Both the position numbers and the translations under genes were made by a program. A DNA stretch of 64,000 bases. It comes from Takakia lepidozioides (Eukaryota > Plantae > Bryophyta). The stretch's first letter is position 1. Every line of letters starts with the position of its first letter. The stretch lies in assembly GCA_030704615.1 (NCBI GenBank), contig CM060731.1, forward strand, positions 63,364,001 through 63,428,000, in the 5' to 3' direction. This document shows, in pieces, positions 1 through 64,000 of this stretch. The notes beneath the pieces were generated by a model. It did no database searches and was not told the DNA's origin. It was given only the letters and a program-made list of their open reading frames with translations.

Positions 1-359
1 AGCTGCAAGAGCCCATATAGCAACTACGGAAAAATTGTCAAATGAGAGGTGGATCTTAGATTTGCCCATCTGAGGTTGGGTAGCGAGTGAGCATGCTCAG
101 GTGAGCACAAGCGAATATACCGCATATTCCTAAGATGCCTTCCGAATATTCTTCAGCAAAACGAAAATTGAGAAACTAAAAAATTTACGAAACTATTTTT
201 AACTGCTCACATAGGCCCGCACAGCAACACTTAAGAAACAAGTAACCCTTATACATGATAAACATGTTACCCTATAGGCGTGGGATTTCCTCACGCAATG
301 CTCACCTGATACTAGGCCATTTCCATGATAGACGTGAGAAAAAGGCGCTGAGACCTTAA

Positions 360-1189
360 CCCCTAATGGACGATTCGGGTCGCGTCAGAAATCAGAAATT
401 GTGGCAAATCGTTGGATGACCTCGGATGAAAAAACTTTCTGAATGAAAGTTGTGCGTCATGATGTCATGCTCCTGCATGTCTGTATGGCACCCTAAAATA
501 ATAAAAGCACTGACATCAGTAATTTTTTTAGTGTGCAAAGTACCCAATTCAGGGCCCTCCAACAGCTTTGACCTACCGACGTGGTAGGATATGGGTGGTT
601 GTACCAATGAAAATTCATTTTGCATGCAGATAGGTTAGAAAATTCATCTATGCATGTAGATAGGTTAGAATGCTTCCAAAAAATTTGTGGCAGTGAGTTT
701 CCACACAAGGAACAATATGACCAGAGGAATTCACCTTGTGATGAAAATTTGGACACATTTGAGGCAGATTTGGGATCAATTGTAATGGATGGTCTTTTTT
801 AACCAACAATTTTCCCATACAAAGTAACCCCATGTGGTTTTGGAATTTGGTTCTGGAATTTTGGCCCAAGGTGCTCTACATGCCAGGCAATTAAAATCTG
901 GGTATGATGTATCAATGAAAATTCATTTTGCCAGGCCAATTGCTTGGTCAAACCATTTTTTCACTCCAAAACTAGAGCACAGTAAAAAAATTATAGCTTG
1001 CATTTTTGTTATAATCTTCGTAATGACACGGTGAAATCAACTGAAATTTTTACAGTAGGTTCCTGAAGTAGGTAGGATTTCATATGGTTCATCCCCTGGA
1101 TGTTTGTCGAATGTCAGATATGCCCTCAAACATGAGGGCATGTTCCGTTTTGGAATGGGCCCACCAAAAACGGGCTCGTCCTTTAGGGG
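360..1189. mobile_element. piggyBac-like non-autonomous element (MITE), 830 bp
   Basis: TTAA (356-359) then CCCCTAATGGACGA ... TCGTCCTTTAGGGG then TTAA (1190-1193); TIRs match 13/14; CCC/GGG ends with TTAA are the piggyBac signature; no coding capacity. Confidence 0.75.
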
Positions 1190-1274
1190 TTAAAGGTTGT
1201 CACGTCCCATCGATAATTACCAAAAACGGGCTCGTCCTTTAGGGGTTAAAGGTTGTCACGTCCCATCGATAATT
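1163..1274 (+). repeat. exact 56-bp tandem duplication spanning the MITE right end and flank
   Basis: accaaaaacgggctcgtcctttaggggttaaaggttgtcacgtcccatcgataatt at 1163-1218 and 1219-1274. Confidence 0.9.
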
Positions 1275-2479
1275 TATCGAGACGAAACTCTCACTCTCGA
1301 AACTGCCATTTAATTTCAATTTCTCAAAGCGAAATTAAAATTTTCACTCCCGAAACTACTTTTTTTTATTTTTTTTATTTAGAACGGGGGCAAAGGCCAA
1401 GCTGACAGAACTTTATTAAGATTATTAGGGTGGAGAGCAGTGTCATACTCGATCTCAGCTCTCAATGGTATGTCTCTGCCACTGTTTACATAGAGTGGTT
1501 AAGTCTCGGCTGAATATTCAACAATCAGAAGATTGGAGGGGGGGAGAGTTTCATGCTCGTAGGCCTTCCCTTTCCTGTTAGTTTTTTCATTTCCCAAGAA
1601 CCTCACTGGGCTACTCATTAGCAACTATTGACCTTTTCGTCTGCAATCCTATCAGCTCTGGTTTGGTGTATGTCTATATATATATATTAAGTTGGTTCCT
1701 TATGATATATGTTGGTACGTCAAAAAGGTCACTAGTCTTTGCATTGCAAACAATAGTTGCTTGGCATGTTGGATGCCTGACTTGCAGAGTATCAATATGG
1801 TGGTGCTCGAGATATGTAGTCAAGTTAAATGGATTTTTTGTGGACTTTTTCTCATTTACCGTCAAATTCCAGTTGATGAAAGCTCACCCTCCAAAGAATG
1901 CAGTACCTTTGATCTGTGGAGGCTTGGCCACACGCAGATTCAAATGCCTACATTATTTCAGTGCATCAAAATTTTAGTATTTTAATATCTCAATCAAGAT
2001 TTTCAGCAAGTTATATCAGTCAGATTTTCAGCTAAGTATTTGAGTAATTCAGCCAGATTTTCAGCCAGTTTTTTAGCGAGTATTTCAGTATTCAGTGAGA
2101 TTTCAAGCAAGTATTTGTTATTTCAGCTAGTTCTTCAACAAGTATTTTAGTATTTCAGTTAATATTTCAACAAGCATCTCAATATTTTAATAATTAGTAA
2201 ATCTGAAGATCAGTTTTGTAATATCATACATCAATAAAGTTCTGCCGGGGATAGAGCCTCTTTCCCGCCTTTATAAATAAATAAATATTTTTTCTTTTTA
2301 TGCAGAATATGCTAAAAGTGTTTTAGAAAATATAGTTGAATGTGTGCTTACTTTATTTCAATATGGCATTTTAAGGAAATCTTCTACTTAGACTTTTAGG
2401 GTGGAGCCATTACGCGACCAGCCGCTTGTTTGAAGTTGAAACAGACAGATTGGAATTTTTTATTTTGATTTTTGAACAT

Positions 2480-3950
2480 TTTTTGTGCAATTTAAACTGT
2501 CACCACCCACCCACTCCAAATCTCTGTAAGCCCTTTGCCAATAAGTTGTCCAATCATTAATCCTCTTCATGTACTCATAAATATAAAAGGTGTCCTCCAA
2601 CTGGCCTATAGAAAACATTGCCTAATGTATCTCTTGTGCAAATGAGACACACTTGTAGTTCCCAAATTCTGTTAGGTACAAAAATTTGCAAGTGCCCACG
2701 AATAATAGTATTAATCATTCTGGAGGCACAATGATTAGTTGGTTGAGGACAAGGTCGGACAAACCAAAAATGGTGGTGTTACTATTCAGATGGGGTACAA
2801 GCAAAAAGAGGCAAATTACCAAGACTCATGTTCGTATGTATGGTGAACCCACTCAATCAATCCTATGTAATCTCACCAGGGTACATCACAGAAGGTCACT
2901 CTAGGTCACTCTACTCACAAAAGCTATGCCCAATTCCGGGGTGCCACACCCGGACTTCCCAACCACCGCACCATGCATCTCTATACAGATTTCATACTCA
3001 TTCAGCTTTACTCAACACTTGTACACCATCGTTTCTACTCCAACCATCTTGCCAGTCCACCCCACCGTCAAATCCCTAGCCTTGGGCCATCTTCATGCTC
3101 ACGAGCTTGCTTCACTTAACCTGCAACTGTCAGTTCGGCGATATTCTAGCAGTCTCTCTCGTCACTCCAAACTGGTTGGCAGGTCGAGCTTCGTTCCTGG
3201 CACCTAACAAGGGGCTCAAGAGATATGATGTTTATAGATGGCCTGCTTGGGCCCACAGAGGGAGAGCCATCGGTTTCGGCCAATAGGCTTGAAAAAACAT
3301 GGCCCATTTACCTAAGCCATGGACATACTCTCTCCATTGGCAAGTGGACCGTTGATCTTTCTCCATCCCTTTGGCAGTATGTACTCCCACGGATAATGGA
3401 GAGTGGCTGCGAGCTCAATCTCGGAGCATCCCTTAGGTGGCACCATGGAGTCATGGAGGGTAGTAATCACAAACGGGTTTGAAGAAAATGCTGGCAGGGG
3501 TCCCCTTGAACAAGTTGACTGGCCAGCAATGTCGTTTCCAGGAGAGCGTTGGCTACAACACTCTACAAGCATAAAACAAGTATTACAATTAAAATATCCA
3601 TCACCTTAAATTGTCTATTTCCCTGCTCTGTATAAATCGGGCTTAGAGTATATAGTCCCAAGTGTATGGCAAACAAAATCTGATGACCCTCTATTACCCC
3701 CTTAGATCTCTAGGGTTTAAAGGTCAGCAGATGTAAAGGGTGATTCAAGCATTTGGTAAATAGGCACATTAGCAATGAGATGATCAAAAGGGCGTACCAA
3801 ATACCAACCTGGGAAATCACATCTTCTAGATGTGCAATGCTGATCCCGCAATATCCTTGAAGAACTTGTTTGGAGGCCATATCTATCCAATTAATGTATG
3901 ATGAACATGTCAAATCTCCGCACACAAACCTTCCAACCTTCCAGTTGATC
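2480..3950 (-). mobile_element. highly degraded LINE remnant (tentative)
   Basis: Broken minus-strand frames with Trp-rich, H-x-F...C-P like segments resembling the L1 ORF2 3' region; no intact ORF. Confidence 0.3.
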
Positions 3951-4139
3951 TAGGGAACAAGAAGAGGATTCCTCGGGACAGCAACAAATGAAAAGAAAGG
4001 GAAGGAGTGGAAATGAAATGAAATGAAATGGTACTTAATAACATCCGCAGGAAAGAAAGAACTTCATGACGTCCACAGGAAGCTCAGAGAGCTTATGGAA
4101 AAGGGAAGACAACAACTTATAACATCTACTAGAAGCCCA

Positions 4140-4670
4140 AGAGCATATAGGACTAAAACGCATAACATGTCGACAAGAGAATTTTCCAACTTCATCCCTG
4201 GTGCAATTCCAGTCTTCTCAATTTCGGCATGGACCTCTTTGCCCTTTTCCAGGGCTCCTAGGGTGGCAGAAGCATTCAGGATGAATGTGACCTAGTTGGG
4301 TATCACCCCTTCCAGTATCATTTGCTCATAGATCTCCATAGCCTCCCTACCATACCCATGTTGAGCATATCCCGTGATCATGGCGTTCCAAGATATTGTC
4401 AAACACCTTGCGCGCTTCCTTAACACTTTTACATTTAGCATACATCACAGTAAGGGCAGTCTCCATAATGATATCTGACCCAATTCTAGCTTTGATGATG
4501 TCAGCATGTACCTCTTAATACTTTCCTGTTGCCACATTGGTAACATTTCAAAATCCCCACCATACCATAGATCCACCAACGAGCTAACTTGCAGAATTCA
4601 ACATGAAAATTTAGGGACGACACTGATAAGAGGGGAAAACAGGCTGAAATGTGTTGAAGAAGGTACTTCA
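4140..4670 (-). pseudogene. PLS-PPR pseudogene fragment joined to an intron/acceptor paralogous to the PDF-motif locus at 58.2 kb
   Basis: Minus strand encodes broken VHADIIKA / MYAKC / ARKVFD / [12 protein letters not shown] motifs; 4515-4670 aligns with 58165-58330. Confidence 0.75.
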
Positions 4671-5309
4671 TTAGCAGTGCTTGTTCTATAAATCGTGCTG
4701 CTGCCGGCTGGTGTTTCCTTCCGCGCTCAAGCACACGGGACGTCATCAGCCCTTCCCCGCTCCAAGACACCCGGCTAGTTTCGGGCATCTCAGGCAGATT
4801 CCATAAACTTTGAGATGATGACATGGCGATGATGACGTGGCACTATGGTACCCTATTCCTGCTCTACGCTAAACTAGCTTCCGACATTCGGTCGTCGCTA
4901 GAATTCATCAGGCCAAGCCCTCAAACTGCATTGGACGACCTAGGTTCTGGTTCATGTCTACGGACATGTGGATCTTGGTCTGAGACTCCGGCTAATGGTC
5001 CTGCCGTTTCTGGGATGCTTCGGTCCCTTTCTTCTCCTACTTTACGAAGATGGGGTGTGAAATGATCGCTCATGAGATTTTTAAAATTTGAAAGGGAGCT
5101 CTCTTTAAAATGGTGTCTGTCCAAGTTACAGTGTGTCTCCCACTTTTATCACGAGTGATACACCGTGTTACAGACCACATTGCTCATTTTGTGCCTATGA
5201 CAAGCAGCCAGCTCTCCAACGACAGGGATGAATTGTTTCTGCCAACTCCTTGGACCTTGTCACTTGCAGTCCATGCGAAGATGCTCCGGTGGTGACAAAT
5301 GAATTTTTG

Positions 5310-5870
5310 GACTTCCAATCAAAGTCCTGCTCTGCGACTACTGTGGATGCAATTGCCAAGGAGGCCGTGCATGCAGGTGATAGCGCGTTCCTCACGTTTA
5401 GGACCAACCCACCCTCGCCGATTTCGAGCAGAAAGTTGCTGATAATTTTGCCTGGCTTATTTACAGCCGCCGCATGCACCCTGCCCACCCTGACATTGCT
5501 TTCGACACTTGCAAACTTGGGCAGAACCTGTGATGCTGTGCAACCATGTCAGCCTCGTTTTCTCAAAACATACACCAAGGCCAGGATCTGCAGATCTTAT
5601 GTACCTTATAGACTTGTGAAGAATTAAGGCCAGCATGTGGCCAATCAGTTATTATACATGCATCAACTTGGGTAATATACTAGGGAGGATAGCAAGATAC
5701 CTCTGAGCTTCACCAACAAAGGCAACAGTGTTGATATCCCGCCACACCTCAGGACTGAAGCACTATTTCCAGGTTGCCAAAAATTAGCAGCTTCCAGAGT
5801 CCAATGTTTACTTATCATGAAATAATCTTGCATCCTAGTAAGCATCTGTGACCGAAATTCCATCTAATCT
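5310..5870 (-). pseudogene. L-2-hydroxyglutarate dehydrogenase (LhgO/L2HGDH-like) C-terminal pseudogene fragment
   Basis: GRVHAAAVNKPGKIISNFLLE...LNVRNALSPACTASLAIASTVV resembles the LhgO C-terminus GVRAQAV..DG.L.DDFL...NAPSPAATS; upstream frames are broken. Confidence 0.6.
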
Positions 5871-6689
5871 AGGCGAGGGAAATATAACAAGCATTTCGAT
5901 GATCTCTCTAGAATACTAGCGCGCAACTGTGCTCAAACACACAGAGACCACACCAAGGCAAAAGAAATCCACGTATCTTTCGAAGCACGTAAACACACAG
6001 CACAGGATTCGAATCGTTACGCCCAACCCAGCGGCTAGATAACCCACAGCTCACTTCTACGACTCAAGTAGGTGCACCTCGCCACACTGAAAAATGAAGA
6101 AGAGCTTAAGAGCGATAAGCAATGCAACATTTGGCAGATGCACAGGTCCAGGTTCGTTCCGACCTTTGTGGGCCACAGGAAACGGAGGGATTCAAGCTTC
6201 GAGAGGAAGGAGTACAACGAAGTGCAGATCCAGTTGGCGTTTGGATTCAGTGACACATTGCTGCACTTTCACCTAGCTGACATCCCTGGCCTTGCTTGCT
6301 GTGGTTGACCCATAATGTAGGCTCAGCTTTGAAACAAGGTCTTCCTCAGAAATTTCTGAAGGTAAAGTCACTCAACGGTTTCGAGCATTTTTTGAATCGT
6401 GTTAGCTGACTCGGCGTTGGGAGCGTTGGGAGGTTGCGGGGTTGATATGCAGGGTGACCCTGAAAGCAGCTGTAATGCACTGGCAGGATGGGATTGATCA
6501 AATTTACCTCATCAAAGGTCAGTCAGACTGACCTGAAATGTTATGCGACCATAGCCTTGGAGGTTTTTATTGCTTCCCAAATACACTACACCTCTACTAC
6601 GAGCGTTACATTCACGGCTATTTCATCACTCACATCCCTAATCCTCAATAAACGTAAGATTGAAAGTGGCCAGCTAGCCACTGTGTGAC

Positions 6690-8000
6690 AGGTTATAGTT
6701 CGGATAGAGCCCACCCCTCAAAGGGGGCAGTACCCGGGCAACGACGCAATGGCGTGAGCGTTGCACGTGAGCGTGCGAGCGTACGCTCACGCAGGAGTGA
6801 CGTGGCGTGAGCCTGCACACATGCTGACGTGGCGTGAGCGTCATGTCAGCATGCTGATGTGGCGGTAAATGATGACATGGCACTGTCCGTCAACTGCCAT
6901 GTCAGCATTAACATGCGCCACCTATAACCGTGGATGGTCCTATGACCGTGGAATTAATGCAGGGAATCTTGCCTAAATAGAATCAAGACGAGCGTTGAGG
7001 CCTACAATTACAGCATCCAACATTGTGCAATTACAAATGCTTGTTTCACTTTTACAATTACGAAGACGACAAAATATCCTCACAAAGTGTGCGCCATAAA
7101 GGCTGCCACGAGAAGACTTCCTCCCTCCTCAAATAACAATGAGAGTTATGATCATCTTCAAAAGATGATTGTAGTGCATAGCGACAGCAAGACATGTAGA
7201 CTTCGAACGGTGCAATGACAAATGTGCACTACCTAAAAGTTGTCACTCAGAGCTCACTCCGTATAATTGGAGGCCATATCATTGCACAGCCGACAAATTG
7301 ATGTGAATTACACATTTCAAATCATGGTCATCCACATACCACATTACATAGTTCATGCTACCCATGTGTTGTATCCCGCTGCAAAAGAGTATCGACCTCG
7401 TTGAAACTCATAGTGGCCTGGTGAATGAAGTTGTCACGTTTGGGATCGCAAACCATCCTCCTCAAAAATATGAAATACAAATGTTTGCAGGGTATGAATT
7501 TACCTCTCTTGCCCAAACTGGTTGATAGCATATTCACAAAATCAGGACATGTGCAATTGGGGAAATTGGAAACCGTGATGTCGTAGGTACTTGAGGAGTT
7601 GCGTTCATGTATATATAAATCTAGGGTCCTTGACAAACTTGGGGTCATAATGTGGGTCTGTTTGCCTTAATGAAGTGGGAAACTGAAGAAGAAGCTGCCG
7701 CTAAATATGAACAGACATAGATGAAAACTAGAGGTCATTCCATCTCACTCCGAGTGGAATACTCAAGCTCATCACTAACACCATTCATGAGCTCTCGGCC
7801 CTTTCCCACGATGGGAGAAGTGGGAAACTGCAGGAGAAGCTGCCTCATGAACAGATATCAATCCATCTGTCTGTGCGGAATAGGCAAGCTCATCACGTGG
7901 AAGGTGCACTTGGAAGGCATCCAGAAGTAGCTGTAGTGAGGGCAGAGAGCGAGAGGGCATAAGTATATAGCTGCAGCCGCATCAGCGTTGCTCAACGTTC
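6690..8000 (-). mobile_element. TE remnant carrying a SWIM zinc-finger ORF (MULE- or Helitron-like; class uncertain)
   Basis: ORF 7358-7648(-) has YDITV...CTCPDF...CKHLYF (SWIM CxC..CxH); repeated TGACGTGGC/TGACATGGC motifs at 6790-6910; terminal hairpin CCCCTCAAAGGGG near 6714. Confidence 0.5.
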
Positions 8001-8399
8001 TGCTGCACTGGCTGCTCTGTGTGCGAGAGTGCATGCGTCAGGCTCCAGAGGTCCAGACAAGGATTTGTTTGTCAAGTGAGTAAGTACATGCCGGGAATGT
8101 TTCTTTGCTGAGATGAGTGTGTGTGAAAGAGTAGCTGCACAATTGGAAGAGGAAGGTACCCGTTTGATGTGAGGATGACTGTAGGTGACAGACGAGCATA
8201 ATCTGCTCTGAACCTGTACAGCAGCTCCGATTGTGAAGTATGGGGGTTATGATATGATAACGGATGGGGGGGTGACCCTTTGTATAATGATGGCTGAAAT
8301 CTCAAAGTGAATGTGACGGCTATGTCTTGCTCTGGACTTGGTTTGAAGGTTTGACGTATGTGTGTAGAGGCACCAAGGTCTTGGATCGGCGCGCGAAGC

Positions 8400-10934
8400 A
8401 TGGCGTCGAAGATACAGCTGTACACGTGGCCTACACCAAATGGCATGAAGGTGTGCTTTCCCTTTATTTCTGTCCATTTTCTGCAAATGGTCTTATAGTA
8501 CTTATGCGGTGAGAACCTGGAGTACTCTAATTGGGGCTGCTTGTCAAGAGGGGGAAGAGCTGATGTACTCATTGACTATTTAGTGAAGGGCCCTTGATAG
8601 CAAAGTACCTGCGGGATATCAACCCCTGGGTATGCCACCGGGGTATGGAGGGATTGTACTCCCCAAACTTTGCTTGCCCCTTCGCCTTCTGGGCCCCAGA
8701 TTGGACACTGCTGGAGAAGGAAGGAGGTTACAAATTGAAGGAAATAAACAAATGTTGGGGTCTTCGTTGCGTGGAGGCAGGTGGGCATTGCGTTTGAGGA
8801 GATGGGGTTGCCCTATCAGGTCCACCCTATCAACATAGCCACGAATGAACAATTTAGCCCGGAGTTCATTGCAATCAATCCGAATTCCAAGATTCCTGCC
8901 ATTGTTGACCCCGATGGTCCAGGTTGACTTTCCCCTCACGTTCACCTAATTCCTATGAGTCTGCAGTTTTGGTGTCTCGTGTTCTCCTGTTTGTGAAGTT
9001 CTACTCTGTTGGCATTCACATGTTGTTGTGAGCTGGTATTCTCTTGAGTTGAGGTTGTCTCATCCTGTAGTTAGCCTGCCATTCCTCAATGCTGCACATT
9101 ATTGCGCTCCAGTACACCCAAATTGCAAATTAGGATTATACTCTTATCAGTCAAGACTCTGAATCCGCAAGTCTTGACCTTGCTGGATAAATCTGACTTA
9201 GAGACTGTAGTGTCCAAAGCCATGTCTGTTACCAGAAAATTGTCCGATGAAAATGAAGTTAGGCAGAAAACTTCCTTGAACCTGTTTCCAGTCTGTGACA
9301 TGGGGGAGGATACCATGGATGACCTCAAGGGCCTACTCACTCTCGGCACCAGACTGAAATTTAAACTCAGGGCAGGAAGCCTGCCTTTTGAGCAGTAAAC
9401 AGAAGCAGAGAGAAAAGGGAGAGTGCAATTGCCCGTTGTGTGGGCAACCCGAAGACAATGTTCATTTTCTGATTCACTGTACTCACCAGAGAGAAGCTCT
9501 CCTCCAATCTATCAAGAGAATTGTGCCTGTACCTATGTTTACCAACTTTGAAAGTCTCGAGGTTGAGCCAAAAGCCCAGGCCTTTCTGAGGCCTGGTTAC
9601 TGGACTGACCACACACAGCAGATTGATGCTTGTGTGAAAGGATTTCTAGAGGATATCTGGAAAACCCGAATCAATGTTCTTTATGAAGGTAAGTCTTACT
9701 ACCGACCTCAGCCCCTGACTGAGGTAGGTTCTGTCCTTTTATGTTCCGTTCAAACTGGACGCGGGGTCAATGGCCACAAGGCTACGGCAAACAACATCTT
9801 TTGAGTACATTCTTATCAGTCAAGAATGGTTTTTCTAGAGAAAATAGGCATCCAGTTTTGAGGCCCTTGAATTTGAGCACCCATGTTATTGCTAAACTGC
9901 ACTGTTGGAAGCAGATGGAAAACCTATCAGTATTTTTGAGAGCGGAGCAATTCTACTGTATTTGGCGGAAAAAACTGGCAAGTTTCTGTCACACGACCCC
10001 CGTCTGAAGTGGGAGACCATTAAGTGGGTATTCTTCCAGATGGCTGGTGTTGGGCCAATGTTTGGTCAGGTGTGCACTCTCTCCTGCATCCTCACCCTTT
10101 CTGCTCCTTTCTCTTCTCTTCTCTTCCTAGTTGTCCTCTTCTTGCTGATTGATGTGTTCCTAGGCTAAAGTCTGGTGGACAATATACATCACTTTCAAGA
10201 GGGAGGGTTACCACCTACTGGTTCATCATCTCGAGGCATTTGCATTTGATGTCATTATTGGATGTCTGATAAGAGACTACTAACTCAGAGAGAACGCGAA
10301 TCTCAACCAATTAAGATCACACCTTCTGTGCCTCACCCATGGGCCCCTTGTGGCCCCATGGGACAGTATAAGGTTTTTTTCTTTCATTCCCTGGACCCTG
10401 AAGTCATGTCAGTTTATACACTGGGCTGAACTCCAAGGCTGGTTAAAGGTGGGTTAATATCCCCCAAGAAGTCATTTCAAGTATGTCTTAGCCAGGAAGT
10501 CCAGGAGTGATCCGAGTACCTTCTGTCCCTCACAATGTGGTGTCAACCTTCGCTCTGTTTGTCCATTGAATATCTCAAGAGAATAAAATCTGATACATGC
10601 TTCCTTTGGTTGGGGTCAATTTCAGTTTGGGCATTTTTTCAAGTATGCCAAAGATAAGTGCAAGGATCCGTACCCAGTGGAGCGTTACAAAAATGAATCA
10701 AAACGCCTCCTTGGAGTCTTGGAGAAGAGGTTAACAGGTCGGGAGTTTCTGATTGATGGAGGCTATTCAATTGCGGACATGGCAACATTCCCATGGGTAT
10801 ATGGTCTGTCAGAGTTTTACCATGCCGAGGAGGTACTGGAGCTACATAAGTTCCCAAATGTTCTTGCATGGGTAGCACGGTGCAAGGCACGGCCAGCTAC
10901 TGCCAAGGGATTGACTGTGGGCAAGCCTCAGTAG
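8400..10934 (+). CDS. glutathione S-transferase, Ure2p/YfcG-like class; exons 8400-8450, 8781-8922, 9915-10069, 10626-10934
   Basis: GT-AG spliced frame is open: MASKIQLYTWPTPNGMK|VGIAFEEMGLPY...INPNSKIPAIVD...|DGKPISIFESGAILLYLAEK...WVFFQMAGVGPMFGQ|FGHFF...YSIADMATFPW; the TPNG motif is typical of YfcG/Ure2p GSTs. Confidence 0.92.
9090..9800 (+). mobile_element. 5'-truncated non-LTR retrotransposon 3' fragment in GST intron 2
   Basis: LKFKLRAGSL...CPLCGQPEDNVHFLIHC (C-terminal CCHC zinc knuckle of LINE ORF2), interrupted frame. Confidence 0.7.
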
Positions 10935-11254
10935 TTTTCTGACCAAAGCCTGTGCTGAAGCCCACAAATTTGGCCTTTTGGCTTCATGTTGTCTGAGATG
11001 AAAATGGGAGCTTAAGTTGAGTAGTTCATTGCCAGCAGCAGTAGCAAGTTGAGGAAAGTTTGTGAAAGCTTATCTCACACTATGTTATTTTGCAGTACAA
11101 TACAACCAATCCAGGGCCACTGTCCCCTGTTCTGTAAAAATAAATAAATAAAATTGGCTTATGTTATCTGAGGTTGGATAGTGTATGAGTGTCGTGAGTC
11201 TGCTTACGAGAGCATACAGGCATGTTCTATATATTCTCCAAAGAGCTTAAGAAA

Positions 11255-11495
11255 TACTACGAAACTATTCAGAAATGAATGAAAACTGTGCTCACACGAC
11301 AAACATTATGAAACTATTCGAAAACCAATGGAAATTGTGCTCACACGACAAACATTACGAAACTATTCGAAAACCAATGAAAACTGAGAAACATTACGAA
11401 ACTATTCAAAAACAAATGAAAACTGCTCACACCATAAACATTACAAAATTGTTCGAAATCGAATGAAAACTGTACTCACACGAGAAACATAACAA
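11255..11495 (+). repeat. ~48-bp minisatellite (aaacattacgaaactattcgaaaaccaatgaaaactgtgctcacacgac-like), left part
   Basis: About 5 degenerate tandem units; the same unit resumes at 12987-13090 after a LINE insertion; related sequence at ~90-240. Confidence 0.8.
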
Positions 11496-11496
11496 A

Positions 11497-12905
11497 CAGG
11501 ATTTTTGGTGCTGTCTTTTCGGGAGGAATTGGCATGGGGGCTGCACTTCATTGCTGACTGCAAAGGTTCTCTGGCATACTATGGTTCCAATGAGTTGGAT
11601 AAGCAACACTTATACCACATAAGAGTGATGGACAACCAAGTGAATGTCAACCCACTTCCCCAGCTAGGGCAGGAAATTCAATGGGCTTGTCACATTTCAG
11701 TTTCCTGGTTCCAGGCCTATTTGCCCCCGTAGAAGACCTCCAATTCGATCCGGGGGAATTGAGTTGGATGGACCATAAACACTCCCCCTTCTTTGCCCAT
11801 ACAGTAAAGATGGGATACTCCATTCTAGATCCATTCTGGCAAAATGTACATCAAAGTGGGGAACATACAACTTCTCTCAGGAAAATTGGAACTCAAGTTG
11901 GAAAGATATCTGGAGGAAAGATTGGGCAGCGAGAATCTCGGCTTTTCTATGGAAGCTTGCACATAGGATGCTGCCAGTGAGACAAGCAACAGACCAGGAT
12001 TCCCCATCCTGCCCTATCTGCCAATTGGACCCAAAATCTATTGTACACTGTCTGACCTCATGTGCACTCTCTAGCAGGGTTTGGCGGGCGGTTCGGAGCT
12101 TCTACGCTCACTGGAACACCTTCCCTGCTCCTTCGCCCCCTTCCCTCCTGCTTTTAAATTGCTTGCCTGGGCATCCGCAAAGCACTTGCCTTGTGTGGGC
12201 CACCCTTAGAGCACATACATTATGGAACTTGTGGAAAGCAAGATGTGCATGGGTGTATGAGGGAAAGCACCCCAGGGGCAGACCAATTCTCTTTCAAACT
12301 TATTTTGATCTGCTTGCTGAGGGGAGGAAATCATGGGGGGTTGTTTGTGTAGCTATTCCCAGAACTTCAGAGCAACGGGGGAGGAAGCTGCTCAAAAATT
12401 TCCTGAACACCTGGGGTAAAAGCAACATGATCGGAACTAGTCTACCCAACTCACATTTTCAATGGCGAGATTCCGTACCAACTCAATGGGAAGTCCCCTA
12501 GTGAAGGGGAGGAGTTAGACTTCAACTGACGACATAAAAGAACCAAAGATGCAAAGTCCAAAACACACTTGAAGTTCTAGCTTCACTCCTACCGCCTGCC
12601 AAGCCTTCTGCTGCTCATGCTGCTCACACTTGTTGACCTGCAGCTGTTCTTGGCCGCTTAAAACCCCTCTTAAGTGGCTTTGGCCCTCACTAGCAGCAAT
12701 CTCCTTGTTAAATCTTGTCTACACATCTCATTTCTATCCTAAAGTGCATCCCCTTAGTCCCCTCCCTCACCGACCTGCCTCTACTATTTCTCTCGCTTTG
12801 CTCAGCTAGCTGGTTTGCTAGAGACACGGGGAAGTTTCCCCAGTCAGCCTTCATAGCCCCAAAAACAGTGGTTATATTTTCCACTGATGTCTATTTCCTT
12901 TATTA
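11497..12905 (+). mobile_element. L1-like LINE 3' fragment (zf-RVT region) inserted in the minisatellite
   Basis: ORF 11968-12501 CPICQLDPKSIVHCLTSC..SSRVW...LWNLWKARCAWVYEG; frameshifted upstream. Confidence 0.8.
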
Positions 12906-12986
12906 ATTTGATTAAAAGGGCCTCCATCCCCTTTCTTTTTTTTATTTTTAAAAACATAATATTTCGATTATTTTTTATTTTATTTT

Positions 12987-13104
12987 TGAAACTATTCAAA
13001 AACGAATGAAAATTGTGCTCACACGACAAACATTACGAAACTATTCGAAAACGAATGAAAACTGTGCTCGCACGATAAACGTTACGAAACCCTAAACCCT
13101 AAAC
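12987..13104 (+). repeat. minisatellite right part, ending in (AAACCCT)2
   Basis: Two further ~48-bp units followed by aaaccctaaaccctaaac. Confidence 0.75.
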
Positions 13105-13364
13105 AACACTGGTCATTTCCAGTGCCGGACTGGTATGTCCATTTTCTAATACCAGACTGGTACTGGTATGAAGGGTCCCACCCATTTTTACATATCAGGC
13201 TGGTATAGTTATCTATACAGGTATGAGCAACTTGGGTATGAATTTGGTATGAGTAGTTCCAGTGACGACATAGTCGGAACTGGTTGGCGATAATAGGCTC
13301 GCCCGTCGTCGGCGTTGGTTTCGTTACGGTGCCAATTTCCGAGGTATGTATGTCAAATCCGCGC

Positions 13365-13482
13365 ACTTGCATCCCAGAACATCTGAGCCTTGAAGCTAAG
13401 GACTTCATTTCTCTGTGTTTACGTGTGAAAAGCCTGAGGAACGACCAACAACATCAGAGCTTTTCGAGCATCCATTTGTGGC
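13365..13482 (+). pseudogene. protein kinase (MAPKKK/ANP-like) subdomain XI fragment
   Basis: IPEHLSLEAKDFISLCL / PEERPTTSELFEHPFV across a frameshift; no rest of the kinase domain nearby. Confidence 0.65.
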
Positions 13483-15008
13483 CAAGCACCCCCAACGCTG
13501 GAGGATGTCGTGTCTGTTGCCGGATCATCTGTTGCAGTACTTGAATCAGCCAAGCCCAAATTTATCACTAGACCACAGCCGCTCCAATATGTTAAGTGGA
13601 ATGAGATCCAATTGATGTGTGCTTGTGGACCTCTCAGCTTTTTCTGCCGATCCCCTTCTCCCTCTCTTTCTCTTTTCAAACTCCTTGTGGGTAGAGCACC
13701 ATTGATCTCTTCGATTCTCGTTGACTAGTCACTGGCTGGACATGGTCTGGAGGCAGGAATTGCACCCATGATGACACATTTGGGCATGTACCCTGCCATA
13801 CTCATTATCCCTGTATGTATAGAGTTCCAGCCTGCTGTGGTGTATTCCACATTCTTAAGTACTGCTCAAGTGTCAGGCTTTTGTTTTGCATATGCTGATG
13901 TGGTCATATCATATGTTTCTTAATCCACCTATGTCAATGTGTGCAACCTATGTTTGAAATCATCAGAGTTGACATTGACATGGGTCGGTATATAGTGTAT
14001 GGAGCACTCTTACTCAAGTTGCTTGCTTTCGTTCTGTAACAATCTTTTTGTGCTTCTCATCTGCTGAGGTTGATTAGGTGGGATCTTCAGCAGTTACACC
14101 TGTCTAATAGTCAAGGGGTATATTGATTAGCAGTTGCTTGGTTATAGTGACATTTGACAATGTGGAAACAGTATCAGTGCTCATACTCATGGTTGCCATG
14201 GTTTTCCAGATAGCTTTCTTAGTGGCATGTGGGCCAGATGGACCTCCAAGCAAATTCAAATTGCCCCAGCTTGTGAAAGCTTCTCCTGAAATAGATCCCA
14301 AGTGTTTATCACAATTTGCAATTGGTCAACAGAAGCCAAGTATCCAAGTGTCTGAAGATGGCAACATGAACATGCATGCGTTCCCTCGGAGAAAGTGGAT
14401 AGCCATTGTGGAGTTGATAGTGTGGTCGGCTATCTCATGGTTGTGCATTTTAGGATTGTGCAGCCTCGCACTACAGGAGCATGGGAGCCTTCATGACATG
14501 TGATCAAAGTGAGTTCCGTAACATTCCATTCTCTAGACAATCTGGTATTTATTGTTATTGTTGTGCCGGCTTATCTTTCTTTGATCTGACTGTTATTTGG
14601 ACTACTACAATCCACTATAATCCACTATTGTGACGCAGCCACAGCTTGAGAAGAAGAGGCGATACCCACTTCATCTATTCTTCCATGCAAGTTTGGCCTC
14701 AAATTTCTCTATGATAAGCAGAGGGAGCATTTCATCCGTTCAGAGGTTGTAAGGGTCGTATGCCCAATGCACTGGTGCCCTCTTGAAGCCTATAACAATA
14801 ATAAAAAAAAGCCTAGCCCTTTCAACAAGCTTCATGTCTTGCACCACTGCATATAGAGAAACATCACCAGTCATGTAGAAGCTCTTGGAACATTACTCAC
14901 TTGAGATTACAAGCACAATCGGCGTGTCTGTTTTTTTAGCCATGAAAAGAGTACCTTTAATGGCATCTATTTTCTGTACCTACTAATGACCAGTTCTTAC
15001 TAACTTCA

Positions 15009-15412
15009 TGCTTTTGGGCTGATTAGCACACCCCTTGGGACACTTATTTGTATTATCAAGAACCGTCGCGTGTGGGGGGACTTCCACTTCACAACCAAGT
15101 TTATCTCAAAGATTGTTGGGCGAGCAGTTGTTGTAAGGGATGCCAGCTGCTTTCACCATTTTCAAGGTGGGGGAGCAGCAAAAGGAATTTTCTCTTTGCC
15201 TCCACAGTGAGAAGCTGGCCATTGGTTTTGGGCTAATAAGCATAACACCTGGGACGCCTCTCCATCTCATCAAGAATCTTCGGGTGTGTGGTGACTGCCA
15301 TGCCTCCACCAAATTCATCTAAAAGATTGTTGACCGAGCAATTGTTGTACGGGACACTAACCGCTTTCACCATTTCGAAGATGGGGTTTGTTCTTGTGGG
15401 GATTACTGGTGA
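15009..15412 (+). pseudogene. two tandem DYW-domain fragments without PPR array
   Basis: 15009-15165: AFGLISTP...[19 protein letters not shown] (frameshifted); 15166-15412: [11 protein letters not shown]...CGDCH..TKFI*KIV...CSCGDYW with an in-frame TAA at 15320. Confidence 0.85.
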
Positions 15413-15862
15413 GAAGATGTTTTTCTGGAAAGGTGCGAGTGTCTTGCTTCATTCATTGATCTGTGCAGCTACTCAATTCATCCACCATTTCCTGAGAATA
15501 TTGACCGTGATGCACTGTTGAGGGCATTAATGTGTTGCATCCACAGGAAATTACCCAGCATAAGTGGTATCACAGCTCTGACTTTGTTTCAACAAAAACA
15601 CCAGTTGTATCCAACCAGTTCTCAATTTCTATACCTTGAAGCCACGTACAGTTGATCTCATTCCAAAAGCTCAAAGGAGGGAGCTGTCCACTTGATTATT
15701 TCAACAGGGAAAAATCAACTCTAGCGTAAGACACTCCTCTGCTCACCATCACAGGGATTCATGTCAGTTCAAGCCCAGTATAAACCTGACTATAACTCTA
15801 TTTACAGTTTGAACACTCTAGGTAGAGAAGGCATCACGTTCAGAACTCACCACTCATCTCTA

Positions 15863-15888
15863 AACACTATTTTAATTAATTTTTGACT
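15863..15888 (+). repeat. left terminal inverted repeat
   Basis: Reverse complement of 34699-34724 with 3 mismatches. Confidence 0.85.
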
Positions 15889-16279
15889 AAACTTAATATA
15901 TATTTGTATTAAAATTAATTGAAATATTAATAATATCATGGTGTAATGTGTGATTGAACTTTGTGAAATTTCAGATGATGTCATACTTGTTTCAAAATGT
16001 GTCATATAAGAGGTCCATTTGACATTGAAGTGCTCAATGTGAATTGGCAGTATTGAACAATTCATTGAACGTCCACTTGGAAGTCGAATAAAGTAAAATT
16101 CCATTGCAGGATCATGATAAACAAATGGGTCGCATCGAACATGGCCAAACTCGTACTCTACCATACTCGATACAACTTGCTAGTAATTTTATTGATTCAA
16201 GAATCTTCATATGAAGCACAATGTTCACATACCACACCATTGGAATGAATCATGTTTTGGATCTAACAAGGCAGTAAAA

Positions 16280-17990
16280 TATTAGAATAGCATGAAACAT
16301 TCGGAAGAGGTACAAGGGTAGTACAATAAGGTTTGGGGTGTAATTAGAGAGAAGTGTAATAAGGTTTGGGTTTACAGTAAGGGTAAGGGTTTAGGGTTTG
16401 GATTTAGGGTACAAAAAGATAAACAAATATGATGGACTCACATTCGGTAGAATTAAGAAATGGTTGAGGAATTTGCTATCCCTGTAATCATTCTATCATA
16501 CCTTATCCAACAAAAGAAAATATTAAAATAGCATGAAACATTGAGAAGCGGTAACATGGTAGTACAATAAGGTTTGGAGTGTAACTAGGGTAGTACACTA
16601 AAGTTATTGGTTTATGGTAAGATTAATGGTTTAGGGGTGATGGTAAAGGTAGGGTTTTCGGTTTGGGTTTAAGAACACTATTGGACAAACAAATATGGAA
16701 GACTCACAGTTGCTAGAACTTGGTGAGTGTTAGTAGGATAAATAAAATAAAATAAAATGGAGAAACAAATATTATGGAAGAGTCATTGGGCCGGAGAAGT
16801 ATTTAGATTGAGGATTCGTCTTGGAACCTGGTATTAAGATACATATGGTTATGGTATGGATACTTAATTCCCATTTGCAGGGGAAGGGTAAGGGTTTAGA
16901 CGTAACAATGGCGTAGGGTTTTGTTTAGGGTTCTCGACGAGGGTTTAGGGTTTGGGTTGAAGGCAGAAATGGTGAGCATACATGTCGGAAGACCCGCACT
17001 CGCTACAACTTAGTGTTGTTAGTAAGGTAGTAGTACGCAAAATAAAAATGAAGAACCTAATATTATGAAAGTGTAGTCATTGCATCGGACAAGTATTTAA
17101 ATAAAAGACTCGTCATTGGAACCTAGTATTAAGATACATAGAAAGCAAAGTTCGATAAAAAATGTAAGTGCATGTCAATCCAAACCAAAGGCAAAACCTT
17201 GCGCAAGGTGAAGGGCGAAGAGATTTGAATAACCATAAATAGTTATGGTTATGGTATGGATACTTCATTCCCAGTTGCAGGGGAAGGGTAAGGGTTTAGA
17301 CGTAACAATGGCGTAGGGTTTTCCTTAGGGTTTTCGACGAGGGTTTAGGGCTTGGGTTGAAGGCAGAAATGGTGAGCATACATGCCGGAAGACTCGCACT
17401 CGCTATAACTTAGTGTGTGTTAGTATGGTACAAAATGGAAATTTGTTTACATTGAAGAGATTTGGATAACTAAAATGGTTATGGTTATGGTATGGATAGT
17501 TGATTCTCATTTGCAAAGGGAAGGGAAAAGGTTATGGGGTATTGGGTTAAGAGTAAATGTTTAGGGTTTTCTAGTAAGGGTTTAGGGTAAGGGTTTAGGG
17601 TTTTTGTTTAAGTTACAAAATAGACAAACACTTATGGAAAACTCCAGACTTCGCTAGAACTTAGTGTTGTTAATAGGGTACTAGTAAGCAAAAAAAAATG
17701 AAGAACCTAATTATGGACAAGTATTTAAATGAAAGACTCGTCGTTGGAACCTGGACCTAGTATTAAGATGTAACATAGAAAGCAAATTGTAACATGCCTA
17801 AATGCATGTCAATCCAAAACAAAGGAAAAAGCTAGTGCAAATATGAAGGGAGAAGACATTTCAATAACCATAATGGTTATGGTTATGGCTACGGTTATGG
17901 TATGAATAGTTCATGGGCCATTTGCAGAAAAGGGTAAGGGTTAGGGGTAATGCTAACATGAAAAGCAAGGTATTATAAATCCTAAATCCT
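16280..17990 (+). repeat. subterminal array of degenerate duplicated blocks rich in telomere-like GGGTTTAGGG/GGTTAT motifs
   Basis: Near-identical blocks (e.g. ~16845-17030 vs ~17245-17430); TTTAGGG-type motifs near 16390, 16894, 16924, 16944, 17294, 17344, 17560-17600; A-run 17999-18024. Confidence 0.8.
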
Positions 17991-18758
17991 AAATTGCCAA
18001 AAAAAAAAAAAAAAAAAAAAAAAACATTATGAGATTTGGAAAGAAAATGGCGTTATATAACGACTTTTGGGAAGCGCCTGGATCTCATGGGAGAAAATGG
18101 ATCTGAAGAAGACATGAGAGAGGATAAAAAGTCAGACCACCAAATAAAAACTATGAGAAATAAAAATTGCTTAAAATTTGAACAACGGAAAAGGACATGT
18201 GAAATTCCCTCTTAAACCAGGGCCAAAGATGAGAAATATGAAAATGAAATGAAATGAAAATTTGGTGGAGAAAAGTCGTAGAGCTTAGAGGGAAAATGGA
18301 GGAAAACCTCAAAGAAAAAACTTCAGAACTGGCAAATTGAAAAATATGTCAACAACGATTGAGTAAGGCTCCTCCTAGTGGGAGACTTCAATGGGAGAAT
18401 TGGTTATGCGAAAAGCAAGTCCAATGTTTCAGAGAAGGACTAGAAATAGGCTATTTTCTTCCGTTGTTAAAAACCTCTTTGACCGAATTTGAAGTCTCCA
18501 GTGGTCGTGCCCGCCCATTTTGTTCTTGTGATCTATATGTTATGTAGGCGAAACTCTCCCACAGGGTATTTTTTGTTGACCAGGACGTACAGCAGGCCAA
18601 AATCCAGCAAACCAGAAACAAAGGACGAGAACGTCCACTGGACATTCGAGGTTCAGTGCGACATAAGAATATTGCAAAAATGATCCCCCGACGCAAACAA
18701 GAAGGGCCATATAAAGAAGAAAAATTTTATTTCTTAAATCGAAGTACTGGAGTTGACC

Positions 18759-21700
18759 TCAACAATATATCCTATTCCTTGTCGTATTTTTCCATGGAGG
18801 CATTGTCCACACAACATTGTTCACGTGGATCCATTGAGGAGGATCTGTCGAGTTATACTCCCAAAGTTTTGACCAGCAGTCCCTGTACCTTTCCAAGTCT
18901 GTTAGGTTACCACCTTTTCTCGGTCTCCACCACTCCACCTTCACCTTCTTAAAATTAGGATCATCTCTTTCGCGGATCACGTCAGATATTGCCACCCCCA
19001 TCTAGACCGGGCACGTACTTGGGTCATGAGGGCGAACGAGCACAAAGAACCATTTCTCAATATCCTTGAACGGATTCAAGGATATTCTTGGTCGCTCACA
19101 CCTCGGGCCACAGTAAGGTTCTAGGATTTCATCATTTTCTTCCACATCTGGCACTATATGTGGATGGATTCCATCTCTGTGATGATTCTTAGACCAATTT
19201 GTTTTCGGCCAGAATCCCTCAAGAAGCTGAATACGCTCGGGAGCTTCTGGAATTGGCTTATCCAGCTCGGCGAGAATATTTCCCCAGTACTGGTCGTATT
19301 GTTCCATTTGACCTTTGTAATGATCGTCAAGCATCAATCCTTTCGTCCAAAAATCCCTGTATTTTTTTATTCCATTCTTAATAAATGACTGTTTTTCGGA
19401 GGAGTCGCCCCCGACTCCCCAGATTGGTCTCATTGGAACGGCGTCTGGGTCTCCTTCAGGGAGCTTGGGAGTCCCGTCAGGATTGGACTTCCACATCTTC
19501 ACGTTATTGTTTGTTGGAAGCCAATCCGAATCAGTAGCGGACTTCTTGTACTTCATGACGGGCCAGCCCTCGGCATCATTAAAAAAACGGAAGACGTACA
19601 TCTCCGAAATCCCGACCAACGCCTCCTTTCCATCCAGAATACAGCCCTTGACAAATTCTTGAAGTCGGGAACCTCCTGAATAATCAACTACGGATCTTGC
19701 GAGGTCATGAATGACCTCATCAAATCCGAAAGAATGTAGGTGCTTCGTTCCTTCAGCTTCTTCGAAAGGTAGCTGAAGAACCCGTCGATGTCCTCATGGG
19801 TGTGTCCGACCATTAAGAACCCTAGTTGGATTTCTTCAAAAACATCTTTGGCGGTCAGGAGGGATACAAAAGCAAGCATCCATCTATTCTTATTGTCCTT
19901 CGCGGAGTTTTCCATTTGCAAGTACAGTCTTCTCGGAAGTGGACGAGCACCACGTTTGTCTTCCGGCCTACAGGGTTTCAGAGCATCCAAACATCTCGAT
20001 TTACCTCTTAAAAGTGATTCGAAAAACTCGTTTTGAAGTCGGTAATCGAAAATGTTCCTGGACTCGCGACAAGTTGGCTTCTCCAGCTGGCGAGCTTCCA
20101 ATGAGGGGTTTTTACAACCTGCAGAGTGGGCCCATGGTGGCCGAACAAGCAATGACAAAGGGGGCTCAAACAGTGTGCATTGCCGCAAAGAACCAATTGT
20201 AAAGTTTGAATTTCCCTTCCAGAACTCAAGAGAATACTGTCTGTAAGCTCCATCACTGTGTCCATGCGTGACCATTCCCGTTAGTGAAACTGGAAGCTGA
20301 CCCAATCCAGAAATCATCTTGTTTGGAGTCTTTAGCCTTGGAACAGCTGTTTTCCTATGATCCATTTTGTCGTGAATAATACAGAGAAACTCCTCCGGAA
20401 TCATAACAGACTCATTCCTCTAGCTATGGTACATTCTTCTGCACGACTCTTGGTGCCTCAAATGTTTATCAAGAGCTCATTTGTGTGTCACCTGTTCCGC
20501 ACTTCTCTTGACAGACTTTCTGATAAGGTCCTTTAATATCTCACACTCCGTGCACTTCGCAAATATACTCCCAGTTTTACGAACCTCCACGTTAGAAAAT
20601 ATCCGACGCCGGATGCGGCTAACAGCCAACTGCGAGACTCCTTCCAACCCGAATAGTCTGTTGGACTGTTACAATAAGGCAGGGTCAAGAAAGGAACGTC
20701 CACTGGACAGTGGAGGTTCAGGAAACTAGAACCACAGTCGAAAGAGACAAAATCAAGGGGATGATTATCCAAATTGAATCAGAAAAGACTTCCAGGAAAG
20801 AAATTGAAGAATGGAGATTTCATACCTCGTTGGACTCGTCTCGTATTCGCTTCCAGTTCATTTCAGGTGGTAAGACTCTCAAAGTATCCCTCCTTCCCTC
20901 CCTAATGCATCTTGTCTTATGGGGCATGAGGTCAATATTTCCGTTGATAATGGACATAATGTTACCCTATGCCTGAAGTGTCCTTGGGCGTGGCCTCTTC
21001 ACTCCACGGTTCCCATGGAGACTTGACAACCAACCCTGTTTACTCAACTTTTTGTACTCCATGTATGTGGACCTGCCAATTCCATGAATTTTTCACCAAG
21101 CAGTCTCACAAACATCCACACCCTCAATCGTAACGTATGCCCTGCGACAGGTCCCTTCCAGCATGTGAAGTCGTTTTGAAACATTTAGTCCGTGTTCTCT
21201 CCTCTCATCGACAGTGAATCCCCAAAACGAAGTACGGATAGCCAAGGTTTTTCGCCAATCAAAATATTGACAGTAGTGAAGTCTGCAGCAAGGTTTGCTG
21301 CTCACGGACCGGACTTCCTCCAGAGTAAGATTCTTCATTCTTTTTTTGGAGTGTTCCAAATCTCAATCCCTCTTCTTCCTCGTAAAATGCCGATACGCCG
21401 CTTTCTTCACACCCGCCTCGTGATCCTCGTACAAGATGCCGTCGGAGGATCTAATAAAATTCTCCACATCATTTGAGAGTAGTCTCCCACTTTCCAAAAA
21501 TCGTGTTTTTGTTAAAGGCCATTTTACAAGAGACATCAAAGATCCAGAACCTCCAGAAAGTATTCTGGTGACAAGAACTCCAACATCGTCCTTTCCCAGT
21601 TTGTCATTGAGGATCACCTTGTCCGGATTGCAGGCTTGAATCCTCCCCTCGAACAATGCACCCCCATCATCACCCAACAGTACGCACTGCAAGTTTCTCC

Positions 21701-22117
21701 AGTTGTTTCTTCCGAGTCCTCCCCTCGGATTCCCGGAACTCTTCGATGGTCTGTGGTTTGATTCATCCTCGTCGACGTCAGAATTCTCGGCAGTATCCCT
21801 TGTCTCTAGCATAAAATCAGGATTCATGTCAGGCCCTCCTTGATACTCGTTATTCTCCGCATGAACTTCGCCAACATTCCACACCACCGGGGTCCCAATT
21901 GCCTCCTTCAAGGTGTCAGCATCCATATGTCCATAAGGAAGAGGACATAATGAGTGTGCTTCATCATAGGAGATGAGAACCACTGAAATGGTTGATGAAG
22001 ATAATTGGTGTCCATGAAGGTCCCAACACCGGAGACATTAAGGCAGTCCCCAGTGGCTACTGGAGATGAAGACCCGGGAAGAGTAAGAAACACTCTTTGA
22101 CCCATCTCTAAGCTCAT
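18759..22117 (-). pseudogene. Sola1-like (DUF7869-type) DDD transposase, multi-exon, disrupted
   Basis: KPCC..YC..F...R.SFW...TIEGVDVCETAW; FAKCTECE; CIIHDKMD; LYLQMENSAKDNKN; FLMVGHTHEDIDGFFS; C-terminal FVLVRP...KVKVEWWRP; several stops and frameshifts; intron ~20667-20824. Confidence 0.8.
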
Positions 22118-22799
22118 GATCACCAGAACCTCCACTGCACACGTGAGGTTCAAGAAACTGAAAACCCCTCCGTGACGACCTTACTTACAGTAATAAGCAG
22201 TATGAGTTAAGATTATATTCAGAGATGAATCAATACAATAAAAGGAAATACACTCGCGTATGAACGTTTCAGAGAAGTAGAATAGAAATGGAATTACTGT
22301 CTGGTCTGGAACATGTCATATGAAGATTGTGTCTAACTATATAACCTCCACTGTACAGTGGAGGTTGGATGAGATAATAATGAAAAAAGTCGGATGGATG
22401 AATACTAGTGGATGAACATGGTTACGTGGATGAATAATGGTAATGACGGATGAATGTGAGCATTGACGCGACTGTCTAGTGGAGGTCCACAACTTGAGGT
22501 ATGACGAAATACAGAAATTGAAGAGTATTGGACTGTAACTTCTAAACATGCAGATGAGAAATAAGTAGATTTTCCTGTAGAGTATCGAAAACACACAGAT
22601 GTCATAACATTTTCTACGGGAGAAAATGCAGTTCACACGAGAGATTATGGAAATTCAGAGAGGTACACCTATGATGGCCACAGAGGTACAGGATGCTCAG
22701 AGAGGTGCACTATGGGAAGTGAGGTGGGAGATGACCAGAGAGGTGCGGGAAACACAATCTGCAAGTGAGAGATATGGAGATAGAAATTTGAACAGTTTG

Positions 22800-23390
22800 T
22801 ACTCAGACCTTATATAGAGGTGGAAACCAGATTGCCCGCTGGAACTCCTCCAATGGGATAGTGCAATAGATTGTCTTGCGGATCAATTTCCGTCGCCGCT
22901 GATATCCGATATGGCCACAATCGAACGGTTCTGGATGGTGCAGGAGTGCACTCTTTGACCGATTTCGGAAAAGAGTGTCATTTACTGGTAGATCCCTATG
23001 TAACAATTATGATGCCAGAACGATAACGGTGGTTCAATGGTTTCGCACTCGTGCTTATCAAGTAGTACGTATTTCACATTCAATGTTGTCCAAGTGGATG
23101 AAGGCCTGACGCCGATGACAAGCGTTTCATGAATTCGTGCAGCTATGACACTCGGCCGAGAATGCGGCAGGCGTAAATGAGTGACAGAGGAAATATTCCA
23201 AGCCTTAATCCGCCGAATGTAGACATGGTCAGGAGCAATAATTCCCAGCGGCAAAACGCCGCAGGAGGATCTGACTTGTACATTTCATTTATCGTCACGT
23301 GTGGGATGTGGGAAATATCACGTGGGGTTATAATTGATGATCTTGTGCAAAGGATCATTAACGTCATATTTTCTCGTTCATTCATCTGTT
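22800..23390 (-). pseudogene. degraded unknown cargo ORF within the transposon
   Basis: Coding-like composition and broken ORFs (22982-23254 and neighbours); no recognised motif. Confidence 0.3.
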
Positions 23391-24437
23391 TATTTATTCA
23401 TTTCATCTAATCATTCGTAAAATGGATGGACAGAATGGAAATGATGAATGGGATGATATTTGCATGGATGTTAGATGGAACACGCGCGACCGTTCGATTT
23501 CGAAAGGACGCAATGGTTCAGATCCTTTGCAACGGCACCATATAAGGGGTGTGGTCGTTCAGCCCACCCTTTCGCCACTCCATTGTGTACGCGGAAGCGC
23601 TGCGGAAGTAGTATGACCGACTAGCGCTAGAAAACAGAGAGTTTTGAAGGGGAGAGAGCGTGAAGAGCAGAGAGCGTGTTGTGCAGGGTTCCATGGGAGC
23701 TGAGAGAAGAGAGCGTGCAGTTCAGTGCAGCGTGAGAGTGCAGTGGAGGAAAGGAAGCATTCAGCGGAGTCAAGTGCAGACAGGAGACGGGAGGGAATGT
23801 TGATTTGCTTTTGTTTTTGTTTTGCTGCTGCTATTGTTGGTCAGCATCGCCCACGTCGCTGTTGGTTTGCTTCTCTTTCTCACTCACTTTCGTTCCAGAG
23901 GTTATAGAGCACCATTTGTTTCTTGCATGTCACGTTTCGTGAGTGTGTTGTCTTGTCTGTTGCGGAGCATCTCATTTCAATTCATGTGGTTCCAAAGCTG
24001 TTTCAATTAGTTTGAATTGATTAAAGCTGTTTAGGTGTTTCAATGCATTGCTGCTTCTCTGCTGGTGGTTTGCATGGTGGTTTGTAAGGGTGGTTGGTAT
24101 GGGTGGTTTGTGGTCCTGGTTTACTGGTGCTGCTGGATTATTAGGGTTATGGATTAGGGTTATGGCGGGTTAGGATCATGGTTTTTTGCGATTGTTTTTC
24201 CGAATTTCCGACATTTGAAAACGGGTTTTTCTTCGGGCCTAGGCTACTCTAGTAGACTAGTCTCCGTAGACCACTAGACCTCTAGTAGACCTCCATAAAC
24301 TCTGGCAGGACAAACCACACGAACCTCGCCTGCCCAGTGGAGGTTCCTACGTGTTTCTATGCCAAGGCACAACATGAGGATGTATTGAGATAGACTTATG
24401 TCGGTGCCTCCCCTGCGTTGATTTTTTGTTTTGTCAG

Positions 24438-25045
24438 TATAAAAAGAAGGGGCGTAGGGGTGCACACGGTGGCCAAAGATGGTTCTGAGACCGTCGTCGA
24501 CATCTGTAAGAGGCCAAGGAGACAGAATCCAGTAAGCATCAACGAAGCAGAAAACCAAGACGCATCACTGGTTGTATCGAAAACAAAAACCTTCCAGAAG
24601 AGATCTGAGAATGAAATATCAGATGTGGGCTCTGACGTGCGAACCTTCATAAATCCGGGCACTGACGAATCAATGTTCGAGGGACTTATTTGACGGGAGA
24701 CAACGGAAGAAACAGAGGAAGAGAAAGATGAAAGTGATGAGTGCAATCTTCAGTGTGATTCAGATAATGACATTTATGTAGGAGATAGTGAATAGTACCC
24801 GGGATCTGTCCTTCCGTCCACTCCCGGATACAGTCCTCACTCTCCTCAGTATGCAGTATCTGTCCTTGTAAATTCTCTAGAATATGTCCCTGCAGATTCT
24901 CCTCAGTACGTCCCTGGACATTCTCCAGAATACATCTCTGGAGATTCTCCGACATATACCCCTAGAGAGTACTCCCCTAAAACCTTGAGGATGATTCGAG
25001 AGACCTCCTCTAGTTATTATAGATATAAGAAAATGAAAAGATGAA
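24438..25045 (+). pseudogene. cargo exon: acidic stretch followed by Y/S/P-rich repeats (Pol II CTD-like)
   Basis: Frame of ORF 24418 continues through two stops to PGYSPHSPQY...EYVPADSPQYVPGHSPEYISGDSPTYTPREYSPK. Confidence 0.55.
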
Positions 25046-25235
25046 CCTCATCTTACAAAAGAATATCGAGTTCTTGTAGATATTGGGTATTCGTTATTCG
25101 AACAATTTTGAGACTGCATGATGTATTGAATGGCGAGACGAGCCTTCTCTGAATAAATGTTTTTTTCTTCTTATGAGTGATATCTTTTTTTCTCCTGAAT
25201 TGGATTCTTTTATCTGTCAGCTATGAGCATGTGAA

Positions 25236-28200
25236 GTGGTGAACCTCCACTGGACAGTGGAGGTTACTGTCCTGGGAATTTTGTATGGTTGTTATGATAT
25301 GCGTCTGACGACAGAGGTGGTTTGTTCTGTGCATAGCAACATCACCCCCAGGGATTGTATTGTTGGAATGTGCAAACCTATCTGTGGTTCTTTTGTTTCT
25401 CGAAAATCTCTGAATTTCAAGAATGATCACCTGGCAATTTTTGAGCTCAACCCGGAGATCACAGAATGGGGCATTGTACCCGTTGGCACACCTCCGGACC
25501 ATAAGTTCCGGTTCCAATACAAGATTGGTGCAGAGGTCGCCGAGCTCAAATATGCAGATGTGGTCGACGTAGAGCTGGAGATGGAGGTAAATTTCCGATG
25601 CTGGTAATGTTCATAATGGAAGATGGTAGATTTCCCATAACATTTGGCTTCAAACTGGAGGTACAAATTCTAAGGAAGGCCATGATGAGAGAGTCCATCA
25701 GGGCGGGGTTCACATATTGCGACGAGGGTATTCAATTTATAGATGAAGGATTTTGCATGGCTTGGGGTATTTTCTTGGATGTGCTTTACCTAAAGGGTAA
25801 GGAGATTGAAAAGACCTGGGAGGAGGAGGCTGCAAGAGGGAGGCCAAAGAAGGGAAAACGGAAATCCATTGACGCCGGTGGTGATGAGAATGAAGTCGGG
25901 ACATCAGGGGGAATGAAGAAACAAAAGGAGGAGACGGATCCCGAGTTCATGACAAATAACAAGAAACCCAAGGCTGCAAACATATTCGACAAAGAGAAGT
26001 GTGAGAAGATGCAGGAGAGGCTGGAGCAAGACTACAAGGACATGTTTCCTTTTGGGTTTGAGGCGACCCAGGACGTCAAAGTTTCCATGATGGAGCTTGC
26101 TCCCAGGGATAAGGTGTACAGGCCCCTAAATGTGAAGCACAAAGACGAAGTCAAAGCGCGTCTTTACCAGCTCCGGGTGTTCGACTCCAAACATCCAGTT
26201 TATTTGATTCTCGTAAACCCCGAGAAGCCTATGGAGGTTTCTAATTCGAAACCTCGAAACTGGAACGAGGTGGAAAATTCCAGATTCTTCGTCATCGGTG
26301 GACAACACACGATCATTGCTGCCAAGGTATATTTCTCAACAAATTCCAATTTTTGTAACAACATGAACCTCCACTGGACAGTGGAGGTTCATGAACTTTA
26401 ACCAACATGCTTGTTAGGTCGATATCATTTCTGACCTTATTCAATTTTGTCGCAGGAACTTGTGCAAGACGTAGACGACGACAATCTTAAGAAGTACTAC
26501 ACTGACTGGCCCTCAAAGATTATATGGTCAAAGGATCTGATGAGGCTCGTGAAGGTATCTAAGCTCCTAAATGACCCGAATAAGGTGCAGAAATTTGACA
26601 CAACATTTCCCGAGAAAGTTGCACATGCCCGAAATTTCTTCGAGCTGAGGGGGAGGCCGAAAAAGTACAACGATCACACAACGAAGTCGGAGACTAGACA
26701 ATGGAAGGTAAATGATTCATTGTGTTTTCTGTTCCTTTTGCTAGAGAACCAAATATTTTCAAGCTCGGATTTAATGTGACGAACGGAGACCGCATTGCGA
26801 AGCACCGCATTACGAAACATGATACACTACAAAAATAGCCTCATAAGGGAGGGTGCTACAATGAACGAGCGGGATGGTTCAACATTCGGAAATTTGACAT
26901 GATGGGGTCTTTTGTAATGTGTCTTGTTTGGTAATGAGGTGCTTGTCCAGCTCTTATTTTCCCAATCTATTTATGTTCTCCATTTGTAACAGTTCTGCAA
27001 ATGTGCCGCAAAAATACTTGAAACATCATATGATCATGAAAACGTGATGTGGCGGAGAACGCTTCCAAAACTTTTCATGCTCATTGGGTTTTTCAAGGAT
27101 TTTCTAGGTACACTCTTGGAACTGTTCCTGCTAGAGAACATGAACAGATTGGACAAATTTGACTTGGAGGAGCACCGCATTCCGAAGCAAGAGCCACTAC
27201 AGAAAGAGCTTCAAATTACAAGGCACAACAAGATGGACGGAGATGAATTGGCAATCGAATCATCATTTGGAGTATAGTATAATTGACATGATAGTTGTGA
27301 CTATTGTTTCATCTCAAAAATTAATATCAAATATCGAATGAAATGTCTAACTTTCGCTCTGATTATTTTCGCATGAATTTATGCAAGCATGTCAACTCGT
27401 ACTGGAGATGAGTAGCGTGAAGGAGGCCATGGTTCTGGTTCTCTGTGACGTATGGAACCTGTGGGAGGACGTTTTCAAACAGTGGGAACAAGGGAAGCTT
27501 ATTGATATTTTCGGGATTCAGTGCAAGGGTGAACAGCTACCGCTGTATAAAACCGCTATCGCGAAACTGCAAGGACTTAATAGCAGGCAGTTGAAAAGAG
27601 TGGCGGAGAAAATCCTAAACAGAGACATTTGCATTCGGGGAACGAAATTCAAGGGCGCGGACAAATCCAAAAACACAATAAGCACGTATATTGACCAAAT
27701 GAAATTGCGACGGTTTATTATCGACGATGTAATGGAAGTCTTAGGGTGGCCTCGGAGGAGCAAACAAAACCCGGAACCGTATACCAAACAGGAGTGGCGT
27801 GATGTGAAAAAAAAATAAAACTTCAACAAAGCTGAGTTTGAAACTTTTCGAGATCGGATCGGGAACGACTACATTGTAAGCAAACAGAAGATGAATATGG
27901 AGACGTAGCCAATGACTGCTGCCTTCAAGAAGTATGTCTTGTCGTGCAAGCAGACCTTCGAGGATAACCAGAACGCCCTAGCGATTCTACGCACGAGCTT
28001 CAGGTCCATTACACATAGTTGGGGGGAAACCAAAAATTTGCTGATACCAGATCACGGTTGGGACTTGCACCGAAGAAACGGTTCGACGACATATCCATGG
28101 TGTTTGTCAATACAGTTTGTGATGATGACTCTGTCGTCTTCGAGGCAAATGACTACTCCAATATCCTGGATGCTTTTGTGGCTCGGAAGCTAATGTCCAG

Positions 28201-28963
28201 TGCATTTGTGTTTTTCTCGACACAAGAATCATCGGGAAATCTTGTGTCATACATCCGGAATGGTCCTGGATCAAAATCGTTTATTATCCGACAGGGTTAT
28301 TACATTCCCGGCGAGTTTGAATCACCTTACAAGAGCTGCACGACTATTTTCTCCCGAACGGTCCTCTGCCTCGACTACGTATTTCCGGCAATAGATGAGG
28401 AGATGGTGAATCCGGACGATCACATTCAAACTGTTTTGTTAACGCCGGACCCAATTAATCCCGTTATCCAAAGACCAGTTGTAGACCCGACCTCGCAGGA
28501 GAAGGAGTGCAGGACTTACACTCATGAGCTGAGGGCGGACATCTACGATTACCTAGTTTTTTTTTTTTGCAGGGACGGAATGTCTTGTGAGAACATGGAA
28601 ATCGTCAACGGAGACCAGGGGCAGATGCGGCTAATGTGGGAAAGAGAAAGAGAGGGCCAGGAAAAATACCGGTTGGATAATCTAGGTAGTACTCCAAATA
28701 CTCAAGAACGCGTTGCACCAGAAGATGTACACAATCTGGACAACTCTTCCTCCAATTCCGATAACACCACGAATAAGAATCCGGCTTCTCCAGGGGAACA
28801 AGAAACGACATCGACGGAGTTAGTTGAAACCCTTGGTCAAGGCTTCAAACCTGTGGAAGGTGACGAGCCATTGATTATGTCACCGGATCTCGTTAACAAT
28901 CGTCGTGAGCTGGTGTCCCAGAATGTCACCCAGGAAGTGGTTCTGGATGTAGGTAACGAATGA
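25236..28963 (+). pseudogene. large multi-exon cargo gene with a ParB/sulfiredoxin-like domain, disrupted
   Basis: VKVSMMELAP...YRPLNVKHKDEVK...PVYLILV...FFVIGGQHTIIAAK (~26070-26326), followed by GT-AG introns and further helical exons (26456-26708, 27381-28963) with frameshifts. Confidence 0.6.
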
Positions 28964-29939
28964 CAATTAGTGAATTTTTATTCGTACACACTTCTGAATA
29001 CAATATGACAATATTGTAATTATACATAATCCCAATTTTTTTCCATATCCGTTTTTCTGGACTTCCGAATAAAACATATTTCCACCCGGACACATATTTC
29101 CGTTCGCACACCTTTGTGGACAACCACTAACCGATATGGATAACTTTTCTTGTAGATCCAAGAATCCCAATCGGAGGAAATGACGCACACAAGAAAAGGC
29201 TCAAAGGAGACTCAAACGGTGAAGAGACACGTGGATCTGACAGTGAGGGCCATGTCACCTGAGCCGGTTCCGCAAGTAACCTCCACTGTCCAGTGGACGT
29301 TGCTATCTGTAGGGAATGAGTCGGAGAATCCTCCTACTCGCTGGGAGGGAGAAGAGACAGAGCAGCACAAGCACGTAATCCAACAACAGATCCTGATTCG
29401 GGTAAAACATTTTCTTTATTCTTATTTCATATTATTGGTCTTTCAGTCTCATCTTCGGTATTACTCAATTCAGTAATTTTGTCGGATCAATTTGGACCAT
29501 CATAATCCTCATCCGTGGGATTCTTTAATTTCCTGTAGATTCGTGAAACGACGTCTGAGGAGATCAAATACACGAGGACCGACTCCATCGACACTGAGAC
29601 GGTGAAGAGAAGAATGGATCGAACAATCACTGTCGCTCTATCTGAGCCGGTCATACAAGTTACCTCCACTGGACAGTCGAGGTTGCCATTTGGTGCCACA
29701 GAGAAGGATGATAACGTTTGCCGTAGAGATGGGAAAGAGGAAGAGCAGCCTGCCCAGGTATCTCAGGAGCCGCCCCAAAAAATGGTAATGATTTCAACTC
29801 CATTCTTTTGTTTGTCTACATTGGGATTTCTGAAATTGAAATTAATAATGAACTCTTCTGTTATTCCACAAGACAACATGCATTACCCTCCAGTCGACTA
29901 TTCCCTTTCTGTCAATCCAAACGATCTGCATTCCTTCCT

Positions 29940-30740
29940 TGGGGACCGAACGGGTGTCGGCCAGGATACTACGTCCTGGTTCTGGACATCGGTTACCTTT
30001 GTGAGGTTTTCCTAAAGGATGGAAAGAAAACCCCTCCTGCCACCCAGCCTTGTATCTCCGCAGGGAAATTCAAGTTAGCTACGCGAAACGGTCTTGACGA
30101 ATTCGTTAAGTGGGCCGTCAAAATGTTTGTCGTTTGTTTTTGGAACACTGGACCTGAAATGAACGTCGAGACTATCGCCAAGGCCGTGTTCGGGAAGTAC
30201 TATTCCTAGGTCAGAACTTACAGCAGTGAGAATTCCGTCATGCATAGATCGACATTCAACGAAAAATGGCCCAAAGCTCCCAAAAATCCCATCTACTTTA
30301 AACGTCTTTACGACATTTTCGCTGAGGAAGACCCGACAGCTTACAAATCCAATACTCTCCTCATCGACACTGTAGACAATATGTACAACACACACGTGAA
30401 AGATATGGTACTTTCATTTTGACTCATTTTTCAGATGAATGCTTGACGCACATTCTGGGCAATCCTACTTGAACCCGTTAGGACATACCATCTTCCTTCC
30501 AAAATATAACGCGCGCGTGGACCCTGATAGAGATAAATTTATACTGGAAGAGCTCAAGCCTCACCTTAACATGTTCAGGTTATCGGGGATGGATGTCATG
30601 TCATTCAACGAGCTACATCCTTTCGGCATTACGAAGGATTTCTTTGAGGACGACCCAGCGGTCAAATTTCTTAGAGACTTTGATTATAGGTGGCAGAAGT
30701 TCCTTAGCAATCACGAGTTGCGTGCCACTACATTGGGACA
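29940..30740 (+). pseudogene. FCP1/NIF-family HAD phosphatase-like domain, copy 1
   Basis: VLVLDIGYLC...TRNGLDEFVKWAVKMFVVCFWN...YFKRL...NTLLIDT...SYLNPLGHTIFLPKY; internal stop at 30207. Confidence 0.7.
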
Positions 30741-30873
30741 TAAAATATTTTCATTGAGTTTGGTGATCATCGGCTGTCCAGTGGACGTTCTGGTTCACTT
30801 GCCCGGTGTCGGTTTTTCCAATGCATTGTACTGTTCCCTTTTATCATCCTAAGTATGAATGACTCTCTGGCAG

Positions 30874-31605
30874 ATTGGAGCTCCTGTTTCTCCTCCTGCG
30901 CAAAGGTTGCGTTTGATTATTTTTGACGTGAATGGAGTCTTGTGCAAAATCTTGAAGCACCAGAAGAGCTACAATGTCCCCCGGTTTTCAGAATCGGACT
31001 ACAGAATTCCAGCTCTTGTCGGATTCTGACTTGTCTTTAGACGGGAGAAATATTGCGAAGTGTAGATAGAGTTGCACAAACACTTCCGGTTAGGGATTTG
31101 GAGCTCTATGATATACAAGAACTTGCAGCCCATCCTAGATTTTTTGCTTCGTGGTCTACCTCAACCGGCCTTCGTTATGTCTCAAGAGGATTGTATTTCA
31201 TGTCCTACTTCGGTTCACCCTCAATTCAAATCAGGATTGGACCCTCCTCATTTGTTTTTGAAGCCACTGGTCAAGGTCTGGTAGAGTTTTGGTGGACAAT
31301 ATACCAAGAGTAACACTCTGCTCATTGATGACACCGCCATGAAGTGTGTGTTGAACCCGCCCGACTCATGTCTTATTCTCAAACCGTTCCAAACCGTGGA
31401 GACTGATGGTTGCTATCTTCTCAAGGTTCTTCAGACCTATTTGCTTGGAATGAGGAAACATCCCACTGTTTCAAGCTATCTTAAGAAAAAAATGATAGGG
31501 TTGAGTTTTTTTCCAAATGTTTTAAACTATCCCAAGTTTAGCCCACTCTGGGATTTTATTGAGGACAACGGTTTTAAGAGTATCAGATATGATGCTTTAA
31601 CATAA
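30874..31605 (+). pseudogene. FCP1/NIF-family HAD phosphatase-like domain, copy 2
   Basis: LIIFDVNGVLC...FRLGIWSSM...FLKPLVKVW...TLLIDDTAMKCVLNPP...ILKPF; stops and frameshifts. Confidence 0.78.
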
Positions 31606-33039
31606 ATTATTTTTTATCAATCTCATCTCACTCGAGCTATTGAATATCTTCATGGTTTCTGTTTTTCATTTCCTTGTAAGACTCCGATACAGGCCTTCAT
31701 ACGGGGACATTACTATATCTAGTGACCTCCACTGTTCAGTGGAGGTTCACATTCGCGCACTCCCGGATTTATGATTATGTCTCTTTGGCAGGTTCAAGGA
31801 GATGCTGACGACATCATCGGTTCCTCAAGTCCCGTAAATGAATCCTCCGGATCAGCAGTGAGTCGGAGTATTGAAGGCTTTCCGAGGGTTCACGATGGTG
31901 CTCAAATTGAGGGTGGATCTTCTGTCAGACCCTTGTCCTCCCAGGAAGCTGGCGACACTCTTCTCCTCTCGGGTCTTCCTGGGTGTAAAGTCCAAGGTGC
32001 AGGTGAAGAACACAAATATCCCGGAAACTTTATCGACCTTTCCCAACATTCCTCACCCTCCCTGTTCAGTACGCAGGGTCTGGTCTATCCAACTCGCAGG
32101 GCAATCGTCGGGGACTCGGCTACGGCTCCACTGCACCTGCTTCCGTCTCTTCCTCGCATATCTTCCCAGCACGAGGGTTGGACAGCCCAAATCTGCAAGA
32201 GTTAGACGACTTAAACTCATTTCTCGCTCCTTGCTCATTCTCCTAGTTTCACTTAGTTTGGGGTCTGATATTCATCTATCGCTCCAGGTAAGAAAATCTG
32301 CAGATTATGACCTTCCTGTCAAACGACGTCTGCATTGGAATGCAGTTCCAAGGTAAAGTATTCATTCGTTGCGTTTTCATTCCATCCAGGATGTCGAGTG
32401 CTCAAGGGATAATTTTCTGTGCTTGCCTGTTGTTGCCCCTCCACTCCTCCCGTCATTCAATGGAAAAACATCTCCAACATCGACATAACGTGACCCTGAA
32501 CTGCTTGCACAATGTTCTGCACCAAAGAGGCGAAAAAGAGCCCCCGAGCCATTTCCTTCCTCTGCAGGAAATCTTTCCAACGGACAAAAGGCTGACAAGA
32601 AAAAAAGAGTGGACGCCAAACACTTGAGGACTCCCTCGGATGTTGTGGCGCCTCGTCAATCCAAGCCCGCGGGAATCCACTGTTCTTCTGCAAGACATTC
32701 CAATAAGGCTTCAATGGTACATTTCAAAACAATTTCTCCACTTTCGTTTGCAGTTTGTTTTGTTGTCCCAAACTAACTCCGTAACTTTTATACAAGCGAG
32801 TATGGAGCTGCATAACTTCTTGAATGCGCCTCCCGACAAGGTGCGTCCACTAACCTCCACTTGACAGCTGACGTTCATCTTTTCGTGATCTCGAACTCTT
32901 CGATATATGGTCTACTCTTGGTCCTTTACAGTAGTCCATTGTCAGGACACTTATGTCTCCGAAAACGTAGAGGTCACTCTGAAACTAAGAAACACTACAT
33001 CGTGTTGTTTCTGACGGCGGGAACACTTAAATTGCGCAG

Positions 33040-33765
33040 GATGGCATCATCCATCAACCTTCATTTGCCACATCAGGGAAGAGGAAACGGATGTTGTTAA
33101 TATTGAGTGTCAACGGACTCCTCTGCTACAGGCCACCTCCAACCGGCGGTGAACTGTTTAAGGAGAGATTTCGTTTCAAGAAAGTTATAGTTTATGTTCC
33201 CGACAAACCTTTTGTGGTTCCCCGGCCCGGAGTCTTGGAGTTTCTCAACCTTGCATTCATGCATTTTCACGTGGCGATCTGGTCATGTGCTGAAAGAGAT
33301 GTTCTTTGTAGGATGCTCGAGTGCTTAGTTCCTACGAAAATTGCGAAGAAGTTTTGCTTCATCTGGTCAGCTGAGGATTGCAAAGACACTATAGGTTACA
33401 TCATGCCTCGGATGAAATATCTAGTTAAGGATGTTCGCACTGTTCTTGCCAAGTACCCTGGTACACCCTTTGCAACGTAGGGACAAATACTCCTTGTCGA
33501 TGATGAGCCATCAAAGGGCCTCCGAAACCCACCAAATACTGGATTCTTCCATATTTCATACAAGCCATCACCAAAGGGCTTGGTTGACCTGGATGATATG
33601 ACAAAAGTTGTGTGGCCATATATATTGAAAATGGCTGCAGCTTCAACAGTCGTAGATTACATCAGCGAGAGCCCTGCCAAGTGTTCTCGTAAGCCTATTG
33701 GTCGCGACCATGCCTATTGGGCTTGGTATGGAAGATATGTTGATCCTCGTGTTTGGATCCCATAA
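33040..33765 (+). pseudogene. FCP1/NIF-family HAD phosphatase-like domain, copy 3
   Basis: LLILSVNGLLCYR...PRPGVLEFLNLAFMHFHVAIWSCA...FIWSAEDC...LVKDV...ILLVDDEPSKGLRNPPNT; stop at 33478. Confidence 0.8.
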
Positions 33766-34698
33766 CAAAAGGAACCTGATTACCTTGGTATGTACTTATC
33801 CCACTGTTTGTTGTTTATAGAGAATTTGATCTTGAAAGTGTCTTCCACTTGCACTTTGACTTCATCATTTTTTCTACAAATGTTCCACATTTCAGCTGAC
33901 ATTTGTCATATGAAAAATTGTTTTGCCCAGTCACATTCAAGGACCGAATTCGAAAAGAAGAAGAAGAGCTTCATGATTGGCAAGAATGGCGGGCTTCCCG
34001 GCAGGCTTCAAGGGCATCAAGAGATTCAACAAGTAGAGTTCCAAGTAATATTTTCGGATAATAATGTTACTACTAGGTTCGAGTTCTCCGAAAGTATTTC
34101 CGTTTCCTCTGGTGCGGAGACTGTTGCAAGTGGTTGTGGTAACCGGAGGCATCTTCGAACACATGCCTTGACTGCGAGCCGTTTGGGATGAGGCTCTGTA
34201 ATATTAATGGGTTAGTGTAAGCCGTTATATGGCTTCGAGCCGCTGGATAACATTAAGTCCAACGGATGTACAGTTGACGTTACATTATGTGTGACTGCAA
34301 CGCCAAAGTTGCAATCTCTAATAAAATATGAATGTTTATCAACAATGTATGGAGACTTATTCTTTCATGTCATCTTTTTCATCACATGCCATGATTGTTC
34401 TATGTTTGGTTTTGTATGTCATCTGATATGGCAACCATTTTGTGCAAAAAGTTTTACATATCTGACCTCACATCATGGTGTAATTTATTGCATCTCCCAT
34501 GATTTTTTTCATGAACGTCAACTTGGCAGTGGATGTTCTTCTAGAACCACAATACATACTTATATTGTCTCCAAAAACTGTTTGGATGATTATTGTTCAT
34601 GGTTATATTGTGCATAAAATAGCCAAAAATATATCGCTTTATTTCAATAATAAATTTTGTTTATTCATATTTCTCATATTATTTCTGGACCGAACAAA

Positions 34699-34724
34699 AG
34701 TCCAGAATTAGTTAAAATAGTGTT
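34699..34724 (-). repeat. right terminal inverted repeat
   Basis: Pairs with 15863-15888; followed by TCTA. Confidence 0.85.
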
Positions 34725-34823
34725 TCTACCTTATCTATTCCCAACAGCACAGTACCGGATTACTCCTCCGGTCCACCCAACCGCCACACCATGCTATATT
34801 CTCATCTCCTCTATGCATATATG

Positions 34824-35538
34824 TGAGAAATTTCGCCAAGATCGCGGGGCCGCTGTCAGACCTTCTGTGTAAATCCAAAGTCTGGGTATGGAAAACCTTT
34901 TGTGGCCAAGCTTTTGCCGAGTTGAAGCAGCGGACGGCGGAAGCTCCAGTCCTCAAAATCCCGGAGTTCGACCATCTATTTGAGATTCATACGGATGCAT
35001 CGGACTTCGCAATAGGGGGTGTACTCATGCAGGATGAACGTCCAGTGGCTTACAAAAATAAGAAACTGAATGAAGTGGAGCGACGGTGGCCTACGCATGA
35101 GAAGGAAATGAAGGCGGAGGTGCATTGCCTTGAGCTTTGGCACCACTATGTTGGTTCCAACCCGGTGAAGGTGTTCACGAACAATGTCACGGTGAAGTAT
35201 TTTGCCACACAGCCTAAGTTGTCCACAAAACAACTTAGGTGGCAAGATACTTTGGCGGTGTTTGACGTGGATATCTAGTACAAACCGGGACGGGACAATG
35301 TGGTGGCCAATGCTTTAAGTAGAAAACAGCAGCTCATGTTGGTGTACAGGGGCGAGACAGCGCTCCAAAGGAAGATCCGGAAGGCTTACCGGAAGGATGA
35401 GATGGCGAAGTCCGTGATGCGGGACTTGAGGATGGGGGTTAAATCACAGTTCCACTTGCAAAATGGACTGCTCCAGTATAAGCAAAAGCGTCTTTACGTG
35501 CCGAAGGGAGGGATCAGAGATAGTCTCTTGAGAGAATG
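34824..35538 (+). pseudogene. Ty3/gypsy pol fragment (RT connection, RNase H, start of integrase)
   Basis: NFAKIAGPLSDLL...APVLKIP...FEIHTDASDFAIGGVLMQ...WPTHEKEM...KPGRDNVVANALSR...RLYVP. Confidence 0.9.
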
Positions 35539-36953
35539 AGGAACATCAAACGTCAACCTCGTCGCCAATTGTGGTTCTCTTTTAGCAGAACGCACCTCAA
35601 TAGAGGCCCCCACATCACTTGTCGGGAGTCCCAGCTTCCGTGCCGTTGCCGGTGTCATGAAGGAGTGTGACGCTCATGTGTCCACCAACAACGACACGTT
35701 AGTTCCGGAAATTATCCACTCACGAATAATAACTGACTCCCTTTACGCAGGGCGCCAGTTTTCTGATACAACTCACAAGAGTAGTTGCCTATCTTGCAAG
35801 TCTTGGCGACCACTGCTTCCACCAAGCGGCTGATGGAATCTTCCGACAGCTCTGTGGTCGCCTGAGTCATGTTCAATTGTCGGGGTTTTGTGCACTTCTT
35901 AGCCATGTGCCCGGGCTCCCCGCAATTAAAGCACACTCCATCGAAGGTCGCCTTTTATCCGCCATAAGCTGTCGCACCTGATTTTCCTTTCGGAGCACCG
36001 AGTGTCGTTTTGGCGTGTGAAGGCCCTCCCTTCGATTTCCACGTGCCATTGTTGCCACGTGGCCTATCCCACTTCTTTTCCGGTCGAAATGAGTCACCCT
36101 CCTGCCGGGTCTTCTTGTGGTTCAGCTCCGTACGGCCTTGTCTTTCGCCCCTAGAGACATCCAAGAAACTTTCAGCCCTCTCAATTGCCTCGTTCAAAGT
36201 CTTAGGTGGCTTCTTCTCCAACTTCCGCCTGGCCCGTGGGGCCAATCCCGCCACAAAGTTGAAGACCATTTCTGGTTCTGCCATGTCCGCGACTTCGAGC
36301 AACAACACATTGAAAGCCTGAACATATCCCCGAATGTCATCCGTTTGCTTCAAATTCCTCATCTTGTCCTGGGCGAGCCAGGACGCGTTGAGGGGCACAA
36401 ACTATCTCTTCATCAGTTCCTTGAACCCACTCCAGTTCAAGGTTTCCGGGTTTGGACCTCGGTCATGAAGGCGTTTCTGCCACCATTGTTGAGCATAGCC
36501 CCTCAAATAGGTGGGAGCCACTTCCACCCGATCCTCGTCACTCAACTTGGCCGCCCGGAAGTACTGCTCTAGCTCCAAGAGCCAAGTGTTGAGTGCCTTC
36601 CGATTTCGGACGCCCTCGAAGGTGCCGGGTTCCTTAGGCTTCACCTTAGACTTTGCCTTAGTGGAAGTGACATTAGCCGCCTTCAACACGTCTTTCAACG
36701 TCCCGCCAAACTGCGCCAACAACCCTTCCCAAAAGGCTGCTGGCATGGGAGACATCTGTTGGTCCGTCGGAGCTCTTAGGGATTCCTCGGGCTCCGACTC
36801 CTCAGATTCCTCCCGTTCTTGAGCGGCTTTGCTTTCAAAAGCATGCATCGCTTCCTCAAATGGCCGCTTCGGTGACACGTCGCCCCCATCGGGCTCATCA
36901 AGATCATCATCTTTCGGGCCGTTCCGCTTTGGCTTTGGTTTGCCCGACCCCAT
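35539..36953 (-). pseudogene. Ty3/gypsy gag, zinc knuckle and aspartyl protease (disrupted)
   Basis: PKEPGTFEG...WLLELEQYF...YLRGYAQQWW; LKQTDDIRGYVQAF; CX2CX4HX4C; DT*ASHSF. Confidence 0.9.
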
Positions 36954-36994
36954 GATGAGGCTGATCCCAAGGACGATCGCGTACTGAACTCTAA

Positions 36995-37006
36995 GCTCTG
37001 ATACCA
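36995..37006 (-). other. tRNA-iMet primer binding site
   Basis: TGGTATCAGAGC on the minus strand, 2 nt inside the LTR end. Confidence 0.9.
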
Positions 37007-37008
37007 AG

Positions 37009-37718
37009 TGTCGCACACCTCACTTCGGTAAGCTTCCCTTCAAGTCATAGTTACTCGCTTTGATGCGCGCGCCTAACTCCCAACCTGGCCGCCGGGCCAA
37101 CTCGGAGCTTCGATTGCTCACCGGGACATAACAGTCCCCCTTTACTCTTCCAAAAGACCCTCCACCAATTTGGTCCTAGTGGAAATTCCCTTGGGTAGAT
37201 GGCAGTCCGAAATAGCTCCCCACTCCTTGGTCGCTTTCCGGCTCGCTCGCTTACTCACTAGTTTTTGGTCACCAACGGGCTTGCACCGTTCTTGGGGTTA
37301 CTACTCCCTATATATACTTCTGTGACTATCTGCGGGGGTTTCACAAACAACCATGCCATTTTATGGCGAACTACCACGAAGACCCTCGATTCCCGGTGAT
37401 GAGTCGCGGTGAGTCTTGGCCCACCCACCACGGCCCCATTGGACTGTGATGAGTCCCAAGACTCCCCACGACTCCCACCACAAGGTCTCCGCCCCATGGT
37501 GAGTCCTATGCCACCCCCACTAAGTCCCACTAAGCTACCGCCACCCCCACCGCAACCCGGTGTGCGGGGCTCCACCTAGTGAGCGCCTCCGCCTCCTTGA
37601 GTGCCTTGGGCACTCAAGGGTGCTTCAGCCCCCACATCTATTGTTGCCACTGCCCCCACCATAGGGGCAGCCCCACTCGTGTCCCGACCTCCTGCCCTCA
37701 AGGCAAATGGCCGCGACA
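37009..37718 (-). repeat. long terminal repeat (5' LTR, 710 bp)
   Basis: TG...CA ends with short inverted repeat TGTCGC/GCGACA, TATA-like tatatata ~37308, adjacent PBS. Confidence 0.85.
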
Positions 37719-39034
37719 ATATGCACCTAACAAGTGGGAAGTAAGCCCATAATTGCACTTGACTGAAGGACGGATTCTGACTGATTCTGATTCTAGCGGA
37801 AGGAGATCAGAGTGCTATCCCAATTCTGGTGTGGGTGGTGGAGCTTCTCCAGAGCTTGAAAATGGGAGTGCATACAATTTGTAATGTGATTAGAGGGGCA
37901 GCCCTGTGCGTAAGTTAGTTCAGCATCTTAAAGTTGGACATGTTTCCTGTAGTGCTGCTTCAGATAGAGCCCTGACTAACTTGCATGGATGCTGTCGAAA
38001 ACTAGCCTTAACCCACCAGGATCCAATCCCATGGCGGCTGCTTGAAAGTTCACATAGTAATTGTAATGGTATTTGGGTATTCTGTTACTGATTGATGCAA
38101 CATGACTCCACTAGACTGCATGGAGTTCAAGGTTGGGGTACAGTCCACCTACTCCACCTACTTCAGAACACAATTGCTGTAGTTTGAGACCAGATTTGGG
38201 AGTATGTATCAAACAATGGTCCATAAACTCATGCAACAGTCACTGATCCTGCTTGTACATGGAAGCAGGTGTTGGTCGATGGCATGACTCCAGTGTTCTC
38301 AATAACTCCTTGAGCTGCTGATCGCAAACATGCCGAAAGCTCTTCTAAATTCCACTTTCAAGAAAAGTGAACGTCTTTTTCTCTTGCTTCCAGCAGCCGT
38401 CCAATATCTCATATTTGGACCCAAAATCTTGTGAAGGAAGCTCTTGTTGGTTCAATTAACTAGACTAAGGGATATGTGAATATGAGTGGAAGAAAACATA
38501 AAATAAAATAAAATCACTAAAAGTGCCTGCCGTAACGTGTTTTTTTTTCTGGCGAATAATCGCCAGATTTCGACCTGGAAAATGGGTCAGCTACTTTTAC
38601 TAAGGAATTCTGGGTTTTACCAGGGTCCTGCTCCCTTTCCTTAAATAAAAAATATAAAAAAACTTCTGGGATTAAAAATCAAGAAAATCGCCAGAAAGCG
38701 CCAAAGGATAAATACCAGGAGCCAGGTTTGTCCTACGTGGACCTGTTAAAATATGACACCTGTAATATAGCCTCTTTTCCAGCTCTGTCACCTCGTTATT
38801 CTCGCCACATGGGCGTTGGGTAGAATCTACATGTCGCCCTGCCTGCGATTTTGGAAAAGTGAAAAACAACACAATGCCGTTCACCATAAACCGTCCAATA
38901 AATAAATAATCCTCGCAGGGGCTATTCCTTGAGGTAAAAAACAGTGAGAAGATTGAACCGGCCAATGGGGACGGAGGGCATCCATGTTCGAATGTGTGAA
39001 ATATGAGGACATGTGTAGAGGCTAGCATAGATAA

Positions 39035-39205
39035 TAATAATATTTGACGCCTTTGGAAGGAAGCATAAATTATGTGGTCTCTTCACCCCAAAAGGTTACT
39101 ACCTTTCCGCTATGAAGGTGACACCTTTGAGACACCAAGGGTGGATTGAACTCACAACCACTTCCGAGGTGGTATGTGCCCATTACCACTAGGCTACAAC
39201 TTGGT
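39035..39205 (-). mobile_element. tRNA-derived SINE-like remnant
   Basis: Minus strand has A-box-like TAGCCTAGTGG and B-box-like GAGTTCAATCC at tRNA-like spacing, then an AT-rich tail; no full cloverleaf. Confidence 0.45.
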
Positions 39206-39438
39206 TGTGGGCTAGCCTAGAAATAGGATGGGGCTGACAAAGTATGGCTGGACAATGGGGAAGTGGCATACGATGCACCCAGAATGAACAAACATATGTG
39301 GGCACATATTCTCTATTGGACTCAATTTCATTATTCTACAAGTTCAGCACACGGTCATTTTAGTCATAAAATCTCTGCCTACAATCCAAAACCCGCATTT
39401 TAAATATGTGCTTCACTTTTCAGCCCAATCAGTCTTAA

Positions 39439-40261
39439 CCCTTAAGTTCCAAAGCGACCTGAATCGGGGTCACCTTGAATTTGAGGTTCGACCTAATTTT
39501 TGCAGATCTAATCTGATGGGGCCCACTCCTGAAGCTTTAATGACAAGGGATTTGTCTCGAGTACGATGCAAGAAACAAAACTAAAAAAAAACAAAAGCTG
39601 CGACCTACAAAAAATATCTTAGATCTCATTTTTACGTTTTGGGCTTGAAAAGGGCTTGTTGACCGCTGACGTGGCAGTAAAACAAGCCCAAAACAGATTG
39701 CACTCCAAAGGCCATTTTGGGCAGAAAATTAGCAATTTTGGAAAAAGCACTTCACCTTGTGGTGTGTGAGCATTACATACACACATCCACCATTGGCTTT
39801 CAAAATTTTTGTAGAAAAAAAAGTACTTCATTTGGAGGCACATTTTCTCTTGTCAATTTTGAGATTTCAACCCCCATGTAATTGCATGCATAGCAAGCAT
39901 AGGTGAAAAAATCAGTTGGACCTGCAATTTAGTGGGGTCATAGCCACTCCACTATTGATTTGGAAATGGTGGGTCTTAGGGCAAGCAAAATTGAATAAAG
40001 CTAGGTTTTGATTTGGTCAAACCAATTTCTTTCTCACTTTTTCTTTGGGACCTGATATTTGAGGTCTGGGCCAACGCTATAATCTCACAATTTCCACGGT
40101 GGACTTGGCTCATTTTTTGGTATGTCATGCATAAATGAGCTGCGCCCACTACTATAGGATGGAATCTCTGGATGATTTTTGGTAGGTTTCTAGGGGCAAT
40201 TTACCGCAGCTGGGTACCCAAAATTGATAAAAAGTCAAAAAAGGGCTTGGGAACTTAAGGG
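39439..40261. mobile_element. second piggyBac-like non-autonomous element, 823 bp
   Basis: TTAA (39435-39438) CCCTTAAGTTCCAAAGC ... GCTTGGGAACTTAAGGG TTAA (40262-40265); TIRs match 16/17. Confidence 0.8.
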
Positions 40262-41187
40262 TTAACTCTTTAGCCTCAATAGTCTCTACAGACAAACATT
40301 TGATAAAGCCCTTTGTGACATGATATTTTTAAACAATTTTGTATATTTGTAAATATTTTATAAAGTTTTTATTCCCTTCCTTTCCCTCTCCACCTTATAT
40401 TTCAGAAATTTTTGCTATATTCTTTCTTCATTAATAAAAACTTAGTGAATTTATTTCCCTCACCCATTCTAATAGCAATTATATCGGCTCTCATATGCGC
40501 TATGTTAAAATCATAAATCTTATAACTTTTCTGTTCTATCTCTCTCCTCCATTCAACACTCAGTTACTATTTGTCACTGGTAGTGCGGGGCATCGCCAAG
40601 CCCTAGTTGTACTTTGGGCTGTATATGAGTATGGTATTTGAGTATGAGTATGAGTATGAGTATGAGTATTGGTATTGCCCTTTCTCTGTAGTCATACTGA
40701 GGGGATATGAGCACTGGTATGGTATTTCTACAGCTCACCATACATACAAATAAATGTCATTTAGCACATAGCTAATTGTAATCAAGCCATGAAACACTAG
40801 GCAAAGGTAACCCAAAGTAGCGCGAAACAGCAAATGAAGTTTGAATTGCAACATGGAGCCTTGAATTAACCAAATTGTAATACAGCGTATAACTAGCTGC
40901 ACTAATATATATTCATACCTACCTCCATTCGCCATGAACTCACCGCAATACTGGTATCGGGACCATTCTATGCCTCCGTATACCCAGACTGGTATCGTAT
41001 GTGTGGCTAAAGACATACTCCCCCCAGTACGTGTATCACATGGGTACACTGGTATGTTCTTCAATATATATATTCATACCTGTATTCCACACCTAGGTTC
41101 AACCAGGTATACCAGTCCAACGCTGGCCTTTCCATCGTTGGTGCATCGTGTTAGTGCTACGAAGGCCATCGCTCACATGCGGAGCGG

Positions 41188-41377
41188 ATGGGAGAGCCAA
41201 TAATCGAGTCCCTACATTCTGTATGCTGTGAAGGGGCGGAAAGACTTACATCATGCAACGGATTAGTGGGCCAAACTGTGGAGGTCAAATGCGTATCCAG
41301 CTTGGCAAATTCTGGCGCCAAAGTTTTGGCAGTGATGGATATGATGCCTCACCAGCTTGCAGGGATGCAGGAGAAAG
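41188..41377 (+). CDS. putative first exon of PDF-PPR-DYW gene 1 (reading frame unresolved)
   Basis: Homologous to 46743-46965 upstream of gene 2; both end in AG|GTAT donors. Confidence 0.4.
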
Positions 41378-42252
41378 GTATAGGCATGTAGCTAGACATG
41401 GAAATTCACTAAACCGAATGTGCTATTTTCGCCTTTTTTATAACGACATCAGACCGCCTAACGTAGGCACCATCAAACTGTCTCTACCCAGAGTAGGAAG
41501 AGCATTAGTGTCTCCTTAAAGGTGAGTCCTTTCGTATAAGCTCATAGATCCATCAAACCACTCAGAGCGGAAACAAGAGTAGTATGTGTACACAATCAAC
41601 ACATGTAAGGTTCTTCATATTGCCATACCAAGCAGCCCTTCAAAGTATGTAAGGAGTCTGGGGTCTTGGTTGAAGTCATAGTTCAGCAGTAAGGTGTCAG
41701 CTGTTGCCTGCTCCTCTTTCATGTCCAGGCTTTCTAACCTTATAGGCCTGCTGCTTTAGGTCAAGATCCAAACTAAACCCTAGTGAGTCATCCCCTTATC
41801 CTCCGTTCTAGAAAAAACTATCTGAACGGAATAAAGGGATCTGGCAATTCTCGAGTGTTGTTAGCCACATTCAAGAAAAGAAAGAGAAAAAGAGGGAGAG
41901 AGGTAAAAATCCTCAAGCCTTTCATTTTGAGGTTTCCTAATTCTGAGACAAGGCATTGGCTACAGTAGATCAGCCAAGAGAGCAATGTACATCAACTGGA
42001 TCATGTAGAAGGTGTACACATATACCCTAGTGTGTTGCTGCTACAGGGCCTAGTACAAGATATCATGGTTGGCCATCAAATGTCTACCAGCAGAAATGTA
42101 CGAGCAACTCACAAAACAGTTTCTCAATCACCACGACAGGATTAAGTAATCCAAGAATAGTCCTAGCCATGTATTCAAGGATAGAAAGGGAGAGAAAGTA
42201 TGAAGGATAAGACAAATCTTGAGTGTTGTTACAAAGAACACAGCCACATTCA

Positions 42253-42255
<3 letters not shown>

Positions 42256-42324
<69 letters not shown>
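42256..42324 (+). repeat. (GA)~34 microsatellite
   Basis: Pure dinucleotide run. Confidence 0.98.
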
Positions 42325-42326
<2 letters not shown>

Positions 42327-42468
42327 AACTTGGAAAACCAAACTAGCATTGCTCAGTAAGACCTAGATCATTAGGAGCTGCTTATATTTAATATCTAGCA
42401 CTCATCAAGTGAGATGAGACAATGAAAAACAGGCAAAGTTTTCATGTTCTTGCAACACTTGCACACAG

Positions 42469-45400
42469 GCCAAGCAATGGGCATAGGACGGCTCTGGCAG
42501 CAATTCTTCTCAGACCCTTCACAGTGGTGGGACAACAGGTTCCACAAGGTGAGGCTATCTTCATTTAGGATGTGAAGAGATGTTATGATGGTTTGTGACT
42601 GAAGCTGGCATGATGTAGTTTGGTTGGATTGCATCTTCAGTTGCTCAGATTATGAAGTAAATATCTGCATGTTCTCACTATATTATTTGTCCTGCCTTTC
42701 AAGCCTTGGGTGTGTCTAGTGAAAAATCTCAATGTTGGTATAAAGAAAGTTGTTCTTCCTTGTTGGCAGGACATGAAGCAGGATAATCAAGTTTATTCCC
42801 TCTTATATGAAAGATGCTTTGGTGGCTTTAGCCGGGTCTATGCGAGGCTGTGGTTGAAGCTGTGCCTGCTCAGCTGCCCACTGGTGGTTTTCACAGAGAA
42901 GTCCAAGCTCACCGGACTTCAGACATAAGCGCACAAAGGAGGCCCTTTGGATGGAGAGTTGGTCAAACCCTCCCTGGGTGAAAGCAGAGCTGGCTGCCAT
43001 GGTACAACGTCAAGCACAATGTGGTGATGTGAGGACACTATGTAAGGCAGGGAGACTGAAAGAGGCCCTGTGTATTTTAAACCAAGTAGACACTTTTGCA
43101 GACTCCAATACATATGCTTGTCTCTTGCAGGTTTGCATCAACAGGCAAGGCCTAGCAGAGGGAAAGCAGGTGCATGCTCACATCATCCAAAGTGGGTTCA
43201 AGCCAAACATCTTTCTACTCAACACCCTTGTAAACATGTATGCAAAGTGCGGGAGTGTGGTGGCTGCACGCCAAGTGTTTGATGAAATGCCTGAACATGA
43301 TATGGTTACGTGGAATATAATGATAGCAGGATATGCAAAGCATGGATGTGGTAGGGATGCCATTGGGATCTATGAGCAAATGATACAGGAAGGGGTGTTA
43401 CCCGACAGGGTCACATTTATTTGTGTTCTCAAAGCATGTGCTAGTCAGGCAGCCCTGGAAAAGGGCATAACGGTCCACTCTGATATGCTCAAATCTGGAA
43501 TTGAGATAGACATCACTCTAGAGAATACCCTTGTCGACATGTATGCCAAATGTGGGAGCTTAAGGATATCGCGTCAGGTGTTCGACAATATGGCTAAGCG
43601 AGATGTGGTGTCATGGAATGCAATGGTCACAGGATATGTTCTGAATGGTTGTGAGAGGGAGGCTTTCGAGATGTATGAGCAAATGATCCAGGAAGAAGTG
43701 ACACCCAATGAGGTCACTTTCATTTGCCTTCTCAAGGTGTGTGCCAGTGTGGCAGCCCTGACTAAGGGCATAAAGGTTCACGCTGCCATCATCAAAGCTG
43801 GAATTACACCAGATATCATTTTGGAAAGTACCCTTGTTGACATGTATGCAAAATGCGGGAGCATAACTGATGCGCGTCGAGTGTTTGACACAATGGCTAG
43901 ACGAGACGTAGTGTCTTGGAATGTGATGATAGCAGGATATGGTCAGCATGGATGCACTAGGGAGAGCCTCGAACTATTTGAAGAAATGCAACAGGAAGGC
44001 TTGAAGCCGACTGTGGCCTCATGGAACGCGATGATCACAGGATACGCCCAGCATGGAGCTGGTAGGGATGCTTTGGAGATGTATGGGAAAATGATACAAG
44101 AAGGGGTGACGCCTGACAGTGTCACATACATTTCTGTCCTCAATGCATGTGCCAGCCTGGCAGCACTGGAGGAGGGAAAAGTGGTCCATGCTGACATTAT
44201 CAAAGCTGGAATTGCACGGGATGTCATACTGGATACTGCCCTTGCTGACATGTATGCTAAATGCGGGAGCATGAAGGATGCACGCCAAGTGTTTGACAAT
44301 ATGGGTCAACGAAATGTGGTCTCATGGAACGCAATGATTGCAGGATATTTTCAACATGGGTGTGCTAGGGACGCCCCGCAACTATTGAAACAAATGCAAC
44401 AGGAAGGCCTGAAGCCGGATGTGGTCTCATGGAATGCCATGATCGCAGGATATGCTCAGCATGGGTGTGAAGGGGAGGCTTTGGCAACATATGGGCAAAT
44501 GATCGGGGAGGGGGTGGCACCGGACAAGGTCACATTTATTTGCATTCTCAATGCGTGTGCCAGCCTGGCAGCCCTGGAGAAGGGCCGAGAGGTCCATGCT
44601 GACGTCATCAGATGTGGAGTTGTGGCGGATGTCATTCTGGAGACTGCCCTTGCTGATATGTATGCCAAATGCGGGAGCATGAAGGATGCACGTCAAGTGT
44701 TTGACAATATGAGACAACAAAATGTGGTCACATGGAGTGCGATGATTGCTGGGTATGCTCGGCATGGGGGTGGTAGGGAGGCCCTCCAACTATTTGAACA
44801 AATGCAACAGGGAGGCTTGAAGCCAAATGGTATCACCTTTATATGTGTCCTCTCTGCATGTAGCCATATGGGTCTAGTGAATGAAGGGTATTACTACTTT
44901 AATTCCATGATCCAAGATCATGGCCTTACCCCTACAGTGGAGCATTTTGGCTGCATGGTAGACCTTCTTGGTCGTGCAGGGCGGTTGGAGGAGGCGGAGG
45001 AATTCATTAACGAAATGTCAATTGAACCAGATACTTCAGTGTGGGGGGCCTTACTTGGTGCATGCAGAATTCATGGCAATGTGGCGGTAGCTGAACGTGC
45101 AACAAAATGCCTTCTCAAGTTGGATCCAGGGCAAGCTGCAACATATGTACTACTATCGAACATCTATGCCGCTGCTGGCAGGTGGTATGACACAGCAAAG
45201 GTGAGAAAAATGATGGAGGTCAGAGGTGTCAGAAAGGTGCCGGGGCACAGCTGCATTGATGTGAAAAAACAGGTCCATACATTCGTTGTAGATGACAAAA
45301 TGCACCCACAAATTGAGGAAATTCATGCTGAGCTGAAGAGATTGTCTGGGCCACTGAAGAAAGCTGGGTATGTGCCTGACACTCGCTTCATATTGCATGA

Positions 45401-45647
45401 TGTGGAGGAGGATCAAAAAGGGTTTTGTCTTTGCTACCACAGTGAGAAGCTGGCCATTGCCTTTGGGCTGATCAGCACACCCCCTGGGACAACTCTCCGC
45501 ATCATCAAGAACCTTCGGATGTGTGGTGACTGCCACACGGCCACCAAGTTCATCACAATGGTTGTTGGGCGAGCAGTCGTTGTTCGGGATGCCAACCGCT
45601 TTCACCACTTCCAAGATGGGGGTTGTTCCTGCGGAGATTACTGGTGA
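42469..45647 (+). CDS. PLS-class PPR-E-DYW RNA editing factor with N-terminal OSB-type PDF motif; exons 42469-42548 and 42897-45647 (plus a probable upstream exon)
   Basis: 898-aa ORF of P-L-S repeats, E domain, PG box [31 protein letters not shown]; upstream GT-AG exons give LWQQFFSDPSQWWDNRFHK|RSPSSPDFRHKRTKEALW in frame. Confidence 0.93.
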
Positions 45648-46742
45648 AACAAAGCAACATGCATAAAAAACTTTGCCTCAAACCTGGCCTGGGGAGAGAG
45701 GTGATAATATTGCTTCTGTGACCCCCCAGTGAAGTCAGTGAATACCTTTTTGGAGAGGTTGTCAGCAAGGTACACAATGTATGGTTAGCAGGGGCATTCT
45801 CCTCTTGGTGTCAAAATGGCGGGGCTTCCAACCCAGCTTTACCATCATCTACTCTATAACACGAAACAACACTCTTGATTCATCAAGAAAACCCCAGCAA
45901 GTCCAGCAATGTTTCATCCTAATCTACACCAAATCACCAAATCATTATTTGGAGCTTTTAGCTCCCTATAACCCACATGTGACTTAACCTACTTCATCCT
46001 GTGGCGCTTCAAGGAGTTGTTGTTTGTGTCCAAATTCTAACAACCCTATCTCTAGAGGCCGATCATGTTTTCCATCCCTCAGACAGTGTGTGATACTCTC
46101 CCCCTTAGTCAAAAGTTTAAAGCTACATGGATAAAGAGGGCCTTGTCTTGAACCATAGATATTCCTCTCAAATATTTATGAGTACAATCCTTGTCGAACA
46201 AGATGTAGAACAAGCAAAGATCCATCCTGAGGCACCAACCTCTGCATGGGACTGACTGCTGAGACTCCACGAAAGAGTTGAGAGTGATATCTTCTTTGAA
46301 TAAGCTCAAGTTGTTCACTAGCCTATGTCTCGCGCCATTATCATTCCAGCCTCTCAGCCTGAAAATGGAGTTTTTCATCATATATAGTCAAAAGGTGAAG
46401 TAGCTTCTTCTCTGTCTTCTTACTTGTACAAAAGATTGATGTGGTGTCCCACCTTTTAGTAGGGACTCAGTAGACACCATAAACAGATTACATACCAAAG
46501 GCATTCAGAAGGAAACATGAGGGCAAGTAGTGGAAATCTATCATAAAGTTTCCCTCTTGGGGTGCTTGTGCAGCACATAGTGAAGGAAACATGGCAGCCT
46601 TGAGAGGGAACTTTGTGAGCCGTGAGGCAAACAGACAAGAGCCCCAACCCCAAGGCAGACGATCGTCCCACAGGCATAGTTGGATGAATATGAGAAACGA
46701 AAAAATCAAGTCTATTGAGTCGAGGAGGAGCGAGGGAGAGCG

Positions 46743-46965
46743 ATGGCAGCGAGCTCGGCCGCCTCGGTGCAGGCGCAGGGAGGGGCCATGCCCACGGTCT
46801 TGTCTTCTCTTTGCACTCAAGGGGATGGAAGCAGCACGTCATGCAGCAGAGGAGCTGGGCAGGCTGTGGAGGGAGCATCGACATCCACCTTGGCAATGCC
46901 TTGTCCCAAACCTCTGAGAGAGGTGGCTATGACTCCTCCCCAGTCTCCAGGGGTAGCCAAGAGAG
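46743..46965 (+). CDS. putative first exon of PDF-PPR-DYW gene 2 (reading frame unresolved)
   Basis: Homologous to 41188-41377; donor AG|GTATGG; the frame from ATG 46743 is phase-compatible with the exon at 47694. Confidence 0.4.
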
Positions 46966-47693
46966 GTATGGGCGGGAAAATTCGCTCCTTTTTCATTGTT
47001 TTTCCTCTTTCAGGTCTGTAAACTACTTGTGTAGGAGTGATCCAAGCTTCATACTGCCTTGACCCATCTTGCATATTCCGCAACCCGCTTGATCGCAAAT
47101 GTTCATACGTAAGTTTTACCGCACCGTTGTCCTTCATCCATGTTCTCCTTCACTGTCTGCTGATTTCGGAATTTTTGGATGTGCTTATCTTTTTTCTCTT
47201 CATTGTATCCGTGTTCGAAGAATTGCTTGCACTGCAAGTATCAAGAGGTGCAAGCATTTTATACCACTTCTTCATGTAGAAGGCAATCATGATGTGAAGG
47301 AAACAATTGCCAGTCATACTGAGGGATGGATCTCTCATTGACAATTCCCTGGGAATGTTGGCTATGACAGGGCATAGTCCCGGAGCCCAGTTGTGGGGCC
47401 ACCAATATATGGAACTCGGTCCGCAAACGCCATAGTGCTCGTCCACAGCTATCGACAATCTGGTTGCCGGGAATTATGTATTGATTTAAGGACTGGTATT
47501 GACATCGCGCTAGGAAAGTTTTGTGCTGATTAATGCCTTGAGAGAGGGAGTGTGAAATACGGACATCTATCGAAAGCCTACACTAGCCTTCCTCAACGAG
47601 ACCTAAGTCAATTAGAAGCTGTTAAAGGCCCATGTTCAGCAGTAGGGATCTTAATAAAGACCGATGCAAATTTTGTGTATTTCCTGCATGCAG

Positions 47694-50638
47694 GACAAAT
47701 AAACAGTAAAGAACGACTCTGGCTGGAGTTCTTCTCAGATCCGTCACAGTTGTGGGACAACAGGTTTGATAAGGTGAGGCCACCTTCATTTTTTTGGGAG
47801 GGATGTGGCTTAAGCTGCCATGATGGTGTTGTCTGGAGATGTTTTGCGGACTGGATTGTATCTCCAGCCCCTTCAATTGTTTCCAATTTTTTTCGTGGTT
47901 GGGAAAAAGCGGCAGAAGCATTCTTTTCTGTTGCCATCATTAATTTGTTCATTGTTCCTCCTGTTACTTGAAAGATGCTTCGATTCTGGTGGTCGTAGCG
48001 GTCTATGTGAGGTTCTGGTGGAAACCACGCCTGCTCATCTGCCCACTTCTGGTTTTCACAGAGAAGTCCAACATCGCCAGACTTCCGATGTAAGTGCACA
48101 AATGAAGCCCTTTGGATTGGTTGCCGCTGGAACCCTTCCTGGCTGAAAGCAGTGCTAGCTGCCAGGACACAAGGTGGAGAAAAATTGGATAAAATAGTCA
48201 GCGAGTCTTCAAGCACTTGTGGGCATGTGAGGACACTATGTAAGACAGGACGATTGAAAGAGGCGCTGCACATTTTGCACAAACAGGGGATTTCTGCGGA
48301 CTCCCATACGTATGTCTGTCTGTTACAGGAGTGTATGAAAATTAATAACCTTGAGATGGGTAACCAGGTGCATGTCCACATTAGACATTTTGGATTCAGA
48401 CCTGCCATTATTGTACTCAACACCCTTGTCAACATGTATGCCAAATGCGGCAGCGTGGTGTCTGCACGCCAAGTGTTTGACAAAATGCCTGAACGAGATG
48501 TCTTTACATGGACCATAATGATAGCAGGATACGTGAAGCATGGATGTGGTGGGGAGGCTCTTGACATGTATCAGCAAATGATACAGGAAGGTGTCAAACC
48601 CAACAATGTCACATTCATCAGTGTTATCAAGGCATGTGCCAGCCTAGGAGCCCTGGAAAAGGGCAAGAGGGTCCATTCTGACATCATGAAAGCTGGCATT
48701 GTGTCGTGTATCAATTTGGAGAATACCCTTGTTCACATGTATGCCAAGTGTGGGAGTGTGAGGGATGCACGTCAAGTGTTTGACAGTATGGCTAAACGAG
48801 ATGTGATCTCATGGAATGCAATGATCACAGGATATGCTCAACATGGGTGTGGTATGGAGGCTTTGATGATTTATGACCAAATGACATGGGGAGGGGTGAC
48901 ACCCAACATTGTCACGTTCATTTGCATTCTCAATGCATGTGGCAGCATTGTTGCCCTCCAAAAGGGGAAAGAGATCCATACAGATATCATCAAAGCTCGA
49001 ATTACACCAGATAAAATTCTAGAAACTGCCCTTGCTGTCATGTATGCCAAATGTGGAAACATGAAGGATGCGCGTGAAGTGTTTGAGAATATGGCTGAAT
49101 GCGATGTGGTCTCATGGAGTGCTATGATTGCAGGGTATGCTGAACTTGGGTGCAGTATGGAGGCTTTTGAGATGTATGACCAAATGATACAGAAAGGGGT
49201 GATGCCTGACAAGGTCACGTTCATTTGTGTTCTCAATGCGTGTGCCAACTTGGCAGCCTTGGAAAAGGGCAAGGAGATCCATGCTGAGATAATCAAAGCT
49301 GGAATTGCCCCATATATCAATTTGGGGAATGCTATTATTCACATGTATGCTAAATGTGGGAACATGAATGATGCGCGTCAAGTGTTTGACAGTATGGCTG
49401 AACGAGATGTGGTCTCATGGAATGCAATGATTGGAGGCTATGCTCAGCATGGTGGGTTTGGTATGGAGGCTTTAGAGATGTATGAAGGAATGATCCGGGA
49501 AGGAGTGACCCCCAACAAGGTCACATTCATTTGCATTCTCTCTGCATGTGCCAGCCTTGCAGCCCTGAAAAAGGGCAAAGAGGTCCATGCTGACATCATT
49601 AAAGCTGGTATCGAGCCAGATATTAATTTGGAGAATACCCTTGTGAGCACGTATGCCAAATGTGGGAGTGTAAAGGATGCGAATCAAGTGTTTGACTGTA
49701 TGGTTGAACAGGATGTGGTCTCATGGAATGCCATGATTGCAGGATATGGTCAGCATGGATGTGGTAGGGAGGCCCTTCAACTTTTTGAACAGATGCAACA
49801 GGAAGGCTTGGAGCCAGATAGTGTCACCTTCATCTGTCTTCTCTCTGCATGTAGCCATGTGGGTCTAGTGGATGAAGGCCATCACTACTTTGATTCAATG
49901 AGTCAAGATCATGGGGTCACTCCTACGGCAGAGCATTTTTGCTGCATGGTGGACCTTCTTGGCCGTGCAGGACTATTGGACGAGGCAGAGGATGTAATTA
50001 ACAAAATGCCAATCAAACCAGATGCGGCGGTGTGGGGAGCCTTGCTTGGTGCCTGCAGGATCCATGAGAATGTTGAGGTAGGAGAACGTGTGGCAAAATG
50101 CCTTCGTGAGTGGGATCCACATGATGCTGCATCTTATGTGCTGCTATCAAACATCTATGCTGCTGTTGGCAGGTGGGATGATACAGCGAAGTTGAGGAAA
50201 ATGATGCAGGACGAAGGTGTCAGAAAGGAGCCAGGGCAAAGCTGTATTGAGGTGGACAGCCAGGTGCACACATTTGTTGGAGAGGATGAATTGCATCCAC
50301 AAATTGAGGATATCCATGCTGAACTGAAGAAATTGTCTTGGCAGATGAAGGAGGCTGGGTATGTGCCTGACACACATTTTGTCTTGGGTGATGTGGAGGA
50401 GGAACAAAAGGGTTTTTTCCTTTGCCACAACAGTGAGAAGCTGGCCATTGCTTTTGGACTGATCAGCACACCCCCTGGGACTTGTATCCGTGTCATGAAA
50501 AATGTTCGGGTGTGTTGTGACTGCCACAGCACCACAAAGTTCATCTCAAAGATAGTTGGCCGGGTTATTGTTGTACGGGATGCCAACCGCTTTCACCACT
50601 TCCAAGACGGGCTTTGTTCTTGTGGGGATTACTGGTGA
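47694..50638 (+). CDS. PLS-class PPR-E-DYW protein with N-terminal PDF motif and HxE->NxE deaminase variant; exons 47694-47773 and 48062-50638
   Basis: 828-aa ORF of P-L-S repeats, [33 protein letters not shown]; upstream exons [19 protein letters not shown]|[18 protein letters not shown]. Confidence 0.93.
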
Positions 50639-51534
50639 GACAAGCAACGTAAATGACAGACTGCCGCCTTCAAACATTTCTGTGAAACGGTAAATTGATA
50701 TATCCTATTTCTCATAAGCATAGAGGAAAGTTGAAAGAAGTTCAGCAGCAGTGAAGTCATTTGATACTTTGTTGCAGAGCAGTTGTCAAGAGATCTTGCA
50801 TGGTATGCATGCTGAAAAATTTGAAGTCAGTGATTTATCAATAGTTCGGTGAGCAATTGTTGTACAGGAAGCCAACTGTTTCAGTACTTCGAAGAGGGAA
50901 TCGGTTGTTGTGGGGATTACCAGTAGTATTATCATATCCAACATTGGCATGAAGAAAATCCTAGACTTGAAAGTTGTGTATCCAAGAAGGTTGAACAAGG
51001 GGATTCTGAAAGATTGTGGAAACACAGGCTTCAGTTACTTCAGAAATGACACAGGGAGGGTTGATGTACTGTGCTATCACTCAGCTAATGATGAACTTGG
51101 CATAGGGTGAAAACTGTGAGCATGATCAAGAATCGAAGATAAACTTACCCACGATTTTAGCTTCTAACGCATTTATTTCAGTGTGGCAAAGGGTCCTAGT
51201 CACGATTAATGTTTGAAATCTTTATTATAGTTGGAGATGCTGAAAAGAGGGTTGAGAGTCTGAGATGAAAGTAAAATGCATGTGGTATGTCAACTAACCT
51301 CTACGTTCTCTACTAGACTCCTTTTTCAGCATGATATCGACATCTGTGTGCAAACTGAGAACTCAAAGATTTCTGTGAGGGCATCTTGGATTTATGGCTT
51401 TCCCAGTCCATGTGGCAGCTGCACGCAGTAGTGGATCTAAAGATCCGCGCTTCTTCATCAGCTTCAAGGCCTGCTTCCGCCAACCCTGGTGCAAGGTTTG
51501 GAAGGCCTGGGATGTTGTCAGTGGCATCCCCAGC

Positions 51535-51680
51535 ACCTGAGGCATCACAGTGTAAATGAAATACCACATGCCAGTGAGGGTTAATCAGTACAGGTGTAGT
51601 TGTCACTGACAATGTAAGTTCTTCAAAAGCCTGTTGACATTCAGCTGTCTATGCAAACATTGCAGACATCTCCAACCAAG
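51535..51680 (-). mobile_element. short Ty3/gypsy RT-RNase H connection fragment
   Basis: FA*TAECQQAFEELTLSVTTTPVLINPHWHVVFHLHCDAS. Confidence 0.6.
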
Positions 51681-53869
51681 ATCAAAATTAGGGGAGAAGT
51701 GATGTAGTGCTACATGATGCTGGAGTGTGTAGACAGACAAGTGCCCAAATTCGGGTAGGGGGAGCATGTGGAGCTAAGGAGAGAGATCACCACAAGGACA
51801 TGACAAAGAGCATGGAATCCATGGATCAACTGCAGTCACACGTGTAAGTTGGCTTCAAGACCTATGGGGGTGTGAGCCCTCACCGGCGGTACTTGTTGCG
51901 CCTAGCTTTGTATGTGGGCATCAACGCCTGTCTGTACTCATTTCCTCTCTCTCCATCCATCATGGGTCATGGTTCACCACAGTGAACAACAACCACATCC
52001 ACACTGCCTTCAGCCTCCCTGTCACCTTTCATAGCAAGGTGGGTGCATGTCAACCAAGTACAATCTTTTTCTTGGCCCTCTCTCACTCCAAAATCCTCTG
52101 TTCTTCTTTAGTGCACCACCAATTTCCAGAATTCTACCTATTTCTCCACTATTGAGCTTTATGTCGCCGGCTGCTGGAACTTGTGTGCTGACATTTGTTG
52201 ATTCTGAGGGCGCAAGATTAAGGGACAAGGCTGCCAGACTGACTCAACAGCGAATGTGAGGGGGCTGACATGGAGTAAGGGATGCAGCATTGAACCGGCC
52301 TCCATAGAGCACCTTCTCTCATATCAGTCCTTCCCAGGATGCATTAAAGATATTGTCTGGCTGTCAATGTTCAACCCAAGACAATTCAGTGTGGTATTGC
52401 AAAATATTCCTCACAGCACGTGCCATCTGCGAACTTGAGCTCTTGCTCACCTCAGCAGAAATGTGGCAGGGGAAAAGAGAATGTATTCATAAGACATTGT
52501 TTGCCGTAGCATGCAGGGGAGAAGAGAGAGTGTACGATTATCGTAGCTTGTGGCCATGGATCCTGAGCCCAGTTTGGGTGGAACAAATGATTTCCTCTAG
52601 AATGCCCTTCACACAAGCATCAATCTGCCATGTGTGAGCGGCCCAGCAATTATATCCCAAAGGGCCGAGAAAATGAATACCGTCTTCAGGCTGCCTGCAT
52701 GTGAAATCAAAGGTCCACCGAGAAACCCCATTGTCCGTTTAATGAAATTGGAGTCCAAACAATTCGAATCCTCTTCTTGTGCTTGGCACTGAGAAGCATC
52801 AGCTGCATTTGTCAGACACTTCATGAGAGCCACAAGGGTGAATGTGAGAAATCGCACACTTTAGCACTGGCTGCAAATATTGGGGTAATGCCCCCACATG
52901 CGCATGGCAATCTGGACACCAAGGGGTGAATCCTTGTGGGAAACTCATAGCTTTGGTGCTGGCCAAGGCATTGCACCTGCACTCTGTTAATAACAGTAAG
53001 GCAATGACAATCTCCATTTCCTCTCTGCATCTGTTTATTGCTCAGAGGGAGACTCGCCATCCTTAGTCTAGACCCTTCAGATCATCCTTTTTGGTGGCAT
53101 CACCCACCTTTTACCCAAAACCCTCGCTCTGGCATCTTCAATGGGCTGATTAATGAAAACATTGACGAGCAGTTGGGAGAGGGCATATTGTGAAGATATG
53201 AGCAAGCCACGGCTTGTGGCGTGCATGGATACTCTCTACCTTATCGAATTTTCATGGGCTAGCCTGAGGCCTGACATTTCACATGTGATCGTGAACTTTT
53301 GCATCACCCCGATTCAGCAAGGAGGCAGTCGTAGTAGAAATGTTCAATTTTCATTAGTGTATACGGAGCCAGGTTCACCCTATGTAACAATATGCAACTC
53401 ATTCACATTAGTCTCTTTGCCATCTTGTTCTAAGCACAATCCCTCGTAACCCATAAGAATCGTGTATTCAGGCTCTTGGTTCAACAGCTTCGTGCTCTGC
53501 ACCTCCCTGAAAAATGCCATGTTAGTCATCATTACATGCTATATATACTTACATTACAGACGGTTTTTTACAAAACAGTTACACAAAGAGTACTTTACTA
53601 AAAAAAGAAATAAACATAGAAGAACTCACAAATTAAAAGCCATGACACTGCAGAAATGCTTACCTTACACCAGCTTGATCATTTATGAAGCTCCTCGACT
53701 AATGCACCAGGTGTCTTTGCATCGGTAACACCGATATTTATGTTGCAATTTGTAAGGTTCCCCGAAAACTGGTGCCCTATTATCTTGACAACTGCGAAGT
53801 AACGACTTGCAGCCTTCCATCTATCTATAGAAGCCATTGAGATTCAGTGCAATATCGCAGTCACAATAA

Positions 53870-54395
53870 GATGAGAATTACCTTTAAGGAATATCTGAAA
53901 TGATCTCCGTACAGTGCTGCTACATCTTAATATGAAAGAACGACGAGTGAGTCTCCATTCCCTACGAGTAGTGTAGCATCAAACACATAAGAAAAAACAC
54001 AAAAATGCACTTGAAAGGAAACAGAGACGAACTGACTCTTGCCCCATTACTTGCAATTAGCTGCTACATGTGCGAATACCTGAAACGATCTGATTACAAT
54101 GTTACAAACTACATCTTGAAATGAAAGCGCCACGAATGAGCAGCCTAACCTTAGCCTAACACATCATTCAACAAAAACACAGAAATGCACTTGAATAGAA
54201 ATAGAGACGACAGATTCTTGTCCCATTACATGCAATTAGCTACAGATACCATGAAATATCTGAAACGATCTCAGTAGAGTGCTACAAAGCCAAAGAAATT
54301 ACATCTTGAAATGAAAGAGCTACGAGTCTCGCTCCATTTCATGCGAGCATTGTAGCCTAGTCTACGACTACCCCATTGCCTGCAATTAGTTACAT
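53870..54395 (+). repeat. degenerate ~180-bp tandem repeat (about 3 units)
   Basis: aaaaacac.aaatgcacttgaa...gagacga...ccattac.tgcaattag at 53993 and 54173; ctacatctt...atgaaag recurs three times. Confidence 0.75.
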
Positions 54396-57300
54396 GTAAA
54401 CCATCATGAATAGACATAGATCACTATAGAACTCGAGCTTCTCGAGCTCGAGAAGCTTATGTAGAAGCCATTGCGGCGCGACAAGAAAGGTTAGGGATGG
54501 AAGATCGATGGTTAGGGATTGAAGATTGATGTTTGCCGAAAAATCGATCGCATGAAAACTGATCAGGAAAATTGAACAGTTCTACTACGCAGCGGAACTG
54601 GGTTCCTGGGCAACCGGCGAACTCATGCCAGTTCCACTATACGTAACCCTTTCCCGGTAACCCAGCTCTCGCATGATGTCGGTAAGACGGATGTCGTTGC
54701 CCGAGAAGCTTTCGAAAACAGCTGGCAATGCTCAGCAAGAGATGAGTGTATCTGGGTGACATGTGGAGAGATTCTCTTGCACGGTACAACGTCAAGAATG
54801 ATACTCAAGGGAAACAGCATATCATACATAATATTGGCGTCTCTGATCCATCTCACTGGCTCAAGCTCCGCTACCTTCCCAACGCAAATTTTGCACCGAG
54901 TTTGACTGCTGCTCCTTGACATGAACTATATATATTCATATGTATAGCTTTCTGATCATGTTCAAGGAAGATTTGAGTTGTATAACTTGCTGCCATTTGC
55001 TGGTTTATGTCTGCTAGATCTCAAAAAGTAGACACTACGCATCCTGTGAATGTTATGACTCTCACTTTGGTGGGTTTCCCAAACTGTCCGAAGTAGGGGA
55101 ACAATATAGAACTCATTTCACTGTACACCAGCTCAATACAACAACTGCGTAGTTGGAGCTGATTGATCTTTCTTGCATGTGAAGTAAAACTTCTCATTGA
55201 GAGAAGAAATTTTCTTGCAGTAGCCTTGTGGCATAGAGAGAGAGAGTGTGTGAGTGTGTATGTGTGTGTGAGAGATATAGAGGTTATAGAGGTGGTCATG
55301 GTCCCGTGGATTCCTGTCCAAGTTTATACCTGCAAAACATTTACACTGAAAATCATCATACTTCTCTCATAATCAGCCGTGACTCCTACATATCAATTGC
55401 GTCATACCTAGAAGCTGCCTAAACTCTATCTTCATCCTCTCCATTTCAGTGGAGCTCACGTACTAAAACAGAATCCATCGCCACCTCATTGCCAGACTCA
55501 CCGTGTAACACCATCACGTCGAAGCTTATTGTGATGAGGTCTCATGCAGGTATGTAATAAGCCCCAGGATCAATGCAACTCTGTTCGGAAGAAGGAATAT
55601 TCCAGTTGCAGCGTTAACAAACTGTCAGCCTTACAGTTTCCTTTTGTTTATCATTCACTTGAATGGATGGATTGAGCGGATGAATACTCTAACTATAATT
55701 GCCTGAGCCTGGACTCATCTTGTCATTTATCTCCCACAAGTTTTCGTGCAATGAACCGTTCTCTCGCGTCTCACAAGGCTGCCAGGGAAGATCAGCTGCG
55801 CACAGAATCTGAGATGGTCAAGAGCAAGTCGAGCAAATCCAAGAACAAAGCAGGAGCATCACCAAAGCTCACGTGTGCTAGAGGACAGGACATGCTGAGC
55901 TACCTGGTGAGCTCTTGGCTGCGTTCTACGGGGTGGGGGACTTGAATTCGCCACCTCCCGTGAACCCGTAAGGGCTTCACAAACCAAAAAAACAAAAAAC
56001 AATAAGGGTCCTTTGGACCCACCCACGCCAATTTTTTCATTTTTTCAGAACGTTCTAAGTACGGATTCTAAGCTCTCAAAGCTCGTAGAACCAGGCACAT
56101 AGGACGTTTCATGCTACATGTGCGATAAACTCTTTCCCGTCATGCCGGGAAGCATTCGAGTCTCAGGTGTTAATTCAAAGTTCCTCACAATGGTTGCACA
56201 CTCTTGACTCTGTGAATTAGCATTTAGGAACCTAACTGTACCTTCTTCCATACACCTTAATTGGACCAGCATCTGGCTGTCTCGCTGGAACCTGATCTGT
56301 TTGTGCCATATTTGGAGAGGCTTTGATCTCTTCCGCCTGCTGGGTCACTGACTTAGCCCGATGTCTATCCATTTACGTTGACCTGCGTTTGGCGATCTTG
56401 CATACAGAAGAAAGTTGCTCAGATACTCTGGAAGCACGGGGTAATGGACTGTCAAAAGTCTGGCAGAGTGCAAACCGAAATTTCAATCGATCGATGCGTG
56501 AGGCTTAGACAATTGAGTAGGAATTGAGACAGGTGCACATCAAACAGAAACGAACTGAATTGATGGTGTTTCGACGGAGGTTGAGATGACCACGAAACGA
56601 TCCGATTTATTTTTGTCCGAATTTTTGGCCACATGCTCTTTAGCTTGTGACAACTGAATTTTCATTCCTTCATATCCATGTTCTCCTGATTGGTGGCAAG
56701 GCCTTTTGGTGCTACTTGGAATGATTCTTAGTAACTGCGCTGTAACCCTTGAGACAGCTTCTATTTCCCGCTGTCCAGCTTCACATACTTTATTGTTGGC
56801 AGTTCATATTTACATCCTGCCTTCATTTGCATGGAGGCATCTACAAACTAAGATGTTACTAGAAATATGGAATGAATCTTCTTAGGAGGACGAACTAGAG
56901 ACATGATTTGAATAGATCATGCCGTGCGGGCAAGAACTAGATTTGTAGGAAACCTGTATGTGCAAATCTCTCTTCTCTCTTGTTTGTGGACGGAGGAACT
57001 GTCCCACTAAAATGCCAAAAAGATGCTGATAGAGCACACCATCTCTATCAAAGGGGCTGTATTCTAGATTTTGCGATAGTCCAGTCACCCAAATGACAAA
57101 CTCTCATTTGACCCTGTTGTGCTATTTCACTTGCCAAGTAATCTGCTCACCTTTGGAGGTGCTTCCAAAGGAAACTTCACTAGCCAGGTTGGCAGTAAAA
57201 TGGGATCTGTAACTATGTGAAGACAGTAAATTTGTGAAGAAGCGAAAGTTAAAGAGTGTTAAACGTTCGTTGTTTATATACCTTTCACAGTAACATGGTT

Positions 57301-57789
57301 GCCAGCTGTCCAAGTTAAAGGCCTATTTGCACAAGCAAGAAAGGGTGTACATGGAAGTGGTGGGGCAAACATGTAAAAGTCAAACCCTTTTCATTTCAAC
57401 AGGAATGGGTCCACATAGAAGTGTGCCCTGAGTCTTATTATGGAATTACGAGAAATACAGTTGTGGTTGGGATCAAGCAGTGATGCAAAATCTGCAGGAC
57501 ACAGGGGAATCCTCCTCTCAAGTCTCTGTCAGATGGACTATCTGCAAAACTATGTGAGGCAGAAAGAAAGGAGGATCTAATGTGTATTGCACAATGTGTA
57601 AAACGAGCTGGGCAGCAGTCTTTTCTAGAATCTGCGATATTCTCTTTAGATTTCTGGCTTACCTTATCAAGTGATAAACTTGGGATGTACCTCATCAACA
57701 AAATGTAGGCCATTGTCAGGTAAAACTGCACATCAGCATTTTTGGGGAATATATTGCCAGTCTCAGAGTATTAGCAGAATTTGATCACC

Positions 57790-58885
57790 AAAACTTCACA
57801 CTGGAGAGCTGACTGGTGATTCTTGTAGCTATTGATCCACAGGGAATCAGAAGTAATCTTGTGTTTGAAATCCGGCCCTCTTGGATGAATCTGGACCTCT
57901 ATCCCTGGTCCTTCAGCTATCCCTGCCTGTGTAAAAATCATGAATACAACCTCAGCCTTGCTGCTAGCAGTTGACACTGACGGCGTAAAGTTCTTCCAGC
58001 AAACACCCCAACCCTACTTATTACAGTAGTTCTAATTCTGAATTGCATCTGCTTCTCTCTGTAGTCCAACAGGCATTCACCTTTTTGTCTCCATTGTCCC
58101 ACCATTGACTGGGGTCGGAGAAGTGTTCATTCCAAAGCTTCTCCTCATCTCTGTTATCTGTTTTTGGATACTTTCCTGCTGCCACACATCGGCAGTAACT
58201 TGTCAAAGTCACTCCAAACCACCACAGATCTACCCAACGAGCTAACTTACAGAATTCAATATGCATCTCAGGGCCGAGTCTGATGAGAGGGAAAAACAGG
58301 CAGAAATAGGTTGAAGAAGAAGGTTCCCTCACCACATTGTCCTTGACCTTGTGTCATGACCCATGCAGGATTTAACCGAGTCTGATGAGAGGGAAAAACA
58401 GGCAGAAATAGTTTGAAGAAGAAGGTTCCCTCACCACATTGTCCTTGACCTTGTGTCATGACCCATGCAGGATTTAACCGGATCCACCCAATGAACTAAC
58501 TTACAGAATTCAATATGCATCTCAGGGCCGAGTCTGATGAGAGGGCAAAACAGGCAGAAATAGGTTCAAGAAGGTGCCTCACCACATTGTCCTTGACCTT
58601 GTGTCATGACCCATGCAGGATTAAACCGACCATCAACCCAGAAGGACCTCTTGTGTGTGCTGCTTGTGTCTGTAGTCAGGTAATGTCGGATTGGTCTGTG
58701 AGAACCACCGCGGTGCAGCTGAGCAGGCAGAGATTGAAACACAGTCTGCTAAGACCAAGCTGACTCTCCCAAGAACCTTGTAAACATCAGGAACAATACC
58801 AAATGATGGTACTTCTTCACATCGTACATTAAGAAAAAGCCACACCTTTTTGTCCCACCATCGTGTCCACACAACCATGAACTCT
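57790..58885 (-). pseudogene. third PDF-motif locus (gene fragment or short gene), no PPR array seen downstream
   Basis: Spliced exons ...EEKLWNEHFSDPSQWWDNGDKK| (~58175-58081) and IHPRGPDFKHKITSDSLWINS (from ~57890); same intron position as in the two PPR genes. Confidence 0.65.
58227..58625 (+). repeat. near-identical ~102-150-bp tandem triplication in an intron
   Basis: ccgagtctgatgagagg...gacccatgcaggatt at 58274, 58376 and ~58528. Confidence 0.9.
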
Positions 58886-58964
58886 GCAGGCAGCAAGCCA
58901 TACTCAACTGTGGGGTTAGTTACTTCAGAAGTTGGTCAAACATTCAAAGAGCAGTAAGATTGCA

Positions 58965-61553
58965 TCATTCTCGTAGGCAACCACAAGAGAGGCCTAAAAA
59001 ACCATCCATAACACGGTTCAGTGCAGTGGATGCAAATGCTTCTTTCCTATCAAGCAGAGCTGCCATTGCCAATTGGGGGTCATCAAACACGCTGTAAATA
59101 CGCTCATAGAATTCGGCTTGTGAAGTCTCTGATATCGTCGCATCAATTTCTTCAAACTTTCGGGTCAAAATTTCTGAAGCCACTGGAGAAAGCCCATTTA
59201 ATATTAAAGCTTCAAATGTTCGAGGAAAGTCTGTCACCATAACAAGCAGTAGGCGGTGCAGAGCTAAAGGGTCCAGAGAGGAGAAGATCTGGGCTATCAA
59301 GTCCTCTTTCCCCACTGCCTCCTTGCCTTCTGCCCCTAAGGAAACATCCACATCACTGGGATTGTGGCCCGGGGGATCTTGTGTCGAATTTTCATTCATA
59401 ACTTGAGCAGTCCCCAAAGGTTTGGATCTATCTGCTGTGCTCTCTGTGACAGCGGAGACACAAAGGACCAGAGTCCTGAGGTACTCTATCTCTGAAGCTG
59501 TCAGTGTCTCCATCGTCATCCTTCTCTGATTCCCAGTTGTCTCAAATGAACCAGAACACTGATCTGAACAATCAAGGGGCAAGCTGTTCAGACAATTGGT
59601 CTCGTGGACAGCATTCAAACAAACTACTGCTGATTGTGTTCCAACACTAGCGACCTGGCTGTCTTCATCCCTAATCACATCCTCTGCTTTTAAGCTATTC
59701 GAACCTTTTCCTTTCCGTCGTCCCTTCCTTTTCGATCTTACAACAGTCCCAGACACCTGGCCATCCAAAATCTTCTTGCACGTCTTAACAGTCCTTGTAC
59801 CAGAAGCAGCCCTCTCCATTATGGGAAAACTTGGAGAACCTCCTGGCCTTTGAAGCCTACTCATATCACTGCCTTCAGCATCACTGCCTTCCCGATCATT
59901 CATACATCTAGCCTTCACCTTGTAGTCATTACAAAGAGCAGCTGTTGGATTACGACAAAGATCCTTCTTACCCCTGTCCCCACATTGTTCGAGGACCAGA
60001 TTTTCCACTTTCCAGACGCTAGTCCCCTCGGTTTTGTCTGGCGGTCTTGCAGCTCCAGCTTTCCACTCCCTGTCCGATGCGACGCCTGCAGAGGTTGATA
60101 CCTCGTCGATCATCTTCTCCTTCTCGGAATCCACAAGGTTGACAAGCACGCGGCGCAATAAGTAGGCGTCCATGTGGGTGCCCAGTTTTGACGAGAGATT
60201 GGACACCCACCACAGGTTGACTGCCATCGTCACTCCCTCACTGTCTACTTGGTGATACCAGCCTTCAGGCATGAACAAAGCATCGCCAGCATCGACTGTT
60301 ACCGACCGGCAATGCCGCGAGGCACCTTCGAAGCGGGGATACTTCCCGAGCTCAGGTTGCACGAAATCCACAGCACTGTGATTAGAGGCTTCCCCATATA
60401 TAGGCATAGGGTAGAGAAAGGGTGCAGCTGATGGTGGCCACAGAGTCACTTGCTTGCGCCCCGCAACCACACACAGAAGGTTATGGTAGGGGTCATAGTG
60501 GGTGCTCGACCGAGAGCCATTCACACTCATCCATAGATTTATGTTCGAAACAGTAGTCCCCAAAAATCTTGGAACTGATACATCCCGCATCAGCACTTCT
60601 AAAGGAGGCTTTGCTTTGCTATCCTGGGTAAATATCCCAACCTGTGCGAGATAAAGCTGGAATTCAAGGGAACCTTCACCAACAGCAACTGGGCTGCTTA
60701 CCTCTGGCTCTCTCATCTCCGTACTCGTCCTTCCCACTCCCACATTCACGTCCGAGCATTCGAGGTTCCTCAGCCCTTTCAATCCCTCACAATCCTCCTG
60801 CAAATCCGAAACATGATTCCTGCCCAATGTCAAGCTTTTTGCTGCAAGATCCACAAATGCACCAAATGAGATCGGTACTCGCTCATGCCCTCGAATGTCA
60901 CCATAAAAATTCGAGCCTGATTTGGTGGCCATCACCTGCACCTTCTCTAACCCCGCCACATCCTTGAGATACTGCAGGCCACCCTTGCCTGGATCCCACA
61001 ACTCGCATGCAGGCCACTCCTTGACTGCCCCCACCAGCAGAACAGGCACGTTCCGATCTTCAAATTGTGAAGCAAACTCCGCTGCTGAGGGAATGTCTCC
61101 CACACAATCTACTACTGCCAATCCATCCATCTCCATCTTCTCCATCTTCTCCATCTTCCAAACCAGACTCTCAGATTCTCTAGTCTCTACACAAGAATCT
61201 GACAAGAACCCATCGTGTCGCGGGTGTCGGGCGGCTAAAGTGGCCCGGAAGAGGGCCGGGTCGGTTCGCTCGTGTGTACGAGCAACAAACAAACAACTCT
61301 CTTCTAGAACTGGGTCAGTCGAGATGCAGTGTTGTTGTGTAGAGATTGTTGTAGAGCACCATCTCATGAAGACATCAGCAATGCAGTCAGTGCATTGCTG
61401 TGTGTAGGGATTTTGTGTCCAGATGGAAGCGACGAAAGGAGGAGGAGGAGATCTTAGGGGAAGATCACAGAAACTATCCCTCATGTAGTCTGTTGCTAAA
61501 GCACCCGGGAAAAATGGCAACGTCTCATGGCAGATTTCAAGGGCATGTCGCAT
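58965..61553 (-). CDS. JmjC (cupin_8) domain 2-oxoglutarate/Fe(II) oxygenase, JMJ31-like, intronless; true start may be downstream (e.g. ATG 61154)
   Basis: 862-aa ORF; LYLAQ, NLWM...STHYDPYHNLLCVVAGRKQVTLWPP, GDALFMPEGWYHQVDS (HxD...H facial triad). Confidence 0.9.
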   Translation of the reverse strand: MRHALEICHETLPFFPGALATDYMRDSFCDLPLRSPPPPFVASIWTQNPYTQQCTDCIADVFMRWCSTTISTQQHCISTDPVLEESCLFVARTHERTDPALFRATLAARHPRHDGFLSDSCVETRESESLVWKMEKMEKMEMDGLAVVDCVGDIPSAAEFASQFEDRNVPVLLVGAVKEWPACELWDPGKGGLQYLKDVAGLEKVQVMATKSGSNFYGDIRGHERVPISFGAFVDLAAKSLTLGRNHVSDLQEDCEGLKGLRNLECSDVNVGVGRTSTEMREPEVSSPVAVGEGSLEFQLYLAQVGIFTQDSKAKPPLEVLMRDVSVPRFLGTTVSNINLWMSVNGSRSSTHYDPYHNLLCVVAGRKQVTLWPPSAAPFLYPMPIYGEASNHSAVDFVQPELGKYPRFEGASRHCRSVTVDAGDALFMPEGWYHQVDSEGVTMAVNLWWVSNLSSKLGTHMDAYLLRRVLVNLVDSEKEKMIDEVSTSAGVASDREWKAGAARPPDKTEGTSVWKVENLVLEQCGDRGKKDLCRNPTAALCNDYKVKARCMNDREGSDAEGSDMSRLQRPGGSPSFPIMERAASGTRTVKTCKKILDGQVSGTVVRSKRKGRRKGKGSNSLKAEDVIRDEDSQVASVGTQSAVVCLNAVHETNCLNSLPLDCSDQCSGSFETTGNQRRMTMETLTASEIEYLRTLVLCVSAVTESTADRSKPLGTAQVMNENSTQDPPGHNPSDVDVSLGAEGKEAVGKEDLIAQIFSSLDPLALHRLLLVMVTDFPRTFEALILNGLSPVASEILTRKFEEIDATISETSQAEFYERIYSVFDDPQLAMAALLDRKEAFASTALNRVMDGFLGLSCGCLRE

Positions 61554-63840
61554 CGGGGGCTAACATCAGAAGCATCTACTGGCATGGAAATCAAAGCTTC
61601 TCCTCAACTCCACTGCTTTCTAGGGTATTTATTTTTTCAAGCATCCGGCGGTGTCAAGTTCGTGGTAGTTCATGTAATCCGGTAGCCAGCTTGAGTGGGG
61701 CTGGTAGCAGTTGTGCCTGTTCAAGGAATTTTCCTTCGAGGAGAGAGAAGCCGGTAAGTTCGCGTGAGAAATGGAACGGTCTGGAGACTATGTACTGCGA
61801 GAATGGGAAGAACTTGAGCAAGGTGGTAGCTTCAGCTGCATTTACTTCTACAGAGGTGGGAGCAGATGAGGACGGTGCTTCTACATCCCTTCCACCTCCT
61901 GAGGCTTGGGAGGAGCCAGACTCTAGATCAATGCTGGCGGGGTGGAGGCCACCTCGGTATGTCTGGAGAGCCATTGCATCAGTAATTATTGCAGGCCAGG
62001 TAATCTGATGTTCTTATCAATGTGTCAGTCTTGAACTTCGTCTTCTAGCAAATACATCCATGCAGCCTGAACAATGAACTGAAGCGGTTTGAGATTGTGG
62101 TGATGTGTGACGTGAAAAGTGGGACTGTGGTCACGCTGAAATGCTCCTTGTTGTTTCTGGCAGGTAGTGATTAGAGTACTAAGAGGTAGAGTCCATGTGC
62201 GGAACTTGATGCAACAACTTGACAGCGTTGGGCTGGGCTCTCTCGGTGTCAGTCTCCTAACAGCTTCTTTTGTTGGAATGGTGTTCACAATTCAGGTATG
62301 CTAGCTTCCTCTTTTGGTCTTGTTCATTTCATTGAAGACATAGAGCTTGTAGAAGTTGGTAGATCATGCTTGTTGTTTTGTTGAATCGTTGAAATAGCTT
62401 GGACAGACCTGAAAGGGGGTCCTACAGAGGACAAAGTCACGAGTGGTATCAGGGAAGTTTGAGCAAGATGAGCGTATTGCACAGCTGTTGTTAGTAATGG
62501 AGAGCTGTGCCATGCATTTCGAGAGTGGTAGACTGCAAGTGGATTGCAGGAGGTATGTCAGCGTTGTATGGGAAGTATATGGTCATGAAAATAACCAAAA
62601 GGGAAATTTAATTACTTGCCAAACCTTCCCAATACTAGTTAACCTTCAAGCAATTCTACATGACCTCAGAGAGGAATGGCTGAAATTGAATATTTTTGCA
62701 TGCAGTTTGTTAGGGAATTTGCAAGGCTTGGACTCACAAGATCTGTGGGGGGTGTACTGGCCCTGGCTTTGGCAAGGGAGCTCTCTCCGGTAGTCACTGC
62801 CATTATCTTGGCTGGCCGAGTTGGCAGTGCATTTGCTGCTGAGCTTGGGACCATGCAGGTACTTTGTCCTTGTTTCACCTCCTCCCAAAGATACTGTTGA
62901 TACTGGTGATGTTGTTGACACTGATCTCTTCACCTAAACAGAAATTCTTTTACCCGCACGCATGAAGTTGCTTAGTAGTTTGTCTTTGTGGATCTTAGAA
63001 ACGTTGTTCAGAGTCTTCAACACTAGAAAAACCTCTGTCTCTCTCTCTCTCTCTCCTCTGCTCAGACAACAAGGTAAGCCACCCTCGTTGCATCTGAATG
63101 CTGGGATAGTACATTTCCCTGCCTTTCCTTTGTCTGTCGGGTTAACACTCCACATCCAGCTTCATGAGGACAGGATTCTGGGAGGAATGAGCCCTGAAGG
63201 TTACATCATAGACTGCAGCCACATTTACAGCATTACTTGTTGTCCTGTTCCTACTACATGGCCAGAAGGCATGAAATTCATAGCCCCAATCCCAAGTTGG
63301 TGAATCACGTGATGATCCGTAGGTGTACTGGCTTGTACCTTAAAGCTTATGGCATTGTGGGAGGGCAAATTAATGTTGCTGGTTGTTGGGAGCACGTGCC
63401 AGGTGTCAGAGCAAACGGATACATTGCGAGTCCTCAGAACAGATCCAGTGGATTATCTTGTAACCCCACGGGTAATTGCTTGCTGTATAGCACTTCCCAT
63501 CTTGACCATCATTTGTTTCACAGTAGGCATGGCTGCAAGCGTGCTGCTTGCAGATTCGGTGTATAATGTGAGCTCCAACATCATCCTTGAGTCAGCAGCA
63601 AGGGCATTGCAGCCGTGGGATCTCATCAGCACCATGATCAAGGCCACAGTCTTTGGGGGCATCATTTCCATTATTAGCTGTGCATGGGGAGTCACCACCA
63701 ATGGTGGGGCCAAGGGGGTTGGTGAATCAACCACATCTGCAGTTGTGATTTCTCTGGTTTGCATCTTCATTGCTGATTTCATTATGTCCTGGCTCTTCTT
63801 CCAAGGTGCTGGGGATGCTTTGAAGGCTGCCATGGGATAA
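61514..63840 (+). CDS. TGD1: TRIGALACTOSYLDIACYLGLYCEROL 1, chloroplast MlaE-type ABC permease; exons 61514-61999, 62164-62295, 62706-62858, 63403-63840
   Basis: All introns GT-AG, phase 0; transit-peptide-like N-terminus; [17 protein letters not shown]|[34 protein letters not shown]|[38 protein letters not shown]. Confidence 0.96.
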
Positions 63841-64000
63841 TCGTGTAAAAGTGGACTTATACAAAGTTCCCACAGCTGTTAAGTTCCCACAGCTGTTTCT
63901 ATGGTCCTGTGCCGTTGTGCAAGAAGAGTACAGTGAGTGCTTTCAAAGTGAGAAACAGAGGATTTACTGATTGCATGTTTGGATCTACGACGAAGGATAG

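Follow-up and report, generated by a model that had tools for sequence, protein, structure and literature searches.

A decayed yet complete copy of a 19-kb Sola1-type transposon family in Takakia lepidozioides, with divergent accessory genes and a private palindrome

Results

The window, the whole 64-kb stretch of Takakia lepidozioides DNA that was analysed, contains an element bounded by two 26-bp terminal inverted repeats (TIRs), the left one at 15863–15888 on the plus strand, starting with AAC, and the right one pairing with it at 34699–34724 on the minus strand. The two match at 23 of 26 positions, and the 4-bp direct repeat TCTA, the target site duplication (TSD), lies outside both, at 15859–15862 and 34725–34728. 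Between them, a transposase gene is found on the minus strand, and a small ORF with a CTD-like repeat, an intron-containing accessory gene and three NIF/FCP1-like domains lie on the plus strand, divergent from it, as the earlier note had reported. A hairpin with an 8-bp stem (34683–34707) overlaps the right TIR on its inner side. At the left, subterminal G-skewed repeats (16270–17950) are arranged in units of about 240 and 400 bp with telomere-like TTTAGGG motifs. A run of 26 A's at 17999–18024 is close to where these repeats stop. DYW-type PPR genes are located near the element in the window.

The surroundings of the transposase were scanned for 26-bp inverted pairs flanked by 4-bp direct repeats. 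No pair of this quality was obtained in 100 block shuffles, and in the real window two inverted PPR paralogues were the sole pairs besides the element ends. The base adjoining each TIR is also complementary, and formally the ends could be read as a TIR of 27 bp and a CT duplication of only 2 bp. On that reading, the agreement of the outer flank bases would be a coincidence (1 in 16), here and again in the related element L001. Since this coincidence is needed twice, a TSD of 4 bp rather than 2 bp is preferred. L001 is a complete element of 10,759 bp, with a 26-bp TIR (25/26) and the TSD CAAG, and its TIR has a core in common with that of the window element. In the comparison with the right TIR of the window, 16 of 18 core positions are identical, and a match so good was seen in 2 of 200 shuffles. 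L001 thus supports independently the TIRs and TSD that had been proposed for this locus. Neither a further transposase nor a reverse transcriptase nor an internal TIR/TSD set was found inside the element by Pfam scans and repeat comparisons. When the flanks were joined in silico and compared with the window as an empty site, no paralogue spanning the junction was found, and the sequences compared contained no second whole copy of this family.

Could the ends match by chance, or be those of a different type of element, such as Helentron-type ends with a 2-bp duplication, with the transposase nested inside? In favour of this, the TIR is AT-rich with three mismatches, and the hairpin, which has a counterpart at one end of L001, is upstream of the transposase in the window and downstream of it in L001. 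However, the shuffles argue against chance, and the nearest transposase relative, L001, has a homologous TIR core. Unlike a Helentron, the window element shows a 4-bp duplication, as does L001, and Pfam scans of the window found no Rep/helicase gene. We consider this explanation of the ends highly improbable. That this is a real single element with its true termini, as first proposed, is very likely, given the TIRs and TSD, the homologous core in L001, and the cargo order in Riccia described below.

The transposase, of about 1100 aa, extends over 18700–22040 on the minus strand, as shown by a DUF7869 match (Pfam, E = 5e-34) and by the alignment of full-length relatives of 940–1280 aa along 22040–18700. 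The motifs by which it had first been recognized, IIHDKMD, LQMENSAKDNKN and GHTHEDID, are all found in the window. It has two N-terminal SH3/Tudor-like domains (DUF8039-type), zinc-type Cys/His motifs, the DUF7869 RNase H core and a C-terminal beta barrel. One predicted GT-AG intron is at 20666–20825. The gene is interrupted by at least seven stops and, near 19665, by a frameshift; it has an 81-nt in-frame insertion near 20090–20186, and the second catalytic D is changed to E, a change private to this copy. The window copy is dead. The boundaries are intact, as the earlier note had said, but every gene is broken in the window copy.

In a relative, P0170, the residues D524, D667 and D709 are invariant or nearly so across 63 sequences. 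The fold model of P0170 (pLDDT 85) puts the first of them on strand 1, the second past strand 4 and the third in the helix that comes next, within a predicted RNase H core that has Z of 8.8–9.3 to integrases and Mos1; it also predicts N-terminal Tudor/KOW-like barrels. The model and the alignment together indicate a DDD triad in an RNase H fold for the family. No tyrosine recombinase captain gene was found by the Pfam scans of the window, in which the DUF7869 transposase was the only transposase. Named relatives of the enzyme come from Ceratodon purpureus and Riccia sorocarpa. The nearest relative, with 52% identity, is that of L001 in a FastTree phylogeny of DUF7869 relatives only, built from partial rows with a midpoint root and used for nearest neighbours alone. 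In that tree, the Riccia and window transposases are in separate clades.

The accessory gene (25224–28960, plus strand) is predicted to contain introns and is collinear with a ParB-methylase gene of Riccia; its spliced models were searched exon by exon. A ParB/Srx-like core at about 25985–26326, with the motif IGGQHT, matches the Riccia protein with E = 2e-8, and a helical domain at 27363–27815 matches it with E = 3e-6. The degenerate methylase-like region at 28019–28660 is collinear with Riccia, at an E of 0.79 that is not significant. Its SAM-binding motif is not recognizable, it has no significant similarity to anything, and none of its atlas leads is over 0.76. In Riccia, the C-terminal end is N6_N4_Mtase-like, with a Pfam E of about 1e-3 and E = 0.004 for M.RsrI, values below the cut-off but consistent with each other. 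The atlas leads for the ParB-like core are DUF3723, DUF6551 and ParB_N, with scores of only 0.86–0.91; it has no Pfam or NCBIfam match, and a word search with the window's ParB exon as the query gave no match. The fold model of the Riccia ParB region is of low confidence (pLDDT 45) and gave no structural match. The ParB-like domain named in the earlier note is, then, suggested by its motif and by weak matches, but not by any HMM or fold match. The motif here is GQH-T/S instead of GxxR. The CTP-binding ParB proteins have an arginine motif, which is missing from the GQH form.

Upstream of the accessory gene is the small, broken CTD-like ORF (24394–25041, plus strand), with a basic/acidic stretch and a Y-x-P-x-x-S-P repeat at 24796–24968. 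The repeat is as first noticed, with one heptad-like unit and four 8-residue units, and has a 24-nt period at 24872–24968. This ORF is seen only in the window and has no counterpart in the Riccia loci. Downstream of the accessory gene are two related 164-bp units, 67% alike (29146–29692, plus strand), which lie in low-complexity linker exons and have a palindrome each. The three NIF/FCP1-like domains follow, all on the plus strand. The first (29943–30730; motif LVLDIGY; Pfam E = 0.004) is split in the window copy by a 74-nt piece (30389–30463) that sits after 31679 in other copies. The second (30871–31600; IIFDVNG; E = 0.048) has several private stops, and the third (33088–33765; LILSVNG; E = 1.7e-5) has a private stop at 33478. 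Riccia NIF proteins used as tblastn queries gave E = 2e-9 for the second and E = 6e-17 for the third, and with the Pfam matches they confirm that there are three such domains. Unlike the FCP1/SCP CTD phosphatases, all these NIF domains are without the catalytic motif DxDx(T/V), the window having DIGY, DVNG and SVNG, and Riccia DVEG.

In public DNA runs from two studies, 30–35% of the transposase-region words are present. All 30 bins of the cargo half, 29300–35200, are covered by thousands of variant contigs that are 80–99% alike (four runs, two studies), showing that the cargo is multi-copy, as had been proposed. The stop codons of the window copy are other letters in other copies among the public DNA contigs. 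Contigs covering 34692 stop 33–34 letters on, at about 34725, which is compatible with a terminus at 34724–34725. None of the public RNA runs contained element sequence. The window element is a dead yet complete copy, unusually well delimited, of a real high-copy 19-kb family.

The same gene order is conserved in Riccia, a liverwort. In the loci L005, L009 and L011 the order is transposase, divergent intron-containing accessory gene, NIF gene, the second running opposite to the first, as in the window. Three Riccia copies have a common terminus and different flanks, and two have an inverted terminus; no complete copy with both flanks was among the loci recovered. The Riccia accessory gene has more than 100 paralogues, many of them annotated as fused to NIF, and is about 55% identical between two families, while the introns differ. 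Since the Riccia and window transposases are in different clades, the cargo cassette must be old or have been exchanged between families.

A 24-bp palindrome, AACCTCCACTG-nn-CAGTGGAGGTT, is dispersed over 18630–34537 in 13 copies with up to five mismatches, which start at 18630, 20695, 22127, 22343, 24322, 25242, 26366, 29278, 29661, 30766, 31724, 32852 and 34514. All 13 are inside the element and none is elsewhere in the 64 kb, with a chance expectation of 0, in agreement with the claim that one private palindrome recurs throughout. They fall mainly in introns, UTRs and intergenic DNA. Metagenome contigs scanned for the palindrome gave none. In every plant DUF7869 relative examined there is a palindrome private to it, its arms about 11 bp long. 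Each Riccia locus has its own 22-bp palindrome in 13–37 copies; in four loci that were tested, it was found 20–37 times inside the ends and never beyond them. Coding sequence makes up 43% of the element, yet 36 of 37 copies avoid the coding exons.

Because the Riccia elements keep both the gene order and a palindrome of their own outside the exons, we conclude that the cargo is native to the element, as the earlier note had argued. If it were neutral baggage instead, made up of gene fragments that had been captured, or of nested elements, fixed early on and since copied with the rest, one could understand the broken genes of the window copy, the additional insertions that the Riccia copies contain, and the lineage-specific CTD-like ORF and triple NIF. 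It would be hard to understand why gene order and orientation are common to elements with transposases of different clades, why the accessory protein is conserved between Riccia families when its introns are not, and why the palindrome spans all modules; furthermore, no second mobile element was found inside. We regard neutral baggage as improbable.

What binds the palindromes? The ParB-like protein may do so, a proposal that we judge to be evenly balanced. The transposase itself is a real candidate binder, with the palindromes serving in autoregulation or in an enhancer-like pairing of ends 19 kb apart, and with the accessory genes acting otherwise. Palindromes are present in the complete, 10.8-kb L001 and in the Ceratodon locus L004, where nine copies are just upstream of the transposase start, and no ParB-methylase or NIF gene was detected with a Riccia-only profile in the available DNA of L001 and of four moss-type loci, each with a different private palindrome. 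In addition, the palindrome at 20695 is inside the transposase intron, and at the equivalent place in L001 there is likewise an intron that contains palindromes. However, palindrome and TIR are unrelated, the leftmost 2.7 kb of the element are free of palindrome copies, and ParB genes adjoin inverted-repeat arrays in the unrelated Plavaka elements of red algae. The absence of the ParB gene from mosses is weak evidence, since the Riccia-only profile is insensitive and barely finds even the window's own ParB exon (iE 0.002). L001 may be a deletion derivative supplied in trans, and in L008, 9.5 kb upstream, an unassigned divergent ORF adjoins a group of palindromes. We consider binding by the transposase rather unlikely, and prefer the ParB-like protein.

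Discussion

The earlier note had taken Sola elements to be normally a few kb long and transposase-only, and had known of no description of the architecture seen here. The first statement is too strong, since plant Sola elements are 2–9 kb, some over 15 kb, with a DDD transposase, a 4-bp TSD and variable TIRs, and are present in moss (PMC10741241); that review does not mention accessory genes or internal palindromes, such as those of the window element. As to the second, the architecture has a published precedent in Sola1-1_Ec32 of the brown alga Ectocarpus, described in 2025. This Sola1 is 21.5 kb long and has, divergent from the transposase, a gene for a ParB-like and N4C/N6A methylase protein of 1104 aa, AACCG termini, a 282-bp TIR, and a 4-bp TSD biased to A at the end, whose best Repbase match is the moss element Sola1-1_PPa (PMC12477816). 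Both it and the window element are giants with AAC termini, a 4-bp TSD, a divergent accessory gene and the same transposase motifs; in a comparison by eye, unscored, 17 of 52 residues around the second and third catalytic residues are identical to those of the window-type transposase, with all motifs present. The window element is very probably a Sola1. It differs in its TIR of 26 bp and in the NIF domains, CTD-like repeat and dispersed palindromes, none of which is reported for the Ectocarpus element. Furthermore, the plant transposases carry, at the N-terminus, two SH3/Tudor-like domains that the algal one lacks, and the methylase part is degenerate in the window copy.

Red algal Plavaka (EnSpm) giants with PAG1-3 are also similar, being 17–19 kb long with ParB-like and DNA-methylase accessory genes, which move between TE families, and with inverted repeats beside the ParB gene (10.1101/2025.02.11.637652). 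However, they have a transposase of another superfamily, the ParB is fused to a 2OG oxygenase and the methylase to SET, and the repeats are tandem arrays instead of dispersed palindromes. A land-plant version, NIF cargo or dispersed palindromes, and the term DUF7869, were not found in the literature searched, the coverage of which is incomplete. Relative to that literature, the land-plant occurrence, NIF domains, CTD-like repeat and family-private palindromes are new, and the basic design is already published.

Fungal Starships are large, gene-carrying elements with a tyrosine recombinase and variable host-beneficial cargo. The comparison with them that was made at first holds for size and gene carriage, but not for the mover, which here is a DDD transposase, or for the cargo, which is a fixed accessory set rather than variable host genes. 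The resemblance to bacterial parABS is limited by the GQH-T/S motif and by the lack of a ParA-like ORF in Pfam scans of the window. The VANDAL/VANC Mutator elements encode an anti-silencing protein, VANC, of proven function, and have family-specific motifs in their non-coding parts. The pairing of an accessory protein with such motifs is like that of the window element; the transposase and the accessory protein are unrelated, and the function of the window-type protein is putative. Self-recognition with epigenetic protection of an element's own copies is proven only for VANDAL (10.1101/2025.02.11.637652).

We suggest, with moderate confidence, that the window element is a decayed copy of a high-copy, cut-and-paste Sola1-type family with a self-recognition and anti-silencing accessory module and NIF transcription helpers. 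DDD enzymes that act on TIRs carry out cut-and-paste transposition. The transposase would bind the 26-bp TIRs, excise the element and reinsert it, cutting the target with a 4-bp stagger. By analogy with VANC, the divergent accessory gene may provide self-recognition and anti-silencing. Its ParB-like protein, as a dimer, would bind the family-private palindromes that lie along the element, in introns and promoters; the methylase-like part, plausibly active in Riccia and degenerate in the window, could mark or shield the element DNA. The NIF domains, without DxDx(T/V), are most likely phospho-CTD-binding or pseudo-phosphatase modules, which may assist the element's transcription by RNA polymerase II when the chromatin is silent; the CTD-like repeat could be a decoy or docking site. 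This role of the NIF domains in transcription is tentative.

The role of the algal ParB-methylase proteins is putative. The plant lineage gives matched pairs of protein and candidate sites, each family having a palindrome of its own, and there are near-intact annotated copies in Riccia sorocarpa, which is related to the model plant Marchantia, so that the hypothesis is directly testable there. Many genes annotated as 'FCP1 homology' or 'uncharacterised' in liverworts are explained as transposon cargo. It is possible, if doubtful, that these elements form a widespread Sola1 lineage of seed-free land plants, in which a ParB-like specificity co-evolves with a private intronic palindrome and is joined to a bacterial-type DNA methylase and CTD-binding NIF modules. 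If true, plants would have, next to VANDAL and independent of it, another anti-silencing system of this kind, from which 4mC or 6mA marks might come.

Results and discussion

In the window copy of the decayed Sola1-type element, the order of a 74-nt piece and the next 1.2 kb (30389-31679) is exchanged relative to other copies, which were found in contigs of public DNA sequencing runs. The joints in these other copies, 30388 to 30463, 31679 to 30389, and 30465 to 31678, were seen in several runs. The exchange breaks up the first of the three NIF/FCP1-like cargo domains (29943-30730, plus strand), and the pattern resembles that of a 1.29-kb circle opened again at a different point.

The locus with the nearest transposase relative, L001, holds a complete 10.8-kb relative (2151-12909) with a 26-bp TIR, the TSD CAAG, and a palindrome of its own; no cargo genes were detectable within it. 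In L001 the hairpin is at the end downstream of the transposase, the reverse of the arrangement in the window element. The Ceratodon locus L008 (2-448, minus strand, and 500-1150) has a divergent ORF next to a cluster of palindromes, at a distance of 9.5 kb upstream from the transposase. A Pfam search with this ORF gave no match, and it is possibly a further accessory gene.

At position 34692, the summed contig depth was 35,000-58,000 in three runs, well over that of most interior positions, although depth is not copy number. Many short non-autonomous derivatives with a common end may account for this. The subterminal repeats at 16270-17950 contain many plant telomere-like TTTAGGG motifs and may be bound by host telobox proteins.

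DYW remnants (15009-15414) lie a short way to the left of the element, and a fragment (34820-35278) of a very high-copy Ty3/Gypsy RT-RNase H region begins 95 bp to its right. Elsewhere in the window are two intact PPR-E-E+-DYW editing-factor ORFs (42951-45647 and 48152-50638), a PPR remnant near 4165-4516 (minus strand), and an 862-aa ORF without introns (58965-61553, minus strand) with a Cupin_8/JmjC-like domain (E 4e-51).

Residues 1-200 and 945-1030 were considered in the predicted model of P0170, a transposase relative. Plant DUF7869 transposases have tandem N-terminal barrels like Tudor/Agenet/KOW domains (Z 6.2-6.8). A Foldseek search with this model gave weak matches to H3K9me readers. 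These barrels may form a chromatin-reading module of the plant DUF7869 transposases.

Follow-up and report, generated by a model that had tools for sequence, protein, structure and literature searches.

PPR-DYW proteins are the enzymes of plant organelle RNA editing and are under development as programmable RNA base editors. Among the best comparisons for the genes described here are the PLS-class PPR-E1-E2-DYW editing factors, such as Physcomitrium PPR56 and PPR65. The PDF motif, reportedly defined by Zaegel et al. in 2006, belongs to a second group, the organellar ssDNA-binding OSB proteins, in which the PDF module is a C-terminal unit of ~55 residues. The PDF modules of AtOSB1 and AtOSB2 are known to bind ssDNA (PMC6963530; PMC4166229), the module of AtOSB1 being sufficient for this binding (PMC6963530), and recombinant OSBs prefer ssDNA over RNA (PMC4166229). 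PPR tracts bind 5'-3' in parallel (PMC13041630), and maize PPR4 is a PPR protein with an N-terminal RRM (PMC9459714). The PPR reviews and papers that we searched, a set to which the paper defining the motif does not belong, make no mention of a PDF module in PPR proteins, and a 2026 survey of OSB evolution nowhere mentions PPR.

Here we describe two genes in a 64,000-nt stretch of Takakia lepidozioides contig CM060731.1 (the window, from whose first nucleotide all coordinates are counted). Gene 1 (41188-45647) and gene 2 (46743-50638), both on the plus strand, are tandem paralogues with 61% protein identity and share one layout, in which a start exon is followed by one of 80 nt and then by a large one. 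A PDF-PPR-DYW architecture had been proposed in a first-pass annotation and is borne out by a PDF HMM that matches both exon pieces of the module and by Pfam matches to PPR, E and DYW. We consider it reasonably probable that these are nuclear genes for organelle PLS-class PPR-E-DYW editing factors, the mature protein of which starts with one PDF module serving as a grip on single strands.

Exon structure, domains and transcripts of the two genes

The inferred first exon of gene 1 (41188..41377) consists of an ATG, 63 further codons and 1 nt and ends in phase 1 at the donor aaag/gtatagg. It resembles the first exon of gene 2 (tblastn E 1e-5; DNA identity 65% over 169 nt). With seven acidic and four basic residues its peptide is unlike a typical presequence, and the exon has no read support among the RNA-type contigs; for these two reasons the true N-terminus and the targeting of gene 1 are uncertain. 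Exon 2 (42469..42548) has 80 nt, that is 2 nt and 26 codons, lies between the acceptor cacacag/gcc and the donor aag/gtgagg, and encodes the first half of the PDF module, ending ..RLWQQFFSDPSQWWDNRFHK. Because this exon ends on a complete codon, ...RLWQQFFSDPSQWWDNRFHK continues in frame into RSPSSPDFRHKRTKEALWMESWSNPPWVKAELAAM, the second half of the module as read from the translation (42897..43001), which opens exon 3 at the acceptor ttttcacag/aga (42897). In both genes, one complete PDF module results from exon 2 plus 35 codons at the start of exon 3. The exon borders, the in-frame junction before the PLS array and the corresponding intron position in gene 2 had all been predicted beforehand, and each agrees with the sequence and its translation. 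The start exons had not been located before; those of both genes end in phase 1, fitting the 2+78-nt exon, and frames and phases are intact over all three exons.

Exon 3 of gene 1 (42897..45647) is an unbroken frame of 916 codons for a PLS-class PPR array, E, E+ and DYW, followed by the stop codon. The first PPR helix starts ~8 residues after RSPSSPDFRHKRTKEALWMESWSNPPWVKAELAAM. Pfam matches PPR_2 at 2.8e-113, E_motif at 5.5e-20 (~45072-45257), Eplus at 2.7e-5 (~45273-45344) and DYW_deaminase at 9e-42 (45366-45644), the last covering model positions 1-93 of 93; the PPR, PPR_1 and PPR_3 models also match strongly in both genes. The deaminase signatures PGHS, HSEK (His codon at 45438), CGDCH and the terminal DYW are complete, so that gene 1, as read from its DNA, keeps every catalytic signature.

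Gene 2 starts with an exon (46743..46965) of an ATG, 74 codons and 1 nt, ending at the donor gagag/gtatggg. Ser, Thr and Ala make up 30 of the 74 residues, a composition like that of transit peptides, and the exon is covered by contigs of two runs and joined by GT..AG splicing on the plus strand. Its 80-nt exon (47694..47773) carries the first half of the PDF module, and exon 3 (48062..50638) carries the second half, the PPR array, the E motif and the DYW domain. The Pfam matches are PPR_2 at 9.3e-98, E_motif at 3.9e-20 and DYW_deaminase at 7e-41 over the full length of the domain; Eplus_motif is absent from the Pfam listing of gene 2. In the module, W is changed to L in the WW pair of exon 2, and K is changed to C. 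In the deaminase, the His of the HxE zinc-ligand motif is an Asn (AAC at 50429), giving CHNSEK as against CYHSEK in gene 1, and with NSE instead of HSE gene 2 does not carry the HxE...CxxCH signature.

The transcript evidence comes from contigs, not reads, of two runs presumed to be RNA. Gene 1 has exact matches to such contigs in exon 3 and the 3' UTR (43660-43946, 43981-44102, 45054-45335 and 45666-45842) and, given that the contigs are RNA as presumed, is transcribed. A paralogue contig is spliced exactly donor to acceptor, its match stopping at 47773 and continuing in exon-3 sequence, and the 42548/42897 junction of gene 1 is bridged by no contig among those listed. One contig joint, 42540->42830, with a side of 22 nt and six foreign letters, was rejected as a splice form; we take it to stem from a paralogue or from a misalignment.

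In gene 2, the joint seen in contigs X1 record 7 and X2 record 13 is 46963/47369, which corresponds to 46965/47371; both contigs thus use an alternative acceptor (47370/47371) that lies 323 nt upstream of the 80-nt exon. The stretch 47371..47693 is retained in the transcripts seen: the unbroken match of X1 record 7 extends to 47715, that of X2 record 13 ends at 47496, and 47577-47750 is covered by X2 record 14. The retained stretch contains an in-frame TAG (47433-47435), and the use of the upstream acceptor therefore leads to a premature stop in the gene 2 transcripts observed. These defects go beyond what the first-pass annotation described, and the second copy is probably decaying or without catalytic activity. 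A JmjC-like ORF neighbours the two genes; an exact-match look-up in the protein collection returned neither this ORF nor the ORF-only protein.

Homology, origin and distribution of the PDF module

Pfam contains no PDF model. An HMM was built from 23 database PDF modules, mostly PPR-borne, and run on the stop-to-stop pieces of a six-frame translation of the window; each exon was searched separately. In gene 1, exon 2 reached 43 bits (E 4e-12) over profile positions 5-26, and the beginning of exon 3 reached 48 bits (E 9e-14), extending to profile position 60; the corresponding scores in gene 2 were 34 and 32 bits. The exon pieces match complementary positions of the profile, and the match to the PDF module is far beyond chance. 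The only other real HMM matches in the window belong to a third copy, decayed, which lies on the minus strand. This unit (57819..58146) has its intron at the same place, between ..KLWNEHFSDPSQWWDNGDKK and ..PRGPDFKHKITSDSLWIN, and scores 31 and 27 bits; it is followed by no PPR array, and no PPR similarity was found downstream of it. A frameshifted fragment of the second half (58328..58756, minus strand), found by tblastn and with weak HMM matches, contains a tail piece in triplicate, NPAWVMTQGQGQCGE, as well as a further copy of the intron 3' end (blastn 58756-58696). The PDF intron seemed at first to have a conserved 3' end, with 76-82% identity between the genes, but we do not regard it as special, as identity is much the same over the entire intron (75%) and in the coding exon (78.5%).

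That the motif is the PDF motif of OSB proteins, as stated in the first-pass annotation, is upheld by significant E-values to SSB-domain proteins. The profile retrieved 1299 representative proteins at E<=1e-3, with SSB-domain proteins among them down to E 1e-149; the best 150 of the 1299 include 68 with an SSB-like domain (OSB-type) and 11 PPRs. The PDF region of a PPR protein from the liverwort Calypogeia matched an SSB-domain protein of Juncus at E 7.7e-20 and 66% identity, and in this OSB-type protein the Pfam SSB domain occupies residues 78-171 and the PDF module residues 197-256. The PPR-borne module is thus a genuine homologue of the OSB module. Exons 1 and 3 of both genes gave no match to the SSB-like OB-fold (Pfam PF00436), and the predicted proteins are not members of the OSB family, with which they have the PDF module alone in common. 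A word search that used residues 1-60 of exon 3 as query gave no match, which is not evidence of absence, as the query was a half-module, too short, with R for K in PDFRHK. The predicted fold of the module is compact, a helix, three short strands and a helix (pLDDT 88). Its model had no match in the PDB by Foldseek at E<=0.001, and in the VIA wide fold search the best Z was 2.7, with no solved relative found, an outcome that has no bearing on function.

The exon structure recurs outside the window. An 80-nt exon with phases 1 and 0 is present in Calypogeia and Sphagnum as in both window genes, and both intron positions and their phases recur in the PPR-DYW genes of the liverwort and of Sphagnum. 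At the level of sequence comparison, the three-exon PPR form is shown to be no younger than the common ancestor that liverworts and mosses share with vascular plants. In the OSB gene of Juncus the exon measures 83 nt; its phases are unchanged and the break falls at the same point, between WWDNRxxK and xxPxxPDFKHK, and the split-exon arrangement as in the OSB gene points to acquisition of the PDF module by exon shuffling. In a tree of 326 PDF modules, which had 60 usable columns and left most forks unresolved, the PPR label required 13 changes, of which the well-supported branches force only one, a result as compatible with a single origin of the PPR-borne modules as with several.

Among the best 120 PPR matches, 31 carry the PDF module. 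These include 26 of the 35 Diphasiastrum proteins, with one to three copies each, and proteins from Calypogeia, Sphagnum and Adiantum; none of the Cryptomeria and Ginkgo proteins among these 120 has the module. The PDF-PPR-DYW combination, judged by these matches, is old and common in seed-free plants. It has probably been overlooked in family surveys, because ORF-based annotation cuts these genes inside the module; in keeping with the earlier warning that annotation by ORFs alone misses this N-terminus, several PPR models in the databases start mid-module.

Possible roles of the PDF module

In the mechanism that we propose, the PPR array would recognise the RNA on the 5' side of the target C, and this C would be deaminated by the DYW domain. 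The PDF module would then sit at the 5' edge of the PPR footprint, because PPR binding is parallel, with the N-terminal repeats on the 5' nucleotides, and the module lies ~8 residues before the first PPR helix. There it would most likely provide a sequence-independent grip on single-stranded nucleic acid. This could be the RNA just upstream, in which case affinity would be raised and the RNA kept unfolded, or the exposed ssDNA of a transcribing nucleoid, which would place the editor beside the nascent RNA. The version with an extra grip on RNA is weakened by the preference of recombinant OSBs for ssDNA over RNA (PMC4166229).

The second of these options is the nucleoid tether put forward in the first-pass annotation, in which the PDF module binds the ssDNA of transcription bubbles or replication intermediates, the editing factor is thereby concentrated on the nucleoid, and editing is co-transcriptional. 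We regard it as possible. The sole biochemistry of PDF modules is ssDNA binding, preferred over RNA and dsDNA (PMC6963530; PMC4166229), and with 66% identity between the PPR-borne module and that of the Juncus OSB the ligand preference may persist. The fixed distance from the first PPR helix, however, suits binding to the same RNA strand equally well as to a separate DNA. The tether is a sub-case of the single-strand grip rather than its true opposite.

A different explanation is that the PDF exons of these two genes are not translated, being 5' leader or pseudo-exons, and that the proteins start within exon 3. Several features would agree with this, namely the gene 2 contigs spliced to the acceptor 323 nt upstream with a stop at 47433, the substitutions in the module and deaminase of gene 2, the acidic first exon of gene 1 that lacks read support, and an in-frame Met at 42951 in gene 1. 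However, this Met, the first one in exon 3 of gene 1, falls within the folded module, and in exon 3 of gene 2 the first Met is residue 92. The intact frames and phases of both genes also argue against untranslated exons, as do the paralogue contig spliced exactly at these sites and the same three-exon structure annotated in a liverwort and a moss. Purifying selection on the module had been proposed as a check and was found in part: between gene 1 and gene 2, omega is 0.30 in exon 3, ~0.08 in the motif part of exon 2 and 0.42 in the second half of the module, all from few sites. The motif part of exon 2 is thus strongly constrained, which speaks for its translation, and omega for the second half is no lower than for the remainder of the protein. 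Overall, we consider untranslated PDF exons unlikely.

It is very unlikely that the module is a protein docking or import element here, such as a long cleaved presequence with a targeting role only, rather than a binder of nucleic acid. Its position near the N-terminus would be compatible with such a role, as it starts at about residue 70-80 in the window genes and at 27-90 in moss and liverwort proteins. In Diphasiastrum, however, it often starts at residue 135-190 and in two or three tandem copies, and in OSBs it is C-terminal and cannot be a presequence. The predicted compact fold and a conservation far exceeding that of transit peptides also stand against import. Least plausible of all is that the module directs the DYW deaminase to organellar ssDNA, which the protein would deaminate. 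This idea is suggested solely by the fact that one protein combines a cytidine deaminase with an ssDNA-binding module. Against it, the PLS arrays are complete and the E motifs are kept, as is usual in RNA editors with specific sites, and large PPR-DYW gene families go with heavy RNA editing in seed-free plants.

Returning to the single-strand grip, a more far-reaching and speculative form of it is that the PDF module may be a built-in editing helper in seed-free plants, which by gripping the 5' edge or holding to the nucleoid would make a PPR-DYW protein self-sufficient. To our knowledge, MORF/RIP proteins are reported from seed plants only, and the apparent absence of the PDF module from the sampled seed-plant PPRs would fit trans-acting helpers taking over the role. 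If this is true, adding or removing the module would tune editing efficiency and could improve engineered PPR editors. For the question of how substrates are found or held, an additional nucleic-acid-binding module conserved in hundreds of natural editors may be a missing piece, and PDF-PPR proteins would offer a concrete handle on whether editing couples to transcription at the nucleoid. The use of the PDF module would also be widened beyond genome maintenance.

Comparison with known systems

The window genes have the same PLS array, E/E+ motifs and DYW deaminase as the PPR56/PPR65-type factors, and gene 1 has the same PG box, HxE, CxxCH and terminal DYW. They also belong to the same nuclear, very large family and share its large, nearly intron-free coding exon. 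What sets them apart from these factors is a folded PDF module that follows the presequence and precedes the first PPR; its coding sequence is split between the 80-nt exon and the 5' end of the large one. The PDF module is common to the window proteins and the OSB proteins (66% identity), with the same exon break and phases, and tandem multiplication of the module is seen in both families. The window proteins differ from OSBs in that they lack the SSB-like OB-fold, have the PDF module at the N-terminus rather than the C-terminus, and are for the rest RNA-editing enzymes. With maize PPR4 they share the pairing of a sequence-specific PPR tract with an N-terminal module for general single-strand binding, and they differ from it in the module (PDF, not RRM), the class (PLS-DYW, not P) and the task (editing, not splicing).

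Three-exon structure of the tandem genes

Gene 1 (41188-45647, + strand) contains an 80-nt exon 2 (42469-42548, +), which lies between a pyrimidine-rich acceptor (cacacag/) and the donor aag/gtgagg. Exon 3 (42897-45647, +, ending at the stop) is a 916-codon open frame after the acceptor ttttcacag/. Reading 41800-45800 and translating the pieces separately revealed that the last codon of exon 2 is complete, the protein running ..RLWQQFFSDPSQWWDNRFHK and then RSPSSPDFRHKRTKEALWMESWSNPPWVKAELAAM; the first-pass annotation had described this in-frame junction to the base. Exon 3 encodes a PLS-type PPR array, E and E+ motifs and a full DYW deaminase domain (Pfam). The first PPR helix is eight residues after the second half of the PDF module, and PGHS, HSEK, CGDCH and the terminal DYW are kept. 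The first two bases of the 80-nt exon belong to a split codon, which calls for another exon upstream with a phase-1 end. The candidate in gene 1 is exon 1 (41188-41377, +; donor aaag/gtatagg, phase 1), a weak but significant homologue of gene 2 exon 1 (tblastn E 1e-5; 65% DNA identity over 169 nt). The gene 1 model is least certain at its N-terminus, as the exon 1 peptide is acidic (7 D/E vs 4 K/R), unusual for an organelle presequence, and without read support. Intron 1 holds a (GA)n microsatellite of ~70 nt (42221-42330), and a short duplicated flank (41837-41902; 70% over 78 nt) is found 370 nt upstream of it.

Gene 2, 2.4 kb further downstream and on the same strand, has the same layout, as had been claimed. 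Exon 1 (46743-46965, +) starts with ATG, encodes a Ser/Thr/Ala-rich peptide of 74 residues and ends at the donor gagag/gtatggg. It is followed by an 80-nt exon 2 (47694-47773, +) and by exon 3, with its acceptor at 48062 and its stop at 50638 (+); the splice sites of both were read in 47300-48400. Both genes are in frame across three exons, with 190+80 nt (gene 1) and 223+80 nt (gene 2) before exon 3. The ORF-only start of gene 1 is Met 42951, within the PDF module, and the first Met of gene 2 exon 3 is only at residue 92. Both genes therefore need upstream exons, and ORF-only annotation does miss the N-terminus, as previously stated.

The two genes share 61% protein identity and 78.5% DNA identity. 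Their introns are about as similar (75%) as their exons, and the pair is thus a moderately old tandem duplicate. Omega between the genes (Nei-Gojobori) was 0.30 for exon 3 and 0.25 for E/DYW; within the PDF module, where sites are few, the motif part of exon 2 gave ~0.08 and the second half 0.42. Constraint is strong in the exon 2 part, and omega of the second half is no lower than elsewhere in the protein. In the gene 2 deaminase the zinc-ligand His of HxE is replaced by Asn (CHNSEK vs CYHSEK in gene 1), and in its PDF module the WW pair is LW and PDFKHK is PDFRCK. Given these changes and a transcript form with a premature stop, gene 2 has the look of a decaying or non-catalytic copy, and gene 1 that of a functional one.

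Identity and origin of the PDF module

Pfam holds no model of the PDF module. Searches were run with single exons rather than with the spliced protein. Of the 120 top-ranking database relatives of exon 3, 31 have the module ahead of the PPR array. These include 26 of the 35 proteins from the clubmoss Diphasiastrum, with one to three modules apiece, a Calypogeia protein and two moss-like JGI proteins, and one Ceratopteris and one Adiantum model in which the module is a truncated end; none of the Cryptomeria or Ginkgo proteins among these relatives has it. Several PPR models open with the second half alone, which an annotation that overlooked the small exon would produce. A JGI contig of 931 nt carries a Sphagnum-like PDF-PPR N-terminus uninterrupted, as in a spliced mRNA.

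A search with the PDF region from a PPR-DYW protein of the liverwort Calypogeia retrieved PPR proteins of Sphagnum, Calypogeia and Adiantum, and also a 286-residue Juncus effusus protein (E 7.7e-20, 66% identity) with the OSB architecture, a Pfam SSB domain at 78-171 and a PDF module at 197-256. A profile was built from 23 modules (alignment A1; mean column identity 66%). It scored 43 bits on gene 1 exon 2 (profile positions 5-26) and 48 bits on the start of exon 3 (up to position 60); the corresponding gene 2 pieces scored 34 bits (positions 3-28) and 32 bits (positions 24-59). Against 1.84 billion representative proteins the profile gave 1299 matches at E<=1e-3, of which 597 reached E<=1e-10. 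The best 150 of the 1299 include 68 with an SSB-like domain and 11 PPR proteins, the remaining 71 being fragments or proteins of 5-11 tandem modules. The motif had been recognised as the OSB PDF, and its homology to the OSB module is now established by sequence statistics. Some representative proteins matching the profile (P0134-P0139) consist of 7-13 tandem modules, P0134 having 13 in 1160 residues, and in some the SSB-like domain was weak or none was detected. Poly-PDF proteins beyond "up to five" modules are undescribed in the OSB literature searched.

Splice sites were read in the genomic loci of the Juncus OSB, Calypogeia PPR and Sphagnum PPR genes. The two PPR genes have exactly the window arrangement, a first exon with its end in phase 1, then an 80-nt exon that starts (G)Q.. 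and ends ..R-x-x-K/gt, then a large exon that opens x-N-P-R-Y-P-D-F. In the Juncus OSB gene the exon measures 83 nt, has the same two phases and ends WWDNRNSK/gt; the next exon opens KNPNYPDFKHK. That an angiosperm OSB gene shares this codon-boundary split and its phases with the PPR genes of bryophytes and of the window speaks for movement of the module by exon shuffling at the DNA level and for a great age of its PPR form. A tree of 326 modules was poorly resolved as to one or several origins of the PPR-borne modules. The last 12-16 bases of the intra-module intron include TTCTGGT or CTGGTGGT just before AG (window 42880-42896 and 48045-48061; ~3664-3675 in the Calypogeia locus L002; ~2197-2208 in the Sphagnum locus L004). 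This piece reads in frame ..FW.. or ..WW.., and the profile aligns HWWFSQ of gene 1 to the WWDNR positions; chance, a splice signal or relic coding sequence may each account for it.

Other pieces were found in the window. A decayed PDF-coding 5' region without a PPR array (57819-58756, -) probably remains from a PPR gene with two PDF modules. Its parts are a single split PDF unit, a second half with a frameshift, and three copies of NPAWVMTQGQGQCGE plus gtgagg spaced ~100 nt apart. The region lies just downstream of a Cupin_8/JmjC ORF (58965-61553, -; 862 uninterrupted codons; Pfam 3.8e-51), whose exact protein is not in the public collection. Isolated DYW-domain fragments (15010-15409, +, and 4163-4547, -), one ending in GDYW and a stop at ~15409, and a short PPR fragment are, judged by sequence, dead remains of additional PPR-DYW genes. 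The ORF fragment at 63349-63840 (+) has a Permease MlaE domain (Pfam 2e-43) and is probably one exon of a TGD1-like gene for chloroplast lipid transport.

Transcript contigs

Contigs of two public runs (X1 and X2), whose RNA nature was guessed, were compared with 42101-48100. Exact-match contigs lie within gene 1 exon 3 and beyond its stop, to 45842. In one contig the match breaks off at 47773 and is taken up again at 42909; the twelve letters separating the two parts are foreign but similar to the twelve bases that open exon 3. This contig is a paralogue mRNA with an exact donor-to-acceptor splice. The junctions proposed earlier were seen in part: donor 47773 is joined to exon-3 sequence in the paralogue, but 42548/42897 of gene 1 is absent among the contig matches listed. 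Summed depth at the PDF exons was 853 and 415 vs 37 and 12 in the adjoining introns, a jump which means that many expressed paralogues share the exon. A GT..AG splice from 46965 to 47371 was present in both runs; X1 record 7 runs unbroken from there to 47715 and X2 record 14 spans 47577-47750. Assembled gene 2 transcripts thus take an acceptor that precedes the 80-nt exon by 323 nt, with TAG at 47433 in frame.

Predicted fold, function and relation to known families

AlphaFold2 with A1 predicted a compact PDF unit (pLDDT 88), with helices at 4-13 and 52-59 and short strands at the WWD, FKH and ALW triplets. No solved relative of this model was found, Foldseek returning nothing and the best VIA Z being 2.7. 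The PDF motif of AtOSB1 is enough to bind ssDNA (PMC6963530), and recombinant OSB1 and OSB2 prefer ssDNA over dsDNA or RNA (PMC4166229). PPR tracts lie parallel to the nucleic acid that they bind, which runs 5'-3' along the protein, and ssDNA is among the ligands they can read (PMC13041630). Because the OSB module binds ssDNA and PPR tracts bind in this orientation, the PDF module would be placed at the 5' end of the PPR footprint, where it could add a sequence-independent hold on single-stranded nucleic acid, either the RNA itself or nucleoid ssDNA. We regard such a general hold as somewhat favoured. The narrower proposal of a nucleoid tether, with nucleoid ssDNA as the ligand, appears rather unlikely, and DNA deamination by a PDF-carrying DYW protein has nothing in its favour beyond co-occurrence of the domains in one protein.

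The PPR-borne PDF module is undescribed in the literature searched, which included a moss PPR review and a 2026 PPR-structure review, the founding OSB paper being outside the search; PPR is not mentioned in a 2026 paper on OSB evolution. By their domains, both genes belong to the PLS-PPR-DYW editing factors, gene 2 departing from that family at HxE. In contrast to OSB proteins, the window genes are without the OB-fold domain and are therefore not members of that family, with which they have one module in common.
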